From the NCBI GenBank assembly GCA_964637955.1, contig CAZWXQ010000006.1, positions 26,926 to 90,925 of the forward strand: a stretch of DNA of 64,000 nucleotides, in the 5' to 3' direction. A model generated the notes under the pieces. It saw only the letters and a list, made by a program, of their open reading frames with translations. It had not been told where the DNA came from and made no database searches. The stretch is from an uncultured Gammaproteobacteria bacterium. Lineage in GTDB: Bacteria > Patescibacteriota > Microgenomatia > Levybacterales > UBA12049. The first letter of the stretch is position 1. Every line of letters starts with the position of its first letter. This document shows, in pieces, positions 1 through 64,000 of the stretch. Both the position numbers and the translations under genes were made by a program.

Positions 1-3000
1 AGAGCAAATACTGCAAATAACGGAGGCACTATACCTGTTGCTTCTGTGGCTGGTGCTACTTCATTTGCTTCTCTCGTGGTTAATAACTCTGGTGTTGGAG
101 ATATTTTTGCAGCTTCTAAGTCTGGTGCGACTAAATTCGTAATTAAAAATGACGGAACAATTGGTTTTGGGGATGCAAACTATACAAGTTGCGATACGCT
201 CTCAACTGATTCGTCAGCGCTATTAAGCTGCGGAGTTGCGGGCTCAAGCGTTGGAGATACGTTATTGGCCGTATATGTTATTTCTTCTCATGCAGGATTA
301 AATCTTACTGTTAATTTCAGTGGAGCAGCAAATTCTGCCCCAGCTTCATCAAGTGGAACTATTACATTTCCTTCAAATGCCTCAAAAATGACAGTTGAAG
401 CAAGAGCCGGTGGAGGAGGCGGAGGAGGAACAGGAGGAGCAACAGCTATTAAGAATGCCGGTGGAGGAGGAGAAGGAGGATATTCACGCGAATTTCTCAG
501 TAGTCTTTCGAGCACATACTATGTAAAAGTAGGAGGGGGAGGAAATGGAGGAGCTGCGGGAGGTATTAACGCTGGTGCCCAAGGTACCTCAACCTGTTTT
601 GGTACAAATGCGAGCGATGCTTGTTCTGGGGCAATGATTAATACTGCCGGAGGGTTGGGAGGAGCAGGTATTAATTCTGCTGTAACCGCAGCTGGAGGAA
701 ATGGAGGAAGTGCAACTGGGGGAGATCTGAATATTCAAGGTCAGTCAGGATTTGCAAGCGCTGCAGTAGCGACATCGAATTTCAGTGGAGCAGGAGGAGG
801 AGCAGGAGGAGGCCGTCAGGTAACAGTTGCCGGTGCGGATGGAAATAGCGGATCAAGTGGTGGTGGAGGATCTGGAGCTGGAGGTATTACTTCGGCTGCT
901 ACAACAAGAGCAGGAGGTAGAGGAGGAGATGGGTATATTGTCTTCTATATCTATAAGAGTGGGGATCAGAGTCTTGCTGGTTGGAATCAGTTTGCGAGTG
1001 GAGTTTTAGCTCCTGATATTTTAACTACTGATGTATTAATCGGTGGAAATTCTACAGAATCTGCTAAATTTGGCTTTTTAAATGTCGCTGGTGGAATTCC
1101 TACGGCTTCTATTTCTGCAGGTATCGGAAATTTTGCTACATATTTAACAGGTGATGGAACTCTTAGTACCACTAATAATTCGACTCTTACACTTGGAGGA
1201 GGAGCTACTGGAAATGTTCAAATTAATCCACTTGGTGGAGCTCTATTCTCAATCGGAACCTCAAATCCTCTTGCAAGCATAGACTTAAGATATTCTTCCG
1301 GAACCAACAGAGGTGGAATTACTGCAGTTGCTTCTGTTTCGGGAACCACTTCCTTTGCTTCGCTTGTGGTTAATAACTCTGGAGTAGGAGATCTTTTTGC
1401 AGCAAGTAAGTCAGGTGCAACTAAATTTGCAGTCAATAACAATGGTAATTTGCAGTTTGCAGGAACAACAAATAGTTTATCTACTATAGCTAGTGCTGCT
1501 ACAGCATCTAGAACCTGGACATTGCCCGACGCGACAGGGACTGTTTGCCTTACTACTACTTGTGCCGCTGGCATTAATCTGTTGCAGCTTAACTCTAATG
1601 TAATTTCTCAAAACAACAATACATATGACGTAATGTTTGGGGGAACAGCTACGGCTACTGCTAAATTCGCATTCATAGGTAATGCTGGTAGTGCGACTCC
1701 AATTGCAAGTATCTCAGCTACAACAGCAAGTAGCGGAAATGGAAATGGATTAGTATTTGATTCAGGCTCCTCCTCCATTCAGTCGCTAAGAAGAAATACT
1801 CTTACCGTTGGAGGAAATACCACTGGTTCTATTCAATTCTCAGCTGGTGGAAACTCCACATTGTTCATAAAAGCAAATGGCGATATAGGAGCAGGAACAA
1901 ATAACATTGATCCACGTTCCTCTTTTGATATAAGGTCAAATACGGGAAATTCAGGAGGAACTATTTCCGTAGCTAGTGTTTCAGGAACGACTTCATTTGC
2001 AGCGCTACTTATTGATCAAAGAGGAGCAGGAGATATATTTACAGCTTCTACAGCCGGAGTTCCAAGATTTTCAATTACGAACGCTGGAGGATTTAAAATT
2101 GGGGAACTGCAGGGATCACTAGGTGAATGTCTGAAGTCGGGTGGAGCAGGAGCTTCGCTATCTTGGGGAGCATGTGGAGGTAGTGGAGCAGCCGGAACCT
2201 GGACTCTAAATTCATTAAATGGAACTCATACACCTATTAATAATACAGCAGATCTATTAATTGGTGGAATTTCTACCTCTTCCGCACTGTTTAAGGTCAC
2301 AGGGTTAAGTAGTGCATTGTCAAATCTATCTGTGGGAATTGGTTCGATGACAAGTCCAACGGGACTTCTAAATGTTGAAGGAGCTTATACCGGAAAAGCA
2401 TTAGCTATATTCAATCAGCTAGGAAATCAGGATATATTTACAGCTTCTACTTCTGGTACTCCTAGATTTGCCCTTGGAGCTAATGGAGAAATAAAAGTTG
2501 GATCAGGCGGTAATCTTTCATCTGGAATATCTGGTCAGTGTCTTATTTCAGCGGGCAATGGGGCAACAGTAAATTGGGGTGGTTGTGCATCAGGAGCTGG
2601 AGCAGGTTGGTGGACACTTCAAAGCGCACAGGGTACAGTTTATCCTGTAAATGCAACATTGGATATGCTAGTAGGTGGCACTTCAACTTCAGCAGCTAAG
2701 TTTGCTTTTACTGGAAGTGCAGGAAGCGCAAATCCAATAGCTTCTTTCTCAGCAACAACGGTTTCAAATGGAAATGGAAACGGATTATCATTCGATTCAT
2801 CAAATTCTACTATTCAGTCACTCAGAAGAAACTCATTAACTATTGGAGGAAATACCACAGGATCTATTCAATTTATTGCTGGTGGAAATTCTACATTATT
2901 CTTAAAGGCAAATGGAGACATTGGTACTGGAACAAATAATAATGATCCAAAAGCTTCATTTGATATTCGATCAAATACGGCGAATGGTGGTGGTACTGTA

Positions 3001-5109
3001 GCCGTAGCCTCTGTTTCCGGAAAAACATCTTTCGCAGCTCTAGTAGTGAATAACTCAGGAACAGGTGACTTAATAGCAGCTTCTACTGGAGGGCAAACTA
3101 GATTTAAGATCACAAACAATGGAAGCGTAATGCTTGGAGGAGATTTTATAGCAGCAAGTAATACTGCAAAGTTAACTAATAATGGAAGTCCAGCAACTAT
3201 TAACGCCCTAGGTGATCAAAACAGCTTAGTTCCAAATGCTTCATTTGAAGTAGCAACAGGTTCTGGAGCGATATCAAATGATTTTGAATTTGCTGCAGGA
3301 TGGGTAGTTTCAGCTACAACTTCGGGTACAGTAAGAGTTGATAATAGCACATCTTCTCATGGAGACAGATCTATAAAAGTTCAATTTACAAATAATAGGT
3401 CTGCGATTTATTCTGCCTGTTTCCCTGTAAATGCAGTAGATACAAATGATGGATATAATATTAATTACAACTATAGATATACAGCAGCTCCAGTGCCAAC
3501 AGTAAGAATGGGACTAAGTTATTATAATTCTAAGGCGAATTGTAATAATAATACATCAGCTCTTCATACAGCTCCTTTCAGTACAGCAGCTTTAGGAGCA
3601 GCAAGCGCAAACTGGCAACAAGTTGCAGGGGCAGCTGTAACTTTAACTGCACAAAATGCAAGATGGGCAAGAGTAAATATTTTTGTAGCATGTACCACTA
3701 ACTGTACAAATGCAACCATCTGGCTTGATGCAGTAAGAGTTTCAATGCAGAGTTTGACTGCTTCTGGTCTTGATTTGGCTGAAAATTATACAGGTGACCC
3801 AGAGAATCTTGCTGAGCCTGGAGATGTAGTTAAGCTAGTAAAACGCGACGGAAAATCCATAGTTGTTCCTGCGGATAGTGTTTATGGGAAAGATGTAATC
3901 GGAGTTGTTACCACTAAACCTGGGCTTGTACTTGATGACGAGATGGATTCTCCAAAAGTGCCCGTTGTTCTTGCTGGAAGAATTCCTGTTAAAGTATCTA
4001 CAGTAAATGGAAAAATTAAAGTTGGAGATAAGTTGACCTCGTCAAGTATTCCAGGAGTGGCTATAAAAGCTATTAAATCTGGTCAAATTATTGGAACTGC
4101 GATGGAGGATTATGATAGTGATGAGATTGGTCAGATCGTAGTTCATTTCAGTCTTCAAAATAACTCAGGTAGCATTAGTGATTCATTTGAGAATGTTTCA
4201 CTTGAATCAAATTCGTTTGGAGAAGAAGTATTAAATGAATTAAAAAATCAGGAAAATCAAGGATTGTCAGGGTCTGAAATCGTAACAGATAGGTTGATTG
4301 CTTCAGTTGAGATCGTAACTCCAAAATTAACTGTAGATACACTTCATGCTAAGAAAATAATTGTTGATGAGATAGAAGGCTTAACTTCTATAAACAGTAG
4401 ATTAGCTGATCTTGAGGCAAAAGTGGCCACCATGAGCGCTACACAGTCTTCAGATAGTACGCTTAATGTGTCCGTAGAGTACGCAACGATTAGTTCTCAA
4501 TTATCTGAGAATAACATAAAACTTGAGCAGCAGAATAAGCTCATGCAGATGATAAGTGAACAGCTTGCTAGTTCATCAGCTAATACAACTTCAAGCTCAT
4601 TAGTAGCTATTGAAACACCAACATTTACTGATAATTTAAGAATTAAGGGGAATGCTCTTATTGAGGGAGTAGTAAATGTAGTTGATTCAATTATCACAAA
4701 TAACATCATAGTTAACGGTTTAGCGACTTTCTTCGGAGACGTAATTTTTAAATCAAATGCAACATTCGAAGGTCCAGTTACATTCAGTTCTGATATGGGT
4801 GGATCTGTAGTTATTGAAAAAGAAAAAGATAAAGCAGAGATTAAGTTTAATAAAGAATTTGAAGAATTGCCACTTCTCAATGCTTCGGTTTCATTTGAAG
4901 AGCAGAAGGACGAGGAAGGAAATGTTATTCCATCCGATGAATTACAGAAGGATTACTTTAAAGAAAAATACGAATACATAATCGTAAATAAGTCTAAGAA
5001 AGGTTTTGACATTGTTCTAAATAAAAAAGCTTTGACTGACCTCACATTTACTTGGACAGCTATAAGAGTGAAAGATCCGATAAATATTCAAAGCAGAAAA
5101 CCAGATTGA
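1..5109 (+). CDS. Giant Gly/Ser/Thr-rich repetitive cell-surface protein (5' partial; frame is open back to window start)
   Basis: ORF 46..5109. Frame-1 translation of nt 1-45 (RANTANNGGTIPVASVAGATS) matches the internal repeat consensus, so the gene continues upstream. Contains ~5 copies of a ~45-aa module (SVSGTTSFASLVVNNSGVGDLFAASKSGATKF...) and poly-Gly stretches. C-terminal part contains a conserved domain shared with 31054..35490. Confidence 0.75.
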   Translation, partial: RANTANNGGTIPVASVAGATSFASLVVNNSGVGDIFAASKSGATKFVIKNDGTIGFGDANYTSCDTLSTDSSALLSCGVAGSSVGDTLLAVYVISSHAGLNLTVNFSGAANSAPASSSGTITFPSNASKMTVEARAGGGGGGGTGGATAIKNAGGGGEGGYSREFLSSLSSTYYVKVGGGGNGGAAGGINAGAQGTSTCFGTNASDACSGAMINTAGGLGGAGINSAVTAAGGNGGSATGGDLNIQGQSGFASAAVATSNFSGAGGGAGGGRQVTVAGADGNSGSSGGGGSGAGGITSAATTRAGGRGGDGYIVFYIYKSGDQSLAGWNQFASGVLAPDILTTDVLIGGNSTESAKFGFLNVAGGIPTASISAGIGNFATYLTGDGTLSTTNNSTLTLGGGATGNVQINPLGGALFSIGTSNPLASIDLRYSSGTNRGGITAVASVSGTTSFASLVVNNSGVGDLFAASKSGATKFAVNNNGNLQFAGTTNSLSTIASAATASRTWTLPDATGTVCLTTTCAAGINLLQLNSNVISQNNNTYDVMFGGTATATAKFAFIGNAGSATPIASISATTASSGNGNGLVFDSGSSSIQSLRRNTLTVGGNTTGSIQFSAGGNSTLFIKANGDIGAGTNNIDPRSSFDIRSNTGNSGGTISVASVSGTTSFAALLIDQRGAGDIFTASTAGVPRFSITNAGGFKIGELQGSLGECLKSGGAGASLSWGACGGSGAAGTWTLNSLNGTHTPINNTADLLIGGISTSSALFKVTGLSSALSNLSVGIGSMTSPTGLLNVEGAYTGKALAIFNQLGNQDIFTASTSGTPRFALGANGEIKVGSGGNLSSGISGQCLISAGNGATVNWGGCASGAGAGWWTLQSAQGTVYPVNATLDMLVGGTSTSAAKFAFTGSAGSANPIASFSATTVSNGNGNGLSFDSSNSTIQSLRRNSLTIGGNTTGSIQFIAGGNSTLFLKANGDIGTGTNNNDPKASFDIRSNTANGGGTVAVASVSGKTSFAALVVNNSGTGDLIAASTGGQTRFKITNNGSVMLGGDFIAASNTAKLTNNGSPATINALGDQNSLVPNASFEVATGSGAISNDFEFAAGWVVSATTSGTVRVDNSTSSHGDRSIKVQFTNNRSAIYSACFPVNAVDTNDGYNINYNYRYTAAPVPTVRMGLSYYNSKANCNNNTSALHTAPFSTAALGAASANWQQVAGAAVTLTAQNARWARVNIFVACTTNCTNATIWLDAVRVSMQSLTASGLDLAENYTGDPENLAEPGDVVKLVKRDGKSIVVPADSVYGKDVIGVVTTKPGLVLDDEMDSPKVPVVLAGRIPVKVSTVNGKIKVGDKLTSSSIPGVAIKAIKSGQIIGTAMEDYDSDEIGQIVVHFSLQNNSGSISDSFENVSLESNSFGEEVLNELKNQENQGLSGSEIVTDRLIASVEIVTPKLTVDTLHAKKIIVDEIEGLTSINSRLADLEAKVATMSATQSSDSTLNVSVEYATISSQLSENNIKLEQQNKLMQMISEQLASSSANTTSSSLVAIETPTFTDNLRIKGNALIEGVVNVVDSIITNNIIVNGLATFFGDVIFKSNATFEGPVTFSSDMGGSVVIEKEKDKAEIKFNKEFEELPLLNASVSFEEQKDEEGNVIPSDELQKDYFKEKYEYIIVNKSKKGFDIVLNKKALTDLTFTWTAIRVKDPINIQSRKPD
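1620..3010 (+). repeat. Internal tandem duplication inside giant CDS (period ~1035 nt / 345 aa)
   Basis: nt ~1660-1770 (AKFAFIGNAGSATPIASISATTASSGNGNGLVFDSG) recurs at ~2695-2810 (AKFAFTGSAGSANPIASFSATTVSNGNGNGLSFDSS). The following ~100 aa also repeat, with conserved Cys pairs (CLKSGGAGASLSWGACGG / CLISAGNGATVNWGGCASG). Confidence 0.6.
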
Positions 5110-5189
5110 CCTCTGGTCAATCTGATAAGTAACTCAAAACTCACAAGTTCGTTAAGAGTTACTAACCAGATTAATTATGAATTAGAAAT

Positions 5190-5740
5190 ACAAGATTAGA
5201 GATTACAGAAACTAAATTAATTTTTAAATAACAATCACTAATCTATTATTCAAAAATTCATAAAGGAAAAGGAAATACAGAATTAAATCTGTATAGGAAA
5301 ACTAAAGAGATACTGATTAGGATCAAGATTAGAGATTACAGTTCTTAAATTTAATTTTGATATTTTAAATCACTAATCTAAATCTGAAATCAGTATAAGG
5401 CAAAAATATTGCTCATGGGGTTAAGGGGAGATCAGAGGAGCAAAGCACTGATTTAGCTTCGCTAAACCAGTATAAGAAAAACTAGAACTCTTCGCTTTAG
5501 GCGAATCGTTAAGTTTTTCTAAAAACAATAGGTCAGAGATAAGAGATTAGAGATCACAGTTTAGAAATTTTTAACATTACAATCACTAATCTCTTATCAA
5601 GATCTTGAAAATTATAAAGACCTACAGGGTTAATGTAGATCAGAAGTGGGCGCTACTGATTTAACTAAGTTAAATCAGTATAAGAAGCTCTAGAACTCGT
5701 CGCCTTAGGCGACTCGTTAAGAGGCTTCTAAAGAAAGGAG
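5190..5740. repeat. Intergenic tandem hairpin repeats (3 copies of AGATTAGAGATTACAG...AATCACTAATCT; 2 copies of a ~210-bp unit)
   Basis: Inverted-repeat hairpins at 5193-5244, 5326-5379 and 5536-5598 (the last with a 13-bp perfect stem GATAAGAGATTAG/CTAATCTCTTATC). A second submotif (C/T)CAGTATAAGAA..CTAGAACTC.TCGC.TTAGGCGA.TCGTTAAG occurs at 5467-5513 and 5675-5721, each with a GTCGCC-TTAGG-CGAC hairpin. Confidence 0.6.
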
Positions 5741-5748
5741 GGAATAAT

Positions 5749-5808
5749 ATGAAAAAATTACATATCGCAGTAAGAAATTATTTACTGCTATTACAAACTG
5801 ATCCTTAG
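5749..5808 (+). CDS. Candidate 19-codon small ORF (MKKLHIAVRNYLLLLQTDP) with near-consensus SD
   Basis: AAGGAGG at 5735-5741, 7 nt before ATG 5749. Sits immediately 3' of the second tandem repeat unit. Below the 60-aa ORF-track cutoff. Confidence 0.3.
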   Translation: MKKLHIAVRNYLLLLQTDP

Positions 5809-6007
5809 GTATAAAAATAAAATTTAATTTTGGGCAAATTGTTACAGCTTTGGCGGATCAGGCTTTGATTCGACATAGCAACATAGAAATGCTTCATGTA
5901 GGGCTTTTAAAATAACATTACATGGACTGATTTCATAGACAGGTAGGCAATATTCGCCAAAGCTGTATAGGGCAAATAAGAGTAGGAGATTACAAAGAGC
6001 TTTTAGT

Positions 6008-8701
6008 CTAGAAAATATTTTTACTGTGGGATTTATTATGAGAGTGAAGTATCCACAGAACCAAGTTAAATATTGAGACTAGAAGGAAGGGAAGAGTTTT
6101 AGCTATCCCAAAGCTATTTAAGAATAAGAGCTCGAAGATAAAAGAGCCAATTATTAATACCTCAAAACTCATTCCGATAAAGTGCTCTGAGTAGTGAATG
6201 GATTTTCCTATAAAATCTAGTCCCTCTGATTGATGTTCAAGATTAATTTTAAATTTGAGATGCTCGCGCTCTCGATATTCAAAGAGAGGAGAATTTTTAT
6301 AATTCTTAGCCATTGCCATAAGTAAATATTGGGTTTTATCTTTTTTACCCTGTTTTTTTCTGAAGTAAAATTGGCCATATTTATTTGTTTTTGTGCTGCT
6401 TATAATTGCTTCATCTTCTTTGTCGGTTAAGTAAACATTGGCGTTAGGAATTGGTTTGTCATTTTCATCATAAATAACTCCATGAATATAATTATCATTT
6501 CTATCTTTTTTATCGACTAAGTAATAGAAGTAAGAAGGTATGTAGGAAATCGGGATTCTGTGTCTTTTTGAAAACGCGAAAAGAGTAAGAGCGATAACTA
6601 TTCCAAGGCTAATTATTGAAACTAAATCAAAAAATCTAGTAGAGCCTGTTAAATTTTCTGAATAAATTTGAGTGTTATAAATAAAAACATCGTTCAGTGT
6701 TCTTCGGTAATAATTAAAAAGACCTAGTAGAGAAATGTTGGTATTTTCAAGCGTTACATTTGGATATTCTTGGCCTTTATTTGGTCCGATCTCAAACTCC
6801 ACAGTTTTATCTTTATGTTTTAAATCAGAAATTTCTGCTTTATATCTTCCCTGAGGGAGAACTAGATTAAGTTCACCATTTGAATTGGAATAGATTGGAT
6901 TTCCTTCAGATAATGAGCTTGAAGGAATAATTTTATATGTTTTTGAAGAAGGATTGTAGGCAGAAATATGAACTCTTGCGCCTTCAATAGGTTTCTCATT
7001 CGTTGAAATGATTTTAAATTTTTTGACAACTTTTACTTTTGCAATTTGCTGCTCAGTAAGATTTCCATTCGCGTCATTTATTCTAAGAAAAAGTCCATAA
7101 TTGCCAGGATCTGCGCTTGTTTTTAGATTTCCAAAATAAACCCCATTTTCTATTTCAAGCAAGCTCACGATATCAGTATTGGCTTGGGCTTTTTGAGGGA
7201 AATCAAAAATGCCTAATATGTTTTCGTTTCTTAAATTTGCCTCAACTATGCTTGCATTTGTTTTATCTTGCATGGCGAATTTAAATTGAAATTCAGAATT
7301 TTGGGGAATAACTAAGAAATTATTTTTTTCTGGAATAAGTGAAGTTATGATGGTATTGTCGCTTGAAGCTATTAAAGACAAAATATTTGCACTCAGAGGC
7401 GATGAATTTGAAGCACTTTTGAATGTATAGATGTCAGAAATTACCTGATTATTGTTTTTATCTGTTGCATAAACTTTAAAGAAATATTTCGTATTAGGTT
7501 TTAGGTCCTTAAGGGAAATATGAGTTCCAAGATTTAAATTTGTAGATGATCTTTTGTTTAGATCATTTATTGAAGTGCCATACATAACAACTTTTACGGT
7601 TTTAATATTTGTTTGAACATAGACTCTTGCTTCGGTTGATTTTATTTCTGGAATTTCAATTTCTTCAAATTTAGGGAGTATTTTTTTTGGGGGAATTACG
7701 GGTGGGAGAGGAGTAGGGGTTGGAGTTGGACCTACGCTATGTTTGTAATAATCGTAGTTAAAGGAGTATGTTGTTGATGCGTTGCTAAATAGAATTCTGC
7801 TTGAAGTTCTAAATAATGTTTTACCGCTTTCGGTGTTGTTAGTTTTTAATTTAAATCCTACGAAAGCAGAGGTCGAAGCAGATGGATATGAGCTTATATT
7901 CCACGTTATAGTTCTATTTATGAGATCAATTACAGGTGGGGTATTTCCATACCCAATTGTTGCACTTCCGTTAACATATTCAAGGATATCTAGAGTTGCA
8001 TCATTTTCACCATCTCTGGTTCCTCTAGACCATCCCGCCTCTAAATTAAATGAAGCCGGTATAAAAAGAGAAGTGCCATATGTAATTTGATATTCAATCT
8101 CTTCATTTTCTCCAAAAACTATATTTCCAATTGGATTTATTCTTCTAATTAAGTTTTCAAAATCTGATCCTTTCGGATTCACATTTGCAGTAATTGCTAT
8201 TTGATCGTTACTTACAATTGAAAGTCCATATGCTTGAGAGTCAATTTCTTGGTCTGATGAATTTAAAGTAGTGATAATTCCAGTTTTGTTTCCTAAACTT
8301 CCTGTGGTTGATGAATTTGAAGCGAAATTAAAGCAATATAAATTACCTGCATTTGTTAGATTTGAGCTTGAAAAAGTAACAGTTCGATTTGTAATTGAAT
8401 AGGCAGTCAGTCCAACTCCTGGCCATGGGACGCCATTATCTGGAATATTTGATGTATCAACATTCCAATTTGAGGGATTTGAATCAATATTAAAATCCGC
8501 AGGGAACTGTACACTAACTTTATTTTCTATCCCTGAAGTCGCGCTAGATGGGGTAGCGCAAATCGTTCCAGTTAAAGTGGTGTTTGGAGTCATTCTATTT
8601 AATTTCAGCATTGCTGTGGTCAATTTGTCGGCTTGAGCGGAACTATTGAAAATTAGAAATAAAGAAATAAAAAGAGTAAAGATGAAATAACACTTTTTCA
8701 T
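6008..8701 (-). CDS. Large secreted/membrane-anchored surface protein with carboxypeptidase-regulatory-like beta-sandwich domains
   Basis: N-terminal signal peptide (MKKCYFIFTLFISLFLIFNSSAQA). PTPTPTPLPP linker, TM helix (FFDLVSIISLGIVIALTLFAF) and C-terminal hydrophobic segment. GARVHISAYNP...GRYKAEI and GVIYDENDKPIPNANVYLTD...GQFYF resemble CarbopepD_reg-type domains. Confidence 0.7.
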   Translation of the reverse strand: MKKCYFIFTLFISLFLIFNSSAQADKLTTAMLKLNRMTPNTTLTGTICATPSSATSGIENKVSVQFPADFNIDSNPSNWNVDTSNIPDNGVPWPGVGLTAYSITNRTVTFSSSNLTNAGNLYCFNFASNSSTTGSLGNKTGIITTLNSSDQEIDSQAYGLSIVSNDQIAITANVNPKGSDFENLIRRINPIGNIVFGENEEIEYQITYGTSLFIPASFNLEAGWSRGTRDGENDATLDILEYVNGSATIGYGNTPPVIDLINRTITWNISSYPSASTSAFVGFKLKTNNTESGKTLFRTSSRILFSNASTTYSFNYDYYKHSVGPTPTPTPLPPVIPPKKILPKFEEIEIPEIKSTEARVYVQTNIKTVKVVMYGTSINDLNKRSSTNLNLGTHISLKDLKPNTKYFFKVYATDKNNNQVISDIYTFKSASNSSPLSANILSLIASSDNTIITSLIPEKNNFLVIPQNSEFQFKFAMQDKTNASIVEANLRNENILGIFDFPQKAQANTDIVSLLEIENGVYFGNLKTSADPGNYGLFLRINDANGNLTEQQIAKVKVVKKFKIISTNEKPIEGARVHISAYNPSSKTYKIIPSSSLSEGNPIYSNSNGELNLVLPQGRYKAEISDLKHKDKTVEFEIGPNKGQEYPNVTLENTNISLLGLFNYYRRTLNDVFIYNTQIYSENLTGSTRFFDLVSIISLGIVIALTLFAFSKRHRIPISYIPSYFYYLVDKKDRNDNYIHGVIYDENDKPIPNANVYLTDKEDEAIISSTKTNKYGQFYFRKKQGKKDKTQYLLMAMAKNYKNSPLFEYREREHLKFKINLEHQSEGLDFIGKSIHYSEHFIGMSFEVLIIGSFIFELLFLNSFGIAKTLPFLLVSIFNLVLWILHSHNKSHSKNIF

Positions 8702-8855
8702 GAGCTATCTTTAGCATAGCCATCAGATTGGATATTGTCCATATTGCTCATTAATTTGTTTAAGATTATTTATGGTGCCAAATTTATTTTATTATTGAGG
8801 AGTTTTAATATGGTTTTCTTGACAATTTTTGGCATAAATAATAATCTAAATTAAG

Positions 8856-9557
8856 ATGAAAAAATCCCCAAAGGTGAAACTCTCACCTAAAAAGTTAGTT
8901 GTAATTATCGTCGTAATAGGGCTTTTGGTAGCAACTGTTATTGGATTGTTCTACATGATGGATTATAAAAAGAAGCAAGCAATTAAAAATAATCCCCAGT
9001 TGGCAACTGCACAAGACACAAAAGATATTGTTGAAAAAGTGGGGAAGCTCATAAAGCTTCCGAGCGAAACTCCTTCAATTGCAACTGTTTCAGATATTAC
9101 TAAGCTTAGAAATCAAACTCTTTTCCAAAATGCCCAAAACGGCGATAAAGTTCTGATTTTTAATCAAGCAAAAAGAGCAATTGTTTATAGGCCAAGTGAA
9201 AATGTGATTATTGAAATTGGAAATGTGGTAGTTGCTCCTGAAAGTTCACCTTCTGCTGGTTCACAAGAGGCTGAAAAGGTGAGAGTAGTTCTTCTTAATG
9301 CAACCACAACAGCAGGTTATGCTAAGAAAATTGGCGCTGACTTAGCAAGTGAATTCCCAAACCTTGAAGTTTCTAGCACCTCGAATGCAAATGGAGATTA
9401 TAAGGAGAATACAGTTTATGTAATTACTAGTAATAAAGCTTCGACTGACTTGGCAAAAAGCATCGCATCTTCTATAAATGGGGAAGTGAAGTCTGTTTTA
9501 CCAACTGATGAGACAAAGCCTGCTAATGCTGATGTTTTAGTAATCCTCGGCAAATAA
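8856..9557 (+). CDS. Membrane-anchored LytR_C-domain (cell-envelope-related) protein
   Basis: N-terminal TM (LVVIIVVIGLLVATVIGLFYMM). C-terminal VRVVLLNATTTAGYAKKIGADLASEF...NTVYV resembles the LytR C-terminal domain. Confidence 0.5.
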   Translation: MKKSPKVKLSPKKLVVIIVVIGLLVATVIGLFYMMDYKKKQAIKNNPQLATAQDTKDIVEKVGKLIKLPSETPSIATVSDITKLRNQTLFQNAQNGDKVLIFNQAKRAIVYRPSENVIIEIGNVVVAPESSPSAGSQEAEKVRVVLLNATTTAGYAKKIGADLASEFPNLEVSSTSNANGDYKENTVYVITSNKASTDLAKSIASSINGEVKSVLPTDETKPANADVLVILGK

Positions 9558-9577
9558 TACTGCTTTATAAACAAAAA

Positions 9578-9602
9578 CCCACCAGTTATGGTGGGTAATT
9601 TG
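9578..9602 (+). terminator. Hairpin CCCACCA-GTTA-TGGTGGG + TAATTT after the LytR_C gene
   Basis: Perfect 7-bp GC-rich stem 21 nt after the stop codon, followed by a short T tract. Confidence 0.4.
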
Positions 9603-9646
9603 CAGCTAACATGAAGATATAATTCTTTCTTTAAGCTCGCCCAGTT

Positions 9647-9807
9647 TTGTAGACTCAAAAAGGATACAAGCACATAATCCCGCATATTTGTAGACTCAAA
9701 AAGGATACAAGCACCTGCCCAATGCTTGTATCCTATTTCAATCAAAATATGCGGGGTCTGCCTCCCGTATTAAACGGGACTTCGCAAGCTTGTATCCTAT
9801 TTCAATC
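9647..9807. repeat. MITE-like repeat cluster: two direct 27-bp copies and two inverted 20-bp copies of one motif
   Basis: TTGTAGACTCAAAAAGGATACAAGCAC at 9647-9673 and 9688-9714. Inverted variant GCTTGTATCCTATTTCAATC at 9724-9743 and 9788-9807. Internal CCCGCATAT/ATATGCGGG and CCCGT-ATTAA-ACGGG hairpins. Confidence 0.5.
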
Positions 9808-9992
9808 TGCACATTTAAATGGGCGAATCTTATTAAAAACAGCAAAAATGAATTGTTGAATTATCAAGGATTGGCAACTTAATCTGTTATTTTTGGCCTC
9901 AACTATTTAACTTGACAATTTTCACAGTTCCTGTTTCAATATTTACGGCAGTTAGTTTTATTCCTGCCTGAAAAACTAACTGTTATTTTGAA

Positions 9993-10054
9993 GAGCATTG
10001 CTTTTCGTACCTTGTATTTATCATCCTGAGTAACGAAAGCGATGCTCTTTTTTT
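9993..10054 (+). terminator. Strong intrinsic terminator-like hairpin + T7 run with no annotated upstream + strand gene
   Basis: AGAGCATTGCTTTTCGT...ACGAAAGCGATGCTCT (16-bp stem with one G-U and one bulge) followed by TTTTTTT at 10048-10054. Confidence 0.5.
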
Positions 10055-10480
10055 GCAAAAGAGCAGTCAGTTTGTTGTTTTATCTTTTATAAAAGTGCTA
10101 CTGGTAAATCTAATCCTCTTTCATTTAGTCTTGTTAATTGTTCACGCCCAAGCTTAGTCAAAAAATCTTCTTTTAAGTTACTAGCTTCAGGTTTTTTACT
10201 TATACCTAAAAGTTTTAAAAGTTTATTTACCATGTTTATTTGAATTTTAACACACCTTGTCAATACTGTCAAACCTATAGCAAAAAAGAGTATTTAAATC
10301 GTATGTCCTGTAGTTTTAAGCATCGAAATTAGATTGTCAAATCAATCTAAACGAAATTAAATAAAACATGTGGATAACTCGTTGATAGATATTTTATCCC
10401 CAAAACCTTGTGGAAAAGCTTGTTACCCTTTAATTATTTATGTGATTTTTTCCGGAGTTGTTTTTATTGGTTTTAGAGGA

Positions 10481-11254
10481 TTAACTTTGCTTGATAATTG
10501 GGGTGAAGAGGGTGCGAAGTGAAGGCTTATATTCGTAATTAGCAGTTGATTCGAATAAAACCTTAATAAAAGAAAGCTTTTTATCGAACCTTACCATTTT
10601 CTTTTTTTGACTACCTATATCACGTATTCTAATGAGAGTGTCATTAAGGTTGCCAAGTTCCTTATACATTCCAATTTTTACAAAAACTTGAGAAAGAACA
10701 AATGGGTAAGCAGTGTCCTTATTGAACTTAATTAAGTCTTTTGGTAGCCTTGTTTTAGCTATCATCGCAGTCTCAAATTTGAATGTTTCTCCTGTGATCA
10801 AATGCTTATAGATATCATCAAATAGCAGTGGGTAATTTGAACTCCCTATTTTACGATTTTTATCATTCACAAGAGTCGTTTGACAACCAACTGCGCCTGC
10901 TTTTAGGTTTGTTTCAAGGAATTTTACCTGCTTTGCAAGTCTAGTTCTGTCTGCGATGTTTGTTGCATCCATGAGAGCTAGGTATGATCCTTTTGAAAGA
11001 CGTACTGCGCGGTTTAGGGTGCTTGCGAGGCCATATCTCTGAAGGTTATTATAAATTCTAAGTCTTTTGTCAATCTTCTTATATTTTCGAAGAATTTTGA
11101 GGCTATTATCTCCAAGATAGTCAACTACAGCTACAATTTCAAAATTTTGGTAAGTTTGATTGCTAAGGCTATTTAGGCAGGCCTCAAGATATGCCTCTGA
11201 TTTATAAACAGGCAATATGACAGATATTAATGGTTTTGGGTTTGCTTTTATCAT
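10481..11254 (-). CDS. Family 2 glycosyltransferase
   Basis: ISVILPVYKSEAYLEACLNSLSNQTYQNFEIVAVVDYLGDNS is a GT2 N-terminal signature; DxD-like motifs present. Confidence 0.85.
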   Translation of the reverse strand: MIKANPKPLISVILPVYKSEAYLEACLNSLSNQTYQNFEIVAVVDYLGDNSLKILRKYKKIDKRLRIYNNLQRYGLASTLNRAVRLSKGSYLALMDATNIADRTRLAKQVKFLETNLKAGAVGCQTTLVNDKNRKIGSSNYPLLFDDIYKHLITGETFKFETAMIAKTRLPKDLIKFNKDTAYPFVLSQVFVKIGMYKELGNLNDTLIRIRDIGSQKKKMVRFDKKLSFIKVLFESTANYEYKPSLRTLFTPIIKQS

Positions 11255-11327
11255 AGCTGGGAAGACTACTTATGAGGGCAGAATATGGTTGTATTTAGAT
11301 AAATGTTATCAGATATTTTTAATCAAG

Positions 11328-14297
11328 TCAATTTTTACGACTCCTTCTTTCGTAAATATAAAGACCTAGCAGAACGATAATTGTTCCAACGCTTAGAATG
11401 TATCCTAAGTATTGTAAGTATTGGGGTAGGTAGACGATTATAGTTGAATTTGGATTTGTAGATTTTGGATCATAAATCCAACCATTTGCCCAGTTATTTA
11501 CTAAAATATGATTATCAAGCTTTTTTCCGAAGATTACTGGAAACTGTTTTTTTAGCTTGTTATTTGATTTAACTTCATATGCTCTCCATCCTGAATCGAA
11601 GCTTTGATAATAAGTTAGAATTCGAGAATCTGTTTTTTTACTATTCTTGTTTATTAAAACTATTCCAGAAAGGAAGTCATATGGAACTATATTTGATTTA
11701 ATACTTTTTAATTCATTGACAGCTGTTTGATTGCCGATAGCAGTATTTTGAAAATGATATGAATATCCTGCGCCATATTCTTTCATTGGTGGTAGAAAAA
11801 GGTAATTTTTTTCAAAATTTTTATTTTTAGGCAACTTAATATCAATGTCAGCTTTTCGTGAGTCATGATTAATTACGGCAAATTGAAGCTGTCTTCCGGT
11901 AGTATTTTTACTTTCAATCTGAATTAGATATGAAGATCTTTGTGAGGCTCTATCAAGAATTATTGCATAGCAGCTTTCACTATTAAATGAAGTAAATTTG
12001 AGTGTTTTTTCATTTGTTGCTTCTTGTTTAAATATCGCATTCTTATCTTTTGGCTTTAAACAATCACCTGTTTTATGGTTTAGGAAAAATATGTCAGTGT
12101 TACTGTCATAATTATCTTGATCAATTTTATTGAATGTGATTTTAGCTTTACTGCCTATTATTTCAATGTTCGGTTGCTGGTCATAGAAATTTGGATCAAG
12201 CGGAGGAAGTAGGATGGGTGAGTTTTTAACATTCTCTGGTAAATTAGAATATAGAGAGATTGTTCTATCAGTTTCAGTTATTTCGATAGGGAATTCTAGA
12301 AGTCTTCGACTATCAAACAGTGATCTGAACAAATAGTAGTAGTCATATTCTTTGCTTTCATCTGTATAGTATTGACCTAGGTCATCAAATGCGTAATCCA
12401 CATTATTATAAGAGTAGGTAGGGCCAATATTTTTAACTTCATTTAATGAATATGTATTTCTGAAATTTTGAGGACTACTTTTAAGATTTACTTTATAAAT
12501 ATAAATATCATTCGTTTTAGGATCATTGTCGGATAATGTCTTTACAAGAGTAAATTTTTTATTTGCTTTGAGATAATTTTTAAGCTCAGTAACATATAAG
12601 AATTCATATGGATTTAAATATGGGGAAATATTATCATCGTAAATAATCCAATTGACTTGGTATTTTTCCATAATATTATCGATTTGATCAAATCTTTGAG
12701 AAAAAATAGCGTGCGTCATTTCCCAATAATAGTTTTCGTTGCCACGTCCCCAAACATCAAATGAGCGATCCATTACAGGTTGTTCGATTCCATACCATAA
12801 GAATCCAGATCCGCTATAGCCCCATTTGTAAACACTCCAGCCCCAATTCCATCCCTGTGGTAGATTGGCAATTCTTTCATTTTTATTTTGCTCTCCAAAA
12901 TATTTAAATAAATCAAAATAAATAGTTGGAATGTTAATTTTAGTTCTTGAATAAAGTAGGTTTCCTGTAAATGTTGGGATTGAAACGAAAATTAATGAAC
13001 AGAAAATTACTGCTGATGCAGCTAAGATAAGTAGTTTTTCTTTTTTGATTTTTATTTTATCTATCATTAAGCTAAGAAAAGCAGACACGCCAATTCCAAA
13101 AAGCACAGCGCAGAAAAATACAAAAGCTAATGAGAATTTAGTAAAGCTAATTCTAAACGCTTGTTTAAAAACAGGCAGATTTTGAAGAATTTCAGAGATC
13201 GAAGAGAATGGAAATGTGTTGGTTGCCAGAAATGTAAGGGAAAGTAAAAAGCCTATAAAAAAGAATGTAGAGTGTTTTGAATCACGTTTATATATAGATT
13301 TTATGCATCCAAGAAGAACAAATATAAATAGCCCAATTCCTATTAATTGAACAGGCTTTTTATTCATATGATTTTCCCAATGATCAAATACTTTAAACAC
13401 AGTTCCATCCGGAACTATGTCAATCGCTTCTGATAAAAATCCTTTAAATTGAAAAATATTATCTAGGGTTCCATATTTTTTATTTTTTTCAAGAAAATCT
13501 TCAGTCGATGAAATGTTGTTGTATGAATTTAAATAAGTTCCGCTATTTTTAAAAGTGTAATATCCAACAGGGAAGAGCCAATAAGAATTAATTAGAATAG
13601 TTATGAAAAGAATTAATATTCCAGACTTAATGCTTTTTAGATCCCTATTATTTAAGAAATCCAAAAACAAGAATATGAGTAAAAGCATTATATAAACTAG
13701 GAATATTGGTGGTATAAATCCTTGAGTAGAAGTGATTAACGTAATTAGCGCGAAGATAAATAAATATTTTTTGTTTCTATTTTCAAGATACTTAATAAGG
13801 CTAAAGAATAGCCATGGCATTGCGGCATAATGAACTATAAAAGCTTCAAGTTGAATATAAAAATTTTGAATTGTTGCATAATTTAACATATAAAAAATTC
13901 CACCAAGAAGTGCTGATGCTTCACTTATGATTTGGTTTTTATTTGAAACGAGTTTTCTAACCAAATAAAATATTCCAACAGATCCTGCTAAGAGGCAAAT
14001 AAAAGTAAAAATTGACCTAAGAAACATATCGGGAATTACGATCGACATTATGAATAGTATGATTGAGTGGGGAAGTGTTGCGCCGTATCCATGTCCACCG
14101 TAAGTTCCTACTCCCTGATTTGCTTGCCAAGTGGATGTTAAAGCTCGCGAAATATTTAGTCCGAAATTAAATTCAGGATGAAGATTATCCCAACCTGTAT
14201 ACCAAGTGGTTGAGAAATTTGTGACGAATATAGCAGCAAAGACTAAAACTAAAACCGTTAAATAGTAGTTTATTTTGGGCAATTTTAGTTTTCTCAT
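11328..14297 (-). CDS. Polytopic membrane protein, GT-C-type glycosyltransferase-like (ArnT/PMT/YfhO-like) with large C-terminal extracytoplasmic domain
   Basis: About 12 predicted TM helices in the first ~430 aa, Asp in first loop (GWDNLHPEF), long soluble C-terminal region, C-terminal TM. Start overlaps the upstream GT1 gene by 4 nt (operon). Confidence 0.5.
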   Translation of the reverse strand: MRKLKLPKINYYLTVLVLVFAAIFVTNFSTTWYTGWDNLHPEFNFGLNISRALTSTWQANQGVGTYGGHGYGATLPHSIILFIMSIVIPDMFLRSIFTFICLLAGSVGIFYLVRKLVSNKNQIISEASALLGGIFYMLNYATIQNFYIQLEAFIVHYAAMPWLFFSLIKYLENRNKKYLFIFALITLITSTQGFIPPIFLVYIMLLLIFLFLDFLNNRDLKSIKSGILILFITILINSYWLFPVGYYTFKNSGTYLNSYNNISSTEDFLEKNKKYGTLDNIFQFKGFLSEAIDIVPDGTVFKVFDHWENHMNKKPVQLIGIGLFIFVLLGCIKSIYKRDSKHSTFFFIGFLLSLTFLATNTFPFSSISEILQNLPVFKQAFRISFTKFSLAFVFFCAVLFGIGVSAFLSLMIDKIKIKKEKLLILAASAVIFCSLIFVSIPTFTGNLLYSRTKINIPTIYFDLFKYFGEQNKNERIANLPQGWNWGWSVYKWGYSGSGFLWYGIEQPVMDRSFDVWGRGNENYYWEMTHAIFSQRFDQIDNIMEKYQVNWIIYDDNISPYLNPYEFLYVTELKNYLKANKKFTLVKTLSDNDPKTNDIYIYKVNLKSSPQNFRNTYSLNEVKNIGPTYSYNNVDYAFDDLGQYYTDESKEYDYYYLFRSLFDSRRLLEFPIEITETDRTISLYSNLPENVKNSPILLPPLDPNFYDQQPNIEIIGSKAKITFNKIDQDNYDSNTDIFFLNHKTGDCLKPKDKNAIFKQEATNEKTLKFTSFNSESCYAIILDRASQRSSYLIQIESKNTTGRQLQFAVINHDSRKADIDIKLPKNKNFEKNYLFLPPMKEYGAGYSYHFQNTAIGNQTAVNELKSIKSNIVPYDFLSGIVLINKNSKKTDSRILTYYQSFDSGWRAYEVKSNNKLKKQFPVIFGKKLDNHILVNNWANGWIYDPKSTNPNSTIIVYLPQYLQYLGYILSVGTIIVLLGLYIYERRSRKN

Positions 14298-15649
14298 ATT
14301 CGGTTTTGAATTAGAGAATAGGCAGATTTAAGATTGAATGAAAACCTTGGCTTGTCATTTATTTCGAAAATATTTATATTTGCTTTTGCAATTAAATTTG
14401 TGCTGTTTCTTGTTTCACCGAGTGCAGTAGAGAAGTCAGTTAAAACTTTATTGAATGATTTTTCTTGTGATTTCAGAATTAAATTTCCAAATGACTGCGT
14501 ATTAAAATTAAAAGCTAAGTCGCTAGTTTTTAATTCAAATTTATCCATCAAAATTTCTATATCATCATTTTTAAGCATCTTAGACATTTTACTACTTAAT
14601 ATAAAAGGTTTACCATATGTTATGGTATGAGAGAAGCATCCCGAGCCTCCAATAAGTCCTCTGTAAGGGAAGACAACGAGGTCTGCAGCTTGGAAATATG
14701 TAGGGATTTCTTCTTCCGGTACAAACCCTGTTACTTTTATTCCATTATCTTTGGATGCAGTATTTAGAAGTTCTTTGTAGAATTTTTGATAATACTTTTC
14801 ATGCTTTAGAGAGTATGCTTCTCCACCTGCGATAACTAAGCGAATATTTTTATATTCTTTCTTTTCTCTTAATTTTTTAACGTTACTTATAATCCAGTCA
14901 GCACCTTTATAATAAGAAACAAAACCGAAATAAAGGATTACGAATTCATTTTCTTTTACTCCAATTTTTTCTTTTGATTCACTTACGGTTTCTTTAGTCG
15001 CGATTTTATCAAGCCAGAATCTATTTAGAACTATTTTTTCAGGATTTACATACTTGGTAAGTCTGTCATAAATAACCTCATCCATAACTACGAATTTATT
15101 TACAATTATTCCTAAACTTATATACATAGATTTTAATCCTAAGTTAAATATTTTTAATTTTAGAGATTTTTTACTTAGGCCAAAATGCTTTGCTATGAAA
15201 TCAAGATTATTTACTACATTATGCGAGAAATAGGTTATATGTTTTCGAGTTAATTTTATGAGCACCATAAATGGAAGTAAGAGTGCGAAGTTTTTAATTC
15301 CACCGTTTACGAAGAATTCAGAATGAACTTGTACATATTTTACGTTATCAAATTTAAATAACCATTTTAAAATAATAGGGAAGAGAGAAGGATGTTTTTG
15401 GTCAAAAATTCTAAGTACCAAAATTCTTCCATTTGCATAAAGCTTTGGACTGTTGTCTCCCTGGACCTTTTCAGCAAAAACTACAAAGCGTTTATTATAC
15501 TTTTTACTAATAGGTTCTATTAAAGTCTTGGTATACCACGCGATACCATAATTCTTTTCACCCTTTCTTCTCGATTCGGGATAATCAGAAATTACAATAA
15601 TAGTATCTTTATTATTAAAATCTTTGATAAATTCCATATTTATTAACAA
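14294..15649 (-). CDS. Family 1 (GT4-type) glycosyltransferase
   Basis: C-terminal RLVIAGGEAYSL...VTGFVPEEEIPTYFQAADLVVFPYRGLIGGSGCFSHTITYGKPFI matches the GT1/GT4 EX7E region. First gene of a minus-strand GT1 / GT-C / GT2 operon. Confidence 0.8.
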   Translation of the reverse strand: MLINMEFIKDFNNKDTIIVISDYPESRRKGEKNYGIAWYTKTLIEPISKKYNKRFVVFAEKVQGDNSPKLYANGRILVLRIFDQKHPSLFPIILKWLFKFDNVKYVQVHSEFFVNGGIKNFALLLPFMVLIKLTRKHITYFSHNVVNNLDFIAKHFGLSKKSLKLKIFNLGLKSMYISLGIIVNKFVVMDEVIYDRLTKYVNPEKIVLNRFWLDKIATKETVSESKEKIGVKENEFVILYFGFVSYYKGADWIISNVKKLREKKEYKNIRLVIAGGEAYSLKHEKYYQKFYKELLNTASKDNGIKVTGFVPEEEIPTYFQAADLVVFPYRGLIGGSGCFSHTITYGKPFILSSKMSKMLKNDDIEILMDKFELKTSDLAFNFNTQSFGNLILKSQEKSFNKVLTDFSTALGETRNSTNLIAKANINIFEINDKPRFSFNLKSAYSLIQNRI

Positions 15650-15976
15650 GTGCCTTTCTCTTCGATCTCCCTAAATTAGAGTGATCCAAGAGAAAGGTGA
15701 ACAGGAAGGTGGGTAGCATACAGCTACAAAGTTGCGTCGTTGGACGCAGCTCCACTAACTGGATCGCCTGTAGGTTTCTACACAATCGCCGCTAATTTTG
15801 GCAACTATGTCTATTCCTACTGGGAAACCAGCCTTTCTCAGGTATTGTGCAGAACATGCACATTCTCTGCTTGCGCAGCTAGGTCAGATACCTCCAACCT
15901 TTTCCTTACCTCCCAGAGGTAAGAGGGCGTACGCCGAACGGCGTACTCTAAACCCTCTCCCTCGGAGACGGCGTGC

Positions 15977-16837
15977 TCAGCTTTCGCGGAGCGGTCTACA
16001 GGACTGCGGAGCCCAGGCGGAAGCGACGTCGTCGCTTTTGTCTCCGTCCTGGATGTCCCAGTTCTGGGAAGTCAGCTTCGATCGCTCGGAGCTGTCCAAG
16101 TGCAGTAGCGCACCCGCAAGGCCATCGTCGTAGAGACGACCGCCGTTAGGTGCTTCAGGCACGCCGCCGTACTGGTTGACCAGCGCGGAGAACGTGTAGC
16201 ACTTGGAGGTTGGCGTCCAGCCACCCATCTTGAGGGGGAGACACCACGAGGGTGCGAAGATCGACTTGACGGTCGAGTTCGCTCCCTGGATGCCCCAGTC
16301 CTTCTTGTCGAGGATGGCCTTCTGGGCTTGGGTCACGTGGACCACGGCACCGATGATCGGCTTGTTGCCGGACTTCTTCCGGATCAGGCCGAAATCGGTG
16401 TTCAGGGCGTCCTCCTCGATGCCGAACTGGTTGTCCACCTTCTGGATGGTCAAGCAAGTCCGGGCTTTCGTTACCGAGGGGGTCCAGCCGCCGGTGGCGA
16501 GAGGGGCGCACCTGTTCGGGGTCCAAATGGAGCGTACGCGGCCTTCGCCTTGCACGAGCCATCCGGCATCCGAGAGGTCTTCTCTCTGGTCCTTGGTCAG
16601 GGAGACGACGACGCCTGCGCGCTGTCTTTTCCCGTTGTAGAGAACCCCGTTCTTCGCGGAGCCTCGCTGGACGTTGATCTGGATGCCGTAGAGGCGGTCC
16701 AGGGTGTTGAGGCTGAGGCACGAGGCCGCAGTCGCAACGTTGTCGGAACCCACGAGGGGAACCGAAGGGCTGACGCCGATCAGGCCGAGGGCCATGAACA
16801 GCGCTGCTACCAGGGTGATGAGCCGCGTTCGGCGCAT
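15977..16837 (-). CDS. Secreted protein with three tandem ~85-aa Cys-containing repeats (high-GC island 1)
   Basis: Signal peptide MRRTRLITLVAALFMALGLIGV, SD AAGGAGGA before ATG. Three repeats, each ending W.P..C.PL..GGWTP. GC3-rich codon usage, sharply different from flanks. Confidence 0.7.
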   Translation of the reverse strand: MRRTRLITLVAALFMALGLIGVSPSVPLVGSDNVATAASCLSLNTLDRLYGIQINVQRGSAKNGVLYNGKRQRAGVVVSLTKDQREDLSDAGWLVQGEGRVRSIWTPNRCAPLATGGWTPSVTKARTCLTIQKVDNQFGIEEDALNTDFGLIRKKSGNKPIIGAVVHVTQAQKAILDKKDWGIQGANSTVKSIFAPSWCLPLKMGGWTPTSKCYTFSALVNQYGGVPEAPNGGRLYDDGLAGALLHLDSSERSKLTSQNWDIQDGDKSDDVASAWAPQSCRPLRES

Positions 16838-16930
16838 CGGATCCTCCTTTCGAGGAGTGGGTGGTCATAAGACCCCAACCGGAACGATCCCTCAGGACCG
16901 AAGAACGGTATTCAGGTCTAGACCGGTGGT

Positions 16931-18145
16931 CTAGGACAGCGGACGGCAGCTCTCGGGCGACCACAGCGTGACGGTCTGGCCCTTGTTGGCCGAAGCGACC
17001 GACGCAGTGTTGAGATGCATCGTCCAGCCGGGGAGTGCCGAGTACCTCTGGTTCAGCCTGAGCTGAGCGCCAGCGAGGTCGCCCTCGTTGTACTGCCAGT
17101 TGATCTTGTCCTCCGGCGTGTTCGTGAGAGCCGCGAGATCGTCGGTCGTCAGACAGACATCCTCGGGATCCTCGCTGCCGGTGGTGCCAGGATCGACTGG
17201 ATCGGGATCGGGGCCCGTGGCCGCACCGGTCATGCCGGAGTTGGCGTGGACGTTCCCGATCTCGGGCTGCACGCATGCGAAGGGCGTGCTGAGTTCGCTC
17301 CAGGAGAACCCGGACGCCCACACGGTGACTTCGCCCTTGGCGATGACGTTCGTGTACTGCGTGGAGCCCTGGCCGTCGGAATCGACGAGATGCTCATGGT
17401 AGCCCTTGAGCTTCTTCGTGATCCGGCCGGGATCGTTGGTCGTGACCACGTTGGGCCAGATGACCACGATGTTCTTGCCGTCGACCTGGAGGCCGGCGAC
17501 GTAGTTGACGTCGACGATGCGGTCGCCGTCAAGGTCAAGGGAGTCTTCCTCGGGCTGGCGAGCCTGGAACTTGACCGCGTCTGCGGTGAAGCCGGCTGCG
17601 TCGAACCACGCCTTCCAACCGTCGTTGTGGAAGTACGGGTCCAGCTCCGCGAGGAACTGCTGGTGGATCGCGAGCGCGGGTGCGCCTGCGCATTCACCGT
17701 TCGGGTTGCCGGGCTCGGGCGAGGCGTCGACGGGGCACAGGAAGATGTTCCCGTTGCTGTCGGCGTTCGCGTAGTCCGGGCACTGATCGATGCTGTTGTC
17801 CCAGCAGTCGCCGTCCCGATCGTTGTCGGTGCGAGTGCCAGGCTTGCAGCCATCGAGGATCGCGGACTTGCCGTCGTCGTCACCGAGGTTGTCGATGAAC
17901 CCGCCGGCAGCCGCCGCGAAGTTGCTCATGAGGTTCCCGCCGTGCTGCGGCAGGTTGCTCCCGTTGATCGGGACCAGCAGTGCCCCCACGATGAGAGCGC
18001 TGGTCAGGATGATGGCGAGAGCCACGGCGAGGGTCTCGAGGACCTTCGCGATGGACTTCGACCAGTTGGGGCGCGTGCGCTGCACGGGCTGCAGGTTGCC
18101 CTGCGCCATACCGGGCACGGTAGCCCAGCTTGCCTGGTTCGTCAT
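16931..18145 (-). CDS. Membrane-anchored protein with Asp-rich Ca-binding-type repeats; C-terminus shares the island-1 repeat domain
   Basis: Start chosen at internal Met (MTNQASW..., SD AGGAGA upstream) rather than ORF-track 18334. TM VLETLAVALAIILTSALIVGALLV. DNDRDGDCWDN and DLDGDRIVD motifs. C-terminal ...GWTMHLN...VTLWSPESCRPLS matches the repeats of 15977..16837. Confidence 0.6.
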   Translation of the reverse strand: MTNQASWATVPGMAQGNLQPVQRTRPNWSKSIAKVLETLAVALAIILTSALIVGALLVPINGSNLPQHGGNLMSNFAAAAGGFIDNLGDDDGKSAILDGCKPGTRTDNDRDGDCWDNSIDQCPDYANADSNGNIFLCPVDASPEPGNPNGECAGAPALAIHQQFLAELDPYFHNDGWKAWFDAAGFTADAVKFQARQPEEDSLDLDGDRIVDVNYVAGLQVDGKNIVVIWPNVVTTNDPGRITKKLKGYHEHLVDSDGQGSTQYTNVIAKGEVTVWASGFSWSELSTPFACVQPEIGNVHANSGMTGAATGPDPDPVDPGTTGSEDPEDVCLTTDDLAALTNTPEDKINWQYNEGDLAGAQLRLNQRYSALPGWTMHLNTASVASANKGQTVTLWSPESCRPLS

Positions 18146-18437
18146 GGGAGAGAGTCTCCTTGTTGTGTGCGAGTGGATGCGTCCGACTCGGTTGATGGGG
18201 TGGGTAGCCCTGGGTTTTGATTCCCTGGACACCTCCTTGGTTGGAGAGCTTCTTGACGACCTTTCTTTCGTCTGGATTGGTTGGGTTGGCCGATTGACTG
18301 GGTAGAGAGCTGAATAGACGTGATGTCCACTCATCTCTTAAGTTAAGCCCATTCGAGGCAACGATTTCTAGCACTGTTGCTAGCACGTATCGCCTGAACT
18401 TAACTCATAACTAACCCCCAGAACTCGCGCAGCATAT

Positions 18438-18550
18438 GAATTTTCAATTTAAAATTTTCAATTTTCAATGAATTTTCATTTGTTTAATTTTTAAATTTTA
18501 AACATTTGGATTTCATTTGAAATTTGAAATTAAAAATTAATAATTCTTGT
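18438..18550. repeat. AT-rich intergenic repeat family (AATTTTCAATTTTAAATTTTTAATTTTCAT...AAATTTTAAACATTTGGATTTCATT), copy 1
   Basis: Nearly identical to the copy at 36941-37045; related copies at 28285-28355, 37755-37830 and 39420-39530. Confidence 0.6.
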
Positions 18551-19245
18551 GCATGGCACAAGTTGTGGGGAATAGCTATAAAGTTAAGCTAATCAACCAA
18601 CTAAAAAATTGATAATTAGAAATTCCTGTTCACCTTGTTAACGTACTAATCTTCGCAGAAACCTTATTTTTGTAATTGCTTACAAGTAAGATCTACTCGA
18701 AGTGCAATTTATTCTTCTGTCCTTAAGGATAAAGAAGAATGTTGCAAAAATTCGCCCTGCAGAGCAGGACCTTGCTGTTTATAAAAGAGCCCGCAAATGG
18801 GCAATTTATAAAAAGCTCGCGTATTATATTACATATTATAGGCCTTTGTCAAGTTGGCTTGGTAGGGATAGGGAAGGGGTATAGTGTTATAGCAAATTTG
18901 TATAAAAAATCTGGACATATCATTAATTGTCCAATTACTATTATATATGCTATAGGACACTGTATGTTGTTTAGTTTGGTATGAAGTTTAAGCTATCAAA
19001 ACAGCTGAAAACTAGCTAAAAAGCACTCTAGCCTCAGGTCAAGGTAGAGAAAGGGAATAAGCTATTTATTTAGTTTCGATCTGAGGCTAAAAGGTGAGAT
19101 ATTAGCCTCAATCAGAAAATACGAAAAAAATACGAACGATATGACTAAATTGTGAAAATTGAGGCTGGAAGTATGTTTTGAGGCTATTTCAAGCCTGGAA
19201 TTTGGTTGCATTTAGCCTCGGCTTATTAGATACTTATAATTAGAT

Positions 19246-21405
19246 ATGGAAAAAGATAGAGTAATACTTGAGATCAAGACTTCGAGAGTAAGTGAAGAGA
19301 CGACTGAGTCTATGGTTCAATTTTTAGCTTCGCTTACTGGGCTTCGGAAGCGGTTTATGCTCATGTGGAAGCTGGGGCATCCAATTAGCCTCGAGATAGC
19401 CATGTTTAACCAGACTATTCACTTCTACGTAACATGCCCAGCTTCACTAAAGACATTTATAGAAGGCCAGCTTACAGCCGCATATCACAGATCACTTATT
19501 GTAAATACAAAAGACTATATGCCTGAGATTCTTACCAATAAATCAACACTTGCTACGGGGCAAATGAAGCTTAGTTCAAGCTATCTCTATCCACTTAAAG
19601 TCTACAGTGAATTTAAGGATGTGGACCCATTGGCTTCACTTCTTTCATCTCTTTCAAAGGCCCAACCAAATGACAGAATAGTTATTCAATATCTTTTAAA
19701 TCCTGTTGGATCGAGTTGGCATAAAAGTGGAGAACGCCAAATGAATAGAAAGACTAAAGACGCTGCTGGAGTAGAGCATGCCAATCCTCAAGCAAAAATT
19801 ATCGGAGAAAAAATTGCGTATCATGGATTTAAGACTGCTGTAAGAATAGCAGTAAATTCTTCATCCTATGAAAGAAGTAGGTCCTTGATGTATGAAGTTG
19901 CGAATAGTTTTTCTTCGTTTAATAACCCGGGAGGAAATTCTTTGTCATATAAAAAACTTTATCTTTGGCAGAAAAATAGATTTATAAAAGCGATAAACAG
20001 GAGGAGTAAAAGGTTCGCGCCCTCAACTCAGATTTTAAATATAGAAGAAATTGCGACACTTTTCCATTTTCCTACAGAACAACTTTCTAAAGTTCATTCT
20101 ATTTCATGGCATAAGGTAGTTCTTTCAGAGCCGCCTGAAAATTTACCTATTGCTGAGGGTCTCTCAGAAGAAGAGAAAGCAGATCTTAATTTCTTCGCTT
20201 CCACGGAATTTAAAAATAAACAGACTACTTTCGGAATTAAATCTAAGGACAGAAGAAGACATGTTTATATCATCGGAAAAACTGGAGCAGGAAAGTCTAC
20301 TCTCATTGCGAATATGGCTATAAATGATATGAGAAACAAAAGAGGATTTTGCATCATTGATCCGCATGGAGATTTGTGCCAGGTCTTACTAGATTACATT
20401 CCAAGCTACAGAGTAAATGACGTAATTTATTTGGATCCTGCGGATCGAGAGAGATCATTTGCGATAAATCCACTTGAAATAAGTGAGCCGCATCAAAGGG
20501 AGCTAGTAGTTTCAGGAATTGTATCGATTTTCAATAAACTTTACGGCCATTCTTGGGGTCCGAGGCTCGAATATATACTTAGAAATACCTTGATGAGTGT
20601 AATCGATATGCCGGATGCGACACTTCTTATGGTGCCTGAAATGCTTTCAAATGATGCATTCCGAGCAAAAGTGGTAGCAAATTTAACAGATCCTGTTCTA
20701 AAAAGTTTCTGGGAAAACGAATTCGCCAATTACACAGATAAACTTAAGGCAGAATCTATAATGCCAATCCAAAATAAAGTCGGGCAGTTCGTAAGTAGTA
20801 CTGTTATTCGAAATATAATTAAGAGTCCTAAGTCCACAATTGATCTTCAAAAAGTAATGGATGAAGGTAAGATTGTTTTAGTTAATTTGTCACAAGGACA
20901 GCTAGGGGAGGATAACGCAGCACTTCTTGGCGCAATGCTTATTACCAAGATTCAGTTGGCTGCTATGAATAGAGTAACTCAAAAGGAAGAGGATAGGCGA
21001 GACTTTTATCTTTATGTTGATGAGTTCCAGAACTTCGCCACGTCATCATTTGTTAAAATATTGTCCGAGGCTCGCAAGTATAGATTGAATCTTATATTGG
21101 CTAATCAATATATAGCTCAGGTGCCTGAGGATGTCAGGTCTGCGATTTTCGGAAATGCCGGAACTATGATGTCATTCCTTATCGGAGCTGAAGATGCACC
21201 TTTTATGGCGAAAGAATTTAGTGAGAGGTTTGAAGAAAAAGATCTATTGTCTCTAGGAAACTACCAGACTATCTTAAAGCTTGCAATCGATAACATAAGT
21301 CAGTCTCCATTCCTGGCTCAGACTCTGCCTTTGCCGCGATCTGTTACTCAGAATAGGGAAAAGGCGATTCGCTCTTCAAGAGAGAGGTATACGAGACCGA
21401 TATAA
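19246..21405 (+). CDS. VirD4/TraG/TraD-family-like P-loop ATPase (coupling-protein-like), cytoplasmic, with ~330-aa N-terminal domain of unknown function
   Basis: Walker A YIIGKTGAGKST, then CIIDPHGD and YLYVDEFQNF...ILANQ motifs typical of TrwB/VirD4 and DUF87/HerA-like ATPases. No N-terminal TM helices. Confidence 0.65.
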   Translation: MEKDRVILEIKTSRVSEETTESMVQFLASLTGLRKRFMLMWKLGHPISLEIAMFNQTIHFYVTCPASLKTFIEGQLTAAYHRSLIVNTKDYMPEILTNKSTLATGQMKLSSSYLYPLKVYSEFKDVDPLASLLSSLSKAQPNDRIVIQYLLNPVGSSWHKSGERQMNRKTKDAAGVEHANPQAKIIGEKIAYHGFKTAVRIAVNSSSYERSRSLMYEVANSFSSFNNPGGNSLSYKKLYLWQKNRFIKAINRRSKRFAPSTQILNIEEIATLFHFPTEQLSKVHSISWHKVVLSEPPENLPIAEGLSEEEKADLNFFASTEFKNKQTTFGIKSKDRRRHVYIIGKTGAGKSTLIANMAINDMRNKRGFCIIDPHGDLCQVLLDYIPSYRVNDVIYLDPADRERSFAINPLEISEPHQRELVVSGIVSIFNKLYGHSWGPRLEYILRNTLMSVIDMPDATLLMVPEMLSNDAFRAKVVANLTDPVLKSFWENEFANYTDKLKAESIMPIQNKVGQFVSSTVIRNIIKSPKSTIDLQKVMDEGKIVLVNLSQGQLGEDNAALLGAMLITKIQLAAMNRVTQKEEDRRDFYLYVDEFQNFATSSFVKILSEARKYRLNLILANQYIAQVPEDVRSAIFGNAGTMMSFLIGAEDAPFMAKEFSERFEEKDLLSLGNYQTILKLAIDNISQSPFLAQTLPLPRSVTQNREKAIRSSRERYTRPI

Positions 21406-21609
21406 ATTATTATTCTTTTCTCCGAGAAAAGAATCAAAAGCTCTCGTCAGTTCTTGATTTGTGCTTTCAAGTATTTGCTCATTTATCGGGTGATTTCACC
21501 CCCTCCTCAACAAGTTTGTGAGGAATCCCCCTGATAATTCGCTCATGCTTTCATGCACAATTCTGCGAAATTGACGAAATTTAATATTAGTATTTCTGGA
21601 ATTGGGTAT

Positions 21610-21630
21610 AAAAAAAGCGCCCGCAGGCGC
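21610..21630 (-). terminator. GC hairpin GCGCC-CGCA-GGCGC flanked by A7 (T7 on minus strand); terminator for 21652..22356, weakly bidirectional
   Basis: Located 22 nt beyond the minus-strand stop codon. Confidence 0.6.
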
Positions 21631-21651
21631 TTTGATTCGCTTAGAACGAAC

Positions 21652-22356
21652 TTACTTGCTTCTTCTTCTGAGGAATAATCCACCAACTGCTGCTGGAATA
21701 AGTCCAATTAAAGCTAGTGATTCTGCTCCTGTTGAAGGAGTTTGAGTCATTTTAGGTGCAGGCATAACTGGAAGTCCACCTTTAGTTGTAGTTGTTTGTT
21801 CTATGCAGAATTGTGAATTATCACGACTTTCGTCTTTACCGAAAGTAACAGATGCTTGGTTAACTACGCAAACAGTGTTTTGAGTGTTTGGAAGTGAACC
21901 TGCTCCTTTAACTTTAGCAACAATTATAAATCGCTTTGTTTCGTTTGAGTTAATATTTTCAATTTTATATGTAAGTTTGTTGCTATTTGAATCAAAAGTA
22001 CCAGGTCCAGAAACAAATTCTACATAATTAGGTAAGTAATCAGTAAATGTTACTTCATCTAATTTAGAACTTCCAGTGTTTGTAACGCTAAGTTGGAATT
22101 TAATTGTTTGTCCAGGAGCATATTTTGGATCATTGATTGTAAGATTATCAACATAAACCTCTACATTGCCTTTAGTTTTTGTAGGATGTAATACTTTTTT
22201 ATCTAGAACAAACTTATTTGAAGTTTCACAAGTTTCTCCACCACCATAAATTGGCTGACAATCAATTGTTCCATATCCGCCATTTGAAGTAGCAAAAGCA
22301 TTGCCAGTGAAGGCGATAAACGCGAAAGCTGTTAATGCAAATATTAATTTTCTCAT
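21652..22356 (-). CDS. Secreted surface protein (DUF11/CARDB-like beta-sandwich) with C-terminal TM + RRRSK sorting-signal-like tail
   Basis: Signal peptide MRKLIFALTAFAFIAFTGNAFA. C-terminus ...TPSTGAESLALIGLIPAAVGGLFLRRRSK resembles a sortase/exosortase-type anchor. Confidence 0.6.
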   Translation of the reverse strand: MRKLIFALTAFAFIAFTGNAFATSNGGYGTIDCQPIYGGGETCETSNKFVLDKKVLHPTKTKGNVEVYVDNLTINDPKYAPGQTIKFQLSVTNTGSSKLDEVTFTDYLPNYVEFVSGPGTFDSNSNKLTYKIENINSNETKRFIIVAKVKGAGSLPNTQNTVCVVNQASVTFGKDESRDNSQFCIEQTTTTKGGLPVMPAPKMTQTPSTGAESLALIGLIPAAVGGLFLRRRSK

Positions 22357-23013
22357 AAATAAAATTTAAAAAAGCAATACGTTTTTATGTATTGCTAGAT
22401 TTATAAACGGCATTCTAACACACATTATAGGACATGTCAAGTAATTAATAAAGTTGATTAATAGTTGGAAAATCTCAAATATCAAATGTAGATTTCAATT
22501 TATAATATATATAGTAGGAAAGAAACCATTACTATAATATAGAACTAAAAAGGGGATTAAGGATTTTTTTGATGGAAATTGTTTCTCTTTTTATTTTATG
22601 TAGATTGTTTTGTTTGTTGATGTCTATAGAATGAATTGATTTTGTTGATTTTATGCACTTGCATTTTAATTACCTTTCGCGGAAATTGTAATTAAAGTAC
22701 TGCGGGCTGAAGATACTTTCTTGCACTTGTCTCGCCTTACTTCGTAATTGCTCACTAAGTACTGCGTGGTGAAGTTCAATTGTATCTCCTTGCCCTTTAA
22801 CTACGTTAAAGGACTGCGAAGTAAGTTTGCAAACTTACTTCTTGACAACAAATAGGTCCATATGATGTAATACAACTACTTCAGCCGCGGGGCGGCAACT
22901 TTAAATTCCAGTTTTAATATTTTCCCAATGATATATTTCAGTTGGGATCAAGCTTTATGCTTTAACAATTTTCAATGGTAATTATCTGCCAGTATTTTTA
23001 ATTTAAATTTTAT

Positions 23014-24393
23014 ATGCCAGTAAAGAAAAAAACACCAAAAGAAGAAGAGGATATAGTATTAGAGCCTTCATCTTCCGAAGATAAATCGGAAAAATCAGAG
23101 GAGGCTAGTAATGCTGTGGATTTGGTAGGAACTGCTAGTGAGGAAGTCAAAGAGCCAGAGGTAAAAGAATTAGAATCTCAAGAGCCAATGACTGCTCCTC
23201 AATCAATTCAGGCTGAACCTGCACAGTCACAGTATTCAGCGCCTGCATCAAATGGATACTCCAATTTTAGAGAGCCAAGAATAGAGCAAGCTTATGAAGT
23301 ATCAGGATATTTAGATATCCAGCCAGAAGGTCATGGATTCTTAAGACCTAAATTTATTCCTTCACATAAAGATATCTATATTTCTCAATCTCAAATTAGA
23401 CGCTTTATGCTTAGAAGTGGAGATTTGATTGAAGGATTGGGTCGTCCTCCAAAAGACACAGAACGTTATTTTGGACTACTTAAAGTGGAAAAAGTAAATG
23501 GAAATCCAGCAGATCAATCAATAATGAGAGATTATTTTGATGATCTCACAGCAGTTTATCCAAAAAAGCAGGTAGTTTTAACGACAGGTAAAATGCCACT
23601 TTCAACAAGAATTATTGATCTTATGGCTCCAATTGGATTTGGACAAAGAGCAATGATCGTTTCTCCACCTAAGGCTGGAAAAACAACTATTCTTAAGGAG
23701 ATCGCAGCAGGAATCTCACAGAATTTCCCACAAGCTCATCTTATGGCAGCTCTTGTAGGAGAAAGACCAGAAGAAGTAACTGATATCGCAAGCTCTGTAA
23801 AAGGTGATGTAATAGCTTCAAATTTTGATGAACCACCTGAGAATCAGACTAGAGTGGCTGAGATTACTCTTGAGCGTGCAAAGAGATTGGTTGAGTCAGG
23901 TAAAGATGTTGTTATTCTCTTAGATTCAATTACTCGTCTTGCAAGAGCATATAACTTGGCAGTAGCTCCATCCGGAAGAACTTTATCAGGGGGATTTGAT
24001 CCTGCAGCTCTTTGGCCTGCAAAGAAATTCTTTGGAGCAGCAAGAAATTGTCAGGAAGGTGGATCTCTAACTATTATCGGTACTGCGCTTGTAGATACAG
24101 GCTCTAGGATGGATGATCTTATCTATGAAGAGTTTAAAGGAACAGGAAATTCAGAAATTCATCTTGATAGAAGACTAGCCGAGAAGAGAATCTTCCCAGC
24201 GATTGATGTTGAGAGAAGTGGAACACGTCAAGAGGAATTGATTTTATCACCAGAACAGCTTAAAAAGACAGTTACTTTAAGACGGATGCTTGGAATGCTT
24301 GGAGATGGGGGAGAAGCGACAGCGAGTTTAATTGAGCAGCTTCAGAAAAAAGAATCAAATGATGAATTCCTCGATTCATTAGGAAAAGGATAG
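23014..24393 (+). CDS. rho: Transcription termination factor Rho
   Basis: RNA-binding region then ATPase core: RAMIVSPPKAGKTTILKEIA (Walker A), LLDSITRLARAYN, DTGSRMDDLIYEEFKGTGNSEIHLDR. Acidic N-terminal extension. Confidence 0.9.
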   Translation: MPVKKKTPKEEEDIVLEPSSSEDKSEKSEEASNAVDLVGTASEEVKEPEVKELESQEPMTAPQSIQAEPAQSQYSAPASNGYSNFREPRIEQAYEVSGYLDIQPEGHGFLRPKFIPSHKDIYISQSQIRRFMLRSGDLIEGLGRPPKDTERYFGLLKVEKVNGNPADQSIMRDYFDDLTAVYPKKQVVLTTGKMPLSTRIIDLMAPIGFGQRAMIVSPPKAGKTTILKEIAAGISQNFPQAHLMAALVGERPEEVTDIASSVKGDVIASNFDEPPENQTRVAEITLERAKRLVESGKDVVILLDSITRLARAYNLAVAPSGRTLSGGFDPAALWPAKKFFGAARNCQEGGSLTIIGTALVDTGSRMDDLIYEEFKGTGNSEIHLDRRLAEKRIFPAIDVERSGTRQEELILSPEQLKKTVTLRRMLGMLGDGGEATASLIEQLQKKESNDEFLDSLGKG

Positions 24394-24507
24394 AGCTTTT
24401 GTATCATCCCAAATTTATTTCGGGATCTAGTTGCTGAAACAAGTTCAGCATGACAAGAGAATTTTGTTTGACTCATATCTTTTGTTTTGTTAAAATTTTA
24501 GATTAGT

Positions 24508-25644
24508 ATGTTCAAAAACTTACTGAAAAAGAACCCTCTCCTTGCCAAGAACCCAATTGATCGTTTTATTCTTCATTTCTCCCAATTTAGTGCATTTTTC
24601 TCTCTTTATCTTAAGCATAAGATTGTATTTTTTTCTCGCCACTTTGAAAAGAACAAGAATCGATTAGTGAAATTTTTTATGATGAAAAGAGGCCGATATG
24701 CAAGACCTTTTTTGCACATCTCAGCGATGGGAGTTCTCGTAGTTGGAATAATACTTTCGCCTTTGATAGGTGAGAGTTATCCTATTTTTTCTCAGGGAAA
24801 TAATTCATCCGCCCAAGCCCAAGCTCCTCAGGAGTCAATAATCGTTGGAGATAATGTATTTTCGACCAGTGTGTCTCAGAAGCCTCGTGACAAAATTATT
24901 ACTTACACAGTCCAAAAAGGAGATACTCTTTCAACGGTTGCTAGAAAGTTCGGTATTTCAGTTGAGACTCTCCAGTGGGAAAATGATTTAAACGGAGAAA
25001 ATATTTCAGTGGGAGATGATCTTCGAATTCTTCCCGTAACTGGAATTGCATATAAAGTTTCACAAGGAGAGACTATCTATTCAATTGCAAAAAAACTTGA
25101 TACTGAGCCTCAGAAGATCGTCGATTTCCCATTCAATGATTTTGAAAACCCTGAAACTTTCTCATTGGCTTCAGGCCAAATCCTTATCGTGCCTGACGGA
25201 GTTAAGCCTTCAGAGCAGCCTACATATGTAAGACCAAGACAGCCAATTTACGTTCAGGGACCAGCTTCTGTTAGTGGATCTGGATTTGCATGGCCACTTA
25301 GAGGTGGTGTTAGTCAGTATCCCTCCTGGTATCATATGGCGCTTGATATAACCTCAGATGTAGGAACTCCAATAGTGGCAGCCACAAACGGAACAGTTTC
25401 AAATGTTATAACTGGAACATATGATGGGGGATATGGAAATAATGTCTATATAAGTAACGGTGGAGGAGTTCAAACGCACTATGCTCATATGTCTCAGGTT
25501 TATGTTAGCCCAGGTCAGAGTGTAACTGCTGGTAAGACAGTGGTTGGAACAGTTGGACTTACCGGAAGAACAACCGGACCTCATTTGCATTTTGAAGTAA
25601 TCCAAAATGGTGTTCTTGTTAATCCGCTTGGCTATTTACAATAA
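24508..25644 (+). CDS. LysM-domain M23 family metallopeptidase (peptidoglycan hydrolase); true start possibly the internal Met at ~24679
   Basis: Two LysM motifs (YTVQKGDTLSTVARKFGI, YKVSQGETIYSIAKKL). M23 motifs HMALDI...GPHLHFEV. TM/signal anchor after MMKRGRYARPF. Confidence 0.8.
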   Translation: MFKNLLKKNPLLAKNPIDRFILHFSQFSAFFSLYLKHKIVFFSRHFEKNKNRLVKFFMMKRGRYARPFLHISAMGVLVVGIILSPLIGESYPIFSQGNNSSAQAQAPQESIIVGDNVFSTSVSQKPRDKIITYTVQKGDTLSTVARKFGISVETLQWENDLNGENISVGDDLRILPVTGIAYKVSQGETIYSIAKKLDTEPQKIVDFPFNDFENPETFSLASGQILIVPDGVKPSEQPTYVRPRQPIYVQGPASVSGSGFAWPLRGGVSQYPSWYHMALDITSDVGTPIVAATNGTVSNVITGTYDGGYGNNVYISNGGGVQTHYAHMSQVYVSPGQSVTAGKTVVGTVGLTGRTTGPHLHFEVIQNGVLVNPLGYLQ

Positions 25645-25701
25645 AAATCCTTTGGAAGTTGGTTTAATATTTCTAATATTGAAGGAAGTCATGTGAATTT
25701 T

Positions 25702-25774
25702 GGGCTCATAGCTCAGCTGGTAGAGCGCTTCTATGGCATAGAAGAGGTCAGGGGTTCGAATCCCCTTGGGTCCA
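25702..25774 (+). tRNA. tRNA-Ala (anticodon GGC by my fold)
   Basis: GGGCTCATAGCTCAGCTGGTAGAGC...GGTTCGAATCC cloverleaf with G3:U70 Ala identity pair. No encoded CCA. Confidence 0.8.
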
Positions 25775-25810
25775 CATTTTTCAACGATAATATATTTATG
25801 GAGATTTTAT

Positions 25811-27031
25811 CTAAGCTTGATTAAAAATATCAGCAAAAGCTGGCATCGCAATTTTTTGTAATATTTCTAATTCCTTCATTTTATGATTTATTTGAGCTTG
25901 AGTAATTCTAGTTTTCTGTAAATTGTGATTTTCCTCTGCTTTCTGCTCTAAAATTTCGATTTCATCTTTGCTCAAATTTCTGTTTCTGACAGAAGATAAT
26001 TGACTTGCATCCATTGTAAAGAATAAATCAGTTTGTACCATGTCGTTAAATCCGGTTCTCGGATCTGTACTTGTACTTACATCACTATTTGTTGCAAATC
26101 TTCTATCTTCAAGGAGTAAATAACAATTTGCAAATAACTTATCTCCGTCCTCAACTAATTGTTTTATTAATACTCTTCTTACTATACCTTCAGGTGAGGT
26201 GGCATATCTTATATCTCCAGCTTCAGGCGGTGCTTCTTCTTCAGGGTATTTAAATTCAGGGTATTCAATTCTTTCAGTAGGTTGTCTGCCCATTTTAACA
26301 AGCTGTTCAGAAGGAACAACTAATGGAATAATTTCACCAGGTCTTCTTCTGCTGTATTTTCGATTAAATTCAATACTTTTCTCCTGATTTTTAGGTGTAA
26401 AACCGTTTTTCCATCTAAGTAAGTTGTAAACAAATGTATCTCTTGAATAATTAGTTTCTAGTCTAGGTTCAGTACCTATCCATTGATTACTGGATAGAAA
26501 ACCTTCCATATCTGTTCTTGGTTTTCCAAATAAGAATTCTCCTGTCCTTTCTCTGTGTTGCAATAAAATTTGAGTCCAATCTGCTATGTTTCCGATAACA
26601 ACATCTATTTCATCGGAGTCAATTGGGAGTCCTTCTAAATATGTAATTGCTAAACTATTACGATTTCTATCCCTGCTGCCTTTTCCATAGAATTTTGTAG
26701 GAAGAATTCTACTTGTGCTTACAGGACGACGAGTGCTTAAGCGACCTGTAGAATTTTTTGTTATGTCATAAATTAGGTCCAAATCTAAGGCAACTTCAGA
26801 ATGCATAGAAGGTAAATCAAATGAATTATTGAGAACTGGACCTTTTGTGGTTAATCCTTCACCTCTTAAGTCATTTACAGATTTGCTTTGAAGTTCAAAT
26901 ATCATGAACCCGGCTTCCTCTAAAGCTTTTCTTGCTTCAGGGGTGAAGCGGGTTATTCCATCGCCTTTTATTTCCTGAGCTCCAATATCTTGCGTGTCGG
27001 TAACTGGTAATATATCAATTTCTCTTTCCAT
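25811..27031 (-). CDS. Hypothetical protein (406 aa), no recognised domain
   Basis: Long ORF divergent from the MerR-like gene, 40-bp intergenic gap. Confidence 0.55.
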   Translation of the reverse strand: MEREIDILPVTDTQDIGAQEIKGDGITRFTPEARKALEEAGFMIFELQSKSVNDLRGEGLTTKGPVLNNSFDLPSMHSEVALDLDLIYDITKNSTGRLSTRRPVSTSRILPTKFYGKGSRDRNRNSLAITYLEGLPIDSDEIDVVIGNIADWTQILLQHRERTGEFLFGKPRTDMEGFLSSNQWIGTEPRLETNYSRDTFVYNLLRWKNGFTPKNQEKSIEFNRKYSRRRPGEIIPLVVPSEQLVKMGRQPTERIEYPEFKYPEEEAPPEAGDIRYATSPEGIVRRVLIKQLVEDGDKLFANCYLLLEDRRFATNSDVSTSTDPRTGFNDMVQTDLFFTMDASQLSSVRNRNLSKDEIEILEQKAEENHNLQKTRITQAQINHKMKELEILQKIAMPAFADIFNQA

Positions 27032-27071
27032 AATTTTGACTTCTTATTTAGAAGTTTGTATACTATAAACT

Positions 27072-27920
27072 ATGACGCAACGTCAAAGTCAAGGCAAAGT
27101 TTTAGATGATTCAGGCACAAATCTTATAAGTATCAGAGAATTTGCTCAAATTTGTCGTACTACTCCAAGAACTATAAGGTTTTATGATCAAAAAGAATTA
27201 TTAAAACCCAGGTACATTGATAAATGGACAAGTTATAGATATTACGATGTAGAGCAGGTAAAAGACTTTCTTATGATTAAATTTATGCAGAATTTCCATA
27301 TCCCTCTTTCTCAAATAAAACTAAATTTACAAATAAAATCAAATGACTCGTATTTAAAAGAACGTTTAGTTGGTTTAAGAAATGAAATAGAGGAGAGTAA
27401 AAAAGAAATTGAATTCTTAGAGAAAATTCACACATTGTTCTTTGATGATAAAAATATTAAAAATATATTTAAGAAAGAGGAAATTGGGCCATTTTATTTG
27501 TTTGGTTGTAGGTTTGAAAAAACTTCTTATGATCTGATCGATAAGCATAGGGAAAATGTGAGACAGGAAGCAGGAAAGCAGGGTATTAAATTCAATAAAG
27601 ATCTTGTCGTATATTTAGATTCGAAGTTTAAGCCAAAAAATACTAGTATCGAAGTTTATGTAATTTGCGAAAAAGATTATTCAAGTAATAAATTTTTAGC
27701 TGAAAATTATATATATAAGTTTTTTAATAAAACTAAAGCTTTAACGTATGATTACCAAGGTCCTGAAATATATTTCATCATAATTTATCAGAGATTATTT
27801 TATTTACTTAATAAGATTAAGATTAAGATGAATGATAATAATTTTGAAATTTATGAAGGTGCAGGGGAAAAGAGTTCAATTTATGCTTTTGAAGCAAAAT
27901 TAATTTTTCCTGTAGGCTAG
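27072..27920 (+). CDS. MerR-family HTH transcriptional regulator with C-terminal effector-type domain
   Basis: ISIREFAQICRTTPRTIRFYDQKELLKP is a MerR N-terminal HTH, followed by a coiled-coil. Confidence 0.65.
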   Translation: MTQRQSQGKVLDDSGTNLISIREFAQICRTTPRTIRFYDQKELLKPRYIDKWTSYRYYDVEQVKDFLMIKFMQNFHIPLSQIKLNLQIKSNDSYLKERLVGLRNEIEESKKEIEFLEKIHTLFFDDKNIKNIFKKEEIGPFYLFGCRFEKTSYDLIDKHRENVRQEAGKQGIKFNKDLVVYLDSKFKPKNTSIEVYVICEKDYSSNKFLAENYIYKFFNKTKALTYDYQGPEIYFIIIYQRLFYLLNKIKIKMNDNNFEIYEGAGEKSSIYAFEAKLIFPVG

Positions 27921-28284
27921 TGTATTTACAATTATTGCTTTTTAAAAGTTTTTACTATATACTGCAATTGGTGCCCATGGAAACTTCATAAGTTCTCTGG
28001 GGAAAGAAAATGTTGTTCTCAGAGAATACCTCAGATACATACTATATCATCTCAAATCGAGAGTTTTTGTTTTGTTTTCAAAATAGAAACTTGTAGAAAA
28101 ATACTCGTTTTCCCAATTAATGGGATATTGCGAGGAAAGTGAGCCCAGTGCTTAGATCAAAGATCTAAGTATAAGTAACTCTAAAGCTCACTCTGTTCGC
28201 TAAAGAGTTACTAATACTAAAGTATAAGATTTTACTAATCTTTTTCTTCGAAAAAGAAAGCAAATCTAAAAAGGAGGTGAAAAA

Positions 28285-28355
28285 TTAATTTTCAATTTTA
28301 ATTTTCAATTTTCAATTAATTTTGAATTTTGAATTTTAAATTTTAAATTCGAAAA
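28285..28355. repeat. AT-rich repeat family copy 2 (AATTTTCAATTTTAATTTTCAATTTTCAATT...)
   Basis: Immediately upstream of 28357 ATG. Preceded by an AGTATAAG...hairpin...TCTAAAAAGGAGG module resembling the 5675-5745 unit. Confidence 0.5.
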
Positions 28356-28356
28356 T

Positions 28357-28752
28357 ATGGCATTTCAAGATCAAACATTAACATGTAGAGATTGCGGACA
28401 GCCTTTCGTATGGACAGCGTCAGAACAGGAATTTTACCAATCAAAAGGATTTCAAAATTCTCCAGTAAGATGTCCAAAAGATAGAGCTGCTAAAAAAGCG
28501 AGAATGGATGGTGGAGGACGAGGTGGTCCAAGACAAATGTATGAAATAACCTGCTCAAATTGTGGCAGAAAAGATTCAGTTCCATTCCAGCCAAGAGGAG
28601 ATAGACCAGTACTTTGTGGAGATTGTTTCAGGAAGCAAAAAGATGGTGCTCCTATGAACGCAGACAGAAATAATCATTCAGACAATAATGACACTGTTGA
28701 AGCTCCAATGGAAGAAACTCCAATGGAAGAAGAGCAGCCAAAATCTGAATAG
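28357..28752 (+). CDS. Double CxxC zinc-ribbon protein (zf-trcl-like)
   Basis: CRDCGQPF...RCPKD and CSNCGRK...LCGDCFRK. Two repeated FQ..PV.C..C units. Acidic C-terminus. Confidence 0.7.
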   Translation: MAFQDQTLTCRDCGQPFVWTASEQEFYQSKGFQNSPVRCPKDRAAKKARMDGGGRGGPRQMYEITCSNCGRKDSVPFQPRGDRPVLCGDCFRKQKDGAPMNADRNNHSDNNDTVEAPMEETPMEEEQPKSE

Positions 28753-28789
28753 TTATTTTCAAAATAACAACTATATTTTCCCGCATCTT

Positions 28790-28840
28790 TGATTTGATAG
28801 TTTTATATCAGGTCAAATTAAAAAAAGATGCGGGATTTTT
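28790..28840 (+). terminator. Long-range hairpin CCCGCATCTTT...AAAGATGCGGG + ATTTTT
   Basis: 11-bp perfect stem enclosing ~23 nt, T tract after; 37 nt downstream of zinc-ribbon stop. Confidence 0.45.
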
Positions 28841-28895
28841 AGTGGCTTAAAATAGGACAATTCTATTTAGGTATTAGGAAAATTAGATTAATTTA

Positions 28896-30989
28896 CTATC
28901 TAGCTGGGGAAGGAGATACGCTTGGTCTTGCTGATGGTGAAGGTGTAAGGCTTGTTGTTGGGCCTGGAATTTTAACAGGTGGATTTTGTTCTGGAAGTTG
29001 AGCTTGTGGTTGATTTACTTGAAGATCACCTTGATTAACTGAAGGCTGCGTGTTTGCTTGCTGACTATTTGCTGCTTTTTGTTGAAGAGCAGCAATCTCT
29101 TTATCAATTACGTCAACACTAGCTTTATCTTTAATTACTAATTGTCTTACTGTTTGATATTGTGTAAGTGCTCCTTGGAAGTCTCCTTTTTGCTCTAAAG
29201 CATGACCTAAATTATAGTATGCGTTAGCAAAGTCTGGTTTTAGGCTGGCAGCATATTGGAATTGTCTGATTGCATTATCCCATTGACCCAATTGATAGTA
29301 AATTCCACCATAATTTATGTATTCTTGAGGGTTATTTGGATCAAGAATGATCGCCTGTTGGTTTGCGAGTAATGCAAATTGATCTGCATTTTGACCAAAT
29401 CCGATGAGTGCTCTATAAATAGATGAAAGATTCTGCCAGTTAACTGATGTTTGAGGAGAAACTGTGCTTGCATTTCTGCCACTATTTATAGCTTGTTGGA
29501 TAAGTTGATATATTGTTTGTTGTTGTTCTTGGGTAGGTTGTGTGCCTTGAGGGATACTTAAAGCCAAGTTGTTAGCTATAGCAAGGTTAATTTGAGAGAA
29601 TATTCTGTGATATCCATCCCTTTGTGGGAACATTCTGATAGCGTCTGTTTGATATTTGTATGTATTCTGAGCATCGTTCTTTGAAGCGTAGATGAGTGAT
29701 TTTTGGAATAAGTAGTCTGAAGCTAAGAATCTCACGCTAACTATGCCTATTACGAATGTGAATACCCCAACTAGTACTGCAAATGCGACTGGAAGTAAGT
29801 TAGAGTGTTCTGAGCTTGTTCTTGAGTTTGGATCAGTAAGTGCAAATACGCCTTGTCTAAGTGTAACTAATCTTAAATCTACATCAAAGAAGTTTGAATT
29901 GTGATGTTCTCCAAATCCTCGACTTACACTATATAAAGCTAATATTACGAAGAATAACATTATTGAAGAATATGAGAAAGGAAGTATGAAAGCTAGTACT
30001 ACTGCCAAGATTAAAGGAGTAAATAATGGTTTAGTTCTGAATATTTTATAGATTAAGAATAAGAATGACAGAATGCCAAGAAGTCCTGTTGTAGCTATTA
30101 ATTCAAGCGCGAATGTAGATGATCTTAAGAATGATAGATTCCAAAGGGCTTCACTTGCGTTAAATGTTGCTGGCTTGAATCTGGTGAAGTCAGTTAAGAA
30201 TGTGCCTAGGCCTGATCCCATTAAGAAGCCTTGAACCACACGGCCATTATCCTGAGATATTGCTGCGAATGCTGTTTGAAAACCTGTTTGATATGGTAAG
30301 ATAACTGGCTTTTGAAGAGTAAACATGGCAATTGCTGTAATAACTACACCTAAAAGAAGTACGAAAGCTCCTCCTACAAAGATTAAGCTACCTTTCTCTG
30401 CTACGGCTTTCTTTTTGAGAGCTGGAAGAGCCATGTAAAGAGCCATAGCTAAAATGAGAACTAAGTACATTAGTTGATCGAAGAGTGATCCAAATGTAGT
30501 GAAAGTCTGAACTTTAGCAAATGAAAATGGAAGCAAATAGATCTTTAGGTATGAAAGAAGAGTAATAGCTGAAACTAAAATTCCTCCACCAATCAACATT
30601 CCCAGCAGAAACTTGAAATCTTGCTGTTTCTTAGCCGTGTTGGTGATTATGAAGAAGAATAGTGCTGCGAACATGAAGGGAACAAATGTAATAAGAGAAT
30701 CAAATCTGTTTACTGCAAATACGCTTGAAAGGAGAGCTGCTAATATTAATAGTACTATTGGAAGATCAAATGGGGTTCTTCTGAGCCTTACGTTCTTGGT
30801 AAGAATTCCTCTAGCTGCCATTAAAACCAAGCCTGAAATTACTACAAAAGCAATACCTGCTTGTTTTGGAATTAGATATGCATCTGTTGTAATAGATGCT
30901 ACTAGAACAGGAAATAAAAGTAAATAAATACCTTGTATTACTACAGAAGCTTTATCTAATTGATGGGCATGTTTGTTTCTGTTTTCCAT
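28896..30989 (-). CDS. O-antigen ligase/polymerase (Wzy_C)-like polytopic membrane protein with C-terminal TPR repeats and Pro-rich tail
   Basis: About 11 TM helices. TPR-like AIRQFQYAASLKPDFANAYYNLGHALEQKGDFQGALTQYQ. PSPSARPSVSPSP tail. Confidence 0.65.
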   Translation of the reverse strand: MENRNKHAHQLDKASVVIQGIYLLLFPVLVASITTDAYLIPKQAGIAFVVISGLVLMAARGILTKNVRLRRTPFDLPIVLLILAALLSSVFAVNRFDSLITFVPFMFAALFFFIITNTAKKQQDFKFLLGMLIGGGILVSAITLLSYLKIYLLPFSFAKVQTFTTFGSLFDQLMYLVLILAMALYMALPALKKKAVAEKGSLIFVGGAFVLLLGVVITAIAMFTLQKPVILPYQTGFQTAFAAISQDNGRVVQGFLMGSGLGTFLTDFTRFKPATFNASEALWNLSFLRSSTFALELIATTGLLGILSFLFLIYKIFRTKPLFTPLILAVVLAFILPFSYSSIMLFFVILALYSVSRGFGEHHNSNFFDVDLRLVTLRQGVFALTDPNSRTSSEHSNLLPVAFAVLVGVFTFVIGIVSVRFLASDYLFQKSLIYASKNDAQNTYKYQTDAIRMFPQRDGYHRIFSQINLAIANNLALSIPQGTQPTQEQQQTIYQLIQQAINSGRNASTVSPQTSVNWQNLSSIYRALIGFGQNADQFALLANQQAIILDPNNPQEYINYGGIYYQLGQWDNAIRQFQYAASLKPDFANAYYNLGHALEQKGDFQGALTQYQTVRQLVIKDKASVDVIDKEIAALQQKAANSQQANTQPSVNQGDLQVNQPQAQLPEQNPPVKIPGPTTSLTPSPSARPSVSPSPAR

Positions 30990-31053
30990 GTATCTAATAA
31001 CTGTAATTTAGCAAAAGTATAATGTCAAGCATAAATAATTAGTAATAACTATA

Positions 31054-34000
31054 TCAATTTATAAGAATCCAATTAAAAGGAACTGATTTCTCAATTGCTT
31101 TAGATAACCCAACGGAAAACGATTCTCCAGGGACTTGTCTCAGTAGATATACGCTCTGATTTGGGATGCTAGTTCTTGGAGTGATATATATTAGTGAATC
31201 CTTGGTGACTAAAGGATTTCTGATAGTTAGTTCATTTTTATAAGGCATTATGTCTGCAGTTCCTGCTGATCCTGTGGCTATTACCTCAGTTTCGCTTACG
31301 GCCAAGGCTTTATGTATAAAGCTAAGATTTAGCTTATTAAAAGTCCCTGATCCTGAAGCTTCTACGTCACCCTTATAATTAAATGTTAATACTGCTGAGC
31401 CCGTGCCAGTTTTAAATTCAATTTTGGACTCGTTTATATCATCAGATTTAAAGTCAAATATAAGATCACGACCGGGGATTGGAGCAATTATATTTGCCAA
31501 AAGTTCGCCATTAACCTGCGCATTTTTAGCAAAGTATGCGTTTCCTCCTACTTTTAGATTTCCTTCAGTATCAAATTCTACAAGGCCTCCTGCGATGGAG
31601 ACACCTCCTTGTCTTAAGGGTTGAAGTTCAAGGTTTCCTCCGAGAACATTTATGCTTCTTCCAGCAATTGAAAGCTGTGCGCCTACGAATAGTCTCTCGG
31701 CAATATTTGCTTCATAGAAGCTGGTTTGACCCCATGAAACGAGACTTTCCGTAAAGGTTCCTGAGCTTGCGCTAAATCCGGCAATATCATTTGAGCCATT
31801 AGCAGATGCCAAGTTTGTAGTAGAAGCGGATTCACTACTATTATAATAGTAGTTATTAGAAATATAAGTGTTACTTGCTGAAGAAGAGGATAGGTTAATT
31901 CCTTGAAGCTTGGCCAAGGCTTCTTCAGAAAGATCTAGTTGGTCAGCTATGATTTTGTCTGCTCTAAGGGTTCCTGAAATGCTCGCATCGTTTGTTTGTA
32001 ATGAGTTTGAGGCTAGATTGCCTGAGAAGCTGGCATTTCCTTCTGCGTCAATTGAAGCTATGGCTGAATTTGAGGCATTAAAGACTTCAACCTTTGAAGA
32101 CTTATCGCTTGTCGGCAATTTGATTACAAGTTTTTCTCCAGACTTAGGCTTGATAATATCTGACTCAATGATAGGTGAGGAAAGTGCGATTTGTTTTTGG
32201 CCAACTCTCTCGTCGACTATACTATATATATAGTCCCTAATATTTTTCCCTGCAATTGTAATATCTTCACTAGCGATTGCCAGTGTATCAACTGAAAGAT
32301 TTTCAATGTGGGCTACTATTATATATGCGCTACTTACCGTCAGTCTTCCGAGCTCTAGATATCCAGCTTTTATGTTGGCTGCGAAAAGATCTGAAAATGC
32401 CTCAACTTTAGTTATTGGTAGATCATCATAGGTTATTCCGAAGCCGTTTTCTTGATTTGGAGTAATATTGAGTGAATCTGCGCGAGTAATGAATTTTTCA
32501 CTACTATTATAAGTAGCTTTCACAAATATCATTACTCCATCCTGATTTTCATCCCAATCTTCAAGTGCTTGGCCTATGACTGGTCCAGGATCTGTTGCTC
32601 TCATTATTTTTCCGGGAGTACTTGATGACGTTACATAGTCACCTTGAAAAATTTTGCCATTTTCATTGCTTGCCTTAACGATGATTCTTCCGCTAAGCGC
32701 AACAGGAACTTGTTTTTGTTCTCTGTATTGATTTCCATTAAAGCCTCCGAGTAAAAGGCCAGGAGCTGTTGATATTGCTCCAATTGCGCGTGGGTCATAA
32801 GGAGTTGAGCTTCTTTTCACAAAAACACCTCTTTGAGGATCCATAGTTACGACTTCGCCTGCTGTTAAGCTGGTGTCATATGTTGGATAATTCTCAGCCA
32901 CATCATAAACACTGGTAGCCGTGGAGGATGAGTAGATTACCCCTTCAGAATTATTGTCATTGTTACAATCCGAATCACTTCCAACACAGAGTCCACCACC
33001 TGAGATTTGAACTTTTGACTCGGGGTTAACTGTTCCTATCCCAACATTACCACCATTTCCATTATTTGACATGACTATTAGATTGCCTGCAATTGTCGCT
33101 GTCGGGAGGTTAGTGCTAACATTTATGATCCCAAATTTGGCGGAAGAGGTGGAATTTCCCCCAACTAAGAAGTCATTTGTAGAATTACTCAAAAAAACCG
33201 ATCCGAGCGATTGGTTAAGGTTTGAGTTTTGTGATCCCGATGAGCAAGGTGCCCAAGTTGGTGAGGATCCATTTGAAATAAGACATAATCCGCTTGCTCC
33301 AATTGAAAGTCTGTTTAATCCATTTGAATTATTAGCATAGAGCATATCACCTGAATTGTAACTTGTGATTCCAGTTCCGCCAAAATTTACGCCAAGTGAA
33401 TTATTCACGCTCCATATGCCTTGATTAATTACTGGTACGCCAGTGGAGGAGGAAGTGTTTAGTCCAGTTCCTCCATAAGTGTTTGTGATAAGTCCAGCTT
33501 TCCATGATCCGGTATTTATGGTTCCATTTGTAATGCCAAGTCCATTAATGTTTCCAGAGGTTAAAATATTTCCACCGTTATCAACTAAGAATTTTGTTAT
33601 CGCTCCAGTCGATGCAATTATAAGATCCCCGGTCGAGTTTTGGTTAATACTTAAAATAGCTTGTCTCCCAGAGGTTCCATTTACGAGAAGCATATCTTCG
33701 ACTAAAACTGCTCCTTGTACCAGAGAATCGCTGTTTGATGTATTTTTAATTCCTTTTCGTATGTCAATCGAACCTGAGCCATCTGGTGAGAGAATTATGT
33801 CGCCATTGGTTTGCGACGTCGTAGAGAGAACTAGTGTTTTTCCTGAGATAGTAAAAGTTCCACCGGTTGCTTGAAAAGTCGGACTAGCATTTCCACCAAT
33901 AGTCAAATTTCCAGATGAGTTTAAGGAGAGTAGAACATTTGAAGTCTCTGAAGAGCTAGTAATTGGTTCAAGCCCTTGAACTGTTTCTGAGTTTTGAGAA

Positions 34001-35490
34001 TATGCAACAGTGGCGATTGGTTGTCTAGGAGTTAGTTCTTTTGTTTCATCGACTGTTATTCCCAAAAAGAGGGAAGGATTCTCGGAGAAAAGATTTTGAG
34101 GGATTGGTGTGTTTTTCCCCAAAACTACATTAAAAATTCCATCAGCATTTGGAGTAGCCGGAATTACTTCTTGCCAAAGAAGAGCAGAGCCAGATGCTAC
34201 TGCGTTTTTATAAAGCCCCATTCTTAGATTTGTTTCATAATTTATAGCTTGTCCACTGGCGTCTGTTATTCTTCCTTGGAAAGTAAGCACTCTTGAAGCA
34301 GTTGAAGGATTAGAGCCTAATACTGATAGACTTTTTTGATTTACTGAATTTACTCTTGATAAAAGTAGGTATGAAAATAAAATCACGGTCAGCATAAGAA
34401 GAGAAAGGTGAAAATAGGAAACAAATGTATATGAATGATATCTTTTGTACCAATTTGGTCTTGAATATCTACTAATGTGGATGATTTTTTTATGAACGGG
34501 CATTCCTTCGGTTGAAATGCTTGAAGGAGAATAGGTAGATTTAGATATGTTTTTGACTGAAAAATTATTTTGAGTATTAGCAAATGTATTAAATGTTGAT
34601 TTTGCGTTTTGTTCAAAGACTGGTTTTCCCTTAGCGATCCAAATAGCCTTATCAGCTTGAGATAAAGCGGCAGCAAAAGGGGTAACCAGTAGAGTTTCTG
34701 CCGCTAATTTTAGGCCTATATTTGATTTTTGGGCTATTCTAACCGGGGGAATACTAGAATATTTGATATCCTTTGATACATTTTCTTCAGTTAAATTTGG
34801 GGTAAAAGCGGGTATTATTAATTTATCGTCTAGCCTCGATTCGTTTAGCACTTGAATATTTGATCTGATAAGTTCGTGCTCAGTCGCCCAATTTGAGTAT
34901 CTTCGCAGAGATGAAAGCTTTCTATTAACAGAAGCAGGGGAGAGAAGTAGTGAATTTAGAAGATAATTTTTAAATTCATTTATTGAATTATTATTTACAT
35001 TATTTAAGGCTAAGCTAGCTTTGCTGTTAGCATTTGGAGCGTCTATTATGCTAGCCTCAAGCCAGTTTTTGTACTGTTTTAAGTCTATGATATAGTTTTT
35101 TATAGTAAGATTAGATGCCTTTTCTGTGTATAGATAATTTTTAAATTCTCTTATTCTCCACGTGTCTTGATCAATTTCACGATCAATTTCAATTTTAGCC
35201 TCAAATGGAGATTGTGAAACAATGCCTTGAGAATGAAGGAACGTAAAAAATTTACGAAGACTTGAGATGTTTCTTTCAACTGAGGACGCGGAATAGATTG
35301 AAAGTGAGGCTAATTTGAAGCTTTCTATTAATTCATAATTAATTTCGAGCGGATTAAAGCCCATATTAAATTGCTTTTCATACCATTTAGTAAACCTATT
35401 CACATCTGATACATAGTTTTTCACGGTAACTTTTGAAGCTGGGTGGCTTTGATTGAGTAAATAGTCTCGAAATTGTTCAGATAAGTTCAT
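31054..35490 (-). CDS. Giant (1478 aa) surface protein: N-terminal triple tyrosine-recombinase-type SAM-like (core-binding) modules, one TM helix, Gly/Ser/Thr-rich extracellular repeats, C-terminal domain shared with 1..5109
   Basis: aa 5-95 FRDYLL...VTVKNYVSDVNRFTKWY...SSVERNISSLRKFFTFLHSQGIV resembles XerC/D N-terminal domain. Two further partial copies (EFKNYLYTEKASNLTIKNYIIDLKQYKNWL; EFKNYLLNSLLLSPASVNRKLSSLRRYSNWA). TM YTFVSYFHLSLLMLTVILFSYLLL. No recombinase catalytic domain. Confidence 0.7.
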   Translation of the reverse strand: MNLSEQFRDYLLNQSHPASKVTVKNYVSDVNRFTKWYEKQFNMGFNPLEINYELIESFKLASLSIYSASSVERNISSLRKFFTFLHSQGIVSQSPFEAKIEIDREIDQDTWRIREFKNYLYTEKASNLTIKNYIIDLKQYKNWLEASIIDAPNANSKASLALNNVNNNSINEFKNYLLNSLLLSPASVNRKLSSLRRYSNWATEHELIRSNIQVLNESRLDDKLIIPAFTPNLTEENVSKDIKYSSIPPVRIAQKSNIGLKLAAETLLVTPFAAALSQADKAIWIAKGKPVFEQNAKSTFNTFANTQNNFSVKNISKSTYSPSSISTEGMPVHKKIIHISRYSRPNWYKRYHSYTFVSYFHLSLLMLTVILFSYLLLSRVNSVNQKSLSVLGSNPSTASRVLTFQGRITDASGQAINYETNLRMGLYKNAVASGSALLWQEVIPATPNADGIFNVVLGKNTPIPQNLFSENPSLFLGITVDETKELTPRQPIATVAYSQNSETVQGLEPITSSSETSNVLLSLNSSGNLTIGGNASPTFQATGGTFTISGKTLVLSTTSQTNGDIILSPDGSGSIDIRKGIKNTSNSDSLVQGAVLVEDMLLVNGTSGRQAILSINQNSTGDLIIASTGAITKFLVDNGGNILTSGNINGLGITNGTINTGSWKAGLITNTYGGTGLNTSSSTGVPVINQGIWSVNNSLGVNFGGTGITSYNSGDMLYANNSNGLNRLSIGASGLCLISNGSSPTWAPCSSGSQNSNLNQSLGSVFLSNSTNDFLVGGNSTSSAKFGIINVSTNLPTATIAGNLIVMSNNGNGGNVGIGTVNPESKVQISGGGLCVGSDSDCNNDNNSEGVIYSSSTATSVYDVAENYPTYDTSLTAGEVVTMDPQRGVFVKRSSTPYDPRAIGAISTAPGLLLGGFNGNQYREQKQVPVALSGRIIVKASNENGKIFQGDYVTSSSTPGKIMRATDPGPVIGQALEDWDENQDGVMIFVKATYNSSEKFITRADSLNITPNQENGFGITYDDLPITKVEAFSDLFAANIKAGYLELGRLTVSSAYIIVAHIENLSVDTLAIASEDITIAGKNIRDYIYSIVDERVGQKQIALSSPIIESDIIKPKSGEKLVIKLPTSDKSSKVEVFNASNSAIASIDAEGNASFSGNLASNSLQTNDASISGTLRADKIIADQLDLSEEALAKLQGINLSSSSASNTYISNNYYYNSSESASTTNLASANGSNDIAGFSASSGTFTESLVSWGQTSFYEANIAERLFVGAQLSIAGRSINVLGGNLELQPLRQGGVSIAGGLVEFDTEGNLKVGGNAYFAKNAQVNGELLANIIAPIPGRDLIFDFKSDDINESKIEFKTGTGSAVLTFNYKGDVEASGSGTFNKLNLSFIHKALAVSETEVIATGSAGTADIMPYKNELTIRNPLVTKDSLIYITPRTSIPNQSVYLLRQVPGESFSVGLSKAIEKSVPFNWILIN

Positions 35491-36028
35491 ATTTATGATT
35501 CCCGAAATAAAGTATTAAAAATGCTCTTTTAGCCTTGAGATTATACGGATTATACTGATTATTCTTGTGTAATAAATTAATTACTGTTATACAATAAGAA
35601 TAGTGTAGCTTTGTGCCTGAAGTCAAGAACCTGGAGTAGTGTGAAATGATATATTTAGTTATAATTAGGTAGAATAAATAACGATTTTTAAAGTTTTGTG
35701 AAAAGTAATTCTTTGTGTAAATTCAGCTTTGGACTGTGAAAAACTTAATTTTCCACAGAATAATATCTAAATTTTCATGCTTGGCGGTTGGTTTGTCATT
35801 TTTGGCGAAGAAGAGTGGTATGTGCTAGCTTTCTGACGTTTTTATTTAGCCTCAATTGCAAATTCCTTATCAGTAGCATGTCTCGCACTGCTAAATTTTC
35901 AAGTTATTATGTGTTTATTTACGCGTTAAATAAGCCTGTATGCCACCTTTAATATGTTTGCTAATGCCTTAGTGGTGATTTAGTTTGGTTTTAGCTTCGT
36001 TATCCAAGTTATTATACCAAGATTTAAT

Positions 36029-36973
36029 TTACTTTATTCTGTTTTTTAACTTTGCAGCTCTTATAAGCCAAGTAAGTATAGTTATCAGAGAAACTGTAAC
36101 TAGTAGACCTTTTACTGGCAATGCGAAAAATACTTTTGATTCGTGTAGTAGGGGGCCATTTTCAGAAATTGCCACATTAAGATCAGCCTTATATATTCCT
36201 AGAAGAAAGTTTTCATTCCAGGCTAACTTGCCGTTTGAGTTAGCTATAATTCTGCTCGAGTTTTCTAGTATCGTGGTTGGTTCAATTTCGACATTTCCTA
36301 CAGTTTGGCCAAACATGTTTTTTATGACTAAATTTCCTTTTGAAGTAACAAAATGCTTGCTGGTATTACTTATTTCTAATTCAGCTTCAACTGGACCATT
36401 TGAAACAAATCGGGGTATGGTAAATTTGGAAATAGCTCCGGTTGATTTATCATCTGATCCAACAGTAAGAAGAAGATTTACGCCTAAGCCTGCTTTATTC
36501 AAAACTATATTTGTCTTAGCTTCGCCAGAAGCTGTTTGAGATAAGAAAATAGCTGTGAAATAATAATCTCTTTGTTCAACTTCATCAGTAACCGGGATCA
36601 TTAGCAAGAGATTTTTCCTTTGAAAAGGTGGCACTGTGAGCTCGCTTAAGGGTTTTCCCTGGTCTGATATAGTTACTTTTTCAAAGAAAGATTTATATTC
36701 TTCTGAGAGTTCTGGATCAAAATTAGGTTCTCCGCTAAAATCAGAATTAGCCTTGAATGGGCGAAGAAAGATATTGTAAGTTATATTTTGATCCGATGAA
36801 TTATAAATATTTATCGGAGCTTTCACGACAGAAGGTGAGCTTGCGCGAATCTTAATTACGCTTGGGTTTACGCTTGTGGAAAAATTTTGAGCACTAGCGT
36901 TTTGTGCAAATGTAGTTAAAAGCATAAGCGCAATTAGAAGTATAATTTTCAATTTTAAATTTTTAATTTTCAT
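36029..36973 (-). CDS. Secreted protein with C-terminal TM anchor (hypothetical)
   Basis: N-term MKIKNLKLKIILLIALMLLTTFAQNASA is a signal peptide; first 10 codons encoded by AT-rich repeat. C-term VKGLLVTVSLITILTWLIRAAKLKNRIK. Confidence 0.55.
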   Translation of the reverse strand: MKIKNLKLKIILLIALMLLTTFAQNASAQNFSTSVNPSVIKIRASSPSVVKAPINIYNSSDQNITYNIFLRPFKANSDFSGEPNFDPELSEEYKSFFEKVTISDQGKPLSELTVPPFQRKNLLLMIPVTDEVEQRDYYFTAIFLSQTASGEAKTNIVLNKAGLGVNLLLTVGSDDKSTGAISKFTIPRFVSNGPVEAELEISNTSKHFVTSKGNLVIKNMFGQTVGNVEIEPTTILENSSRIIANSNGKLAWNENFLLGIYKADLNVAISENGPLLHESKVFFALPVKGLLVTVSLITILTWLIRAAKLKNRIK

Positions 36974-37045
36974 TCAATTATTAAATTTTAAAACATTTAG
37001 ATTTCATTAATAATTTTAAATTAGTAATTTTAAATTATTATTAGC
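36941..37045. repeat. AT-rich repeat family copy 3 (overlaps start codon of 36029..36973)
   Basis: ATAATTTTCAATTTTAAATTTTTAATTTTCATTCAATTATTAAATTTTAAAACATTTAGATTTCATT matches 18438-18550. Confidence 0.6.
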
Positions 37046-37049
37046 AAAG

Positions 37050-37793
37050 CTAATAACTAGGAATAGCTATGAAAGTAACTGTATTTGAATAGGGGCCTCG
37101 AGGCTGAGATGAGGAAACATTCACTTTGTAAGTAATCGAAGCTTCCTGGCCTAAGCTAGAGCTCTCAGAGAGCATGGTGGTTGGAGTCTCATCTTTTGAT
37201 GCATCTGAGAATTGTTTGAAATAATTTTCTCTATCAAAGCTAGTGTCATTTTCCACGCAGCTAGATTTACTAGAATCACATCTATATCCAAATCCATAAG
37301 TAAGAGTGCTGTCCCATTTGTCTGAAGTATAATCTGTGCATTTTCCATTATCACAAGTCGTGTCTGGGATTTTCACGCCTTTTTTAGCTTCGGTTAATTC
37401 ATGATTTTCAATTCCTGTAACTTTATAGCCAGCCTTATTCATGTTTTTAACTTTCAAAATATTGCTTCTGGTCACTGGATTGGTTGGGGAAAGTGAGCCG
37501 AAATCGATATTAGTGCTTGAAATAGAAAAACTGAATGGGTTATTTTCTGGAGAATAGTTTTTTCCCAAATCAACTTTATAGTTCACGCCTGAAAGCTCAT
37601 TACCCGTATTAGATGTGTCTATATCGATATTATTTGATGTAGTCGGGTCTGCAAAAGAATTGATGTTTTCAATCTGAACTTTATACATCGAATTCTGAGA
37701 TGACTGGGCACGAACCAAAGGCATAGAAATAAACAAATAAGCAAATAAACAAATAAGCAAATAAATTTTTAATTTTAAATTTTTAATTTTCAT
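37050..37793 (-). CDS. Secreted hypothetical protein (247 aa)
   Basis: N-term MKIKNLKLKIYLLICLFAYLFISMPLVRA signal peptide, again starting inside an AT-rich repeat copy (37755-37830). Cys-containing middle region. Confidence 0.5.
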   Translation of the reverse strand: MKIKNLKLKIYLLICLFAYLFISMPLVRAQSSQNSMYKVQIENINSFADPTTSNNIDIDTSNTGNELSGVNYKVDLGKNYSPENNPFSFSISSTNIDFGSLSPTNPVTRSNILKVKNMNKAGYKVTGIENHELTEAKKGVKIPDTTCDNGKCTDYTSDKWDSTLTYGFGYRCDSSKSSCVENDTSFDRENYFKQFSDASKDETPTTMLSESSSLGQEASITYKVNVSSSQPRGPYSNTVTFIAIPSY

Positions 37794-37906
37794 TGAAATA
37801 TTAATTCAAAATTTACAAATAATAATTTTCCGTTAATTAAATCGTAGCACAAAAGTAATATAACCTGCCATGAAGTCAGTTTCGCTGCAATTTAAAGACC
37901 TATAGT

Positions 37907-37935
37907 TTGACATTTACCTTAAAATATGGTAGGAT
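37907..37935 (+). promoter_or_regulatory. Sigma70-like promoter TTGACA-17-TAGGAT upstream of long structured leader of high-GC gene 38286..38729
   Basis: Consensus -35, 17-nt spacer, TAnnnT -10, all in AT-rich DNA just before the GC jump. Confidence 0.4.
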
Positions 37936-38028
37936 ATAGATCGCTTTTTGAGGCTAAATTAGCCATTTGCGGTTAAAATTAGCATCATTAAGTTTATTTA
38001 TTCTGAGAGGTTAATTTTTCTCAGATCT

Positions 38029-38130
38029 GGTCGCTTAAAGCGGCCTCGCACCTTAACAGATTGTCTAGTAGCTTCTATCTGAATTTATTCAGATTTAGAA
38101 CTACTTGATGCCGATACTTAATGTATCGGT
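38029..38130 (+). promoter_or_regulatory. Conserved ~100-nt hairpin-rich leader element, copy A (second copy 46288-46392)
   Basis: GGTCGC-TTAAAG-CGGCC hairpin, CTCGCAC, AGTAGCT..TCTGAATTTATTCAGATTTAG..CTACT, then CCGATAC-TTAATG-TATCGG hairpin. Aligns position by position with 46288-46392. Confidence 0.45.
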
Positions 38131-38285
38131 ATGGAATGAAAATTATAAATTATTGCTCATGTAAAGTGAGGACAATGGTTTAGTTATTAGTAAAAATAGC
38201 TGATCTTTTGTCCTTACTTTGCTTTGGCCGCAAGGTCACATAGAAGAGTTCGCTCGACTATGAGAGCAGAAAGCAGAGAAAGAAC

Positions 38286-38729
38286 ATGTCTGAGGAGCAG
38301 AAAGCATGCAAGCAGAAAACTCAGACAAGCTGGAGCACAGGCATGTCACTTCTTAGTGTTCGCCAGAACAGCGAGCTTGAGTTCGCTCGAGCCGTGAGGA
38401 AGATCCTGGAAAAGGCCATCAAGGAGAAGGTGACGATCACCCGCATCGTCAACGATCCCGAGTGGGTCATCCGGATCATCCGTGTCGATCAAGAGGGGGG
38501 GGTTTCCTCCGTCAGGTTCGAGGCGGTCTTCTACTCCGTGAGTCCTTTCGCCTACGACAACAGGTACTTCAAGTACCTCAGCCTAGTCATCACGGATGAC
38601 AATGGCTTCGGGGGCTCAGCGGAGTTCAAGTTCACTGACGATCAGATGTTCGTGACAGTTGGCTCATTGTGGCCGTCCACGCATCCGATCCAGCTGAACC
38701 TGACGTTCGACGACGACAATTTCCGCTAG
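38286..38729 (+). CDS. Hypothetical protein (147 aa), high-GC island 2
   Basis: GC3-rich codons (atc, ttc, aag, gag, gac), unlike neighbours. Contains an in-frame G8 homopolymer at 38495-38502. Confidence 0.6.
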   Translation: MSEEQKACKQKTQTSWSTGMSLLSVRQNSELEFARAVRKILEKAIKEKVTITRIVNDPEWVIRIIRVDQEGGVSSVRFEAVFYSVSPFAYDNRYFKYLSLVITDDNGFGGSAEFKFTDDQMFVTVGSLWPSTHPIQLNLTFDDDNFR

Positions 38730-39419
38730 GCCATAGGGGCGAAAAGGGGAGTCTGCTCTCTCTCCTCAGCTCCGGGTACGGAACTCTTAGTGAGGTATCG
38801 CGTGTGCAGAACGCTACCGATAATATCGTCAAGCTCGCGCGCTTCTTGAGGCGGTTATCCGTCTTGGCTTCGCAGTTCTGACGATCGGACGTGGTCTTCG
38901 TGCAGCCTACAAGCTGCTCGGCAAACTTTAGCTCGAAAGGAGCGGAAGGTGAAGAAGCCTCAGAATCCGAAGAGGATCCTGGTTCGCAGTTGGCCTAGGC
39001 CTCCTGGTCTCATTAGGCCATGGGTAGATCCCAGGATCGCTCCCAGCACCGGCAAGCAGAAGAAGTCTGTTGTCATCAAGTTCTGAAAGGAGCAGATTAG
39101 GGCAAGTAGCTCAATTCATTCCGCAATCATCCTAAGGGGAAATTCAGCCCTATGGATACAACTCGTGCTCTAAAAGGCATGGGTGAAACTGCACAGGTAC
39201 TGGGACGAAAGTCTTGGAAATAGAGACTAGATCTGGCGATCTTAAGGTTGTGCTGCATCGCTGCACCCCCTCGAGTTCTCCTCATTTTTTCTCCTTAACA
39301 CCTGTGTTTTTTCATGCCCATTTATAGTCATTAGTTAATAGGTATTAGATATTAGGCAATAGATTTAAAGCTAGTCACTAGTATCTAGTAACTAATAACT
39401 CAGGAGTGCTATACTTCAA

Positions 39420-39530
39420 GTATAATTTTCAATTTTAAATTCTCAATTTTCAATCAAGCTCAAAATTTTAAAATTAAAAATTAATACATTTATATTTCAA
39501 TGAAAATTAAAAACTCTAAATTAAAAATTA
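39420..39530. repeat. AT-rich repeat family copy 5 (inverted pair; supplies leuS start codon and first ~10 codons)
   Basis: AATTTTCAATTTTAAATTCTCAATTTTCAATCAA... then ATGAAAATTAAAAACTCTAAATTAAAAATT. Confidence 0.5.
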
Positions 39531-41950
39531 ATTCACGCTATTTTCCGCACAAAATTGAGGCTAAATGGCAAGAGAAATGGGCGAGTGATAAGATTTATGA
39601 GTTCAAATCTGATTCCTCAAAAGAAAAATATTATAACCTAGTAGAGCTTCCTTATCCTTCAGGAGATCTTCACTTAGGACATTGGTTTGCTTTTGTTCCG
39701 CCGGATGCTCACGCGCGATACATGCGTATGAATGGTAAAAATGTTCTATTTCCGAATGGGTTTGATGCATTTGGATTACCTGCTGAGAATGCTGCAATAA
39801 AACGTGATATCCATCCCAAAGATTGGACTATGAAAAACATCGAAACTATGAGGGGACAATTTGAAACCATGGGAACTATGATTGACTGGACTCACACCAC
39901 TAAAACGTGTCTTCCAGATTATTACCGCTGGAATCAGTGGATTTTCTTAAAGATGTTTGAAAAGGGCATTGCATACAGAGGAAAAGCGCTATCAAACTGG
40001 TGCCCAAAGGATCAAACTGTATTAGCTAACGAGCATATTGAGAGTGGAAAATGCTGGAGATGTGGAGAAGTTGTTGAGCAAAAAGAAGTAGAGCAGTGGT
40101 TCTTGAAGATCACAGATTTTGCCGATAAACTTCTTTGGGAGAATACTGATGAAAAGATCAGTAATGGAGTTGATTGGCCAAAAAGTGTCCGAGAAGCTCA
40201 GAATAATTGGATTGGAAGAAAAGATGGTATAAAGATTAAGCACGAGGTCGTAGGAACAGATCTTTCATTTGAAACTTTTTCAGCTTTTCCTGCATGGTTA
40301 TGGGCAGATTCATTCATAGTCATTGCTCCCGAACATCCACTGGTTAAAGAGCTTGTAAAAGGAACAGATAGCGAAAAAGAAGTTTTGGAATTTGTAGATG
40401 AAATGTCAAAGGAAACTGAGCTGGAAAGAAAAGAGACTACAGAAAAAAAAGGTGTTTTCACAGGAAGATATGCAAAGGATCCATTTGGCGGTAAAGATAT
40501 GCCTATTTGGCTTGCAAATTTTGCATTGCTAAATTTTGGGACAGGTATAATTAGATGCTCTAGCCATGATCCAAGAGATTTTGAGTTTGCCACAAAGTAT
40601 AAATTAGATCTTAAAGAGGTAGTAGATAGATATAATGATCAGCCCGCAAATGCTCACGACAATAAAGGTGTTCTTAAAGATTCAGGGCCATTTAGCGGTC
40701 GAAAAGTTAGCGAAGTAAGAGAAGAGGTGCTAGATTGGATTGAAAAAGAAGGAATTGGCGTTAGATTTGTAAATTATCATCTTCATGATTGGTCTATTTC
40801 AAGACAGCGCTATTGGGGAACACCTGTGCCAATTATTCATTGTGAAAAAGATGGAGATGTGCCAGTACCATTTGATCAGCTTCCGGTTGAGATTCCTTAC
40901 GAAGTAGATTATACACCACAGGGAAAGCCTCCTTTGGCATCAGCGGAAGATTGGTTAAATGTTGAGTGTCCTGTTTGTCACGGGCCGGCTAAGAGGGATG
41001 CCGAGACTTTAGACACTTTCTTTGATTCTGCTTGGTACTATTATCGTTACGTTTCGCCTCATTTTGAGGAAGGACCGTTTGATAGCGAGCTTGTCAAAGC
41101 GAGCATGCCTGTAAATGTGTATTTTGGCGGAGGAGAACACACTCTTGGTCACACGCTGTACGCGCGCTTTTTCACAAAGTTCTTTAAGGAGTTAGGATTA
41201 GTAGATTTTGATGAGTTTGCGCTGAAGCGAGTTCAACATGGAGTGATTCTAGGGCCTGACGGAAACCGCATGAGTAAATCAAAGGGAAATGTAGTAAATC
41301 CAGATGATGTAGTTCGTGAATACGGAGCAGACACCGTCCGTTTATATCTGTGCTTTATGATGCCTTATGAGGCTACAGCACCTTGGTCAGTAGGCGCAAT
41401 CTCAGGTATATTTAGATTCCTCAAAAGAGTTTGGGATTTGCAAAATAGTTTGGGGGAAAATATTGAATTAAATTCAGAAGATGAGTATTGGTTAAATAAA
41501 ACTGTTAAGAAGGTTGGAGAAGATCTTGAGGAGATACATTTTAATACCGCTGTTTCAACTCTCATGGAGTGGTTAAATTATTTATCCTCCAAGAAAGAGA
41601 TCTCAAATCTTGAGTATAAAACATTTTTGAAGCTACTTGCTCCTTTTGCGCCACATATTACAGAAGAAATATGGAGCCAGATAGATGATGAATTTCCAGT
41701 AAGCTCTATTCATCTTGAATCATGGCCCGAGTTTAATCAGGCTAAGATAGTTCAAGATGAAGTAAATATTGCAGTACAGATAAATGGCAAAGTTCGTGGA
41801 GCGATAAAAGTAGAAAGCTCAAAAATTGAATCTCAATCAGATATAGAGGAGATTGTAAAAAATGATCAAAATATATCAAAATATCTAGGAGGACAACAAA
41901 TTAAAAAAATAATTTATATAAAAGGAAAAATTATTAGCTTTGTTATTTAG
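39500..41950 (+). CDS. leuS: Leucyl-tRNA synthetase
   Basis: FPHKIEAKWQEKW N-terminus, HIGH-type motif (PYPSGDLHLGHWFAF), CP1 editing region, KMSKS (RMSKSKGN). N-terminal MKIKNSKLKI comes from the repeat element. Confidence 0.9.
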   Translation: MKIKNSKLKINSRYFPHKIEAKWQEKWASDKIYEFKSDSSKEKYYNLVELPYPSGDLHLGHWFAFVPPDAHARYMRMNGKNVLFPNGFDAFGLPAENAAIKRDIHPKDWTMKNIETMRGQFETMGTMIDWTHTTKTCLPDYYRWNQWIFLKMFEKGIAYRGKALSNWCPKDQTVLANEHIESGKCWRCGEVVEQKEVEQWFLKITDFADKLLWENTDEKISNGVDWPKSVREAQNNWIGRKDGIKIKHEVVGTDLSFETFSAFPAWLWADSFIVIAPEHPLVKELVKGTDSEKEVLEFVDEMSKETELERKETTEKKGVFTGRYAKDPFGGKDMPIWLANFALLNFGTGIIRCSSHDPRDFEFATKYKLDLKEVVDRYNDQPANAHDNKGVLKDSGPFSGRKVSEVREEVLDWIEKEGIGVRFVNYHLHDWSISRQRYWGTPVPIIHCEKDGDVPVPFDQLPVEIPYEVDYTPQGKPPLASAEDWLNVECPVCHGPAKRDAETLDTFFDSAWYYYRYVSPHFEEGPFDSELVKASMPVNVYFGGGEHTLGHTLYARFFTKFFKELGLVDFDEFALKRVQHGVILGPDGNRMSKSKGNVVNPDDVVREYGADTVRLYLCFMMPYEATAPWSVGAISGIFRFLKRVWDLQNSLGENIELNSEDEYWLNKTVKKVGEDLEEIHFNTAVSTLMEWLNYLSSKKEISNLEYKTFLKLLAPFAPHITEEIWSQIDDEFPVSSIHLESWPEFNQAKIVQDEVNIAVQINGKVRGAIKVESSKIESQSDIEEIVKNDQNISKYLGGQQIKKIIYIKGKIISFVI

Positions 41951-41980
41951 GTTTTGAATAAAGTTTAGAATGACAAGGAT

Positions 41981-42583
41981 ATGGATCCTAAAGAGTATGT
42001 AGAGTTAGGGAAGCGCAATATTATTCCTATTAGCTTAGGCACATTAGGTATTCTTCTTTTAATCGGTGGTATTTTTCAAGCATATTCCTCGCGCTCAACT
42101 GAGCCTGATTTAGTTTTTGAAGAAAGTAAAGTCGAAGAGAAAAATACAGAGCTTGTGATTGATGTTTCGGGTGCAGTTATGAATCCTGGAGTCTATAAAT
42201 TAGCTTCTGGGAGTAGGATGGTAGATGCATTGGCTTCCGCTGGAGGACTTTCCTCAGAAGCAGACCGAGACTATGTAGAAAAGAATATAAATTTGGCTGG
42301 AAAAGTCTCAGATGGATTAAAGATCTATATTCCAAGGGTAGGGGAAGATATTTTGGTTGAGGCTCAAAGTTCTGGTGGTTCGATTGGTAGTACTGGGGGT
42401 CAAGTGATAAATATAAATCTGGCTTCAAGTACAGATCTTGAGGCTCTTCCTGGGGTTGGAGAAGTGACTGCGCAGAAAATCATTGATGGTAGACCATACG
42501 CAAGCATAGATGAGCTTCAATCAAAAGATATAGTGGGTGACGCTACTTACGAGAAGATAAAAGATCAAATAGCCGCAAATTAG
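41981..42583 (+). CDS. comEA: Competence protein ComEA (membrane-anchored helix-hairpin-helix DNA-binding protein)
   Basis: N-terminal TM. C-terminal INLASSTDLEALPGVGEVTAQKIIDGRPYASIDEL tandem HhH. Confidence 0.8.
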   Translation: MDPKEYVELGKRNIIPISLGTLGILLLIGGIFQAYSSRSTEPDLVFEESKVEEKNTELVIDVSGAVMNPGVYKLASGSRMVDALASAGGLSSEADRDYVEKNINLAGKVSDGLKIYIPRVGEDILVEAQSSGGSIGSTGGQVININLASSTDLEALPGVGEVTAQKIIDGRPYASIDELQSKDIVGDATYEKIKDQIAAN

Positions 42584-43407
42584 CTTTTTTTAGGTTCCTT
42601 GGTGTCTATTGGAATCATCATATATGTGGTTGTTCCTTTTCCTTCTTCTGATTCTACTCTTATGGTCCCTCCATGAGTTGTTATTATCCATTTTGTTATA
42701 TATAGACCTAGACCAGAGCTTATTTTTTTAGTTTTATCGCTGTTATTAAGCTCTGCATATTTCTTAAATAAATCCTTTTGTTTTTCTTTTGGAATACCAA
42801 TTCCATTGTCGCTAACTATAATTGTCGCATTTTGGCCTTGATGTTTTAAGAAAACCTTGATTAAGCCATTTTCATTTGTATATTTGAGGCTATTTGAAAG
42901 TAGGTTGTTTAATGCTTCTGTTATTCTTACTTTATCAAAGTAAAACTTAGGAAGACTTGTGACTATCTCTGAGGTAACAGTGATATTTTTATTTTTAGCT
43001 TCAGATTCAAATACTAAAAGCTGTTCTTTTACCAAGGCTCCAAGATCAGATAATTCCTTCTTTAGGTTCAGTTTGCCTTGGCTTACTTTTGCAGCATCAA
43101 GAATGGTCGAGATCTGAAATAGTACGTTATCGGATTGTTCAAGAATTAGTCCAAGCATGTCCTTTTCATCTGCGGGACTGAGTTTGCCAGATTTTATAAG
43201 AGATGCGCTGTTTTTTATAGCTACGACTGGGGCTCTCAAGTCATGTACCATGACCTGCGTCATCTCTTCTTGATTTGTGCGCCTGGGCAGAATTTCTACA
43301 TCCTCACCTTTTTGTTTTTTACGATCAAGATAAAGCCACCATAATAAATAAATTGCTACGAGAAGTAATAATAGAGCTGAGAGTAGGAGCAGGGCAGTTG
43401 TATTCAT
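42580..43407 (-). CDS. Sensor histidine kinase
   Basis: N-terminal TM. H-box HDLRAPVVAI. HATPase_c motifs DNGIGIP, GLGLYITKWII. Confidence 0.8.
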   Translation of the reverse strand: MNTTALLLLSALLLLLVAIYLLWWLYLDRKKQKGEDVEILPRRTNQEEMTQVMVHDLRAPVVAIKNSASLIKSGKLSPADEKDMLGLILEQSDNVLFQISTILDAAKVSQGKLNLKKELSDLGALVKEQLLVFESEAKNKNITVTSEIVTSLPKFYFDKVRITEALNNLLSNSLKYTNENGLIKVFLKHQGQNATIIVSDNGIGIPKEKQKDLFKKYAELNNSDKTKKISSGLGLYITKWIITTHGGTIRVESEEGKGTTTYMMIPIDTKEPKKS

Positions 43408-43412
43408 GGTTC

Positions 43413-43805
43413 TTAAACCGGTTGGCCATCAACAGGAGCTTTAGGTTGAATAAGTTCCTGAATTTTAGTAGCTAAAAACTCTGGTGTTATTTGGTACTTT
43501 AATATATAGTCTACAGCTCCTGCATTAATAGCTTTTTCAATGAGTTCATTCTGACCAAAATTAGAGAGCATAGCTACTGGAATGTTTTGAGTAGCAGGGT
43601 CACTTTTAAGAGTGATAAGAACCTCATTTCCTTGAATGTCTGGAAGTACTTGATCAAGAAGCACAAGATCAGGTTGCTGTGTTTTTACTTTCGCTATGCC
43701 ATCATTGCCGTTTGAAGCAGTGATAACTTCATATCCGTGTATCTTTAAAGAAGCAGAGAATACTTTTAATATTGCTTCGTCATCATCTACAAGTAGAATT
43801 CTCAT
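43413..43805 (-). CDS. Single-domain response regulator (CheY-like receiver)
   Basis: MRILLVDDDEAIL...DLVLLDQVLPDIQG. Start moved to internal Met (ORF-track start 43844). Confidence 0.75.
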   Translation of the reverse strand: MRILLVDDDEAILKVFSASLKIHGYEVITASNGNDGIAKVKTQQPDLVLLDQVLPDIQGNEVLITLKSDPATQNIPVAMLSNFGQNELIEKAINAGAVDYILKYQITPEFLATKIQELIQPKAPVDGQPV

Positions 43806-43937
43806 AGTTAAGTTAAAAGTAACACCCTCACGCTCAAATTGCAATATGCAATATGAATTTGAGCGTGGAACTTTAGCTTTTAATTAATCGAATTTCGCTT
43901 GGCGTGGTGTTATGATTAGAATAAGCGGAGAAGTGCT

Positions 43938-45179
43938 ATGTCTCCAAAATTTATCTATTTGATAGTAGCCTGTCTTTTTATTTTGCTATCTATAAGAATA
44001 GCTTTATTTTATTCTTCTGTCGAAAAATATCCTCCAGGCCAGATAATCAGTTGGCAAGCAAAAGTGCTAACACAGCCGAAGCTAAGCGTTCGTGGTCAGC
44101 AGTTTTCAGTATCTATGCCAAATTCGCAAAGAGTTTTGCTAAATTTGAAGCTAATTCCTCAGGTTTCGTATGGAGATAGTCTTTTGATAAGAGGTAAAGT
44201 GGATTATATAGAAGTCGGAGAAGGAGATTTGATCGCTTTTATGAATTATCCTGAGTTTAGGATAGTTGAGGTAGGCAGGGAAGGCAGTTTCATAATTAGA
44301 ATTCGAGAACACATTATCAGCTTTTTTAATTCATCTCTTCCTCAAACATATTCATCTCTAATGCTTGGAATAGTTTTTGGCATAAAAGAGGAGATGCCTG
44401 CTGATTTTTACTTGGATCTTCAAAAAACAGGACTTATGCACGTAATAGCTGCATCCGGAATGAATATAACCATGCTTGGGGGATTTTTGAGTTTGATTTT
44501 TGCCATGTTTTTTAGACGACAAGTAGCACTTATTCTTACAATTCTTGGAATCATTCTTTATGCCGTGCTTGCAGGCCTTGAGCCGTCCATAGTCAGAGCT
44601 TCGATTATGGGTATTTTGGTTTTTCTAGCCCAGCTTACAGGGCGTCAGAATAGCAGTTTCCTGGCACTATTCTTTGCTGCTTTCTTAATGCTTATGCGAA
44701 CGCCTAGTCTAATTCTTGATGTTGGATTTCAATTGTCGTTTTTAGCAACATTTGGTTTGGTTTATCTTAGGCCTATATTTGCATTTATTCCAGGCATTAA
44801 AAGGTTTTCAGAAAAGTCAGTAATTGTTGAAGATTTGACCACTACTTTAACAGCTCAGATTTCGACTTTGCCAATTCTTCTGGCCAATTTTGGAAGTTAT
44901 AGTCTCTGGTCAATTCCAGTAAACGCGATTGTACTTTGGACAGTTCCAATACTAATGATAATAGGTGGAGCAGCTGCGATAATTTCTTTTCTGATTGAGC
45001 CTATGGCAAGAGTGGTATTATACTTTTCTGTACCATTTTTGCTTTATTTTACAAAAATCGTTGAGGTTTTTGGAAGTTTTCCAGGTCAGATAAATATAAA
45101 AAGCATGTCATTAATGATAATCTCAGGCTATTATTTAATAATTCTGGCAATAATTGTCTATTTTAGAAATAAAAAGTAA
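43938..45179 (+). CDS. comEC: ComEC/Rec2 DNA-uptake channel, membrane competence domain (no fused lactamase domain)
   Basis: Polytopic. GLMHVIAASGMNITMLGGF competence-domain signature. Confidence 0.8.
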   Translation: MSPKFIYLIVACLFILLSIRIALFYSSVEKYPPGQIISWQAKVLTQPKLSVRGQQFSVSMPNSQRVLLNLKLIPQVSYGDSLLIRGKVDYIEVGEGDLIAFMNYPEFRIVEVGREGSFIIRIREHIISFFNSSLPQTYSSLMLGIVFGIKEEMPADFYLDLQKTGLMHVIAASGMNITMLGGFLSLIFAMFFRRQVALILTILGIILYAVLAGLEPSIVRASIMGILVFLAQLTGRQNSSFLALFFAAFLMLMRTPSLILDVGFQLSFLATFGLVYLRPIFAFIPGIKRFSEKSVIVEDLTTTLTAQISTLPILLANFGSYSLWSIPVNAIVLWTVPILMIIGGAAAIISFLIEPMARVVLYFSVPFLLYFTKIVEVFGSFPGQINIKSMSLMIISGYYLIILAIIVYFRNKK

Positions 45180-45215
45180 TAGTTTGATATTGTCCTTATT
45201 CAATAGAATTCATGT

Positions 45216-46082
45216 ATGAAGAAGGTATATTTTTTTATTTTCACAGCTTCTATTTCTCTATTAATTCTAATTATATTCGTATTATTTAGCTTCAATGATA
45301 AAAAGCTTCACATAATAATGTGTGATGTAGGGCAGGGTGATGGGATTTTGATTGATACCCCTGATAATGCCCAAATTCTAATAGATGGAGGTCCTGATAA
45401 GAGTGTTCTTGAATGCTTATCAAAGCATATGCCGTTTTGGGATAGAAGTATTGAGGCTATAATCCTTACTCATCCACACGCAGATCACTATTTTGGCCTG
45501 ATAGATGTAATAGAGCGATATAAATTGAATGGGTTTTATACCGAAGCCGTAAAAACGAATTCTGAGGGTTTTGATTTGCTTGAAGCTAAATTAGCAAGTA
45601 AAAAAATGAGTGCTAAAGATTTGAGCGTAAACGATAATTTTAGAAATAAGTCTGGAGTAAATATAAAAATATTATGGCCGAAGCTAGAAAATTCTAAAGA
45701 AATAGATCAGAATAGCGCAGATATAGACCTAAATGGATTAAGCGTAGTAGCCTTGCTAACGTACGGGAATTTTTCAATGCTTCTTACAGGTGATGCTGGA
45801 GAAAATGTCATGAATCAATTAGAAAATGTGGCTGGCGATATCGATATATTAAAAGTCCCACATCATGGCTCCAGGACAGGAATGGATGATGGATTCCTAA
45901 AGTTGGTAAAGCCGGAAATAGCTTTGATCTCGGTTGGACAGAAGAATAAATATGGTCATCCAGCAAAGGAAAGTTTGGATCTACTCAAAAAGAACAATAT
46001 TAAGATTTTTAGGACTGATAAGAACGGGACGATTGAGATTATATCTGATGGGAGAAGCTATAAAGTTAAATCTTCAAAATAG
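45216..46082 (+). CDS. ComEC C-terminal-type metallo-beta-lactamase-fold protein encoded as separate ORF
   Basis: HIIMCDVGQGDGILID, ILTHPHADH, KVPHHGSRTG. Same reading frame as comEC but separated by three stop codons in 36 nt. Confidence 0.75.
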   Translation: MKKVYFFIFTASISLLILIIFVLFSFNDKKLHIIMCDVGQGDGILIDTPDNAQILIDGGPDKSVLECLSKHMPFWDRSIEAIILTHPHADHYFGLIDVIERYKLNGFYTEAVKTNSEGFDLLEAKLASKKMSAKDLSVNDNFRNKSGVNIKILWPKLENSKEIDQNSADIDLNGLSVVALLTYGNFSMLLTGDAGENVMNQLENVAGDIDILKVPHHGSRTGMDDGFLKLVKPEIALISVGQKNKYGHPAKESLDLLKKNNIKIFRTDKNGTIEIISDGRSYKVKSSK

Positions 46083-46094
46083 GCCCCATAGTCG

Positions 46095-46124
46095 TTGACT
46101 ATTAAATTTGCCTTGTGATAAAAT
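46095..46124 (+). promoter_or_regulatory. Sigma70-like promoter TTGACT-18-TGATAAAAT (extended -10-like) upstream of ~500-nt structured leader
   Basis: Located in AT-rich DNA 13 nt after the MBL gene stop. Confidence 0.4.
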
Positions 46125-46287
46125 TCATTCTTGTGTGCTTGATGCTAAAAGCTTCACTCTTCGGATTTGCCCGTAGAATTGAGGATTAGATAAAGTATGC
46201 AAATTTGGTTTCAAATTAAATATTGAAACTTCGTCCCGCGTTTATGCGTGGGTCTTTGTCTCTTGGACATCCGTCCTGGGACTCGTT

Positions 46288-46392
46288 CCACTTTAAAGAG
46301 TGGAGCATCGCACATTAAAATGTTATTAAGTAGTAGCTGTCTGATTTATTCAGATTTAGTTCTACTAATCCTACATATTTAAAATATGCAGG
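46288..46392 (+). promoter_or_regulatory. Conserved hairpin-rich leader element, copy B
   Basis: CCACT-TTAAAG-AGTGG hairpin, CATCGCAC, AGTAGCTGTCTGATTTATTCAGATTTAGTTCTACT, CCTACATATTTAAAATATGCAGG hairpin. Further hairpins (GGACCCCTCTAGGTCC, CTGAAGCTACGCGCTTCAG, GTCAGTCTTAAAGCTGAC) before the ORF. Confidence 0.45.
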
Positions 46393-46631
46393 ACAGAATT
46401 TTAACCTAGATGGGTACATCTTGATAATTAGCTTTTTGTTAATTATTAAAATGGACCCCTCTAGGTCCTCATCTATTTAACCTCATCCCATACTGAAGCT
46501 ACGCGCTTCAGAATAAAAGTCAGGGGCATCGTCCACTGACAAAAGTCCATTTGGCCGTAGTGAGTCAGTCTTAAAGCTGACTTGTTGGCATCATCCGAAG
46601 GGTCAATAGACCCTCAAGGGGAGTTACATCC

Positions 46632-47123
46632 ATGGGTTCTTCGGTCACTCCGATCCATTCTCGTGCGCTCAGCGCATGGGTCGTGTTCCGCGTCGAGGGC
46701 TCTGACAAGCCTTTGGTGGAGATCAAGGCGTACGGTTCCGACCACGCGACCCTGAAGGCTGACGCCATCCGCCAGATCAAGGCTTGCATCGAGAGCAAGC
46801 AGAAGTTCGAGCTTCTCGATGACGTGACGGTCTACCAAGACGTCATGGTCTGTGGGACGGTCCCGCCCGGCAACACGGAGTTCTGTCTCCTGGTTCGCTT
46901 CAGCGGCACCATCCACGACATCGTCGAGGCAGCCGGGCCCCAGCTCGAGAGGCTCTTCAAGCAGCTTCCGCAGCTCGCCGAGAAGGACGTCGATCCGCAT
47001 CACCTGACGCTGCTTCGCAGGGTCATCGACAACGCGACCACCGTCGACGAGGCGCAGGCCTGGTTGACTGAGCGCCGTCTCGGCAACAAGGCGCGAACGC
47101 GCAAGCTGGCGACCGGTCGCTGA
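46632..47123 (+). CDS. Hypothetical protein (163 aa), high-GC island 3
   Basis: SD AAGGGGAG 8 nt before ATG. GC3-rich balanced composition. The antisense 188-aa ORF is Arg/Leu/Asp-rich frame shadow. Confidence 0.6.
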   Translation: MGSSVTPIHSRALSAWVVFRVEGSDKPLVEIKAYGSDHATLKADAIRQIKACIESKQKFELLDDVTVYQDVMVCGTVPPGNTEFCLLVRFSGTIHDIVEAAGPQLERLFKQLPQLAEKDVDPHHLTLLRRVIDNATTVDEAQAWLTERRLGNKARTRKLATGR

Positions 47124-48082
47124 TCCCTTCTGGCATCTGGCTGGACTCAACATCTGGCAAGTTGCCGAGTCCCATCGCACCGAAAGTGCGAGCTAGTTCA
47201 CCCCGAAGGGAGTGAATTGGATGAAGACATCATTCCACCCGCCGAAGGATTTGCTGCGAGCCGCCAAGGCCAATTTCGTGGACTCTCGTGTTGTCCATCG
47301 AATCCGCGATCATTCGGTGAGAAAGTGCCCAAGGCACTGCAACATCGCCTGGTACACGGCGGCTCCACTCAGGCCTGGTGAAATCCCAGCCCAGGATCTG
47401 GCTCGCATGTCGCGAGACTACATGTCCAGATCTGGGTAGATCGGGGTTTGAGGTCGGCTGATCGTCCGGAAGCGCTTGAGCATGTGCTCGAGAACAGGGT
47501 TTCAGTCCCACAAGCGCCAAATCCGGTTTCGGAGAGGTAAAGTTGCCAAGGAGGTGACATAAATTCTGTAACAGAAAATGTGTGAGGTAGTGCTATGGAC
47601 TCGAAAGAGTAAAAGAGGAGGACAAGGATGTTCTCGCCAAGCCAGAACTTTAGCGTTCTGACCCAGCGAGACTTTCTCGTTTCTTTTTCCCCATAGCACT
47701 ACTATCGCACCCTTTATATAAAAAAATTATTTCTCTAATTTTCTTCTAAAATCATAAAATTAATAAAATATTTCCATACCATAATTCTCCGGATTAAAGA
47801 CTTCCTTTGGTCGCCCTACATTTAATTTGGGCCTTCCTTTGGTCGAACATGCAATAATTTCCAGGACTCCATTCAGTAGCAAAATGAGCAAAAATCCCTA
47901 ATTTTTTTCACAAAATCTTGGCAGGTGATATAGTTTGAATGCTAGCATTTAGGAAGCTAAAAGGTAGTAAATAATTCCAAAAAGGCGATGTGAAAAATTA
48001 AATATTTACAATATATGATTTATTATTTACCATTTTTGTTATTGTTAAATCGTAAATGATAAATGGTATATGATATTTATCT

Positions 48083-48817
48083 TTAGGCTTTTGAGACAGA
48101 GGTATTGACGCCTCTTAATCTTCCAATTTCTTCAAGTTTTTCATCTAGGCCGTCATCGTCAACAGTCTTTAAATCTACTTGCTCTTTGCTTGCTGCCATA
48201 AGTCCAGTAATTATTCTCCGAGCTTTTTCTGCATCCTTTTTCCAAAACCAATTTAGACTAATGAGGTTTTCTGTAAAGTTTACATCGACAATATGTAGTG
48301 TCGCAAAAATCGGAGCGGTTTCTACATAAACATCCGAAATATCTTTTACCGAAATTGAGTGAATTCTTTCAGAGAAAAAGAAAGGGCGGTGGATGAAAGT
48401 TATTTTTGCCGTGTCTATAACTACCTCTCCTGGGAGAAGGGGAACAATATTTTTAAATCTTGCAACCATTTTTTCTGACTTATTTAATAATCCGAAAAAT
48501 TTAAAAGTATTTTTCCTGTGTTCTCTTACGGATTCCTTCATAGCTTCTTTTATTCCATCTTTTTGAGCTTCCTTTAGGTAATTTGGCAGTGGATCATTTT
48601 CAATTTGTTCGTCTGCATTTTTAACTGCTTTCAGTTCTATGGTCTCATCTCCTGTATTATCTGTAGTGGTTGATTTATTTTCGACGACTTCTAAAGCGGT
48701 ATCTGATTTATTGCGAGATGATTTACCACCTTTTGATATAGTTTCTGAGTCACTAGATTTATCCTCTTGATCATAATGAGGAACCATGGGATCGATATGA
48801 ATTTTTTGTCCAAACAT
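48083..48817 (-). CDS. Hypothetical protein with acidic low-complexity N-terminus and possible bacterial PH-like C-terminal domain
   Basis: 244 aa. C-terminal region resembles a bacterial PH-like domain; no TM segment. Confidence 0.5.
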   Translation of the reverse strand: MFGQKIHIDPMVPHYDQEDKSSDSETISKGGKSSRNKSDTALEVVENKSTTTDNTGDETIELKAVKNADEQIENDPLPNYLKEAQKDGIKEAMKESVREHRKNTFKFFGLLNKSEKMVARFKNIVPLLPGEVVIDTAKITFIHRPFFFSERIHSISVKDISDVYVETAPIFATLHIVDVNFTENLISLNWFWKKDAEKARRIITGLMAASKEQVDLKTVDDDGLDEKLEEIGRLRGVNTSVSKA

Positions 48818-49034
48818 AAACGAATTATGATCTGAAGCAATTAAGAAGAATTGTGAAATATGTATGAGTTTTGTCGGAAAAGATGATTAAAAGAAAAATG
48901 CATACAGGAAAGGTGAAAATAGGGTTTGGGGAGGGGGCTAAATGAGCCGTCATTACTACCGCACTTGGGTAGACTAGACAGGTCAATGCTCCTCCCATTC
49001 CCTTACGCCTTCCTGACGCTCTTGACCCGCAGGT

Positions 49035-49910
49035 CTAGTGCGCCTTCACCGCGTTAACGGCTCGGATGAGTCGTGCGTTCTTGGGGCCACCATCCATGCG
49101 AGTTCGCATGAAGAGGTCATAGACCGCACGGTCGTAGATCGTCCTGTCTAGAACGAGCTTGAACTTCTTCGAAGACACCATCGAGCCGGGATCTCTGTGC
49201 GTGTAAGGCCAGGTGGACAGTTCATCGTTCGTGAACCAGTTTGTTGGATCGATGAACTCGATCGGCGGGCACGCGTGGGCGTAGCCGTACCGAACGATGC
49301 GGTCGCTGGTCAACTTGTCCTTGATCGTGTCCAGGCAGTAGGTGTCCGGGTATCCGGTCAGGTAGATGGCGATCTCCTTCAGCGTTGCCGTCGGAGACAA
49401 GAAGGGCGGTACGCCCAACATGAACCAGCCACCAGGCCGATTGAACCAGAGGACGAGACCCTCGTTGGCTGCGTAGAACAGCTCACCGCGGGAATACCTG
49501 CGTGAGATGCCGGGGGCTCCGAGTACCGCGTTGCGGTAGTTGAAGACCAGGTTCGGCATCTCGTCCGGTGCGTACCACGACGCGAAGCAGAAGTTGGCAT
49601 CGATGACGACGTTCTCGACCGTGACGGTCTTGAAGTCGCGCTTGATGCGCTTCTTCGGCTTGATCAGCGTGTCGCACAGCGCCGGATCGTCGTGGATGAC
49701 CAGGATCGGATGGCCACTCGTCAGTGTCACCTTCTGGACACCTCTTGCCACGTGGGCGCGGATTGTGTCGTTGGGTGTGCTGGCGCTAGCCACAGAACCG
49801 ACGATGAGGACCGCGGATGTCGCGATCAAGATCGAGGCTCCAAGCTTCCTGAGATTCACTGCGTTTCCTCCGAGTACTAGGCGATTCCTGAGACGGTTCG
49901 GCCTCGACAT
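49035..49910 (-). CDS. Secreted hypothetical protein (about 292 aa), high-GC island 4
   Basis: Start set at MSRPNRL... because the ORF-track ATG (50075) lies upstream of the predicted promoter. Signal peptide LGASILIATSAVLIVGSVASA. GC3-rich codons, several Cys. Confidence 0.6.
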   Translation of the reverse strand: MSRPNRLRNRLVLGGNAVNLRKLGASILIATSAVLIVGSVASASTPNDTIRAHVARGVQKVTLTSGHPILVIHDDPALCDTLIKPKKRIKRDFKTVTVENVVIDANFCFASWYAPDEMPNLVFNYRNAVLGAPGISRRYSRGELFYAANEGLVLWFNRPGGWFMLGVPPFLSPTATLKEIAIYLTGYPDTYCLDTIKDKLTSDRIVRYGYAHACPPIEFIDPTNWFTNDELSTWPYTHRDPGSMVSSKKFKLVLDRTIYDRAVYDLFMRTRMDGGPKNARLIRAVNAVKAH

Positions 49911-50034
49911 CAGTCGATGACGAACTCTTTCCTGTATGCGAATTGAAATGTGCTGTCGCGAGCATCTTTTTTCTCTGTCGATGTTTTCTCCAGATGAGCT
50001 TTGCAAAAAAGCGAGATTCTTTTGACGGCTGACA

Positions 50035-50062
50035 TTATACCATAAAAAGTGTGACACATCAA
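50035..50062 (-). promoter_or_regulatory. Sigma70-like promoter (TTGATG-16-TGGTATAAT, extended -10) on minus strand driving island-4 gene
   Basis: Read on minus strand: TTGATGtgtcacactttttaTGgTATAAT. Lies in the AT-rich gap shared with argS. Confidence 0.45.
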
Positions 50063-50107
50063 AACTATAGGTCAATAATTCAAGGCTAAAATGTTATATG
50101 ATACAAT

Positions 50108-51790
50108 TTGTTTATGAAAATAAAAGAAGAGTTAGAAAAGAAGCTTTCAGAAATTGTTTCTGAGCTTGTAGGTCAAGAAATTGAAGCACAGGTTTCTATT
50201 CCAAACGACCTTTCTAAGGGAGATTTTACATCAAATATCGCCATGAGGCTTGCTGGAAAAATGGGGAGCCCAATGGAGGCAGGAGAGAAGATAGTCGAGA
50301 AACTTCGCGAGGATAAGGATTTATATTCCAAATTTACCAAGATCGAACTTGTGAACCCAGGATTTATAAATTTCTTTATTTCCCATGAATTAATATTTGA
50401 TTCTGTTGCTAAAGCGTTGAAGGGATTTGAGAACGATGTAGCCAAGGCGAGCATAATTATGGAGTTTGGAGACCTCAATCCTTTTAAAGAGCCTCATATT
50501 GGGCACATCAGAAACTTTACTTTAGGTGAAGCTTTATCGAGACTGTTTGAATTTACTGGCAATAAGGTTTTTAGAGTAAATTATGAAGGTGATGTAGGTA
50601 TGCATGTGGCTAAATCTATTTGGGGAATTAGAAAGTCTGGCGAGTTTGAAAAAGTATCAGGGGAAGATTTGGAAGCTCGAGCAAAATTTTTAGGTAAATG
50701 CTACGCCTCAGGCGCAAAGGCTTTTGAAGAAGATGAGGTTGCAAAGAAAGAAATTGTGGCTATAAATAAAAAGGTTTATGAAAAAGACCCAGAAATTATA
50801 GAGATTTGGGAAATTGGAAGAGCATGGAGCCTTGAGTATTTCGAAGGGCTTTATAAAAGGGTTGGAGTGAAATATGAAAATTATTATTTCGAGTCAGAAA
50901 TTGCAGAGCAGGGGAAAAAGATCGTTTTGGAAAATCCTGATGTTTTTGAAAATGATAACGGGTCATATATTTTTCGGGGTGAAAAATTTGGATTACATAC
51001 CAGAGTTTTTATAAACAGCGAGGGAAATCCTATTTATGAAGCGAAGGATTTGGGGTTGGCTTTTGCGAAAAATCGAGATTTTCCAAATGTCGATAAATCG
51101 ATAATTATGACGGCAAATGAACAAGCTGATTACTTCAAAGTTTTGATAAAAGCGTTGGGAGAAGTGGATGAAAAAATCGCCGAAAAAACTGCTCATTTAT
51201 CATATGGTTTTATAGATCTTAAGGAAGGGAAAATGTCGTCGAGAAGTGGAAATGTAGTGTCTGGTTTTTGGTTACTTGATGAAACAAAAAAAAGATTAAA
51301 AGAAGGGTTTAAAGAGGTCTCAGACGACGTCGCAGAAGATTTAGCTATCGGAGCAGTAAAATGGTCAATGCTTAAGTTTTCACGGGAATCTAACATTAAG
51401 TTCTCGATAGAAGAAAGCATTGATTTGGCAGGCAATTCAGGTCCGTATATTCAGTATACATACGCTCGAATTTCGTCAATTATTTCTAAATCCTCAAAAA
51501 GCGATATAGCCTCAATTTCCGTGAAAAATTACCCCCCAGAATTGCTAGCACTAGGCCGACTTGTTTGCCAATTTGAAAGTGTTGTAAAAACCGCTAAAGA
51601 CCATTTTTCGCCAAACTTTTTAACAGAATATCTGTTTGTTCTCGCCCAAAACTTTAATGCGTTTTATGAAAAGGAAAAGATCATTGGGAGTGAAAATGAA
51701 AGTGAAAAATTGGCGGTAAGTTTGGCAGTAAAAAATGTAATAGGAAAGGGTTTGAATTTACTAGGAATTAATACCCCGGAGAAGATCTAG
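50108..51790 (+). CDS. argS: Arginyl-tRNA synthetase
   Basis: HIGH motif (PHIGHIRN), KMSK-type motif (KMSSRSGN), C-terminal DALR anticodon-binding region. Confidence 0.9.
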   Translation: MFMKIKEELEKKLSEIVSELVGQEIEAQVSIPNDLSKGDFTSNIAMRLAGKMGSPMEAGEKIVEKLREDKDLYSKFTKIELVNPGFINFFISHELIFDSVAKALKGFENDVAKASIIMEFGDLNPFKEPHIGHIRNFTLGEALSRLFEFTGNKVFRVNYEGDVGMHVAKSIWGIRKSGEFEKVSGEDLEARAKFLGKCYASGAKAFEEDEVAKKEIVAINKKVYEKDPEIIEIWEIGRAWSLEYFEGLYKRVGVKYENYYFESEIAEQGKKIVLENPDVFENDNGSYIFRGEKFGLHTRVFINSEGNPIYEAKDLGLAFAKNRDFPNVDKSIIMTANEQADYFKVLIKALGEVDEKIAEKTAHLSYGFIDLKEGKMSSRSGNVVSGFWLLDETKKRLKEGFKEVSDDVAEDLAIGAVKWSMLKFSRESNIKFSIEESIDLAGNSGPYIQYTYARISSIISKSSKSDIASISVKNYPPELLALGRLVCQFESVVKTAKDHFSPNFLTEYLFVLAQNFNAFYEKEKIIGSENESEKLAVSLAVKNVIGKGLNLLGINTPEKI

Positions 51791-51826
51791 TTTGACTTCT
51801 AAATCTACAAGTCGTAGCATAAAATT

Positions 51827-53086
51827 ATGCATAAACTTCGTTCGGAAAGAGGATTTTTCTTATCAGGAATTTTGCTTGGAGCAGGAGCGATACTGGTTAT
51901 GGGGGTCATGTTTGTGATTGTTTTGAGAAGTTTTTTGTCCAGCCGCTCTCTAGCTTGGCGATCAGACTTTCAGAAAGGTTGTTCGTGGAAGTCCCCAGAT
52001 GTATCGAATAAGAAATCTATCTGCGGTGAGCATATTTACCAATATGATTCTGGGGATAATCTTGTCAATATTGTTACGCATTCAGGTTATAACGATTTAT
52101 ATTCAATATCTAAGGATACAGGTAATTTGATTTGGAACACATCTGTTTTAAGTGCTTTTTATAAGCAAGATGGCTCAATTTATCCAAATAACAACAAGGA
52201 TTCATTTAAATCTTTTAACAATAAAATTTACTTGTTCGGAATAAGTAGAGTAACCGCTTTAAGTTCAGACACAGGTGAGCAAATAAATTCGGTAATATTT
52301 CCATTTCATACAAGTTCAGATGCCGTATTGGAAGATGAAAAATTTCTAATCGTAAGTGATGAAGGAAAATTATATGAAATAGATCCAGAGACTTTATCAT
52401 ATAGTCAAAAGGGAGATTTGCCCTATTGGGATAAAGAGATCCCGAAAATGAAAGTGGATGGAAATATTATTTACTACATAGGTGATCCTAATCAAGATCA
52501 GCATTATGATAGTAAGTTTATGGCTTTTGATTTTGTAAACAAAAAATTGATTTGGGCAATTGATAATGTTCCTCAGGATTTAGGTGGGTCACCAATGGAT
52601 GATAAATATATATATGTTTTTAGTAATGATCAAGTTTTTGCCTTAAATAAAGAAGCAGGTGAGTTAGCATGGTCAATACATGCAAATGAAAATAATCCTC
52701 GCATGAACAGTAATCCTATGCTCATAGCTCTTTCTAAAAACAATATAGTAGCTGCATTTGATGATAAAATAAACGTATTAGATAAATACTCCGGTAATGT
52801 TGTCAATTCATTTCCAGAGGACGGTGAAGTTGCTAGTGCATTAAAAATAGACAATGACATAATGTATATTTTATATATCAATTTAGATCATGCTTTCGAT
52901 GGTGTGTCGAAAAGTTGGGTAGTGGCACAAGATATTAATACTGGAAAAGAAATAGCAAAATTCAGTTACGGTAAAACCGGTATTGATAGCATATTTTCAG
53001 ACCCCATAATAGGTGATAGTTATATCTATGCGATATGCAGACGCCAGGCATGTGCATTTAAGAAGCCTCAGATAACTAATGAATAG
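51827..53086 (+). CDS. Membrane-anchored PQQ-like beta-propeller repeat protein
   Basis: N-terminal TM, then repeated ...NLIWNTSVL / KLIWAIDNV / GELAWSIHAN motifs. Confidence 0.55.
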   Translation: MHKLRSERGFFLSGILLGAGAILVMGVMFVIVLRSFLSSRSLAWRSDFQKGCSWKSPDVSNKKSICGEHIYQYDSGDNLVNIVTHSGYNDLYSISKDTGNLIWNTSVLSAFYKQDGSIYPNNNKDSFKSFNNKIYLFGISRVTALSSDTGEQINSVIFPFHTSSDAVLEDEKFLIVSDEGKLYEIDPETLSYSQKGDLPYWDKEIPKMKVDGNIIYYIGDPNQDQHYDSKFMAFDFVNKKLIWAIDNVPQDLGGSPMDDKYIYVFSNDQVFALNKEAGELAWSIHANENNPRMNSNPMLIALSKNNIVAAFDDKINVLDKYSGNVVNSFPEDGEVASALKIDNDIMYILYINLDHAFDGVSKSWVVAQDINTGKEIAKFSYGKTGIDSIFSDPIIGDSYIYAICRRQACAFKKPQITNE

Positions 53087-53128
53087 CTACTAGTTTTAAT
53101 TTAAATTTAAACATGCTAGAATTCTTTC

Positions 53129-54427
53129 ATGAAATTTAATAAGAAAGTTCTTCCAAATGGCCTCACTGTAATTTCTGTCCCAATGCCCTCATTTGAATCT
53201 GCAACAGCTCTTATTATGGTTGGAGCAGGTAGTCGCTACGAAACTCATAAGAACAATGGTATTTCTCATTTCCTAGAGCACATGGCCTTTAAAGGGACCA
53301 AGACGCGCCCCACATATCTAGAAATTGCAGGCCTGATCGATGGAATTGGTGGCGAATTCAACGCATTTACCTCTAAGGAATACACTGGGTATTATGTTAA
53401 GGCTGGAAAAAATAATGTTGAGGTCATAACTGATCTTCTTTCAGATATGATTCAGAATTCACTTCTTGATTCAGCCGAGATTGAAAAGGAAAAAGGAGTA
53501 ATAATTGAAGAAATCAATTTATATGAAGATACTCCAATGAGGCATATAGGTGATATTTTTGAAAGACTTCTTTACGGAGATACTCCGCTTGGCTGGGATA
53601 CGGCAGGGGAAAAGGATATTATTAAGTCTCTGAAGCGTGAAGATTTTGTAGATTACATGAAATCACTATATAGCCCTGATAATATTACTATTATCTTCGC
53701 AGGTGGAATTGAGAGTAAGGCAGTTGAGAAGCTTGCTTTTAAATATTTGGGCACTCTTAAGAAATCAAAGACAGCAAAAGCACTTCCAATTAAAGAGGAT
53801 CAGTCTAAGCCAGTTGCAGCTATAAAGCATAAGGTTACAGAGCAGGCTCATCTTGCTCTTGGAGTAAGAACTGTTTCTTTGGATTCACATGACAGATATC
53901 CGCTTTCAGTTTTAGCTTCAATTTTAGGTGGGGGAATGAGTTCTAGATTGTTCTCAGAGGTTCGTGAGAAAAGAGGACTTGCTTACTATGTACGAGCTTC
54001 ATCTGATCATTATGCAGATGCAGGTTCATTAGTCGTTACAGCTGGAGTTGATCCTAAGAGAATATTTGAAGCCGTTGAAGTAATAATTGCCGAGTTAGCT
54101 AATCTTAGAGATGAGAAAAAGCCTATTTCTAAAGAAGAGCTAAGAAAAGCGAAAGAATATATTAAAGGGCACTTGGTTTTGGAACTTGAAGATAGTCGAA
54201 GTGTATCAATATACTACGCAACACAACAAATATTAGAAAAAGATATCGATAATCCAGAAGAAGTATTGAAAAAAGTTGACGCAGTGACAATAGATGATAT
54301 ATTGCGAGTTAGTAAAAAATATTTAGTAAGTAAAACTTTGAACTTTGCAGTAATTGGTAATTTTGGAAAAGATAAAAAGACTGAAGACGAAAATAAGAAA
54401 AAGTTTGAAAAACTCCTTAAGCTCTAA
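53129..54427 (+). CDS. M16 family (insulinase/pitrilysin-like) zinc peptidase
   Basis: HxxEH motif HFLEHMAFKGT, downstream Glu region. Confidence 0.85.
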   Translation: MKFNKKVLPNGLTVISVPMPSFESATALIMVGAGSRYETHKNNGISHFLEHMAFKGTKTRPTYLEIAGLIDGIGGEFNAFTSKEYTGYYVKAGKNNVEVITDLLSDMIQNSLLDSAEIEKEKGVIIEEINLYEDTPMRHIGDIFERLLYGDTPLGWDTAGEKDIIKSLKREDFVDYMKSLYSPDNITIIFAGGIESKAVEKLAFKYLGTLKKSKTAKALPIKEDQSKPVAAIKHKVTEQAHLALGVRTVSLDSHDRYPLSVLASILGGGMSSRLFSEVREKRGLAYYVRASSDHYADAGSLVVTAGVDPKRIFEAVEVIIAELANLRDEKKPISKEELRKAKEYIKGHLVLELEDSRSVSIYYATQQILEKDIDNPEEVLKKVDAVTIDDILRVSKKYLVSKTLNFAVIGNFGKDKKTEDENKKKFEKLLKL

Positions 54428-55239
54428 ACTATCCTCATTCTAGGGGTTCCGATTCCAAGTTTTCTAGTATAGATTATTCCATTTCCCAGGTGAATTTCTT
54501 TTCCTTCTCTTAATCCATCAATCTGTCTTTTCATTTTTTCTGATAAGACAAAACCGGCTCTTTCAAAAATTGCTGAATAAGCAGAGTTAGAACTTACAGG
54601 AACAAATAGAAGATCATTTCCTCTTAAAAGACTTGGGTATTTAGCTTGAATTTCTCTAGCTGCTTTGATTTCTTGTATTTTTTCATTTTCATAACGCTGT
54701 TGAGTGCTCATTTCTGGAACTAAGTCATTAGTTGCTGTCAAATGTGCTTTAATAATTCCTCTTTGAAGTCTAGCGATTAGCAAATCTAGTCTACCTCTTC
54801 CTTCTGGAGATCTTAAATCTAATTCAGTTGAATATCCTTCTGCAGTAGTGAGGTCCGCGCTTGTAAAATCGGTGTGTCTGTCTGGAAATTTGAGAAATTC
54901 TAAAAATGCCTGATCATTAGTATGCAGAGTGAGCCTGCTAATTGTATCATAGGATTTAGCTATGCTTCCATCTGCTTGCATTCCAGTTACTTGATATGTT
55001 CCATCAGGGAGTCTAGTTGCAGATGTCCCGTGGTCAAGTTTAATCGCAGGATAAGTTAACAAAACGTCAGCAAGAGATCTTAAGTGTTGTGCTTGTGTTG
55101 ATAAATCAATATCGACTCTAGGTGCTGGTTCAGGAAATCCTACTCCAGATTCAACGGGCGCTGCGGAACTTGGCATTAAGGCGCGATCTCTCTTTCCAAA
55201 CAAAGCTGGTAATCTTGATAAAGATAATTCAGGTCTCAT
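54424..55239 (-). CDS. Hypothetical protein (possible GNAT-fold C-terminal region)
   Basis: 271 aa. C-terminal ...AYSAIFERAGFVL weakly GNAT-like. 4-nt convergent overlap with the M16 gene. Confidence 0.45.
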   Translation of the reverse strand: MRPELSLSRLPALFGKRDRALMPSSAAPVESGVGFPEPAPRVDIDLSTQAQHLRSLADVLLTYPAIKLDHGTSATRLPDGTYQVTGMQADGSIAKSYDTISRLTLHTNDQAFLEFLKFPDRHTDFTSADLTTAEGYSTELDLRSPEGRGRLDLLIARLQRGIIKAHLTATNDLVPEMSTQQRYENEKIQEIKAAREIQAKYPSLLRGNDLLFVPVSSNSAYSAIFERAGFVLSEKMKRQIDGLREGKEIHLGNGIIYTRKLGIGTPRMRIV

Positions 55240-55347
55240 AGTAAGCGCGAATTATATCAAAATATATCAAAATGTCAAATTTGGGAAGTCAACGTGCATA
55301 AGATCTATTTCTTTTTAATGTTTAATGATAACTCATAGTTAACTATT

Positions 55348-57234
55348 TTGTTACAGTTTGTGCCGTTGCTTTTATTCCAAAAGAATTTGTATAGTGGAAT
55401 GGCTAAAAGGATGTCGGCAGAAATAAAGCCAGGGCTTAATCCAGATCAATTAAGTGCGCAAAGTGAGGTTTTATTACCTGATGCGATCGTAAGACAAGAA
55501 ATGATTTCTCCTCTTGAAGAAGAAGCTCCTCCTGAACATTGTGGAATTGTGGTAATAATTCCCAAAGAGCCCAAAAAGCTTCTTGATACGCTATACCTGG
55601 CGGGAAGTGGGGTTGCTCATAGAGGTTCAGATAATGGAGTTGGGTTATTATCGATTGGAGGAGATAAGCTTAAATTAATTCATGCTGAAGGAACTTATCA
55701 GCAGGCATTATCCGCCTCACTGACAAGCGAAACTACTTTAAATGGTAATGTCCATGTCCAAAGACTTAAGCGTGAAAGTATAATGGCTGGGCTTGATGAA
55801 GTTTCTGAGTTATCTGCAGTTCATGTAAGATATGGTACGGCTGGAGATTACTCCGTAGATAATGATCAGCCAAGTCTTGAAATTGCCTCTGATAATACTG
55901 AAGTAAGCGTTTCTCATAATGGTGAATATCCGGGTGCTGAAAAAATTAGAGCAAAAATTAGAGGTGAAGTTTCCCCAGAAGCAAGCGATACGATTTTAAT
56001 CACAAAGCTGTTGGCGCAGGAAATCGGTTACGGTGCAGGGCAAGGAGTATCTCTTGGAGAAAATTGGGATCGGGCTTTTAAAAAAGTATTTGAGGAAAAT
56101 CCTGGAGCCGCAGCCCAATTCACTTTTCTTAGAGATCCAAAAACTAATTATTGGAGAGCATATTTTTCTAGAGATATGGATGGAATTAGACCCATGATTG
56201 AGGGCAATACAGCCGAGGGAGATTTGATATTTGCCTCAGAAACTGTTGCTATGGATGAGATTGGTGGAAGTGTGGTTAGGTCACTAAGAGCAGGGGAGAT
56301 CACAAGCGTTGATAGTAATGGGCAAAAAAATATCTTGAGAGAAGGTCAACTTGTTCAAAATTCATCAGGAATTCTTTCTCAAAAAGAAGTTGAGAGGCTT
56401 TGTGTAATGGAAAAGATCTATTTTGGTCGCCCTGATTCACTTGAGCCAAATCCTTTTACAGATCCTTCCGAATGGAGATCTTATGGACAGATAAGAGATT
56501 CAATTGGTGCGCGTCTTGCAGAGCTCTACGGTGATCAAGTTGACTTGGATTTTGTGGTAGGTGTTCCTAAATCAGGAATTCCATATGCGGAGGGTTTTTC
56601 TAGGCAATCACGCGTGCCTTATCAAGGGATAATTATTCACGATTTAAATATGAGAGTTTTTATGCAGGATCAGCATAGAAGTGCAATGCGAGCTCTTGCA
56701 AGAAGTAAATTTAAAATAGACAAAAGAGACATACTGAAAGGAGCAAGAGTGGGTGTCTTTGATGATACTTTGATTCGTGGAACTGAGGCTCCAGCTATAA
56801 TTAATCTTCTTAAAGATGCAGGAGCATCACAGGTAGATTTATTTCTTGGATATACGCCATATAATCACACCTGTCATCTAGGAATGAGCACTAGAAATTA
56901 TACTGAGCTTGCAGGACATAGATTGGGACTTGATCCTTATAATCCAGATACACAGGCTTTATCTAAAGAAATCGGTGCTCATAAAACATTTTTTCTTCCA
57001 CCAGCAGACCTAATTGAATTAACTTCGCTTCCTGGGCATGAATTTAAGCGCCCTAATGATCCAACTGAGATAACTTTGGCAAATGACCAATGTGGAGGCT
57101 GTATTTTTGGCAACTATCCTGTGGATAAAGATGGGGAGCGGCAATCTGCAAGATCTTCATTAACAGTATTGGATAGAGCGGATTTCAGGAGGTTTAGAGA
57201 CCCTAATTTTCCTGAGTTTGTTCACGCAAAATAG
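55348..57234 (+). CDS. Amidophosphoribosyltransferase (PurF)-like: class II Gln amidotransferase + PRTase domain, with ~64-aa N-terminal extension before the nucleophile Cys
   Basis: EHCGIVVII Ntn-type Cys. PRTase loop VGVFDDTLIRGTE and DFVVGVPKSGIPYAEGF. Confidence 0.6.
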   Translation: MLQFVPLLLFQKNLYSGMAKRMSAEIKPGLNPDQLSAQSEVLLPDAIVRQEMISPLEEEAPPEHCGIVVIIPKEPKKLLDTLYLAGSGVAHRGSDNGVGLLSIGGDKLKLIHAEGTYQQALSASLTSETTLNGNVHVQRLKRESIMAGLDEVSELSAVHVRYGTAGDYSVDNDQPSLEIASDNTEVSVSHNGEYPGAEKIRAKIRGEVSPEASDTILITKLLAQEIGYGAGQGVSLGENWDRAFKKVFEENPGAAAQFTFLRDPKTNYWRAYFSRDMDGIRPMIEGNTAEGDLIFASETVAMDEIGGSVVRSLRAGEITSVDSNGQKNILREGQLVQNSSGILSQKEVERLCVMEKIYFGRPDSLEPNPFTDPSEWRSYGQIRDSIGARLAELYGDQVDLDFVVGVPKSGIPYAEGFSRQSRVPYQGIIIHDLNMRVFMQDQHRSAMRALARSKFKIDKRDILKGARVGVFDDTLIRGTEAPAIINLLKDAGASQVDLFLGYTPYNHTCHLGMSTRNYTELAGHRLGLDPYNPDTQALSKEIGAHKTFFLPPADLIELTSLPGHEFKRPNDPTEITLANDQCGGCIFGNYPVDKDGERQSARSSLTVLDRADFRRFRDPNFPEFVHAK

Positions 57235-57274
57235 CTATTTACTATTTTCCGTTTTCCAATTACAATATGAATCT

Positions 57275-57736
57275 ATGAACAGAAGCGTTGTAATAGTAAA
57301 GCCAGATGGAGTCCAAAGAGGACTTATCGGTGAAATCATCCACAGATTTGAAAGAAAAGGATTGAAATTAGTTGCATGCAAAATGATCGCGCTTGAAGAT
57401 GCACTGCTTGAGCAGTGGTATGTTCATCATAAAGATAAGCCATTTTTCCCAGGCTTGAAGTCGTATATGCAATCATATCCAGTTGTAGCTATGGTTTGGG
57501 AGGGATATGAGGCTGTTCCAGCTATACGAGCTATGCTTGGTGTTACAAAGTCTCGAGAAGCAGCTCCAGGAACTATAAGAGGAGATTTCGGAATGAGTCA
57601 GCAATATAATCTCATTCATGCTTCAGAGAACAGTGAAGCTGCAGAAAAAGAAATTGGACTTATGTTTGATGATTCTGAAATTTTCGAATGGGAGAGAACA
57701 GAAGCAGAACACGTTTATCTCCCAGACGAGAAGTAG
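57275..57736 (+). CDS. ndk: Nucleoside diphosphate kinase
   Basis: MNRSVVIVKPDGVQRGLIGEIIHRFERKGLKLVA; catalytic His region LIHASENSEAAEKEI. Start moved to internal Met. Confidence 0.85.
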   Translation: MNRSVVIVKPDGVQRGLIGEIIHRFERKGLKLVACKMIALEDALLEQWYVHHKDKPFFPGLKSYMQSYPVVAMVWEGYEAVPAIRAMLGVTKSREAAPGTIRGDFGMSQQYNLIHASENSEAAEKEIGLMFDDSEIFEWERTEAEHVYLPDEK

Positions 57737-58312
57737 TTAATTTTCTTCAGGTTTTACGCTAGGCTTTAATTTCAGATTGTGATTTAAGACTCTTTCAATA
57801 ACATTAACAGGCCATATGTTTGAGCCTTCAAATATGTCAGTATCACTTTCATCTGTAAAAATTCTTAAATTAGTTAACTCTGAATAAATAACAGCATTTT
57901 CCTCACTTATATCCCAGTTTTTATAATATTGCGGAGTTCTTGCCCAAAGAATAAGATTTAGGAGCGATTCTGTTTCTCTTGGTAAAGCCCACTGTGTAAG
58001 CATGTCATCTCTGTAATATGAATCATGACCTTGTTGTTGTTCAGAGTGAGATTTTTCTCTTCTTTCGTATCCTAGCTTTAAAGCTTCACCTAGCTCAACT
58101 ATCTTATCCCAATACTCTGGCATAGACTGGGCTAATCTATTCCAATCGCTTGGAGAAAGTTCCTGAGGATTATAAACTTCATTATTTTCATCAAAAGGTA
58201 TATAGCTTAAGACAATGTTCGCATCTCGTCCTCTTTTTTCGATGTATTCATCTTCGACATGCGGGGCATAGTAAACATCATAATCATGCTCTAGTCTGTT
58301 TTTTACTGGCAT
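57737..58312 (-). CDS. Hypothetical protein (191 aa)
   Basis: No recognised domain. Abuts the ndk stop. Confidence 0.5.
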   Translation of the reverse strand: MPVKNRLEHDYDVYYAPHVEDEYIEKRGRDANIVLSYIPFDENNEVYNPQELSPSDWNRLAQSMPEYWDKIVELGEALKLGYERREKSHSEQQQGHDSYYRDDMLTQWALPRETESLLNLILWARTPQYYKNWDISEENAVIYSELTNLRIFTDESDTDIFEGSNIWPVNVIERVLNHNLKLKPSVKPEEN

Positions 58313-58321
58313 GTGTGGATA

Positions 58322-58777
58322 TTACTTTTGTTTTTGTGTCTCGTCAACAGTGGTATTGTGTCTGATTTTTTTAAGATCTGAAATGCCAATTAAGAATAGA
58401 ATTGATATGCAAAATTCAGTGACTAGGCAGTACTGGCAAAATTCTTTTATTACAGCTGCTTGGAGGAAGAGAAAATAGCTGGAGATAATCATGCCTGAAA
58501 AAACTAATAATAAATAAATTTTATATATTGATGTCTTAAAGCCAGAAAAAAGTAAAGTTGAGAGTGCCAAGGTCGTAGCATAAAATAATACTCCTACTAG
58601 AGAAACAGGGATGCCCATTATTTCTGCATATTTACTTGTAAGGACTACTTCACAGCCTGAGAAGGTGCATGGGGGAATGGTATTCTGAAAATGGAGAATT
58701 GTTAGATATGATGAGATGAAGAACGCCATGAGAGAGAAAATTAATCCGTAAAAATATTTATTTTTTAGTAGGCTCAT
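58322..58777 (-). CDS. Vitamin K epoxide reductase (VKOR)-family membrane oxidoreductase
   Basis: 4-5 TM helices. CTFSGC loop Cys pair and CQYC active-site motif. Confidence 0.75.
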   Translation of the reverse strand: MSLLKNKYFYGLIFSLMAFFISSYLTILHFQNTIPPCTFSGCEVVLTSKYAEIMGIPVSLVGVLFYATTLALSTLLFSGFKTSIYKIYLLLVFSGMIISSYFLFLQAAVIKEFCQYCLVTEFCISILFLIGISDLKKIRHNTTVDETQKQK

Positions 58778-58842
58778 TAATAAAATAGATTATATCTAAT
58801 CTCTAATAAATAAATGTGATCAATATCATTAAGACTTGTGAT

Positions 58843-59694
58843 TTATCTTAGAGGTTTGGTGGTGGGTTTAGCTGTTATTTCTGTGTTACTTGATGAGCCT
58901 GCTGATCCTAGTTCAGAATCAATTAAGGTTTTAAATCCCGCAAGTCCATTTGGAGCTATTTGTTTATTTCCTACGAAGAATGATGGAGTAGAGTTAAGTC
59001 CGAGTGAAATAGCCTCAGTTTCGCCTGCCTTAACAGCATTTTTGGCTTCATCTGAGTTCATGATTTCTAGAAACTTAGCCTCGTCCATTCCTGCAATCTG
59101 AGCATAGCTAGTAAATACTTCTGTTGGATCCTTGAGTTCTTCCCAGTCTTTTTGTTTGCTAAAGAGTAAGTCTTTCATTTCTTTAAATTTACCAAGCTTC
59201 CAAGCTGCATATCCAGCTTGGCCTGAGATTAATGCATTTTGGTGAATTCCTGTAAGAGGGAAGAATCTGTAAACCACTTTTACTTTTCCGTCATATTCAG
59301 AAAGAAGCTGATTTATGATTGGGTTATATGAAGCACATGCTGGACATTGGAAATCAGCATATTCATAAACCACTATTTTTGCTTGAGGATTTCCAAGGAC
59401 TATATCGTTTGCTGAAACTGCTTTAAGATTTTCTTTTACCACAGGTTCAGCGGTAGGACCTTGCTTATTTGCTAATTGGACGAGGATTGCAAGTCCAGCG
59501 ATACAGGCGATGATGACTCCACCCCAAAGTGCGACCTTTTTCATCATTTCAGAGCGCTGTTCTTTTTTGAGGCTTGCTTCCCAGTTGGAGCTTGATTTTT
59601 CTGGAGTATGTTCCTTCTTTTGCATCCTTATATTCTTAAATAAAGTGAAGCAAAAATCAATAGGTAAGTATATGATGGCTATGGTAAAATACAA
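58843..59694 (-). CDS. DsbA-like thiol:disulfide oxidoreductase, membrane-anchored (start may be an internal Met)
   Basis: TM ALWGGVIIACIAGLAILV. Thioredoxin CxxC FQCPAC. Adjacent to the VKOR gene, consistent with a DsbA-VKOR disulfide-bond-forming pair. Confidence 0.75.
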   Translation of the reverse strand: MYFTIAIIYLPIDFCFTLFKNIRMQKKEHTPEKSSSNWEASLKKEQRSEMMKKVALWGGVIIACIAGLAILVQLANKQGPTAEPVVKENLKAVSANDIVLGNPQAKIVVYEYADFQCPACASYNPIINQLLSEYDGKVKVVYRFFPLTGIHQNALISGQAGYAAWKLGKFKEMKDLLFSKQKDWEELKDPTEVFTSYAQIAGMDEAKFLEIMNSDEAKNAVKAGETEAISLGLNSTPSFFVGNKQIAPNGLAGFKTLIDSELGSAGSSSNTEITAKPTTKPLR

Positions 59695-59775
59695 TGAAAG
59701 TATAATTTATTAGATATCATTTATCATTTATTAATTCAATAGTAAATCGTAAATTCTAAATTGTATATTTTTCTT

Positions 59776-59849
59776 GTTCCCGTAGCTCAACCGGATAGAG
59801 CAGTCCCGTCCTAAGGGAAAGATTGGAGGTTCGACTCCTCTCGGGGACG
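59776..59849 (+). tRNA. tRNA, probably Arg (anticodon CCU by my fold)
   Basis: GTTCCCG acceptor, GCTCAACCGGATAGAGC D-arm, anticodon loop GTCCTAA, GGAGGTTCGACTCCTCT T-arm, CGGGGAC 3' acceptor. One mismatch in anticodon stem. Confidence 0.6.
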
Positions 59850-59911
59850 CATATTGTATCAGGTACGTTTTTATTGACAATTTATTAAAAAGTAGCATAC
59901 TGACCCCACTT

Positions 59912-60286
59912 ATGCCTAACACGCCTGACAATAGAGAAAATAAAGCTTACCAATTTTCTAAAAAAGCATCTGATCTAACTTCTATGGATTTAGCACATGC
60001 AGCACAAGCTATAGGGGGAGGTTTAAATCTCGCTGATGGTAATTTATTTGATAATAGTCTTTTACATTCAGATATAGGTTTTTCAATTAGATTTGGAAAT
60101 CCAAACGGAGATGACACAAGCACATATATTACTCATCCATGGGGATTAAGTTTAGGATTTAAAGATCCTCAAGTTACGCTTGAAGGCAGAACGGTAGTTG
60201 TTGAAGGATGGACAGGTACAAAAATTGGAAGAATTGAACTTTCTCAAGGTTCGGTTGTATTTAAGCAAGCTCCCTCTGATGAATAA
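59912..60286 (+). CDS. Hypothetical protein (124 aa) in mid-GC block downstream of tRNA
   Basis: ORF with codon usage unlike the low-GC flank. Confidence 0.45.
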   Translation: MPNTPDNRENKAYQFSKKASDLTSMDLAHAAQAIGGGLNLADGNLFDNSLLHSDIGFSIRFGNPNGDDTSTYITHPWGLSLGFKDPQVTLEGRTVVVEGWTGTKIGRIELSQGSVVFKQAPSDE

Positions 60287-60334
60287 TTTTCTTCTTGACA
60301 CAGCTAGGCCTATATTGATAAAATTCCTCGGATT

Positions 60335-60814
60335 ATGTCACGAGCTGAAGGATCAATTCCGTTCGAAAAACCACATTCTCAAAATATTCGTTTGGGAAAT
60401 AAGCTGGCTGTAAGATACAGAGGCTCAGGCTCAGCTCTTCCTATTTCGGATGAAATAGCAACAAGTAAGAATCTTAGACGAAGACAGAATGACAGAGTTG
60501 CAGGTGAGCCTCTTCCATTGATGTCTCCTACATTTAAAAAAGCTACATATTCAGGTGTCCATGCAGGTGGATTGGCAATAGATATAAAAGAAGCTGTAGT
60601 TAGACCAACTGGAAGAATAGAGATGGAGATAAGCTATATGGGCTTACCACCAGTGCGAGAAGTCTCGAGTGTAAGAGAAGAATTTGCTTCAGGTAACATA
60701 GTAATTGGAGCAGCCGATACCGAGACTGAAATTTTAGTTACTGACGATGTAATTATTTTTCCAAACTACTCAAATCATCTTATTCCGCATCTAGACAAAG
60801 AACCAGCCGCATAA
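60335..60814 (+). CDS. Hypothetical protein (159 aa)
   Basis: ORF, same block. Confidence 0.45.
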   Translation: MSRAEGSIPFEKPHSQNIRLGNKLAVRYRGSGSALPISDEIATSKNLRRRQNDRVAGEPLPLMSPTFKKATYSGVHAGGLAIDIKEAVVRPTGRIEMEISYMGLPPVREVSSVREEFASGNIVIGAADTETEILVTDDVIIFPNYSNHLIPHLDKEPAA

Positions 60815-60884
60815 AATCCTCATAGCAATAACTATAAGTTATTTTTATCTTGAGAAATTAGCCTTACAGTGGTATAATACAGGC

Positions 60885-63800
60885 GATGAAAGAAGCAACT
60901 TTATTAAGAGAGCCAGTAAACCTTAAAGACAGCCAAATGCCTCACTTAGATGTAGGAGCAGAGCTTGCTGGATTAAGACGAAGAGGCTCTGGATTTCTGT
61001 ATTTAAAACGATTGGAAAGAGATCCTATGAATATGGATGAGTATATTCATGTTACTCGTATTGATCAGAATGGAAACGCGATAGTTTTGGGTCAAAGGTG
61101 GGTAGCTGCAACAAATACTTATGAGGAGATTAGGCAAGGCAGTTATGATAAAAAATATAGCAACAATGTCCTAAAGCAGGGGAAGATAGATAAAGCTTAT
61201 CATCACATAAAAGACAATACTACAGGTATGTATTGGTTAACTCAAATTACTGACTGGGACGTTACAGGATTAGCACCAACTTCTCAAAGTTTACTTGCTC
61301 AGGAATTTGAATCAAAACAGCAAAATGCCTTTGTTTATGATAAAGATGGTAGAGTGATTAGTGGTCCTGGATATACAAGGCCATGGGCTTATCAGGGTGT
61401 AACTCCGCCTTGGACATATAATTATCCTCAAGAATCATATCCTTGGGTACAGCAAGGGCCAGTACCAGCTCCAGCATCTCCTGCTGAGGAGACACAACCT
61501 GCACCGGAAAACCCAGCGGTAACAGCCATAAATAATTTGGGAGCTTCGATCCAAGAAGGGTTTGGAAGAGTGGAAGAAGAGTTAACTCAACTTGAAGAAG
61601 CGGACACACAGTTAGGCCAAAGAATTGGAGCATTGGAAGGAAATGCACTTACAGAGGAAAGAGTAAGAGAAATTGCGACAGCTGCAGCAATGGCTGCTCT
61701 TGCAGCTTCGAGAGATGCTGGTGCCACTCCAGACAGAAGAGCTACTCCAGATCCGATTACTACTCCAGCCCCAGATAGGACTGATGGATCTCCAGCAGTA
61801 AGACCTGTTGCTGCTCAGCCTGCTCGAGCTCCTATGCCACCAACTCCTAGGGTTGAACCAGCTCCAGATGCTCATGCTGATGGATCACAGACTGTAGTAG
61901 AAAATCAAGCTCAAGAGGCTTATCTCCAATCCTTGGCTGATTTTATGGATGAAGTTGCTGCAGATGCTTATTCAAACCATCAGGAATTAGAAGCCGCCCG
62001 CGCAGAAGTTAGAGAATTGCGCGAAGAAATTGGAGAGCTTGATGGACGTTCTATAGCTATTTTAGCTTTAGTTAATAATATTAATAATAGATTAGGTGCT
62101 CAAGTTGCAGCTCCTACTGTTACGCCAGATCAAGCTGCACGAGCACCACAGCCTGGTGATAATCAAACAACACCTCCAGACGTAACACCTTCCGGTGGTC
62201 AAGCCAATCCTGATAGTACCCAGCCAGTACAAGCTGAGCCAGGGCCGACTGCCGCTCCATCACGTGACAATCCGTCTCAGACAACAGCTCCAGCGGTGGA
62301 GGCAGAGCCTGAAGTAGCGGAAGATCAAGTTGCTCGGGAATTAGCATCACTTAGAACTCTCTTGGAAGATATGGATCGAGTACAAGAATCTCAGAATTCA
62401 GAACTTGCGAATCTTTCAGGACAACTCCAAGCACTATCCGAAGGAGAGGATGAGCGAACATCAAGAATTGTAGCAGCAGCGCTTTTAGCTCATAGAAGAC
62501 AAATAGAAGAAGATCAAGCTACCGCTCCATCAGTCGCAACATCTGCGGCTTCATCAGGCGAACAAGCGCCTGCAGGTGAGTCAGCGTCTCCTTCTGGGTC
62601 TGCGACTATTTCTGGATCGGCTGCAGCTGAGTCCATTGCAGCTACAGCTGCGGTGGCAACAGAAGTAGAGATGAAAACCCCCAGAAGAATTAGAAGAGTA
62701 ATCGATGCTTGGAAATTGGGCTCAGCCTCTATGGATGAATCAAATAAAAGAGTTGCAGATGCGATCGAAAGACACCTTCCTCATATTCATGCTAAAGCTA
62801 AAGCAAAAACAGCTGGTAGAGTAGCTGGAAATGTTGCTGTAGGATTAACTGCAGCTTCTGTTATCGCCGTTTCAAAAGGAGCTGAAGTCACAAGAAAAAC
62901 AGCTCGCAAAATGGATGCTTCTAATAAAGAAGCAGCAAGGAGAGCTGCTATAGCTATAGATGATTTTAGTCAAAGAAATGAAGTAACTTCTAAGCCACTT
63001 GATCCTAAATTTGCATTCAGGCATAGTCGTGTTGGTAGAGTTTTAGTGCCAACTGTAAAAGCAGCCGGAGCAGTAAATAGAGGAGTAGGAAGAGCAGAAG
63101 ATACGATTGGAGAAGTTATGACCCCAGTGGTTATGGGTACAGCAGCAGCTATTGACAAAAGCGTTGCTGGGTCAGTTATTTTGGGAAGTAAAGGTATTTC
63201 AAGTGTGAGAGGATTTAGAGATTCTGTTGTAAATAGGATAAACCGTGGAAAACCAATTAATGAAAATGTCGGTGAGCAAACATCAGGCATAGGATATGCT
63301 ATTCCTGTTTGGGGAGATGACGGAGATGAAATGGACGAGGCGTCTCCAGTACATCCGAGACCAGCAGAAGACGCAAGATCTGCTGATGTTTTTTCAGTTC
63401 AGCCAGATCAGACGGAAGATGCTTCGCAAGAACCAGTATCTGTACCTGTAGCAGCAGGAGCATGGGATTTGCCAGGACTTGATGCTTGGGGTTTTGCAGA
63501 TGAAGCCCAGATAATTCCTTCAGGACAAACTGCTCCATTGATAACTCTGCCAAAACCTTCAGACCCAATTTTTTGGGAAAGTGAGGAGTGGACGGATGGT
63601 GCTCCTATACCTGATTGGGTAACAGGAAATGGTGGAGATCCTAAAGGTGGATCTAAGGCTCCAGCTGAAGTAATTCTTGAGCCTGAGGCTGAAGAAGATA
63701 GACCTTTAAGCCCAGAAAGATTATTTAACGGAACTGGCTTATTTAAAGATCCAGCCTTGCTTACTGCAGGCGAAGAAACCCCTTTAATAGGCGAAGGGTC

Positions 63801-64000
63801 TATTGAAGAAAGCCCTAAGCTAGAAGATGTAAAGATTGTTTATGAAGGAAGAGATATGCATGGAAGATTCGTTTCACCAGTTGATGGTCTAAATAAAACT
63901 ATAGTTTTCGATAATCAAGCTAATTTTTCTTTAACCGATAGAGGAAGAGAAGCAAGGCTAAATGTTTTTAAATATTTTGATTTTCCTACCGAATTGTCAG
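60885..64000 (+). CDS. Large (>1038 aa, 3' partial) Ala/Pro/Glu-rich low-complexity protein with globular N-terminal ~175-aa domain and coiled-coil segments
   Basis: Manual translation from ATG 60885 shows no stop to window end, which is why it is absent from the ORF track. Only short antisense ORFs cover the region. GC about 45%. Confidence 0.55.

Follow-up and report, generated by a model that had tools for sequence, protein, structure and literature searches.

The GC-rich island between orf247 and leuS, referred to here as island 2, is probably an accessory, self-contained expression cassette (we put the probability at about 0.6). It would belong to a clade-specific family of GC-rich units that are swapped horizontally and resemble the morons of phages. 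The island was analyzed within a 64-kb window, i.e. the whole stretch of DNA under study. The orf247/leuS site is a hotspot that carries a cassette in some close relatives and lacks it in others. The modules at the two ends of the cassette recur on islands with unrelated cargo, and they carry compensatory base changes on the transcribed strand. The promoter, the transcript ends and the roles at the RNA level are predicted from consensus matches and folding, and the patterns described below suggest that cassettes are swapped by recombination.

Island 2 spans roughly 1.5 kb (~37899-39362; Table 1) of an AT-rich, Microgenomates-like genome of the candidate phyla radiation (CPR). An earlier sequence-only reading had described the region as a high-GC island, and this was borne out by a GC content of 0.50-0.56 over 38200-39200 compared to 0.25-0.39 in the flanks, against a genome background of ~35% GC around the island. 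Four GC-rich islands are present in the window, which together make up 5.6 kb or ~9% of its length. The same reading had attributed to island 2 the architecture of island 3, with an AT-rich promoter, a long leader with a conserved element, a small GC3-rich ORF and a GC-rich tail with hairpins. This architecture was recovered, and each of the four islands in the window has it, as do islands of related genomes. The flanking genes are leuS, comEA/comEC and argS, and ComEA, ComEC and Rho are all encoded near island 2. Since an independent Logan contig crosses both junctions of island 2 and islands within an AT-rich context were found repeatedly in at least six samples, the embedding of the island in AT-rich DNA is no assembly artefact. 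Comparison of island 2 with phage and plasmid collections by blastn gave no match, and a search of viral sequences with the 5' UTR pattern gave zero matches. The 15-mer GCATCGCTGCACCCC was matched 60 times in viral scans, probably by chance; the similarity does not extend further. A literature search returned no prior description of such islands.

Table 1. Features of island 2 and its borders (positions in the 64-kb window).
Feature	Position	Strand	Remark
Island left end: CCTATAG with abutting predicted -35 TTGACA (37907-12), 17-nt spacer and TG-extended -10 TAGGAT (37930-35)	37899-37935	+	
Structured 5' leader of ~400 nt, AT-rich, predicted chain of hairpins	37936-38342	+	MFE
H1, bipartite hairpin with loop AUUUGC (37965-37970), predicted first structure of the transcript	37950-37986	+	conserved loop, covarying stems
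Single-stranded leader motif UCGCACCUUAA	38046-38056	+	family consensus (U)CGCACAUUAA(C)A
Hairpins H4 (38066-38105) and H5 (38110-38130)	38066-38130	+	"conserved element" common to island 3
Proximal 5' UTR: hairpin GUCUGAG...CUCAGAC (38288-38326) and RBS GGAG (38331-34)	38276-38342	+	
Cargo gene, orphan 128-aa protein, no signal peptide	38343-38729	+	start 38286 in the annotation and in the sequence-only reading, 147 aa
SD-holding hairpin GCUC-GAAA-GGAGC (38931-43) followed by a candidate 45-aa basic ORF	38931-39086	+	GC3 0.65
Conserved structured 3' module: loop-AAAUUMAG hairpin, variable GAAA/CAAAA hairpins, long terminal hairpin (~39236-39300)	39091-39338	+	
C/U-rich, G-poor terminal tract with U runs	39255-39325	+	24 C, 8 G, 75% pyrimidine
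Candidate 8-bp flanking direct repeat ATTTAAAG	37890-37897 (left), 39363-39370 (right)	+	suggestive only

A promoter scan of island 2 yielded 10/12 consensus matches at the left end, and the arrangement CCTATAGTT-TTGAC also opens islands 3 and 4 and islands of the relatives L168, L229 and L231. A profile comprising promoter and H1 detected islands with E values of 1e-16 to 1e-18, all of them the profile's own training sequences; an nhmmer profile of H3-H5 likewise retrieved training sequences only. The leader is predicted to fold with a minimum free energy of -137.6 kcal/mol (shuffled sequences: -98 ± 5.6; z = -7.0), a value reached by 0 of 100 shuffles. Pairs tabulated by hand from 9-12 sequences indicate that the upper stems of H1 covary across islands (UUAGCC/GGUUAA, GGCC/GGCC, GCCC/GGGC, CGG/CCG, UGG/CCA, CUUGC/GCAAG), and of the 82 ATTTGC sites in the window, 7 are flanked by at least three pairs. 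The hairpins H4 and H5 correspond to the element that had been noted as shared with island 3, and alignment by blastn confirmed this over 63 nt (76% identity, E 1e-7); the same element is present in island b of L229. Over 75 nt, the proximal 5' UTR shares 85% identity with L002, a contig from Hainich groundwater, while the proteins encoded behind it are only 35% identical.

The island leaders of the family also carry the GCACAUUAA motif, and a GCAC(A/C/U)U core was present in all island leaders examined. The gamma-proteobacterial BoxA consensus is GYTCTTTAANA (PMC5725501), and GCACCTTAACA and GCACATTAACA agree with it at 9/11 positions, the mismatches falling on two core T positions; the window contains no rRNA operon with which to compare them. 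The likeness of the leader motif to BoxA may serve as a lead rather than as a test. If the BoxA of the genome's own rRNA were GCACAUUAACA, the idea of antitermination would become much stronger, and if it were GYUCUUUAANA, the idea would become weaker.

The ORF of 147 aa that had been proposed from the letters (38286-38729) exists. Translation probably starts at ATG 38343, which has GGAG 8 nt before it and would give a product of 128 aa, because L002 has CTG at the position of ATG 38286 and the protein alignment begins at Met20. The GC content by codon position is 0.49/0.37/0.77, and a GC3 of 0.77 compared to 0.25-0.32 in host genes shows that the frame is truly coding. The cargo is thus a genuine coding sequence, but an orphan. 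Among 5.8 billion proteins it matched itself only, and among 1.84 billion representatives one distant homologue (P0002, E 2e-6) was detected. Searches of 10 cargo proteins against Pfam, NCBIfam, PHROGs and PADLOC gave zero matches, and an AlphaFold2 model of the island 2 cargo from a two-sequence alignment was unusable (pLDDT 42). Several island cargos are membrane or secreted proteins, and their C-termini are hypervariable.

Downstream of the cargo, ~530 nt had been described as a GC-rich, non-coding tail with hairpins. The GC-richness and the hairpins GCTCGAAAGGAGC (38931-38943) and GGCCTAGGCC (38992-39001) are present as described; the non-coding label may not hold throughout, as the stretch contains a plausible 45-aa ORF. 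It also contains a structured module that extends beyond the end given in that reading, to ~39338. This ORF (GTG 38949-39086, AAGGAG 6 nt upstream) is a plausible candidate coding sequence. L002 likewise has this SD hairpin, in front of a second ORF, and in island 3 an analogous hairpin is followed by a 72-aa ORF that is 49% identical in L231. No similarity was detected between the 45-aa ORF and this conserved 72-aa ORF. A minus-strand ORF (39127-39285) was rejected despite its perfect SD, since the L168 sequence, read by hand, does not keep the frame open to it.

The 3' module is homologous to three further island ends (L168 17735-17981, L229 6740-6989 and L229 9670-9911; blastn E 2e-7 to 2e-23), each of which closes an island with unrelated cargo. 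An nhmmer profile built from the four modules found these four alone (E ~1e-58), and since it leaves the tails of islands 1, 3 and 4 apart from the island 2 type, several types of 3' module exist. In the alignment of these four sequences 93.5% of the cells at 35 consensus pairs are paired, a value that fell to 36-52% when the pairing was slid out of register, and 9 pairs show compensatory changes compared to 3.6 in shuffles (0/500 reach this number). The G-U pairs assign the module to the plus strand. In 8/8 island ends examined the C/G ratio was 1.6-5.2, and windows comparably rich in C and pyrimidine are rare in the 64 kb (15 of 12,786). A terminator scan of island 2 detected no canonical intrinsic terminator. 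With the Rfam covariance models only two tRNAs passed the gathering score in the window, and within 37800-39400 the best hit had an E of 3.8, with no riboswitch, T-box, group I/II intron, ribozyme or large ncRNA; a group II intron was set aside for want of an Rfam match.

Comparison of related genomes demonstrated how variable the orf247/leuS site is. In L168, the closest relative (LeuRS 82% identical), the site consists of no more than a 90-nt spacer, and it is likewise empty in L231 (LeuRS 69%). A different, AT-rich gene occupies it in L015 (LeuRS 73%), and L229 (LeuRS 70%) carries two other GC islands. At the island 3 site, after a gene for a protein with beta-lactamase fold, three different first cargos were found in three genomes. 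Tandem islands occur in L168 and L229, and AUUUGC-loop hairpins lie near both island ends in L229 and L003. Islands were absent from more distant relatives (LeuRS 63-66% identical). The LeuRS-based scans of metagenome_contigs and genome_contigs were dominated by distant phyla; among the matches listed, L015, L008 and L010 were useful. On the right side of island 2, positions 39359-39418 of the window align with L168 9925-9995, including the leuS -10 box GTGCTATACTT, and homology to the leuS upstream region of L168 restarts at 39363-39370. On the left side, a global alignment with L168 gave no precise junction. The empty L168 site reads cTTTCTAAAGACagg, and the chance of a repeat of the ATTTAAAG type was estimated at ~0.04 for 40-nt windows.

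Synonymous divergence of the island ORFs was lower than that of their neighbors. For island 4 a dS of 0.48 was obtained compared to 1.9-3.0 for leuS, argS and a 244-aa gene, and for island 1 a dS of 0.46-0.53 compared to 0.78 for the flanking genes. The lower values fit either exchange between lineages or constraint at synonymous sites. The tail of island 1 is 92% identical to L003, its ORFs are 75% and the flanking genes 82-85% identical. Island 1 also keeps 60-67% GC in orthologues that are only 57-69% identical in protein. How a GC3 of ~0.8 lasts over this distance in a genome of 35% GC and beside an AT-rich leader is a puzzle. A bias of mutation or gene conversion that acts purely locally is hard to reconcile with an AT-rich leader adjoining the GC-rich cargo, and the orphan nature of the cargo speaks against any recognisable GC-rich donor. 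The persistent GC3 is explained neither by simple mutation bias nor by recent transfer.

These data bear directly on the possibility that the islands were recently acquired from a GC-rich donor and that their tails are decaying remnants of donor genes, i.e. pseudogenes. The GC1/GC2/GC3 values of 0.49-0.63/0.37-0.49/0.73-0.84 do resemble genes of a ~60% GC genome, a residual codon-like periodicity is found at 38766-38880, and one L229 cargo is an ordinary polysaccharide deacetylase. This origin is nevertheless quite improbable: the cargo families are confined to islands of this clade, without GC-rich homologues, and the L229 deacetylase is at most 31% identical to anything in the plasmid collection and so gives no clue to a donor. 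The high GC content persists across the divergent island 1 orthologues, and the tails are better conserved than the ORFs, the opposite of what is expected for pseudogenes. A somewhat better, though still poor, case can be made for a phase-variable contingency gene, in which slipped-strand mispairing would turn the 128/147-aa protein on and off. It rests on GGGGGGGG at 38495-38502 (+), which as reported lies in frame (GAG GGG GGG GTT, E-G-G-V) and is the sole G/C run of at least 7 in the window. The tract stands out since A/T runs of at least 8 are rarer than calculated from base frequencies (3 observed, ~12 expected). G8 runs are intrinsically slippage-prone, and DNA repair is reduced in many CPR bacteria. 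The predicted truncation by a change of one base was also reproduced (84 aa for G7 and 104 aa for G9 from ATG 38286; 65 or 85 aa from Met 38343). The claim that the run is a slipped-strand switch was, however, not supported. By an estimate from base frequencies ~0.6 G/C runs of at least 8 are expected in the window, mostly in the 5.6 kb of islands, and the run is within this chance expectation. GGG accounts for 3/7 glycine codons of the cargo ORF. The Gly-Gly pair lies inside a conserved GGVSS motif, yet the tract is not retained in the ortholog comparison, where the only homologue (L002) has GGT GGT. The identical G8 is found in a Logan assembly of the locus made independently, in a comparison of tract length for an organism known from one or two contigs. 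The predicted G7 and G9 products were missing from 15 billion proteins, a weak negative for an organism that is seldom represented in public data. Contingency loci usually occur several to a genome, but the 64 kb hold no second tract, and typical phase-variable genes have surface or restriction-modification functions, whereas the cargo lacks a signal peptide. The G8 run arises incidentally from two GGG glycine codons of a GC3-rich gene and is no demonstrated switch, and evidence from reads is needed before it is annotated as a switch for phase variation.

Two further readings concern the conserved ends. Island 2 might be a non-autonomous mobile element (a cargo transposon or a site-specific cassette) whose ends, namely CCTATAG at the left and the AUUUGC-loop hairpins near both ends, are recognised as DNA by a recombinase encoded elsewhere. 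An island that is filled or empty at one site among relatives, a candidate repeat ATTTAAAG that matches the empty site, conserved modules around unrelated cargo, tandem islands, the paired AUUUGC-loop hairpins of L229 and L003 and a conserved 1478-aa protein with integrase SAM-like domains three genes away would all agree with it. We regard this reading as rather unlikely, as the islands lack terminal inverted repeats and have neither a transposase nor an integrase catalytic domain within them or next to them. The hairpins of the two ends have only the loop in common, their stems being different, and the G-U pairs and the strand-specific covariation indicate a structure of RNA rather than of DNA. 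The direct repeat was picked post hoc and is both short and AT-rich, and the left junction is without a precise alignment. Among specific element types, an IS200/IS605 or other transposon was rejected (no transposase family match, no island-specific terminal inverted repeat, differing end stems). Island 2 is bracketed by a 46-nt inverted repeat (I1); this repeat is a member of an AT-rich family that occurs elsewhere without islands. An integron cassette was rejected as well, since by eye the terminal hairpin has no core sites, an integrase catalytic domain was not found and the islands have their own promoters. The same applies to the target of a diversity-generating retroelement: no direct repeat ties the island ORFs to another site, and a scan of a subset of the window ORFs revealed no reverse transcriptase. 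Least probable of all is that the 3' module is a riboswitch- or T-box-like cis-regulatory leader of downstream leuS. The module does lie directly upstream of leuS and in the same orientation, both in the window and in L229. The same module, however, ends island A of L168 and island a of L229, where the promoter of another island comes next. In island-less relatives leuS follows a 90-105-nt spacer with its own -10 box, and the module has no T-box or other Rfam match.

For the self-contained expression cassette, the following mode of function can be proposed from the layout. A sigma-70-type promoter located after CCTATAG would drive the cassette, and the transcript would begin with a folded leader of ~400 nt that comprises the AUUUGC-loop hairpin, the GCACAUUAA motif and further hairpins. 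The GC3-rich orphan gene for the 128-aa protein would follow, possibly succeeded by the 45-aa ORF with its SD in a small hairpin, and a folded 3' module of ~250 nt would close the unit with a long hairpin and the C-rich, G-poor tract. Both end modules would work in cis at the RNA level: the 5' hairpin and the leader may protect or license the transcript, and the 3' hairpin and the pyrimidine tract may stabilise it and bring it to an end, possibly with the help of Rho. Because they flank the cargo and are conserved, the modules could in addition allow it to be swapped by homologous recombination after DNA uptake; comEA and comEC are neighboring genes. The presence of ComEA/ComEC and an island dS below that of the flanks are consistent with exchange by transformation.

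A bolder version, which we regard as doubtful, is that a narrow clade of Microgenomates has in these islands a cassette system not described before, the signals of which are read by dedicated trans-acting machinery while the GC-richness is actively maintained. The signals would be the AUUUGC-loop hairpins of the 5' leader and of several 3' modules, the BoxA-like GCACAUUAA and the C-rich 3' tract, and the machinery might be a recombinase or else a factor for RNA binding or antitermination. With its help GC-rich orphan genes would be expressed, insulated and shuffled by a genome that is itself AT-rich and reduced, and the GC content would not be inherited from a donor. If the cassette reading is true, ~9% of the window consists of modular, swappable expression cassettes with RNA ends that are better conserved than the genes between them. 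This would offer a concrete way to study how accessory functions are acquired and varied in CPR bacteria, which are ultra-small and host-dependent, and it would add two new structured RNA motifs that can be surveyed across metagenomes.

Among known systems, phage morons are autonomous promoter-gene-terminator units of atypical base composition that lie between conserved genes. Island 2 is similarly a self-contained transcription unit with its own (predicted) promoter and odd composition between conserved genes, and it is present or absent in close relatives. It differs in residing in a bacterial chromosome among housekeeping genes and not in a prophage, and no PHROGs, phage or plasmid DNA match was obtained. 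Unlike morons, the islands have long structured RNA modules at both ends that are common to units with different cargo. Where a moron has its terminator, island 2 has a long terminal hairpin, U runs and a C-rich tract, and the scan revealed no canonical terminator. Minimal mobile elements of competent Neisseria are differing genes between the same flanks that are exchanged by transformation and homologous recombination. The islands share with them the same intergenic sites with different cargo per genome, the lack of mobility genes and the presence of comEA and comEC, but they have common internal 5' and 3' modules, a uniformly high GC content and orphan cargo. Integron cassettes consist of an ORF and a structured attC recombination site. 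The islands recall them in having one or more small ORFs followed by a conserved, imperfect long hairpin, in arrays of two and in cargo mostly of unknown function. In contrast to integron cassettes, each island has its own promoter, no attC cores (RYYYAAC/GTTRRRY) were seen by eye and no IntI was found; the islands are scattered over several loci, and their structure behaves as sense-strand RNA. The poly-G contingency loci of Neisseria, Haemophilus, Campylobacter and Helicobacter also have an in-frame tract at which slippage would truncate the product, whereas island 2 has a single tract at chance level, a tract-free Gly-Gly in the homologue, no length variation seen and a product that is no obvious surface protein. 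Leaders with BoxA and Nus factors (rRNA operons, suhB, CRISPR arrays; PMC5725501) resemble those of the islands in a short single-stranded motif beside hairpins and a long untranslated leader, and the island genome encodes Rho; the island motif, however, deviates from the NusB/NusE-binding BoxA, with both mismatches in the U-rich core. The lgr genes of Protochlamydia amoebophila are 5-kb leucine-rich-repeat genes, and the accessible part of their description mentions no common leader or 3' RNA modules; according to the same part, they are, like the cargo of the islands, persistent GC-rich genes in the AT-rich genome of a host-dependent bacterium (PMC2216083).

With a GC content of about 35%, the window genome has its nearest named LeuRS relatives in Roizman-, Levy- and Daviesbacteria, and the window is thus Microgenomates-like, within the candidate phyla radiation. 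Its four sharply bounded GC-rich islands are listed in the table; all island ORFs have a GC3 of 0.73-0.84, compared with 0.25-0.32 for the housekeeping genes of the window. No recognisable relatives of the families of cargo (the protein-coding ORFs inside an island) were found in GC-rich organisms, which speaks against a recognisable GC-rich donor, and an AT-rich leader directly adjoins the GC-rich ORFs, which speaks against a purely local mutational or gene-conversion bias. The island-3 hotspot follows the beta-lactamase-fold gene, starting right behind its stop codon. The 1478-aa protein listed is encoded three genes from the island-2 hotspot, a position kept in the related contigs L168 (1488 aa) and L229. 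An AT-rich repeat provides the ATG and N-terminus 'MKIKNLKLKI' of orf314, orf247 and LeuRS and is absent from L168, whose LeuRS begins MAQEKNTKK, and from L231; island 2 lies between two of the copies, which make up an inverted repeat of 46 nt.

Features of the window and their positions
Feature	Position	Strand	Remark
Island 1	15800-18400		GC-rich
Island-1 tail	15650-15976	(-)	107 consensus pairs, GNRA-type loops
Island-1 proteins	15977-16837, 16931-18334	(-)	secreted or membrane-anchored; repeated ~85-aa domain ending W-x-P-x-x-C-x-P-L
Rho gene	23014-24393
1478-aa protein	31054-35490	(-)	two N-terminal phage-integrase SAM-like domains, no catalytic-domain match
AT-rich (AATTTTN)n-like repeat	18429-18545, 28277-28350, 36927-37042, 37754-37820, 39414-39535
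46-nt inverted repeat	37760-37805 / 39488-39533
Island 2	38200-39260		GC-rich
Island-2 ORF	38286-38729
G8 tract	38495-38502		in frame
Candidate 25-aa ORF	38804-38881	(+)	GTG start, GAGG 8 nt upstream, GC3 about 0.73 (hand count)
3' module	39091-39338		conserved, folded
comEA	41981-42583		between islands 2 and 3
comEC	43938-45179		between islands 2 and 3
Metallo-beta-lactamase part of ComEC	45216-46082		between islands 2 and 3
Island 3	46600-47600		GC-rich
Island-3 'tail', 72-aa ORF	47221-47439	(+)	basic protein, C..HC motif
Island 4	49000-50000		GC-rich
Island-4 gene	49035-49859	(-)	L168: 20252-21076(-)

The site of island 2 is a hotspot, and the island itself an indel. In L168, from the closest relative (LeuRS 82% identical), homologues of orf314 and orf247, the genes before island 2, adjoin leuS with a spacer of 90 nt, and homology to the window restarts at 39359, just 5' of the common leuS -10 region. 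The site is also empty in L231 (LeuRS 69%), holds an unrelated AT-rich gene in L015 (73%) and carries two other GC-rich islands, about 5 kb in total and one of them encoding a polysaccharide deacetylase, in L229 (70%). At the island-3 site, the first ORFs are unrelated among the window, L168 and L231. No islands were found up to 10 kb to each side in more distant relatives (LeuRS 63-66% identical), and the family thus seems restricted to a narrow clade.

Every island begins with CCTATAG(TT), abutting a -35 box TTGAC(A), plus a -10 box. H1, the bipartite hairpin that comes about 20 nt after the predicted transcript start, has the loop AUUUGC and an upper stem that covaries between islands (UUAGCC/GGUUAA, GGCC/GGCC, GCCC/GGGC, CGG/CCG, UGG/CCA, CUUGC/GCAAG); at least three flanking pairs were found at 7 of the 82 ATTTGC sites in the window, and three of the 7 are island H1s. 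A GCAC(A/C/U)U-core motif follows 3' of H1 in every leader, in most with the consensus UCGCACAUUAACA, and the leader hairpins H4 and H5 are common to island 2, island 3 and L229 island b. Taken as a whole, the island-2 leader is much more strongly folded than its shuffles (z = -7.0). The motif (U)CGCACAUUAA(C)A, at 38046-38056, at 46308-46318 and in every other island leader, agrees with the gamma-proteobacterial BoxA consensus GYTCTTTAANA (PMC5725501) at 9 of 11 positions; as the two mismatches are both in the U-rich core and this organism's own BoxA may read differently, the likeness is only a lead. The palindrome CTATAG also abuts TTGACA at a conserved non-island promoter (window ~10274-10290(-), ~16554 in contig L003, ~7900 in contig L004), and may thus mark promoters of the lineage in general, as an element upstream of them, rather than an island end.

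Homologues of the 3' module end three other islands with unrelated cargo, L168 island A and the two of L229 (blastn E 2e-7 to 2e-23). An nhmmer profile built from the four sequences recovered them alone (E about 1e-58). Their consensus structure comprises 35 pairs with 93.5% of cells paired, compared with 36-52% when partners were slid, and compensatory changes affect 9 pairs versus 3.6 in shuffles (reached by 0 of 500); the presence of invariant U-G pairs shows that it is the sense strand that folds. The AUUUGC loop also caps the terminal hairpin in L229 and an 11-bp hairpin in the L003 island-1 tail. C-rich, G-poor tracts were present at 8 of 8 island ends examined and are rare elsewhere in the window.

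The ORF, in-frame G8 tract and tail hairpins that the sequence-only reading had named are all present in island 2, and the codon-position GC pattern confirmed the coding frame on either side of G8. The product is an orphan: among 5.8 billion clustered proteins it matched only itself, and a complete HMMER search of 1.84 billion representatives added one distant homologue, P0002 (118 aa, 35% identity), encoded on L002, a 593-bp Hainich groundwater contig. Since the 5' UTR of L002 is 85% identical to window 38276-38348 and the proteins only 35%, the 5' UTR, including the hairpin 38288-38326, is under a constraint of its own. The 147-aa ORF exists and is coding, but a start at 38286 is unlikely: L002 has CTG at this codon and the protein alignment starts at Met20, so that the real start is most likely ATG 38343, preceded by GGAG 8 nt 5', with a product of 128 aa.

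The tail consists of a ~360-nt island-specific stretch and the 3' module. This stretch is unique to island 2, except that L002 shares a short post-stop element and a hairpin holding the SD. The hairpin, GCUC-GAAA-GGAGC, is followed by a candidate 45-aa ORF; in L002 the same hairpin precedes a second ORF, and in island 3 an analogous one precedes the 72-aa ORF, 49% identical in L231 (8114-8329). The tail is GC-rich and hairpin-bearing as described, but 'non-coding' needs correcting in view of a 45-aa candidate ORF and a conserved 3' module. The first ORFs of island 3 and the L231 island (163 and 105 aa) are unrelated. The candidate 25-aa ORF, in a part of the tail missing from L002, may represent a remnant or else encode a small peptide.

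It had been proposed that G8 is a slipped-strand phase-variation switch. G8 is the sole G/C run of at least 7 in the window; about 0.6 runs of at least 8 are expected by chance (estimated from base frequencies), mainly inside the 5.6 kb of GC-rich DNA, and with GGG at 3 of the 7 glycine codons of the gene GAG-GGG-GGG-GTT arises easily. The encoded Gly-Gly is conserved in a GGVSS motif, and the sole homologue available for a tract comparison keeps it without a G tract (GGT GGT). L001, an independently assembled Logan contig (SRR14271332), is identical to the window over 37493-39353, G8 included, and among 15 billion proteins the predicted truncated G7 and G9 products (84 and 104 aa if counted from ATG 38286, 65 and 85 aa if counted from Met 38343) were not found. 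Nothing marks G8 out as a switch; the proposal is not supported, though not refuted. A live rival for the island itself is a true mobile element with a trans-acting recombinase. The two sides of island 2 carry the 8-bp direct repeat ATTTAAAG, in agreement with the empty site; the repeat is short, AT-rich and was picked post hoc. No part of island 2 matched Rfam, Pfam, phage, plasmid or defence-system entries.

Island 1 is syntenic and still 60-67% GC in genomes with island proteins only 57-69% identical. Between the window and L003 its ORFs share 75% nucleotide identity (mosaic, with hypervariable C-termini, dN/dS 0.5-0.6), versus 92% for its non-coding tail and 82-85% for the flanking genes (dN/dS 0.09). 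The C-terminal domain copies, at 48-60% nucleotide identity beside blocks of 95-98%, suggest diversifying selection or segmental replacement. The glycosyltransferase gene downstream has its ribosome-binding site just behind the last tail hairpin, CCUUUCUCUU...AAGAGAAAGG, which may overlap that site. Between the window and L168, dS is 0.48 for the island-4 gene (dN/dS 0.29), versus 1.9-3.0 for leuS, argS and a neighbouring 244-aa gene; island 4 is either far 'younger' than the genes around it or under synonymous-site constraint. For the islands in general this means exchange between lineages, constraint on synonymous positions, or a combination of the two.

The architecture seen earlier was borne out by the promoter, leader elements and GC3-rich ORFs common to the islands and by their folded ends. 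The 5' hairpin and leader, as well as the 3' hairpin and pyrimidine tract, would act on the transcript, through stability, licensing against Rho or ending by Rho, and the conserved modules together with comEA/comEC may permit cargo replacement via recombination. Island 2 is one of a family of modular, GC-rich cassettes that is apparently undescribed; literature searches found no earlier account. What is shown for this cassette is its composition, its coding status and its nature as an indel, along with the homology and covariation of its modules. It is best read as an accessory expression cassette, moron-like and minimal-mobile-element-like, whose structured RNA ends are conserved.

Follow-up and report, generated by a model that had tools for sequence, protein, structure and literature searches.

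A GC-rich two-gene cassette with a conserved, structured leader and tail in a Levybacteria-like CPR bacterium

The GC-rich island at positions 46086-47712 (plus strand) of the window, the 64,000-nucleotide stretch of DNA analysed here, represents a lineage-specific cassette of two genes that resides in the chromosome of a Levybacteria-like CPR bacterium. The first-pass annotation had described this island, here called island 3, as a promoter, a structured leader and a 163-aa ORF followed by ~570 nt of GC-rich, hairpin-dense non-coding sequence, an observation that was confirmed in part and an interpretation that found partial support. The island instead reads as one transcription unit, in which a promoter with a CCYATAGT motif is followed by a leader of ~500 nt, ORF1, a conserved box, ORF2, and a tail of ~270 nt. 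Alignments with related genomes show conservation and covariation in both the leader and the tail, whereas the relatives have unrelated ORFs in place of those in between. Since the relatives keep the leader and the tail but swap the genes, the supposed non-coding tail consists in part of a real gene and otherwise of a conserved RNA structure. On balance, we lean towards reading island 3 as an expression cassette particular to this lineage, in which RNA “bookends” act in cis and the GC-rich ORFs are traded between genomes. The unit contains the following features:

46086..46124, plus strand, promoter with the motif CCCATAGTCG, the -35 box TTGACT and the -10 box TAAAAT (consensus scan)
46125..46631, plus strand, structured 5' leader, a predicted 5' UTR (fold z-score, alignment)
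46302..46399, plus strand, leader core with the box TCGCACATTAA (46308-46318) and the hairpins H5 (46329-46366) and H6 (46370-46392)
46405..46465, plus strand, long AT-rich hairpin H7, then a weak U-rich stretch (folding)
46493..46594, plus strand, GC-rich conserved leader end with a hairpin (46493-46511), GTCAGGGGCATCGTCCACTG (46519-46538) and TTGTTGGCATCAT (46582-46594)
46632..47123, plus strand, ORF1, an orphan of 163 aa with the ribosome-binding site GGGGAG 8 nt upstream
47143..47166, plus strand, inter-ORF box GGACTCAACATCTGGCAAGTTGCC with the palindromic core GGCAAGTTGCC, conserved in relatives
47175-47191 and 47197-47216, plus strand, two hairpins particular to this genome (read from the sequence)
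47221..47439, plus strand, ORF2, 72 aa from the ATG, or 75 aa from an in-frame GTG at 47212
47472..47517, plus strand, three-way junction in the 3' UTR, consisting of P1 (GCGCUUG/CAAGCGC), a palindrome hairpin and the hairpin GGG-UUUCAGU-CCC
47577..47712, plus strand, 3' terminal domain of 136 nt (model R1, alignment)

Island 3 is GC-rich and non-random, with a GC content of ~60% compared to 35% in the genome, and its edges are marked by sharp jumps in GC. The GC content at third codon positions (GC3) is 0.66-0.83 in the island ORFs versus 0.26-0.32 in the host genes. The neighbors of the island are the genes for ComEC, a bPH-domain protein and ArgRS; ComEA and ComEC are both encoded nearby, and the GC-rich units of the window are scattered on both strands. 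Gene callers misread such islands: a 179-aa ORF on the wrong strand was called in one assembly, and neither ORF1 nor ORF2 has been recorded as a called gene product. The minus-strand ORFs at 46614-47180 and 47230-47520 were rejected on the basis of a wrong GC pattern across their codon positions.

The promoter claimed by the first-pass annotation was recovered in a consensus scan as a sigma-70-like site at 46095-46124, in which TTGACT (46095-46100) and TAAAAT (46119-46124) are separated by an 18-nt spacer with an upstream TG. The motif CCYATAGT-N0-3-TTGAY is located at the head of islands 2, 3, and 4 of the window and of islands in L008, L010, L011, L012, L013, and L016. Downstream of the predicted transcription start, the leader is strongly structured, as had been claimed: the region 46130-46640 has a folding energy of -179.9 kcal/mol (z = -10.3), which none of 100 shuffles matches. 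It is 75-85% identical, in blocks, to the leaders in L008, L011, and L003, and the 20-mer block at 46519-46538 is identical in L003 and has one mismatch in L008. A covariance model of the leader core, R2, scored 105 bits in island 3 and 87 bits in island 2, and it also matched L008 (twice), L012, and L003, as well as L014 with two weak, unverified matches (E about 1e-3). In alignment A11, 91.8% of the cells pair, as compared to 25-42% with the partner slid, compensatory changes are seen in eight pairs, and the observed score is reached by none of 500 shuffles, in a comparison of five cores with partly model-fitted alignments. The hairpin H7 folds in the window, L003, L008, L012, and island 2, and its base was flagged as terminator-like in a consensus scan; together with the U-rich stretch it is a possible attenuator. 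In having a conserved, covarying structure upstream of an ORF, the leader resembles those of riboswitches and attenuators.

The 163-aa ORF, ORF1, was confirmed at 46632-47123 by its coding-type periodicity, with GC contents of 0.63/0.42/0.83 at the three codon positions, and it has no match in Pfam, PHROGs, or PADLOC. Only two homologs were identified in an exhaustive HMMER search of 1.84 billion representatives, and no match was found in a word-indexed database of 5.8 billion sequences. ORF1 is common only to the window and L003, and the copy in L003 is 40% identical, with a pN of 0.42 and a pS of 0.58. The AlphaFold model of the protein has a pLDDT of 70 and no significant fold match in PDB according to Foldseek.

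Between ORF1 and ORF2 there is a palindromic box (TGGCAAGTTGCCA), the 17-nt core of which is the same in the window, L003, L008, and L011 despite differences in the flanking ORFs. The two hairpins downstream, TCGCAC-CGAAA-GTGCGA (47175-47191) and TTCACCCCGAAGGGAGTGAA (47197-47216), are not kept in sequence in the relatives, and the latter holds the ribosome-binding site GGGAG of ORF2. Both hairpins had been noted as GNRA-type and are indeed present, but their loops are CGAAA (5 nt) and GAA (3 nt, with a bulge) rather than tetraloops. The ORF at 47212..47439 had been considered doubtful, and a conservation check had been proposed. This check identified a homolog in the equivalent slot of L011 (8114-8329), with 49% identity over 69 aa (E = 1e-19), and the two copies differ by a pN of 0.36 and a pS of 0.76, which is a protein-coding substitution pattern. 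The motif H-x4-C-x2-H-C is conserved, and the third codon positions of the L011 copy are AT-rich. Since a homolog and a coding substitution pattern are what the first-pass annotation itself had named as evidence against its interpretation, ORF2 is not non-coding but a real gene. It has no homolog in the word-indexed database of 5.8 billion sequences, no Pfam family at E up to 5, and no PHROG, and its single-sequence structural model is too poor for use (pLDDT 45). An identity as an excisionase or HTH_17 protein (PF12728) was rejected because of the lack of Pfam and PHROG matches and because ORF2 is unrelated to the HTH_17 protein of L003. Only this protein, which occupies the ORF2 slot in L003, matches HTH_17 (E = 1.2e-8).

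The GC content of 47124-47700, previously given as ~60%, is 53.6%, with 55% as far as 47580 and 48.5% in the terminal domain. The region 47124-47730 is structured, with a z-score of -7.2 on the plus strand versus -4.3 on the minus strand. While the segment 47221-47439 of the supposed non-coding region is the ORF2 gene, the final ~270 nt (47440-47712) do not encode protein and contain conserved structure of the RNA type. The proposal of a structured RNA thus applies to the covarying three-way junction and the terminal domain, but not in the sense of RNA “rather than coding DNA”. The three-way junction is kept in L008, L011, and L003, with compensatory changes in 3 of its 13 pairs, and includes the palindrome GAGCATGTGCTC (47478-47489), which had been correctly reported.

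The terminal domain consists of the helix P1 (GUGUG/CGCAC), the perfect 12-bp helix P2 between GTAGTGCTATGG (47587-47598) and CCATAGCACTAC (47691-47702), a GAAA-tetraloop hairpin (ACUC-GAAA-GAGU, 47599-47610) that is identical in all homologs, a helix of a purine strand and a pyrimidine strand, and the hairpin CAGAAC/GUUCUG. P2, which closes the domain, corresponds to a long-range pairing that had been noticed with the correct 5' arm at 47587 but with the 3' arm at 47685 instead of 47691-47702; when the region was shuffled by mononucleotides, a perfect 12-bp inverted repeat arose in just 3 of 1000 cases. The words TCGCAC and CTACT, which had been found to recur here, are present and represent the 3' strands of P1 and P2. 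As a helix strand of the domain, TCGCAC was rejected as a target-site duplication, and mini-ORFs of 22 and 27 aa in the domain were rejected since they are absent from L008 and L011. A terminator-like hairpin (47665-47681) with a U-rich run is nested within the P2 helix. If it is a working terminator, transcription would stop short of the 3' arm of P2, a point against the favored reading.

The model of the terminal domain, R1, scored 143-156 bits on the plus strand versus 24-39 bits on the minus strand, with 143 bits in island 3 and 22 bits in island 2, and it also matched L012 and L014. Across six plus-strand members, 89.8% of the cells are canonical pairs, many of them G-U, and compensatory changes are seen in 31 of 47 pairs, in a comparison of three close and three distant tails with partly model-fitted alignments. 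In P2 of L008, A-U is changed to G-C. The sequence conservation of the tail is above that of the adjacent ORFs. The domain also ends other GC-rich units, namely island 2 and those in L012 and L014, consistent with the earlier suggestion that the region is the 3' end of a cassette; evidence of a self-mobile element was not found, as there is no integrase, transposase, terminal inverted repeat (TIR), or target-site duplication (TSD), and the site after ComEC holds elements of this family in five related genomes.

The comparative alignment that had been proposed was based on relatives located by synteny through ArgRS homologs, and it showed conservation with compensatory changes in both the leader and the tail. 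The site after ComEC holds the same unit in four aligned relatives with 68-83% identical ArgRS, and the order ComEC, unit, bPH gene, ArgRS was seen in L008 (ArgRS 83%), L011 (73%), and L012 (68%). The promoter motif begins within ~15 nt of the ComEC stop codon in four aligned genomes. A more divergent, island-2-type element without the bPH gene is located at the ComEC site in L016 (ArgRS 61%), where only the promoter motif was matched and the island-2-like leader and tail were assigned by eye. The leader and the tail in L008 and L011 are 75-85% identical to those of the window; in L012, blastn matched only 73 nt of the leader (77%). The ORFs between the leader and the tail are unrelated, except for ORF2, which is shared by the window and L011. 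The leader, the box, and the tail are found together in the window, L008, L011, and L003, the last of which is a 1.3-kb contig broken inside the conserved ends. Families of island ORFs are found again at other sites and in other genomes, and some genes of these families elsewhere look secreted or membrane-bound. The element family was defined by an R2 leader core upstream (the box TCGCACNTTAA, H5, and H6) and an R1 domain downstream, on the same strand as the GC-rich ORFs, and island 3 contains both in this arrangement. The neighboring island 4 shows a clean 1.16-kb presence/absence polymorphism. Islands 1 and 4 were rejected as members of the same RNA family, as their best R1 scores were 6-9 bits with filters off, one of them on the wrong strand; neither was matched by R2 with default filters.

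The Rfam check proposed in the first-pass annotation was run, and no family matched. A search of the window against Rfam 15 at gathering thresholds identified two tRNAs only, for the region 45900-48100, with E up to 10, there was only noise of at most 23 bits versus gathering scores of 45-120, and L003, L011, L012, and L014 at E up to 0.5 contained tRNAs only. The island ORFs of the window have no matches in Pfam, PHROGs, or PADLOC, no significant match was obtained in a PDB sequence search, and no homologs were found in the sampled high-GC taxa, phages, and plasmids. Likewise, no meaningful match was obtained by blastn and tblastn in phage and plasmid collections, and pattern scans of viral contigs were empty. 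The H5 23-mer had one chance match in genome contigs, inside a Nomurabacteria coding region, and the leader 20-mer had four in metagenome contigs, all within a single gene of an organism with 59% GC. No integrase catalytic domain or transposase was identified by Pfam in the window ORFs of at least 90 aa treated as genes, and the ends of island 3 showed neither TIR nor TSD, which speaks against an IS200/IS605-type or other transposon, including a non-autonomous derivative. An ORF ~11 kb away (31054-35490, 1478 aa) contains only SAM-like N-terminal domains. A literature search found no description of such islands.

These data bear on several other explanations. A recent mobile element from a high-GC donor, such as a small integrative island, satellite, or transposon, with the hairpin-rich ends as sites of recombination or transposition, would fit the foreign composition, the excisionase-like HTH_17 gene in L003, the polymorphism of island 4, and the break of the L003 contig inside the conserved ends, as in multi-copy repeats. 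We nevertheless find it unlikely. The unit has no integrase or transposase, none was found by Pfam among the scanned window ORFs (the SAM-like domains being the exception), no TIR or TSD was observed, and the repeated TCGCAC is a helix strand. Furthermore, elements of the family are present after ComEC in five genomes with 61-83% identical ArgRS, and the ORFs have no homologs in the sampled high-GC taxa, phages, and plasmids. The AT-rich leader belongs to the conserved element, so that the composition boundary lies inside the unit, and the strand-specific conservation with G-U pairs suggests RNA rather than DNA. Somewhat less likely still is the structured ncRNA of the first-pass annotation, in which the tail (47440-47712) would be a small-RNA gene of its own, and the leader maybe another, with the ORFs as mere neighbors. 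In all verified matches, the domain lies on the plus strand and follows the ORFs of a GC-rich unit at its 3' end, no promoter-like site was found by a consensus scan of 47440-47577, and the leader, the box, and the tail occur together in four genomes, although the covariation, the sequence conservation exceeding that of the adjacent ORFs, and the absence of a conserved ORF within the tail are what a small-RNA gene would show.

It is improbable that the unit is an integron-like cassette in which the 3' domain serves as an attC-type folded-DNA recombination site, even if this domain is ~135 nt long, forms an imperfect long hairpin with structure conserved above sequence, and lies at the 3' end of variable ORFs. 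No IntI-type integrase was identified by Pfam in the window ORFs of at least 90 aa treated as genes, the unit has its own promoter, and the units are scattered in both orientations. A reading of the sequence gave no RYYYAAC/GTTRRRY cores at the helix ends of 47577-47712, and the branched domain has a GAAA tetraloop, numerous G-U pairs, and R1 scores that differ strongly between the strands. The sharp GC jumps could also suggest an assembly chimera or contamination, with high-GC reads misjoined into a low-GC genome, to which we give hardly any credence. A Logan contig from run SRR14271332, possibly from the same data as the window, is identical over 44852-53012, and units with the same junctions are present in separate assemblies from other samples (L008, L009, L011, L012, and L016).

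In the favored reading of island 3 as an expression cassette with RNA bookends, the whole unit would be a single mRNA, with predicted ends and regulation. The leader would serve as a regulatory or expression platform, possibly as an attenuator, and the tail would set and protect the 3' end. The leader box GCACAUUAA may pair with AAUGUGYG beside the terminal domain and thereby close the transcript. Along the whole element, the box finds its best partner in the segment beside the 3' domain in L008, L011, and L012, and in the window this segment ranks second; the complementarity of 8-10 bp, with a partner ~1.3-2.3 kb downstream, recurs in five elements, with a core that covaries little. The closure is uncertain, since the box also pairs well with UUGUGUG near the start of the transcript. 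The three conserved non-coding blocks may act as homology arms, and the mosaicism suggests that, once DNA has been taken up, homologous recombination exchanges GC-rich ORFs drawn from a common pool between genomes. The GC3 of the island ORFs is a counterpoint, in that the cassette model alone does not explain its difference from the host genes.

More tentatively, the island might belong to an undescribed cassette system in a Levybacteria-like CPR subclade, in which high-GC3 orphan ORFs are exchanged at fixed “docks” and GC-richness is intrinsic. The docks would comprise the shared promoter motif, the ~500-nt leader, the box with its invariant core, and the ~135-nt 3' domain, possibly with pairing between the leader and the 3' domain. 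The source of the GC-richness could then be biased gene conversion at hot spots of recombination, or adaptation to a partner organism rich in GC, rather than a residue of ordinary horizontal transfer. The conserved leader and tail represent unannotated RNA motifs missing from Rfam. CPR bacteria are thought to be episymbionts with tiny genomes, and a conserved platform expressing rapidly exchanged orphan genes would be a candidate for a role in host interaction or defence. A further puzzle, of composition and recombination, is that the non-coding parts surpass the proteins between them in conservation and that GC3 reaches 0.83 in a genome of 35% GC.

Several known systems resemble parts of the unit. 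Cis-regulatory leader RNAs include riboswitches, attenuators, and leaders for processive antitermination such as EAR, and island 3 similarly has a long covarying 5' UTR upstream of ORFs, with a long hairpin followed by a U-rich stretch. However, it matches no Rfam family, and the downstream genes are unrelated orphans rather than members of one pathway. Pairing between transcript ends occurs in the processing helices of rRNA operons and in the cyclisation sequences of RNA viruses. The putative 5'-3' pairing, in which the leader box is complementary to sequence beside the 3' domain, may be analogous in this respect alone, but its core covaries little and there is an alternative partner near the start. 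Integron cassettes likewise combine variable ORFs with a downstream structured element of ~60-140 nt, conserved more in fold than in sequence, and draw on a shared gene pool. In contrast, island 3 lacks an integrase, attC cores, and a head-to-tail array, each unit has its own promoter, and the 3' structure is RNA-like and strand-specific, with G-U pairs and a GNRA loop. Phage “morons” are reportedly, according to Hendrix and colleagues, autonomous units of promoter, gene, and terminator inserted between genes, often of deviant GC content. Island 3 would be similarly self-contained, with a promoter-like site of its own and a terminator-like 3' hairpin nested in a larger conserved helix, and it lies between unrelated genes, with atypical GC and a presence and content that vary among relatives. 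It has no PHROG matches and no phage DNA or protein matches. Unlike a moron, it is located between cellular housekeeping genes (ComEC and ArgRS) rather than in a phage, and it keeps its leader of ~500 nt and its tail of ~270 nt while the ORFs between them change.

The window is a low-GC (~35%) segment of a CPR chromosome that encodes Rho, LeuRS, ComEA, a two-component pair, ComEC, ArgRS, an M16 peptidase and NDK, and its ArgRS has its best named relatives in Candidatus Levybacteria. The segment is interrupted by four GC-rich islands at ~15.7-18.4, 37.9-39.3, 46.1-47.7 and 48.9-50.05 kb, the third of which, island 3, is most likely a resident, lineage-specific expression cassette.

Features of the window
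15660-18420, minus strand: island 1, GC-rich, orphan ORFs
37880-39320, plus strand: island 2, GC-rich, orphan ORFs
43938-46082: ComEC
46086-47712, plus strand: island 3, comprising promoter, leader, ORF1, inter-ORF box, ORF2 and tail
47472-47517: three-way junction, first part of the tail
47577-47712: terminal domain of the tail, 136 nt
48893-50052, minus strand: island 4, GC-rich, orphan ORFs
50108-51790: ArgRS

Window positions 44852-53012 recur unchanged in a Logan contig of run SRR14271332, which possibly derives from the same source data. The islands are not assembly artefacts, because assemblies of other samples carry homologous units. Syntenic loci were fetched via their ArgRS homologues.

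Content of syntenic loci after ComEC, with ArgRS identity to the window
L008, 83%: island-3-type unit, then a bPH-domain gene, then ArgRS
L011, 73%: island-3-type unit, then the bPH-domain gene, then ArgRS
L012, 68%: island-3-type leader and tail enclosing other ORFs; further islands
L016, 61%: common promoter motif and a more divergent, island-2-like leader and tail (likeness judged by eye; no significant match to R1 or R2, the covariance models of the tail terminal domain and the leader core); no bPH-domain gene
L017, a Levybacteria MAG, 59%: no island

The frame of the unit is conserved, while its ORFs differ. Between the window and L008 and L011, the promoter and leader blocks are 75-85% identical and the tail 80-84%. 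The inter-ORF box has a palindromic core, GGCAAGTTGCC, and the inter-ORF core ACATCTGGCAAGTTGCC shows no difference among the four copies having it. The first slot holds a 163-aa protein in the window, with a relative only in L003, a 126-aa protein in L008 whose hydrophobic stretches look membrane-like and which has a 132-aa relative in L012, and an unrelated 105-aa protein in L011. In the second slot, the window's 72-aa protein is related to that of L011, whereas L008 encodes 54 aa and L003 an excisionase-like HTH_17 protein. The ORFs have been replaced between relatives at a conserved position, and their families reappear at other sites and in other genomes. Their GC3 is 0.35-0.88, compared with 0.26-0.32 in host genes.

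Further features were seen in these loci. ComEC of L008, the closest relative, is seemingly broken into short ORFs (5229-7217), with the downstream cassette intact. The L008 leader carries an insertion of ~200 nt (7763-7960) encoding a 65-aa hydrophobic ORF with a GC3 of 0.55, and therefore the leader can house extra coding sequence. In L014 (ArgRS 65% identical), a same-strand gene run at 1-9850 upstream of ArgRS, with products including Exo_endo_phos, sulfatase and SpoIID-like proteins, has spacers of 500-700 nt, two of which contain weak R2 matches, and ends in an R1-type tail.

Both ORFs of island 3 are protein-coding. ORF1 (46632-47123) has a GC content of 0.63/0.42/0.83 by codon position, the pattern of a real GC-rich gene. 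It had no match in Pfam, PHROG, PADLOC or a word-indexed protein database, and of 1.84 billion representatives searched exhaustively with HMMER, two matched. The better of these, P0001, is encoded on a JGI contig of 1274 nt (L003), a homologous element with the same leader blocks, inter-ORF box and start of the 3' domain as island 3. The minus-strand ORF overlapping ORF1, chosen by one public gene call (L001 1763-2302, window 46614-47153), lacks the codon-position pattern and is on the wrong strand. ORF1 as read here is not recorded as a called gene product because public calls took the wrong strand; in the island 4 homologue of L010 (8824-9735), the call is likewise on the strand opposite to the window's ORF. 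ORF2 (ATG at 47221, ending at 47439) gave no homologue in the database search. The first-pass annotation had called it doubtful and its surroundings non-coding. However, the same slot of syntenic L011 contains a counterpart with 49% identity over 69 aligned amino acids (E = 1e-19), with pN 0.36 and pS 0.76 for the pair. ORF2 is therefore a protein-coding gene, and this conserved coding signal overturns the non-coding reading of 47221-47439. Its GC3 is 0.66 in the window and 0.38 in L011, a strong difference compatible with import from a GC-rich pool not yet sampled, followed by amelioration, or with a process that raises GC locally.

The leader and the tail are conserved as RNA structures. Compared with shuffled sequence, the leader folds with a z-score of -10.3 and the tail with -7.2 on the plus and -4.3 on the minus strand. 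In an alignment of five copies of the leader core, comprising the box TCGCACNTTAA and hairpins H5 and H6, 91.8% of cells pair, versus 25-42% with the partner slid; eight pairs show compensatory changes, and the observed score was reached by none of 500 shuffles. R2 matches the window at 46302-46399 and 38040-38137, L008 twice, and L012 and L003 once each, with two more weak, putative matches in L014 (E ~1e-3). The three-way junction, which contains the palindrome noted earlier, has compensatory changes in 3 of 13 pairs (four sequences). The terminal domain is built from P1 (GUGUG/CGCAC), P2, a 12-bp helix followed by a GAAA hairpin, and an arm of paired purine-rich and pyrimidine-rich strands, closed by the apical hairpin CAGAAC/GUUCUG. 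A perfect 12-bp inverted repeat occurred in 3 of 1000 shuffles, and P2 shows a double change from A-U to G-C in L008. R1 scores 143-156 bits on the plus strand versus 24-39 bits on the minus strand, and further matches lie at L012 4948-5091, L014 9718-9845 and the end of island 2 (39180-39317). Among the six plus-strand members, canonical pairs make up 89.8% of cells, and compensatory changes are seen in 31 of 47 pairs, a count that leans towards structure because the alignment was fitted to R1.

The first-pass annotation was largely right in its observations and half right in their interpretation. The promoter-like site, 163-aa ORF, hairpins, palindrome and 12-bp long-range pairing are all present, and the last ~270 nt are indeed structured RNA, but the middle is a gene. 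The 3' arm of the 12-bp pairing lies at 47691-47702, and the GC content of 47124-47700 is 53.6% rather than ~60%. The hairpins quoted as GNRA tetraloops have loops of five and three nucleotides and are not conserved in sequence; a genuine, identically conserved GAAA tetraloop hairpin is located at 47599-47610. The TCGCAC and CTACT words said to recur at the 3' end come from helices P1 and P2, where they form the 3' strands. The suggested Rfam check gave tRNAs only (island 3 and flanks at permissive settings, the whole window at gathering thresholds, and four related loci).

Just 5' of the terminal domain, the window, L008, L011, L003 and L012 all have AAUGUGYG, a sequence complementary to the leader box GCACAUUAA; the potential helix has 8-10 bp, and its extension varies by copy. 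In a whole-element duplex scan, the box paired best with this segment in L008, L011 and L012; in the window the segment ranked second, behind UUGUGUG near the transcript start. A contact between leader box and 3' end is a lead, not a result.

The motif CCYATAGT-N0-3-TTGAY sits directly at the -35 region of island promoters.

Occurrences of the motif
Window: 46086, 37899 and 50070 (minus strand)
L008 7362; L010 5222; L011 7307; L016 8586
L012 2501 and 8708 (minus strand); L013 3299 (minus strand)

Within the window it is confined to islands 2, 3 and 4, pointing to a common regulator or sigma factor. Downstream of island 3, a promoter-like site (TTCACA-16-TATAGT with TG; 47907-47934, plus strand) is directed into the 3' end of the minus-strand bPH-domain gene and may drive an antisense or small RNA; with the TGCTAGCA hairpin after it, reaching ~47960, it is kept in L008 and L011. 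The direct repeat CTTCCTTTGGTCG (47801-47813 and 47833-47845, starts 32 nt apart) sits in an AT-rich spacer where the L008/L011 alignment is not resolved.

Island 2 is a member of island 3's leader/tail RNA family, whereas of that family's features island 4 has the promoter motif alone. Island 4 is a clean ~1.16-kb indel between the bPH-domain gene and ArgRS, absent from L008 (9882-10000) and L011 (9529-9653), with a copy in L010 (78% nucleotide identity); apart from AAAA, no target duplication can be seen. The island 1 proteins (16931-18145 and 15977-16837) are secreted-looking and have a C-terminal W-x-P-x-SCRPL motif in common. AT-rich repeats of the TTTTCAATTTTAAATTTT family occur at 37760-37805, 39488-39533, 18433-18541, 28280-28349 and 36938-36993; island 2 lies between two inverted copies of 46 nt (89% complementary), and other copies adjoin island 1 and occupy other intergenic spacers. 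In a 1478-aa ORF (31054-35490, minus strand), phage-integrase SAM-like domains occupy the N-terminus and one stretch is similar to the XM1 gp53 minor capsid protein, with no match to the integrase catalytic domain.

That island 3 is a self-mobile element is unlikely: no recombinase, terminal inverted repeat or target-site duplication was found, its position is fixed across deep relatives and its conservation is strand-specific and of RNA type. The deviant composition would favour mobility, as would the HTH_17 gene of L003 and the island 4 indel, but the composition boundary falls within the conserved unit. It is slightly less probable still that the tail is an independent sRNA gene, since the ORFs precede the domain in the same orientation in every verified copy and a promoter scan found none for the domain. 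An integron-like cassette with attC is very improbable, as every defining feature tested came out negative.

As a resident expression cassette, island 3 would be transcribed as a single mRNA whose leader would serve as a regulatory platform. H7, a further leader hairpin, and a U-rich stretch appear attenuator-like, and the ORF2 ribosome-binding site is predicted to be covered by a hairpin in this genome. The tail would set and protect the 3' end. The conserved blocks may be arms for swapping GC-rich ORFs by homologous recombination, an exchange that would take place in a lineage encoding ComEA and ComEC. For the island ORFs, which are orphans, relatives are missing from phages, plasmids and the well-sampled GC-rich taxa. 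Rfam and literature searches gave no description of a GC-rich cassette family with conserved RNA bookends, and there is a realistic chance that the island 3 family is a distinct cassette system of Levybacteria. Among known kinds, it resembles moron-like or cassette-like units with cis-regulatory UTRs.
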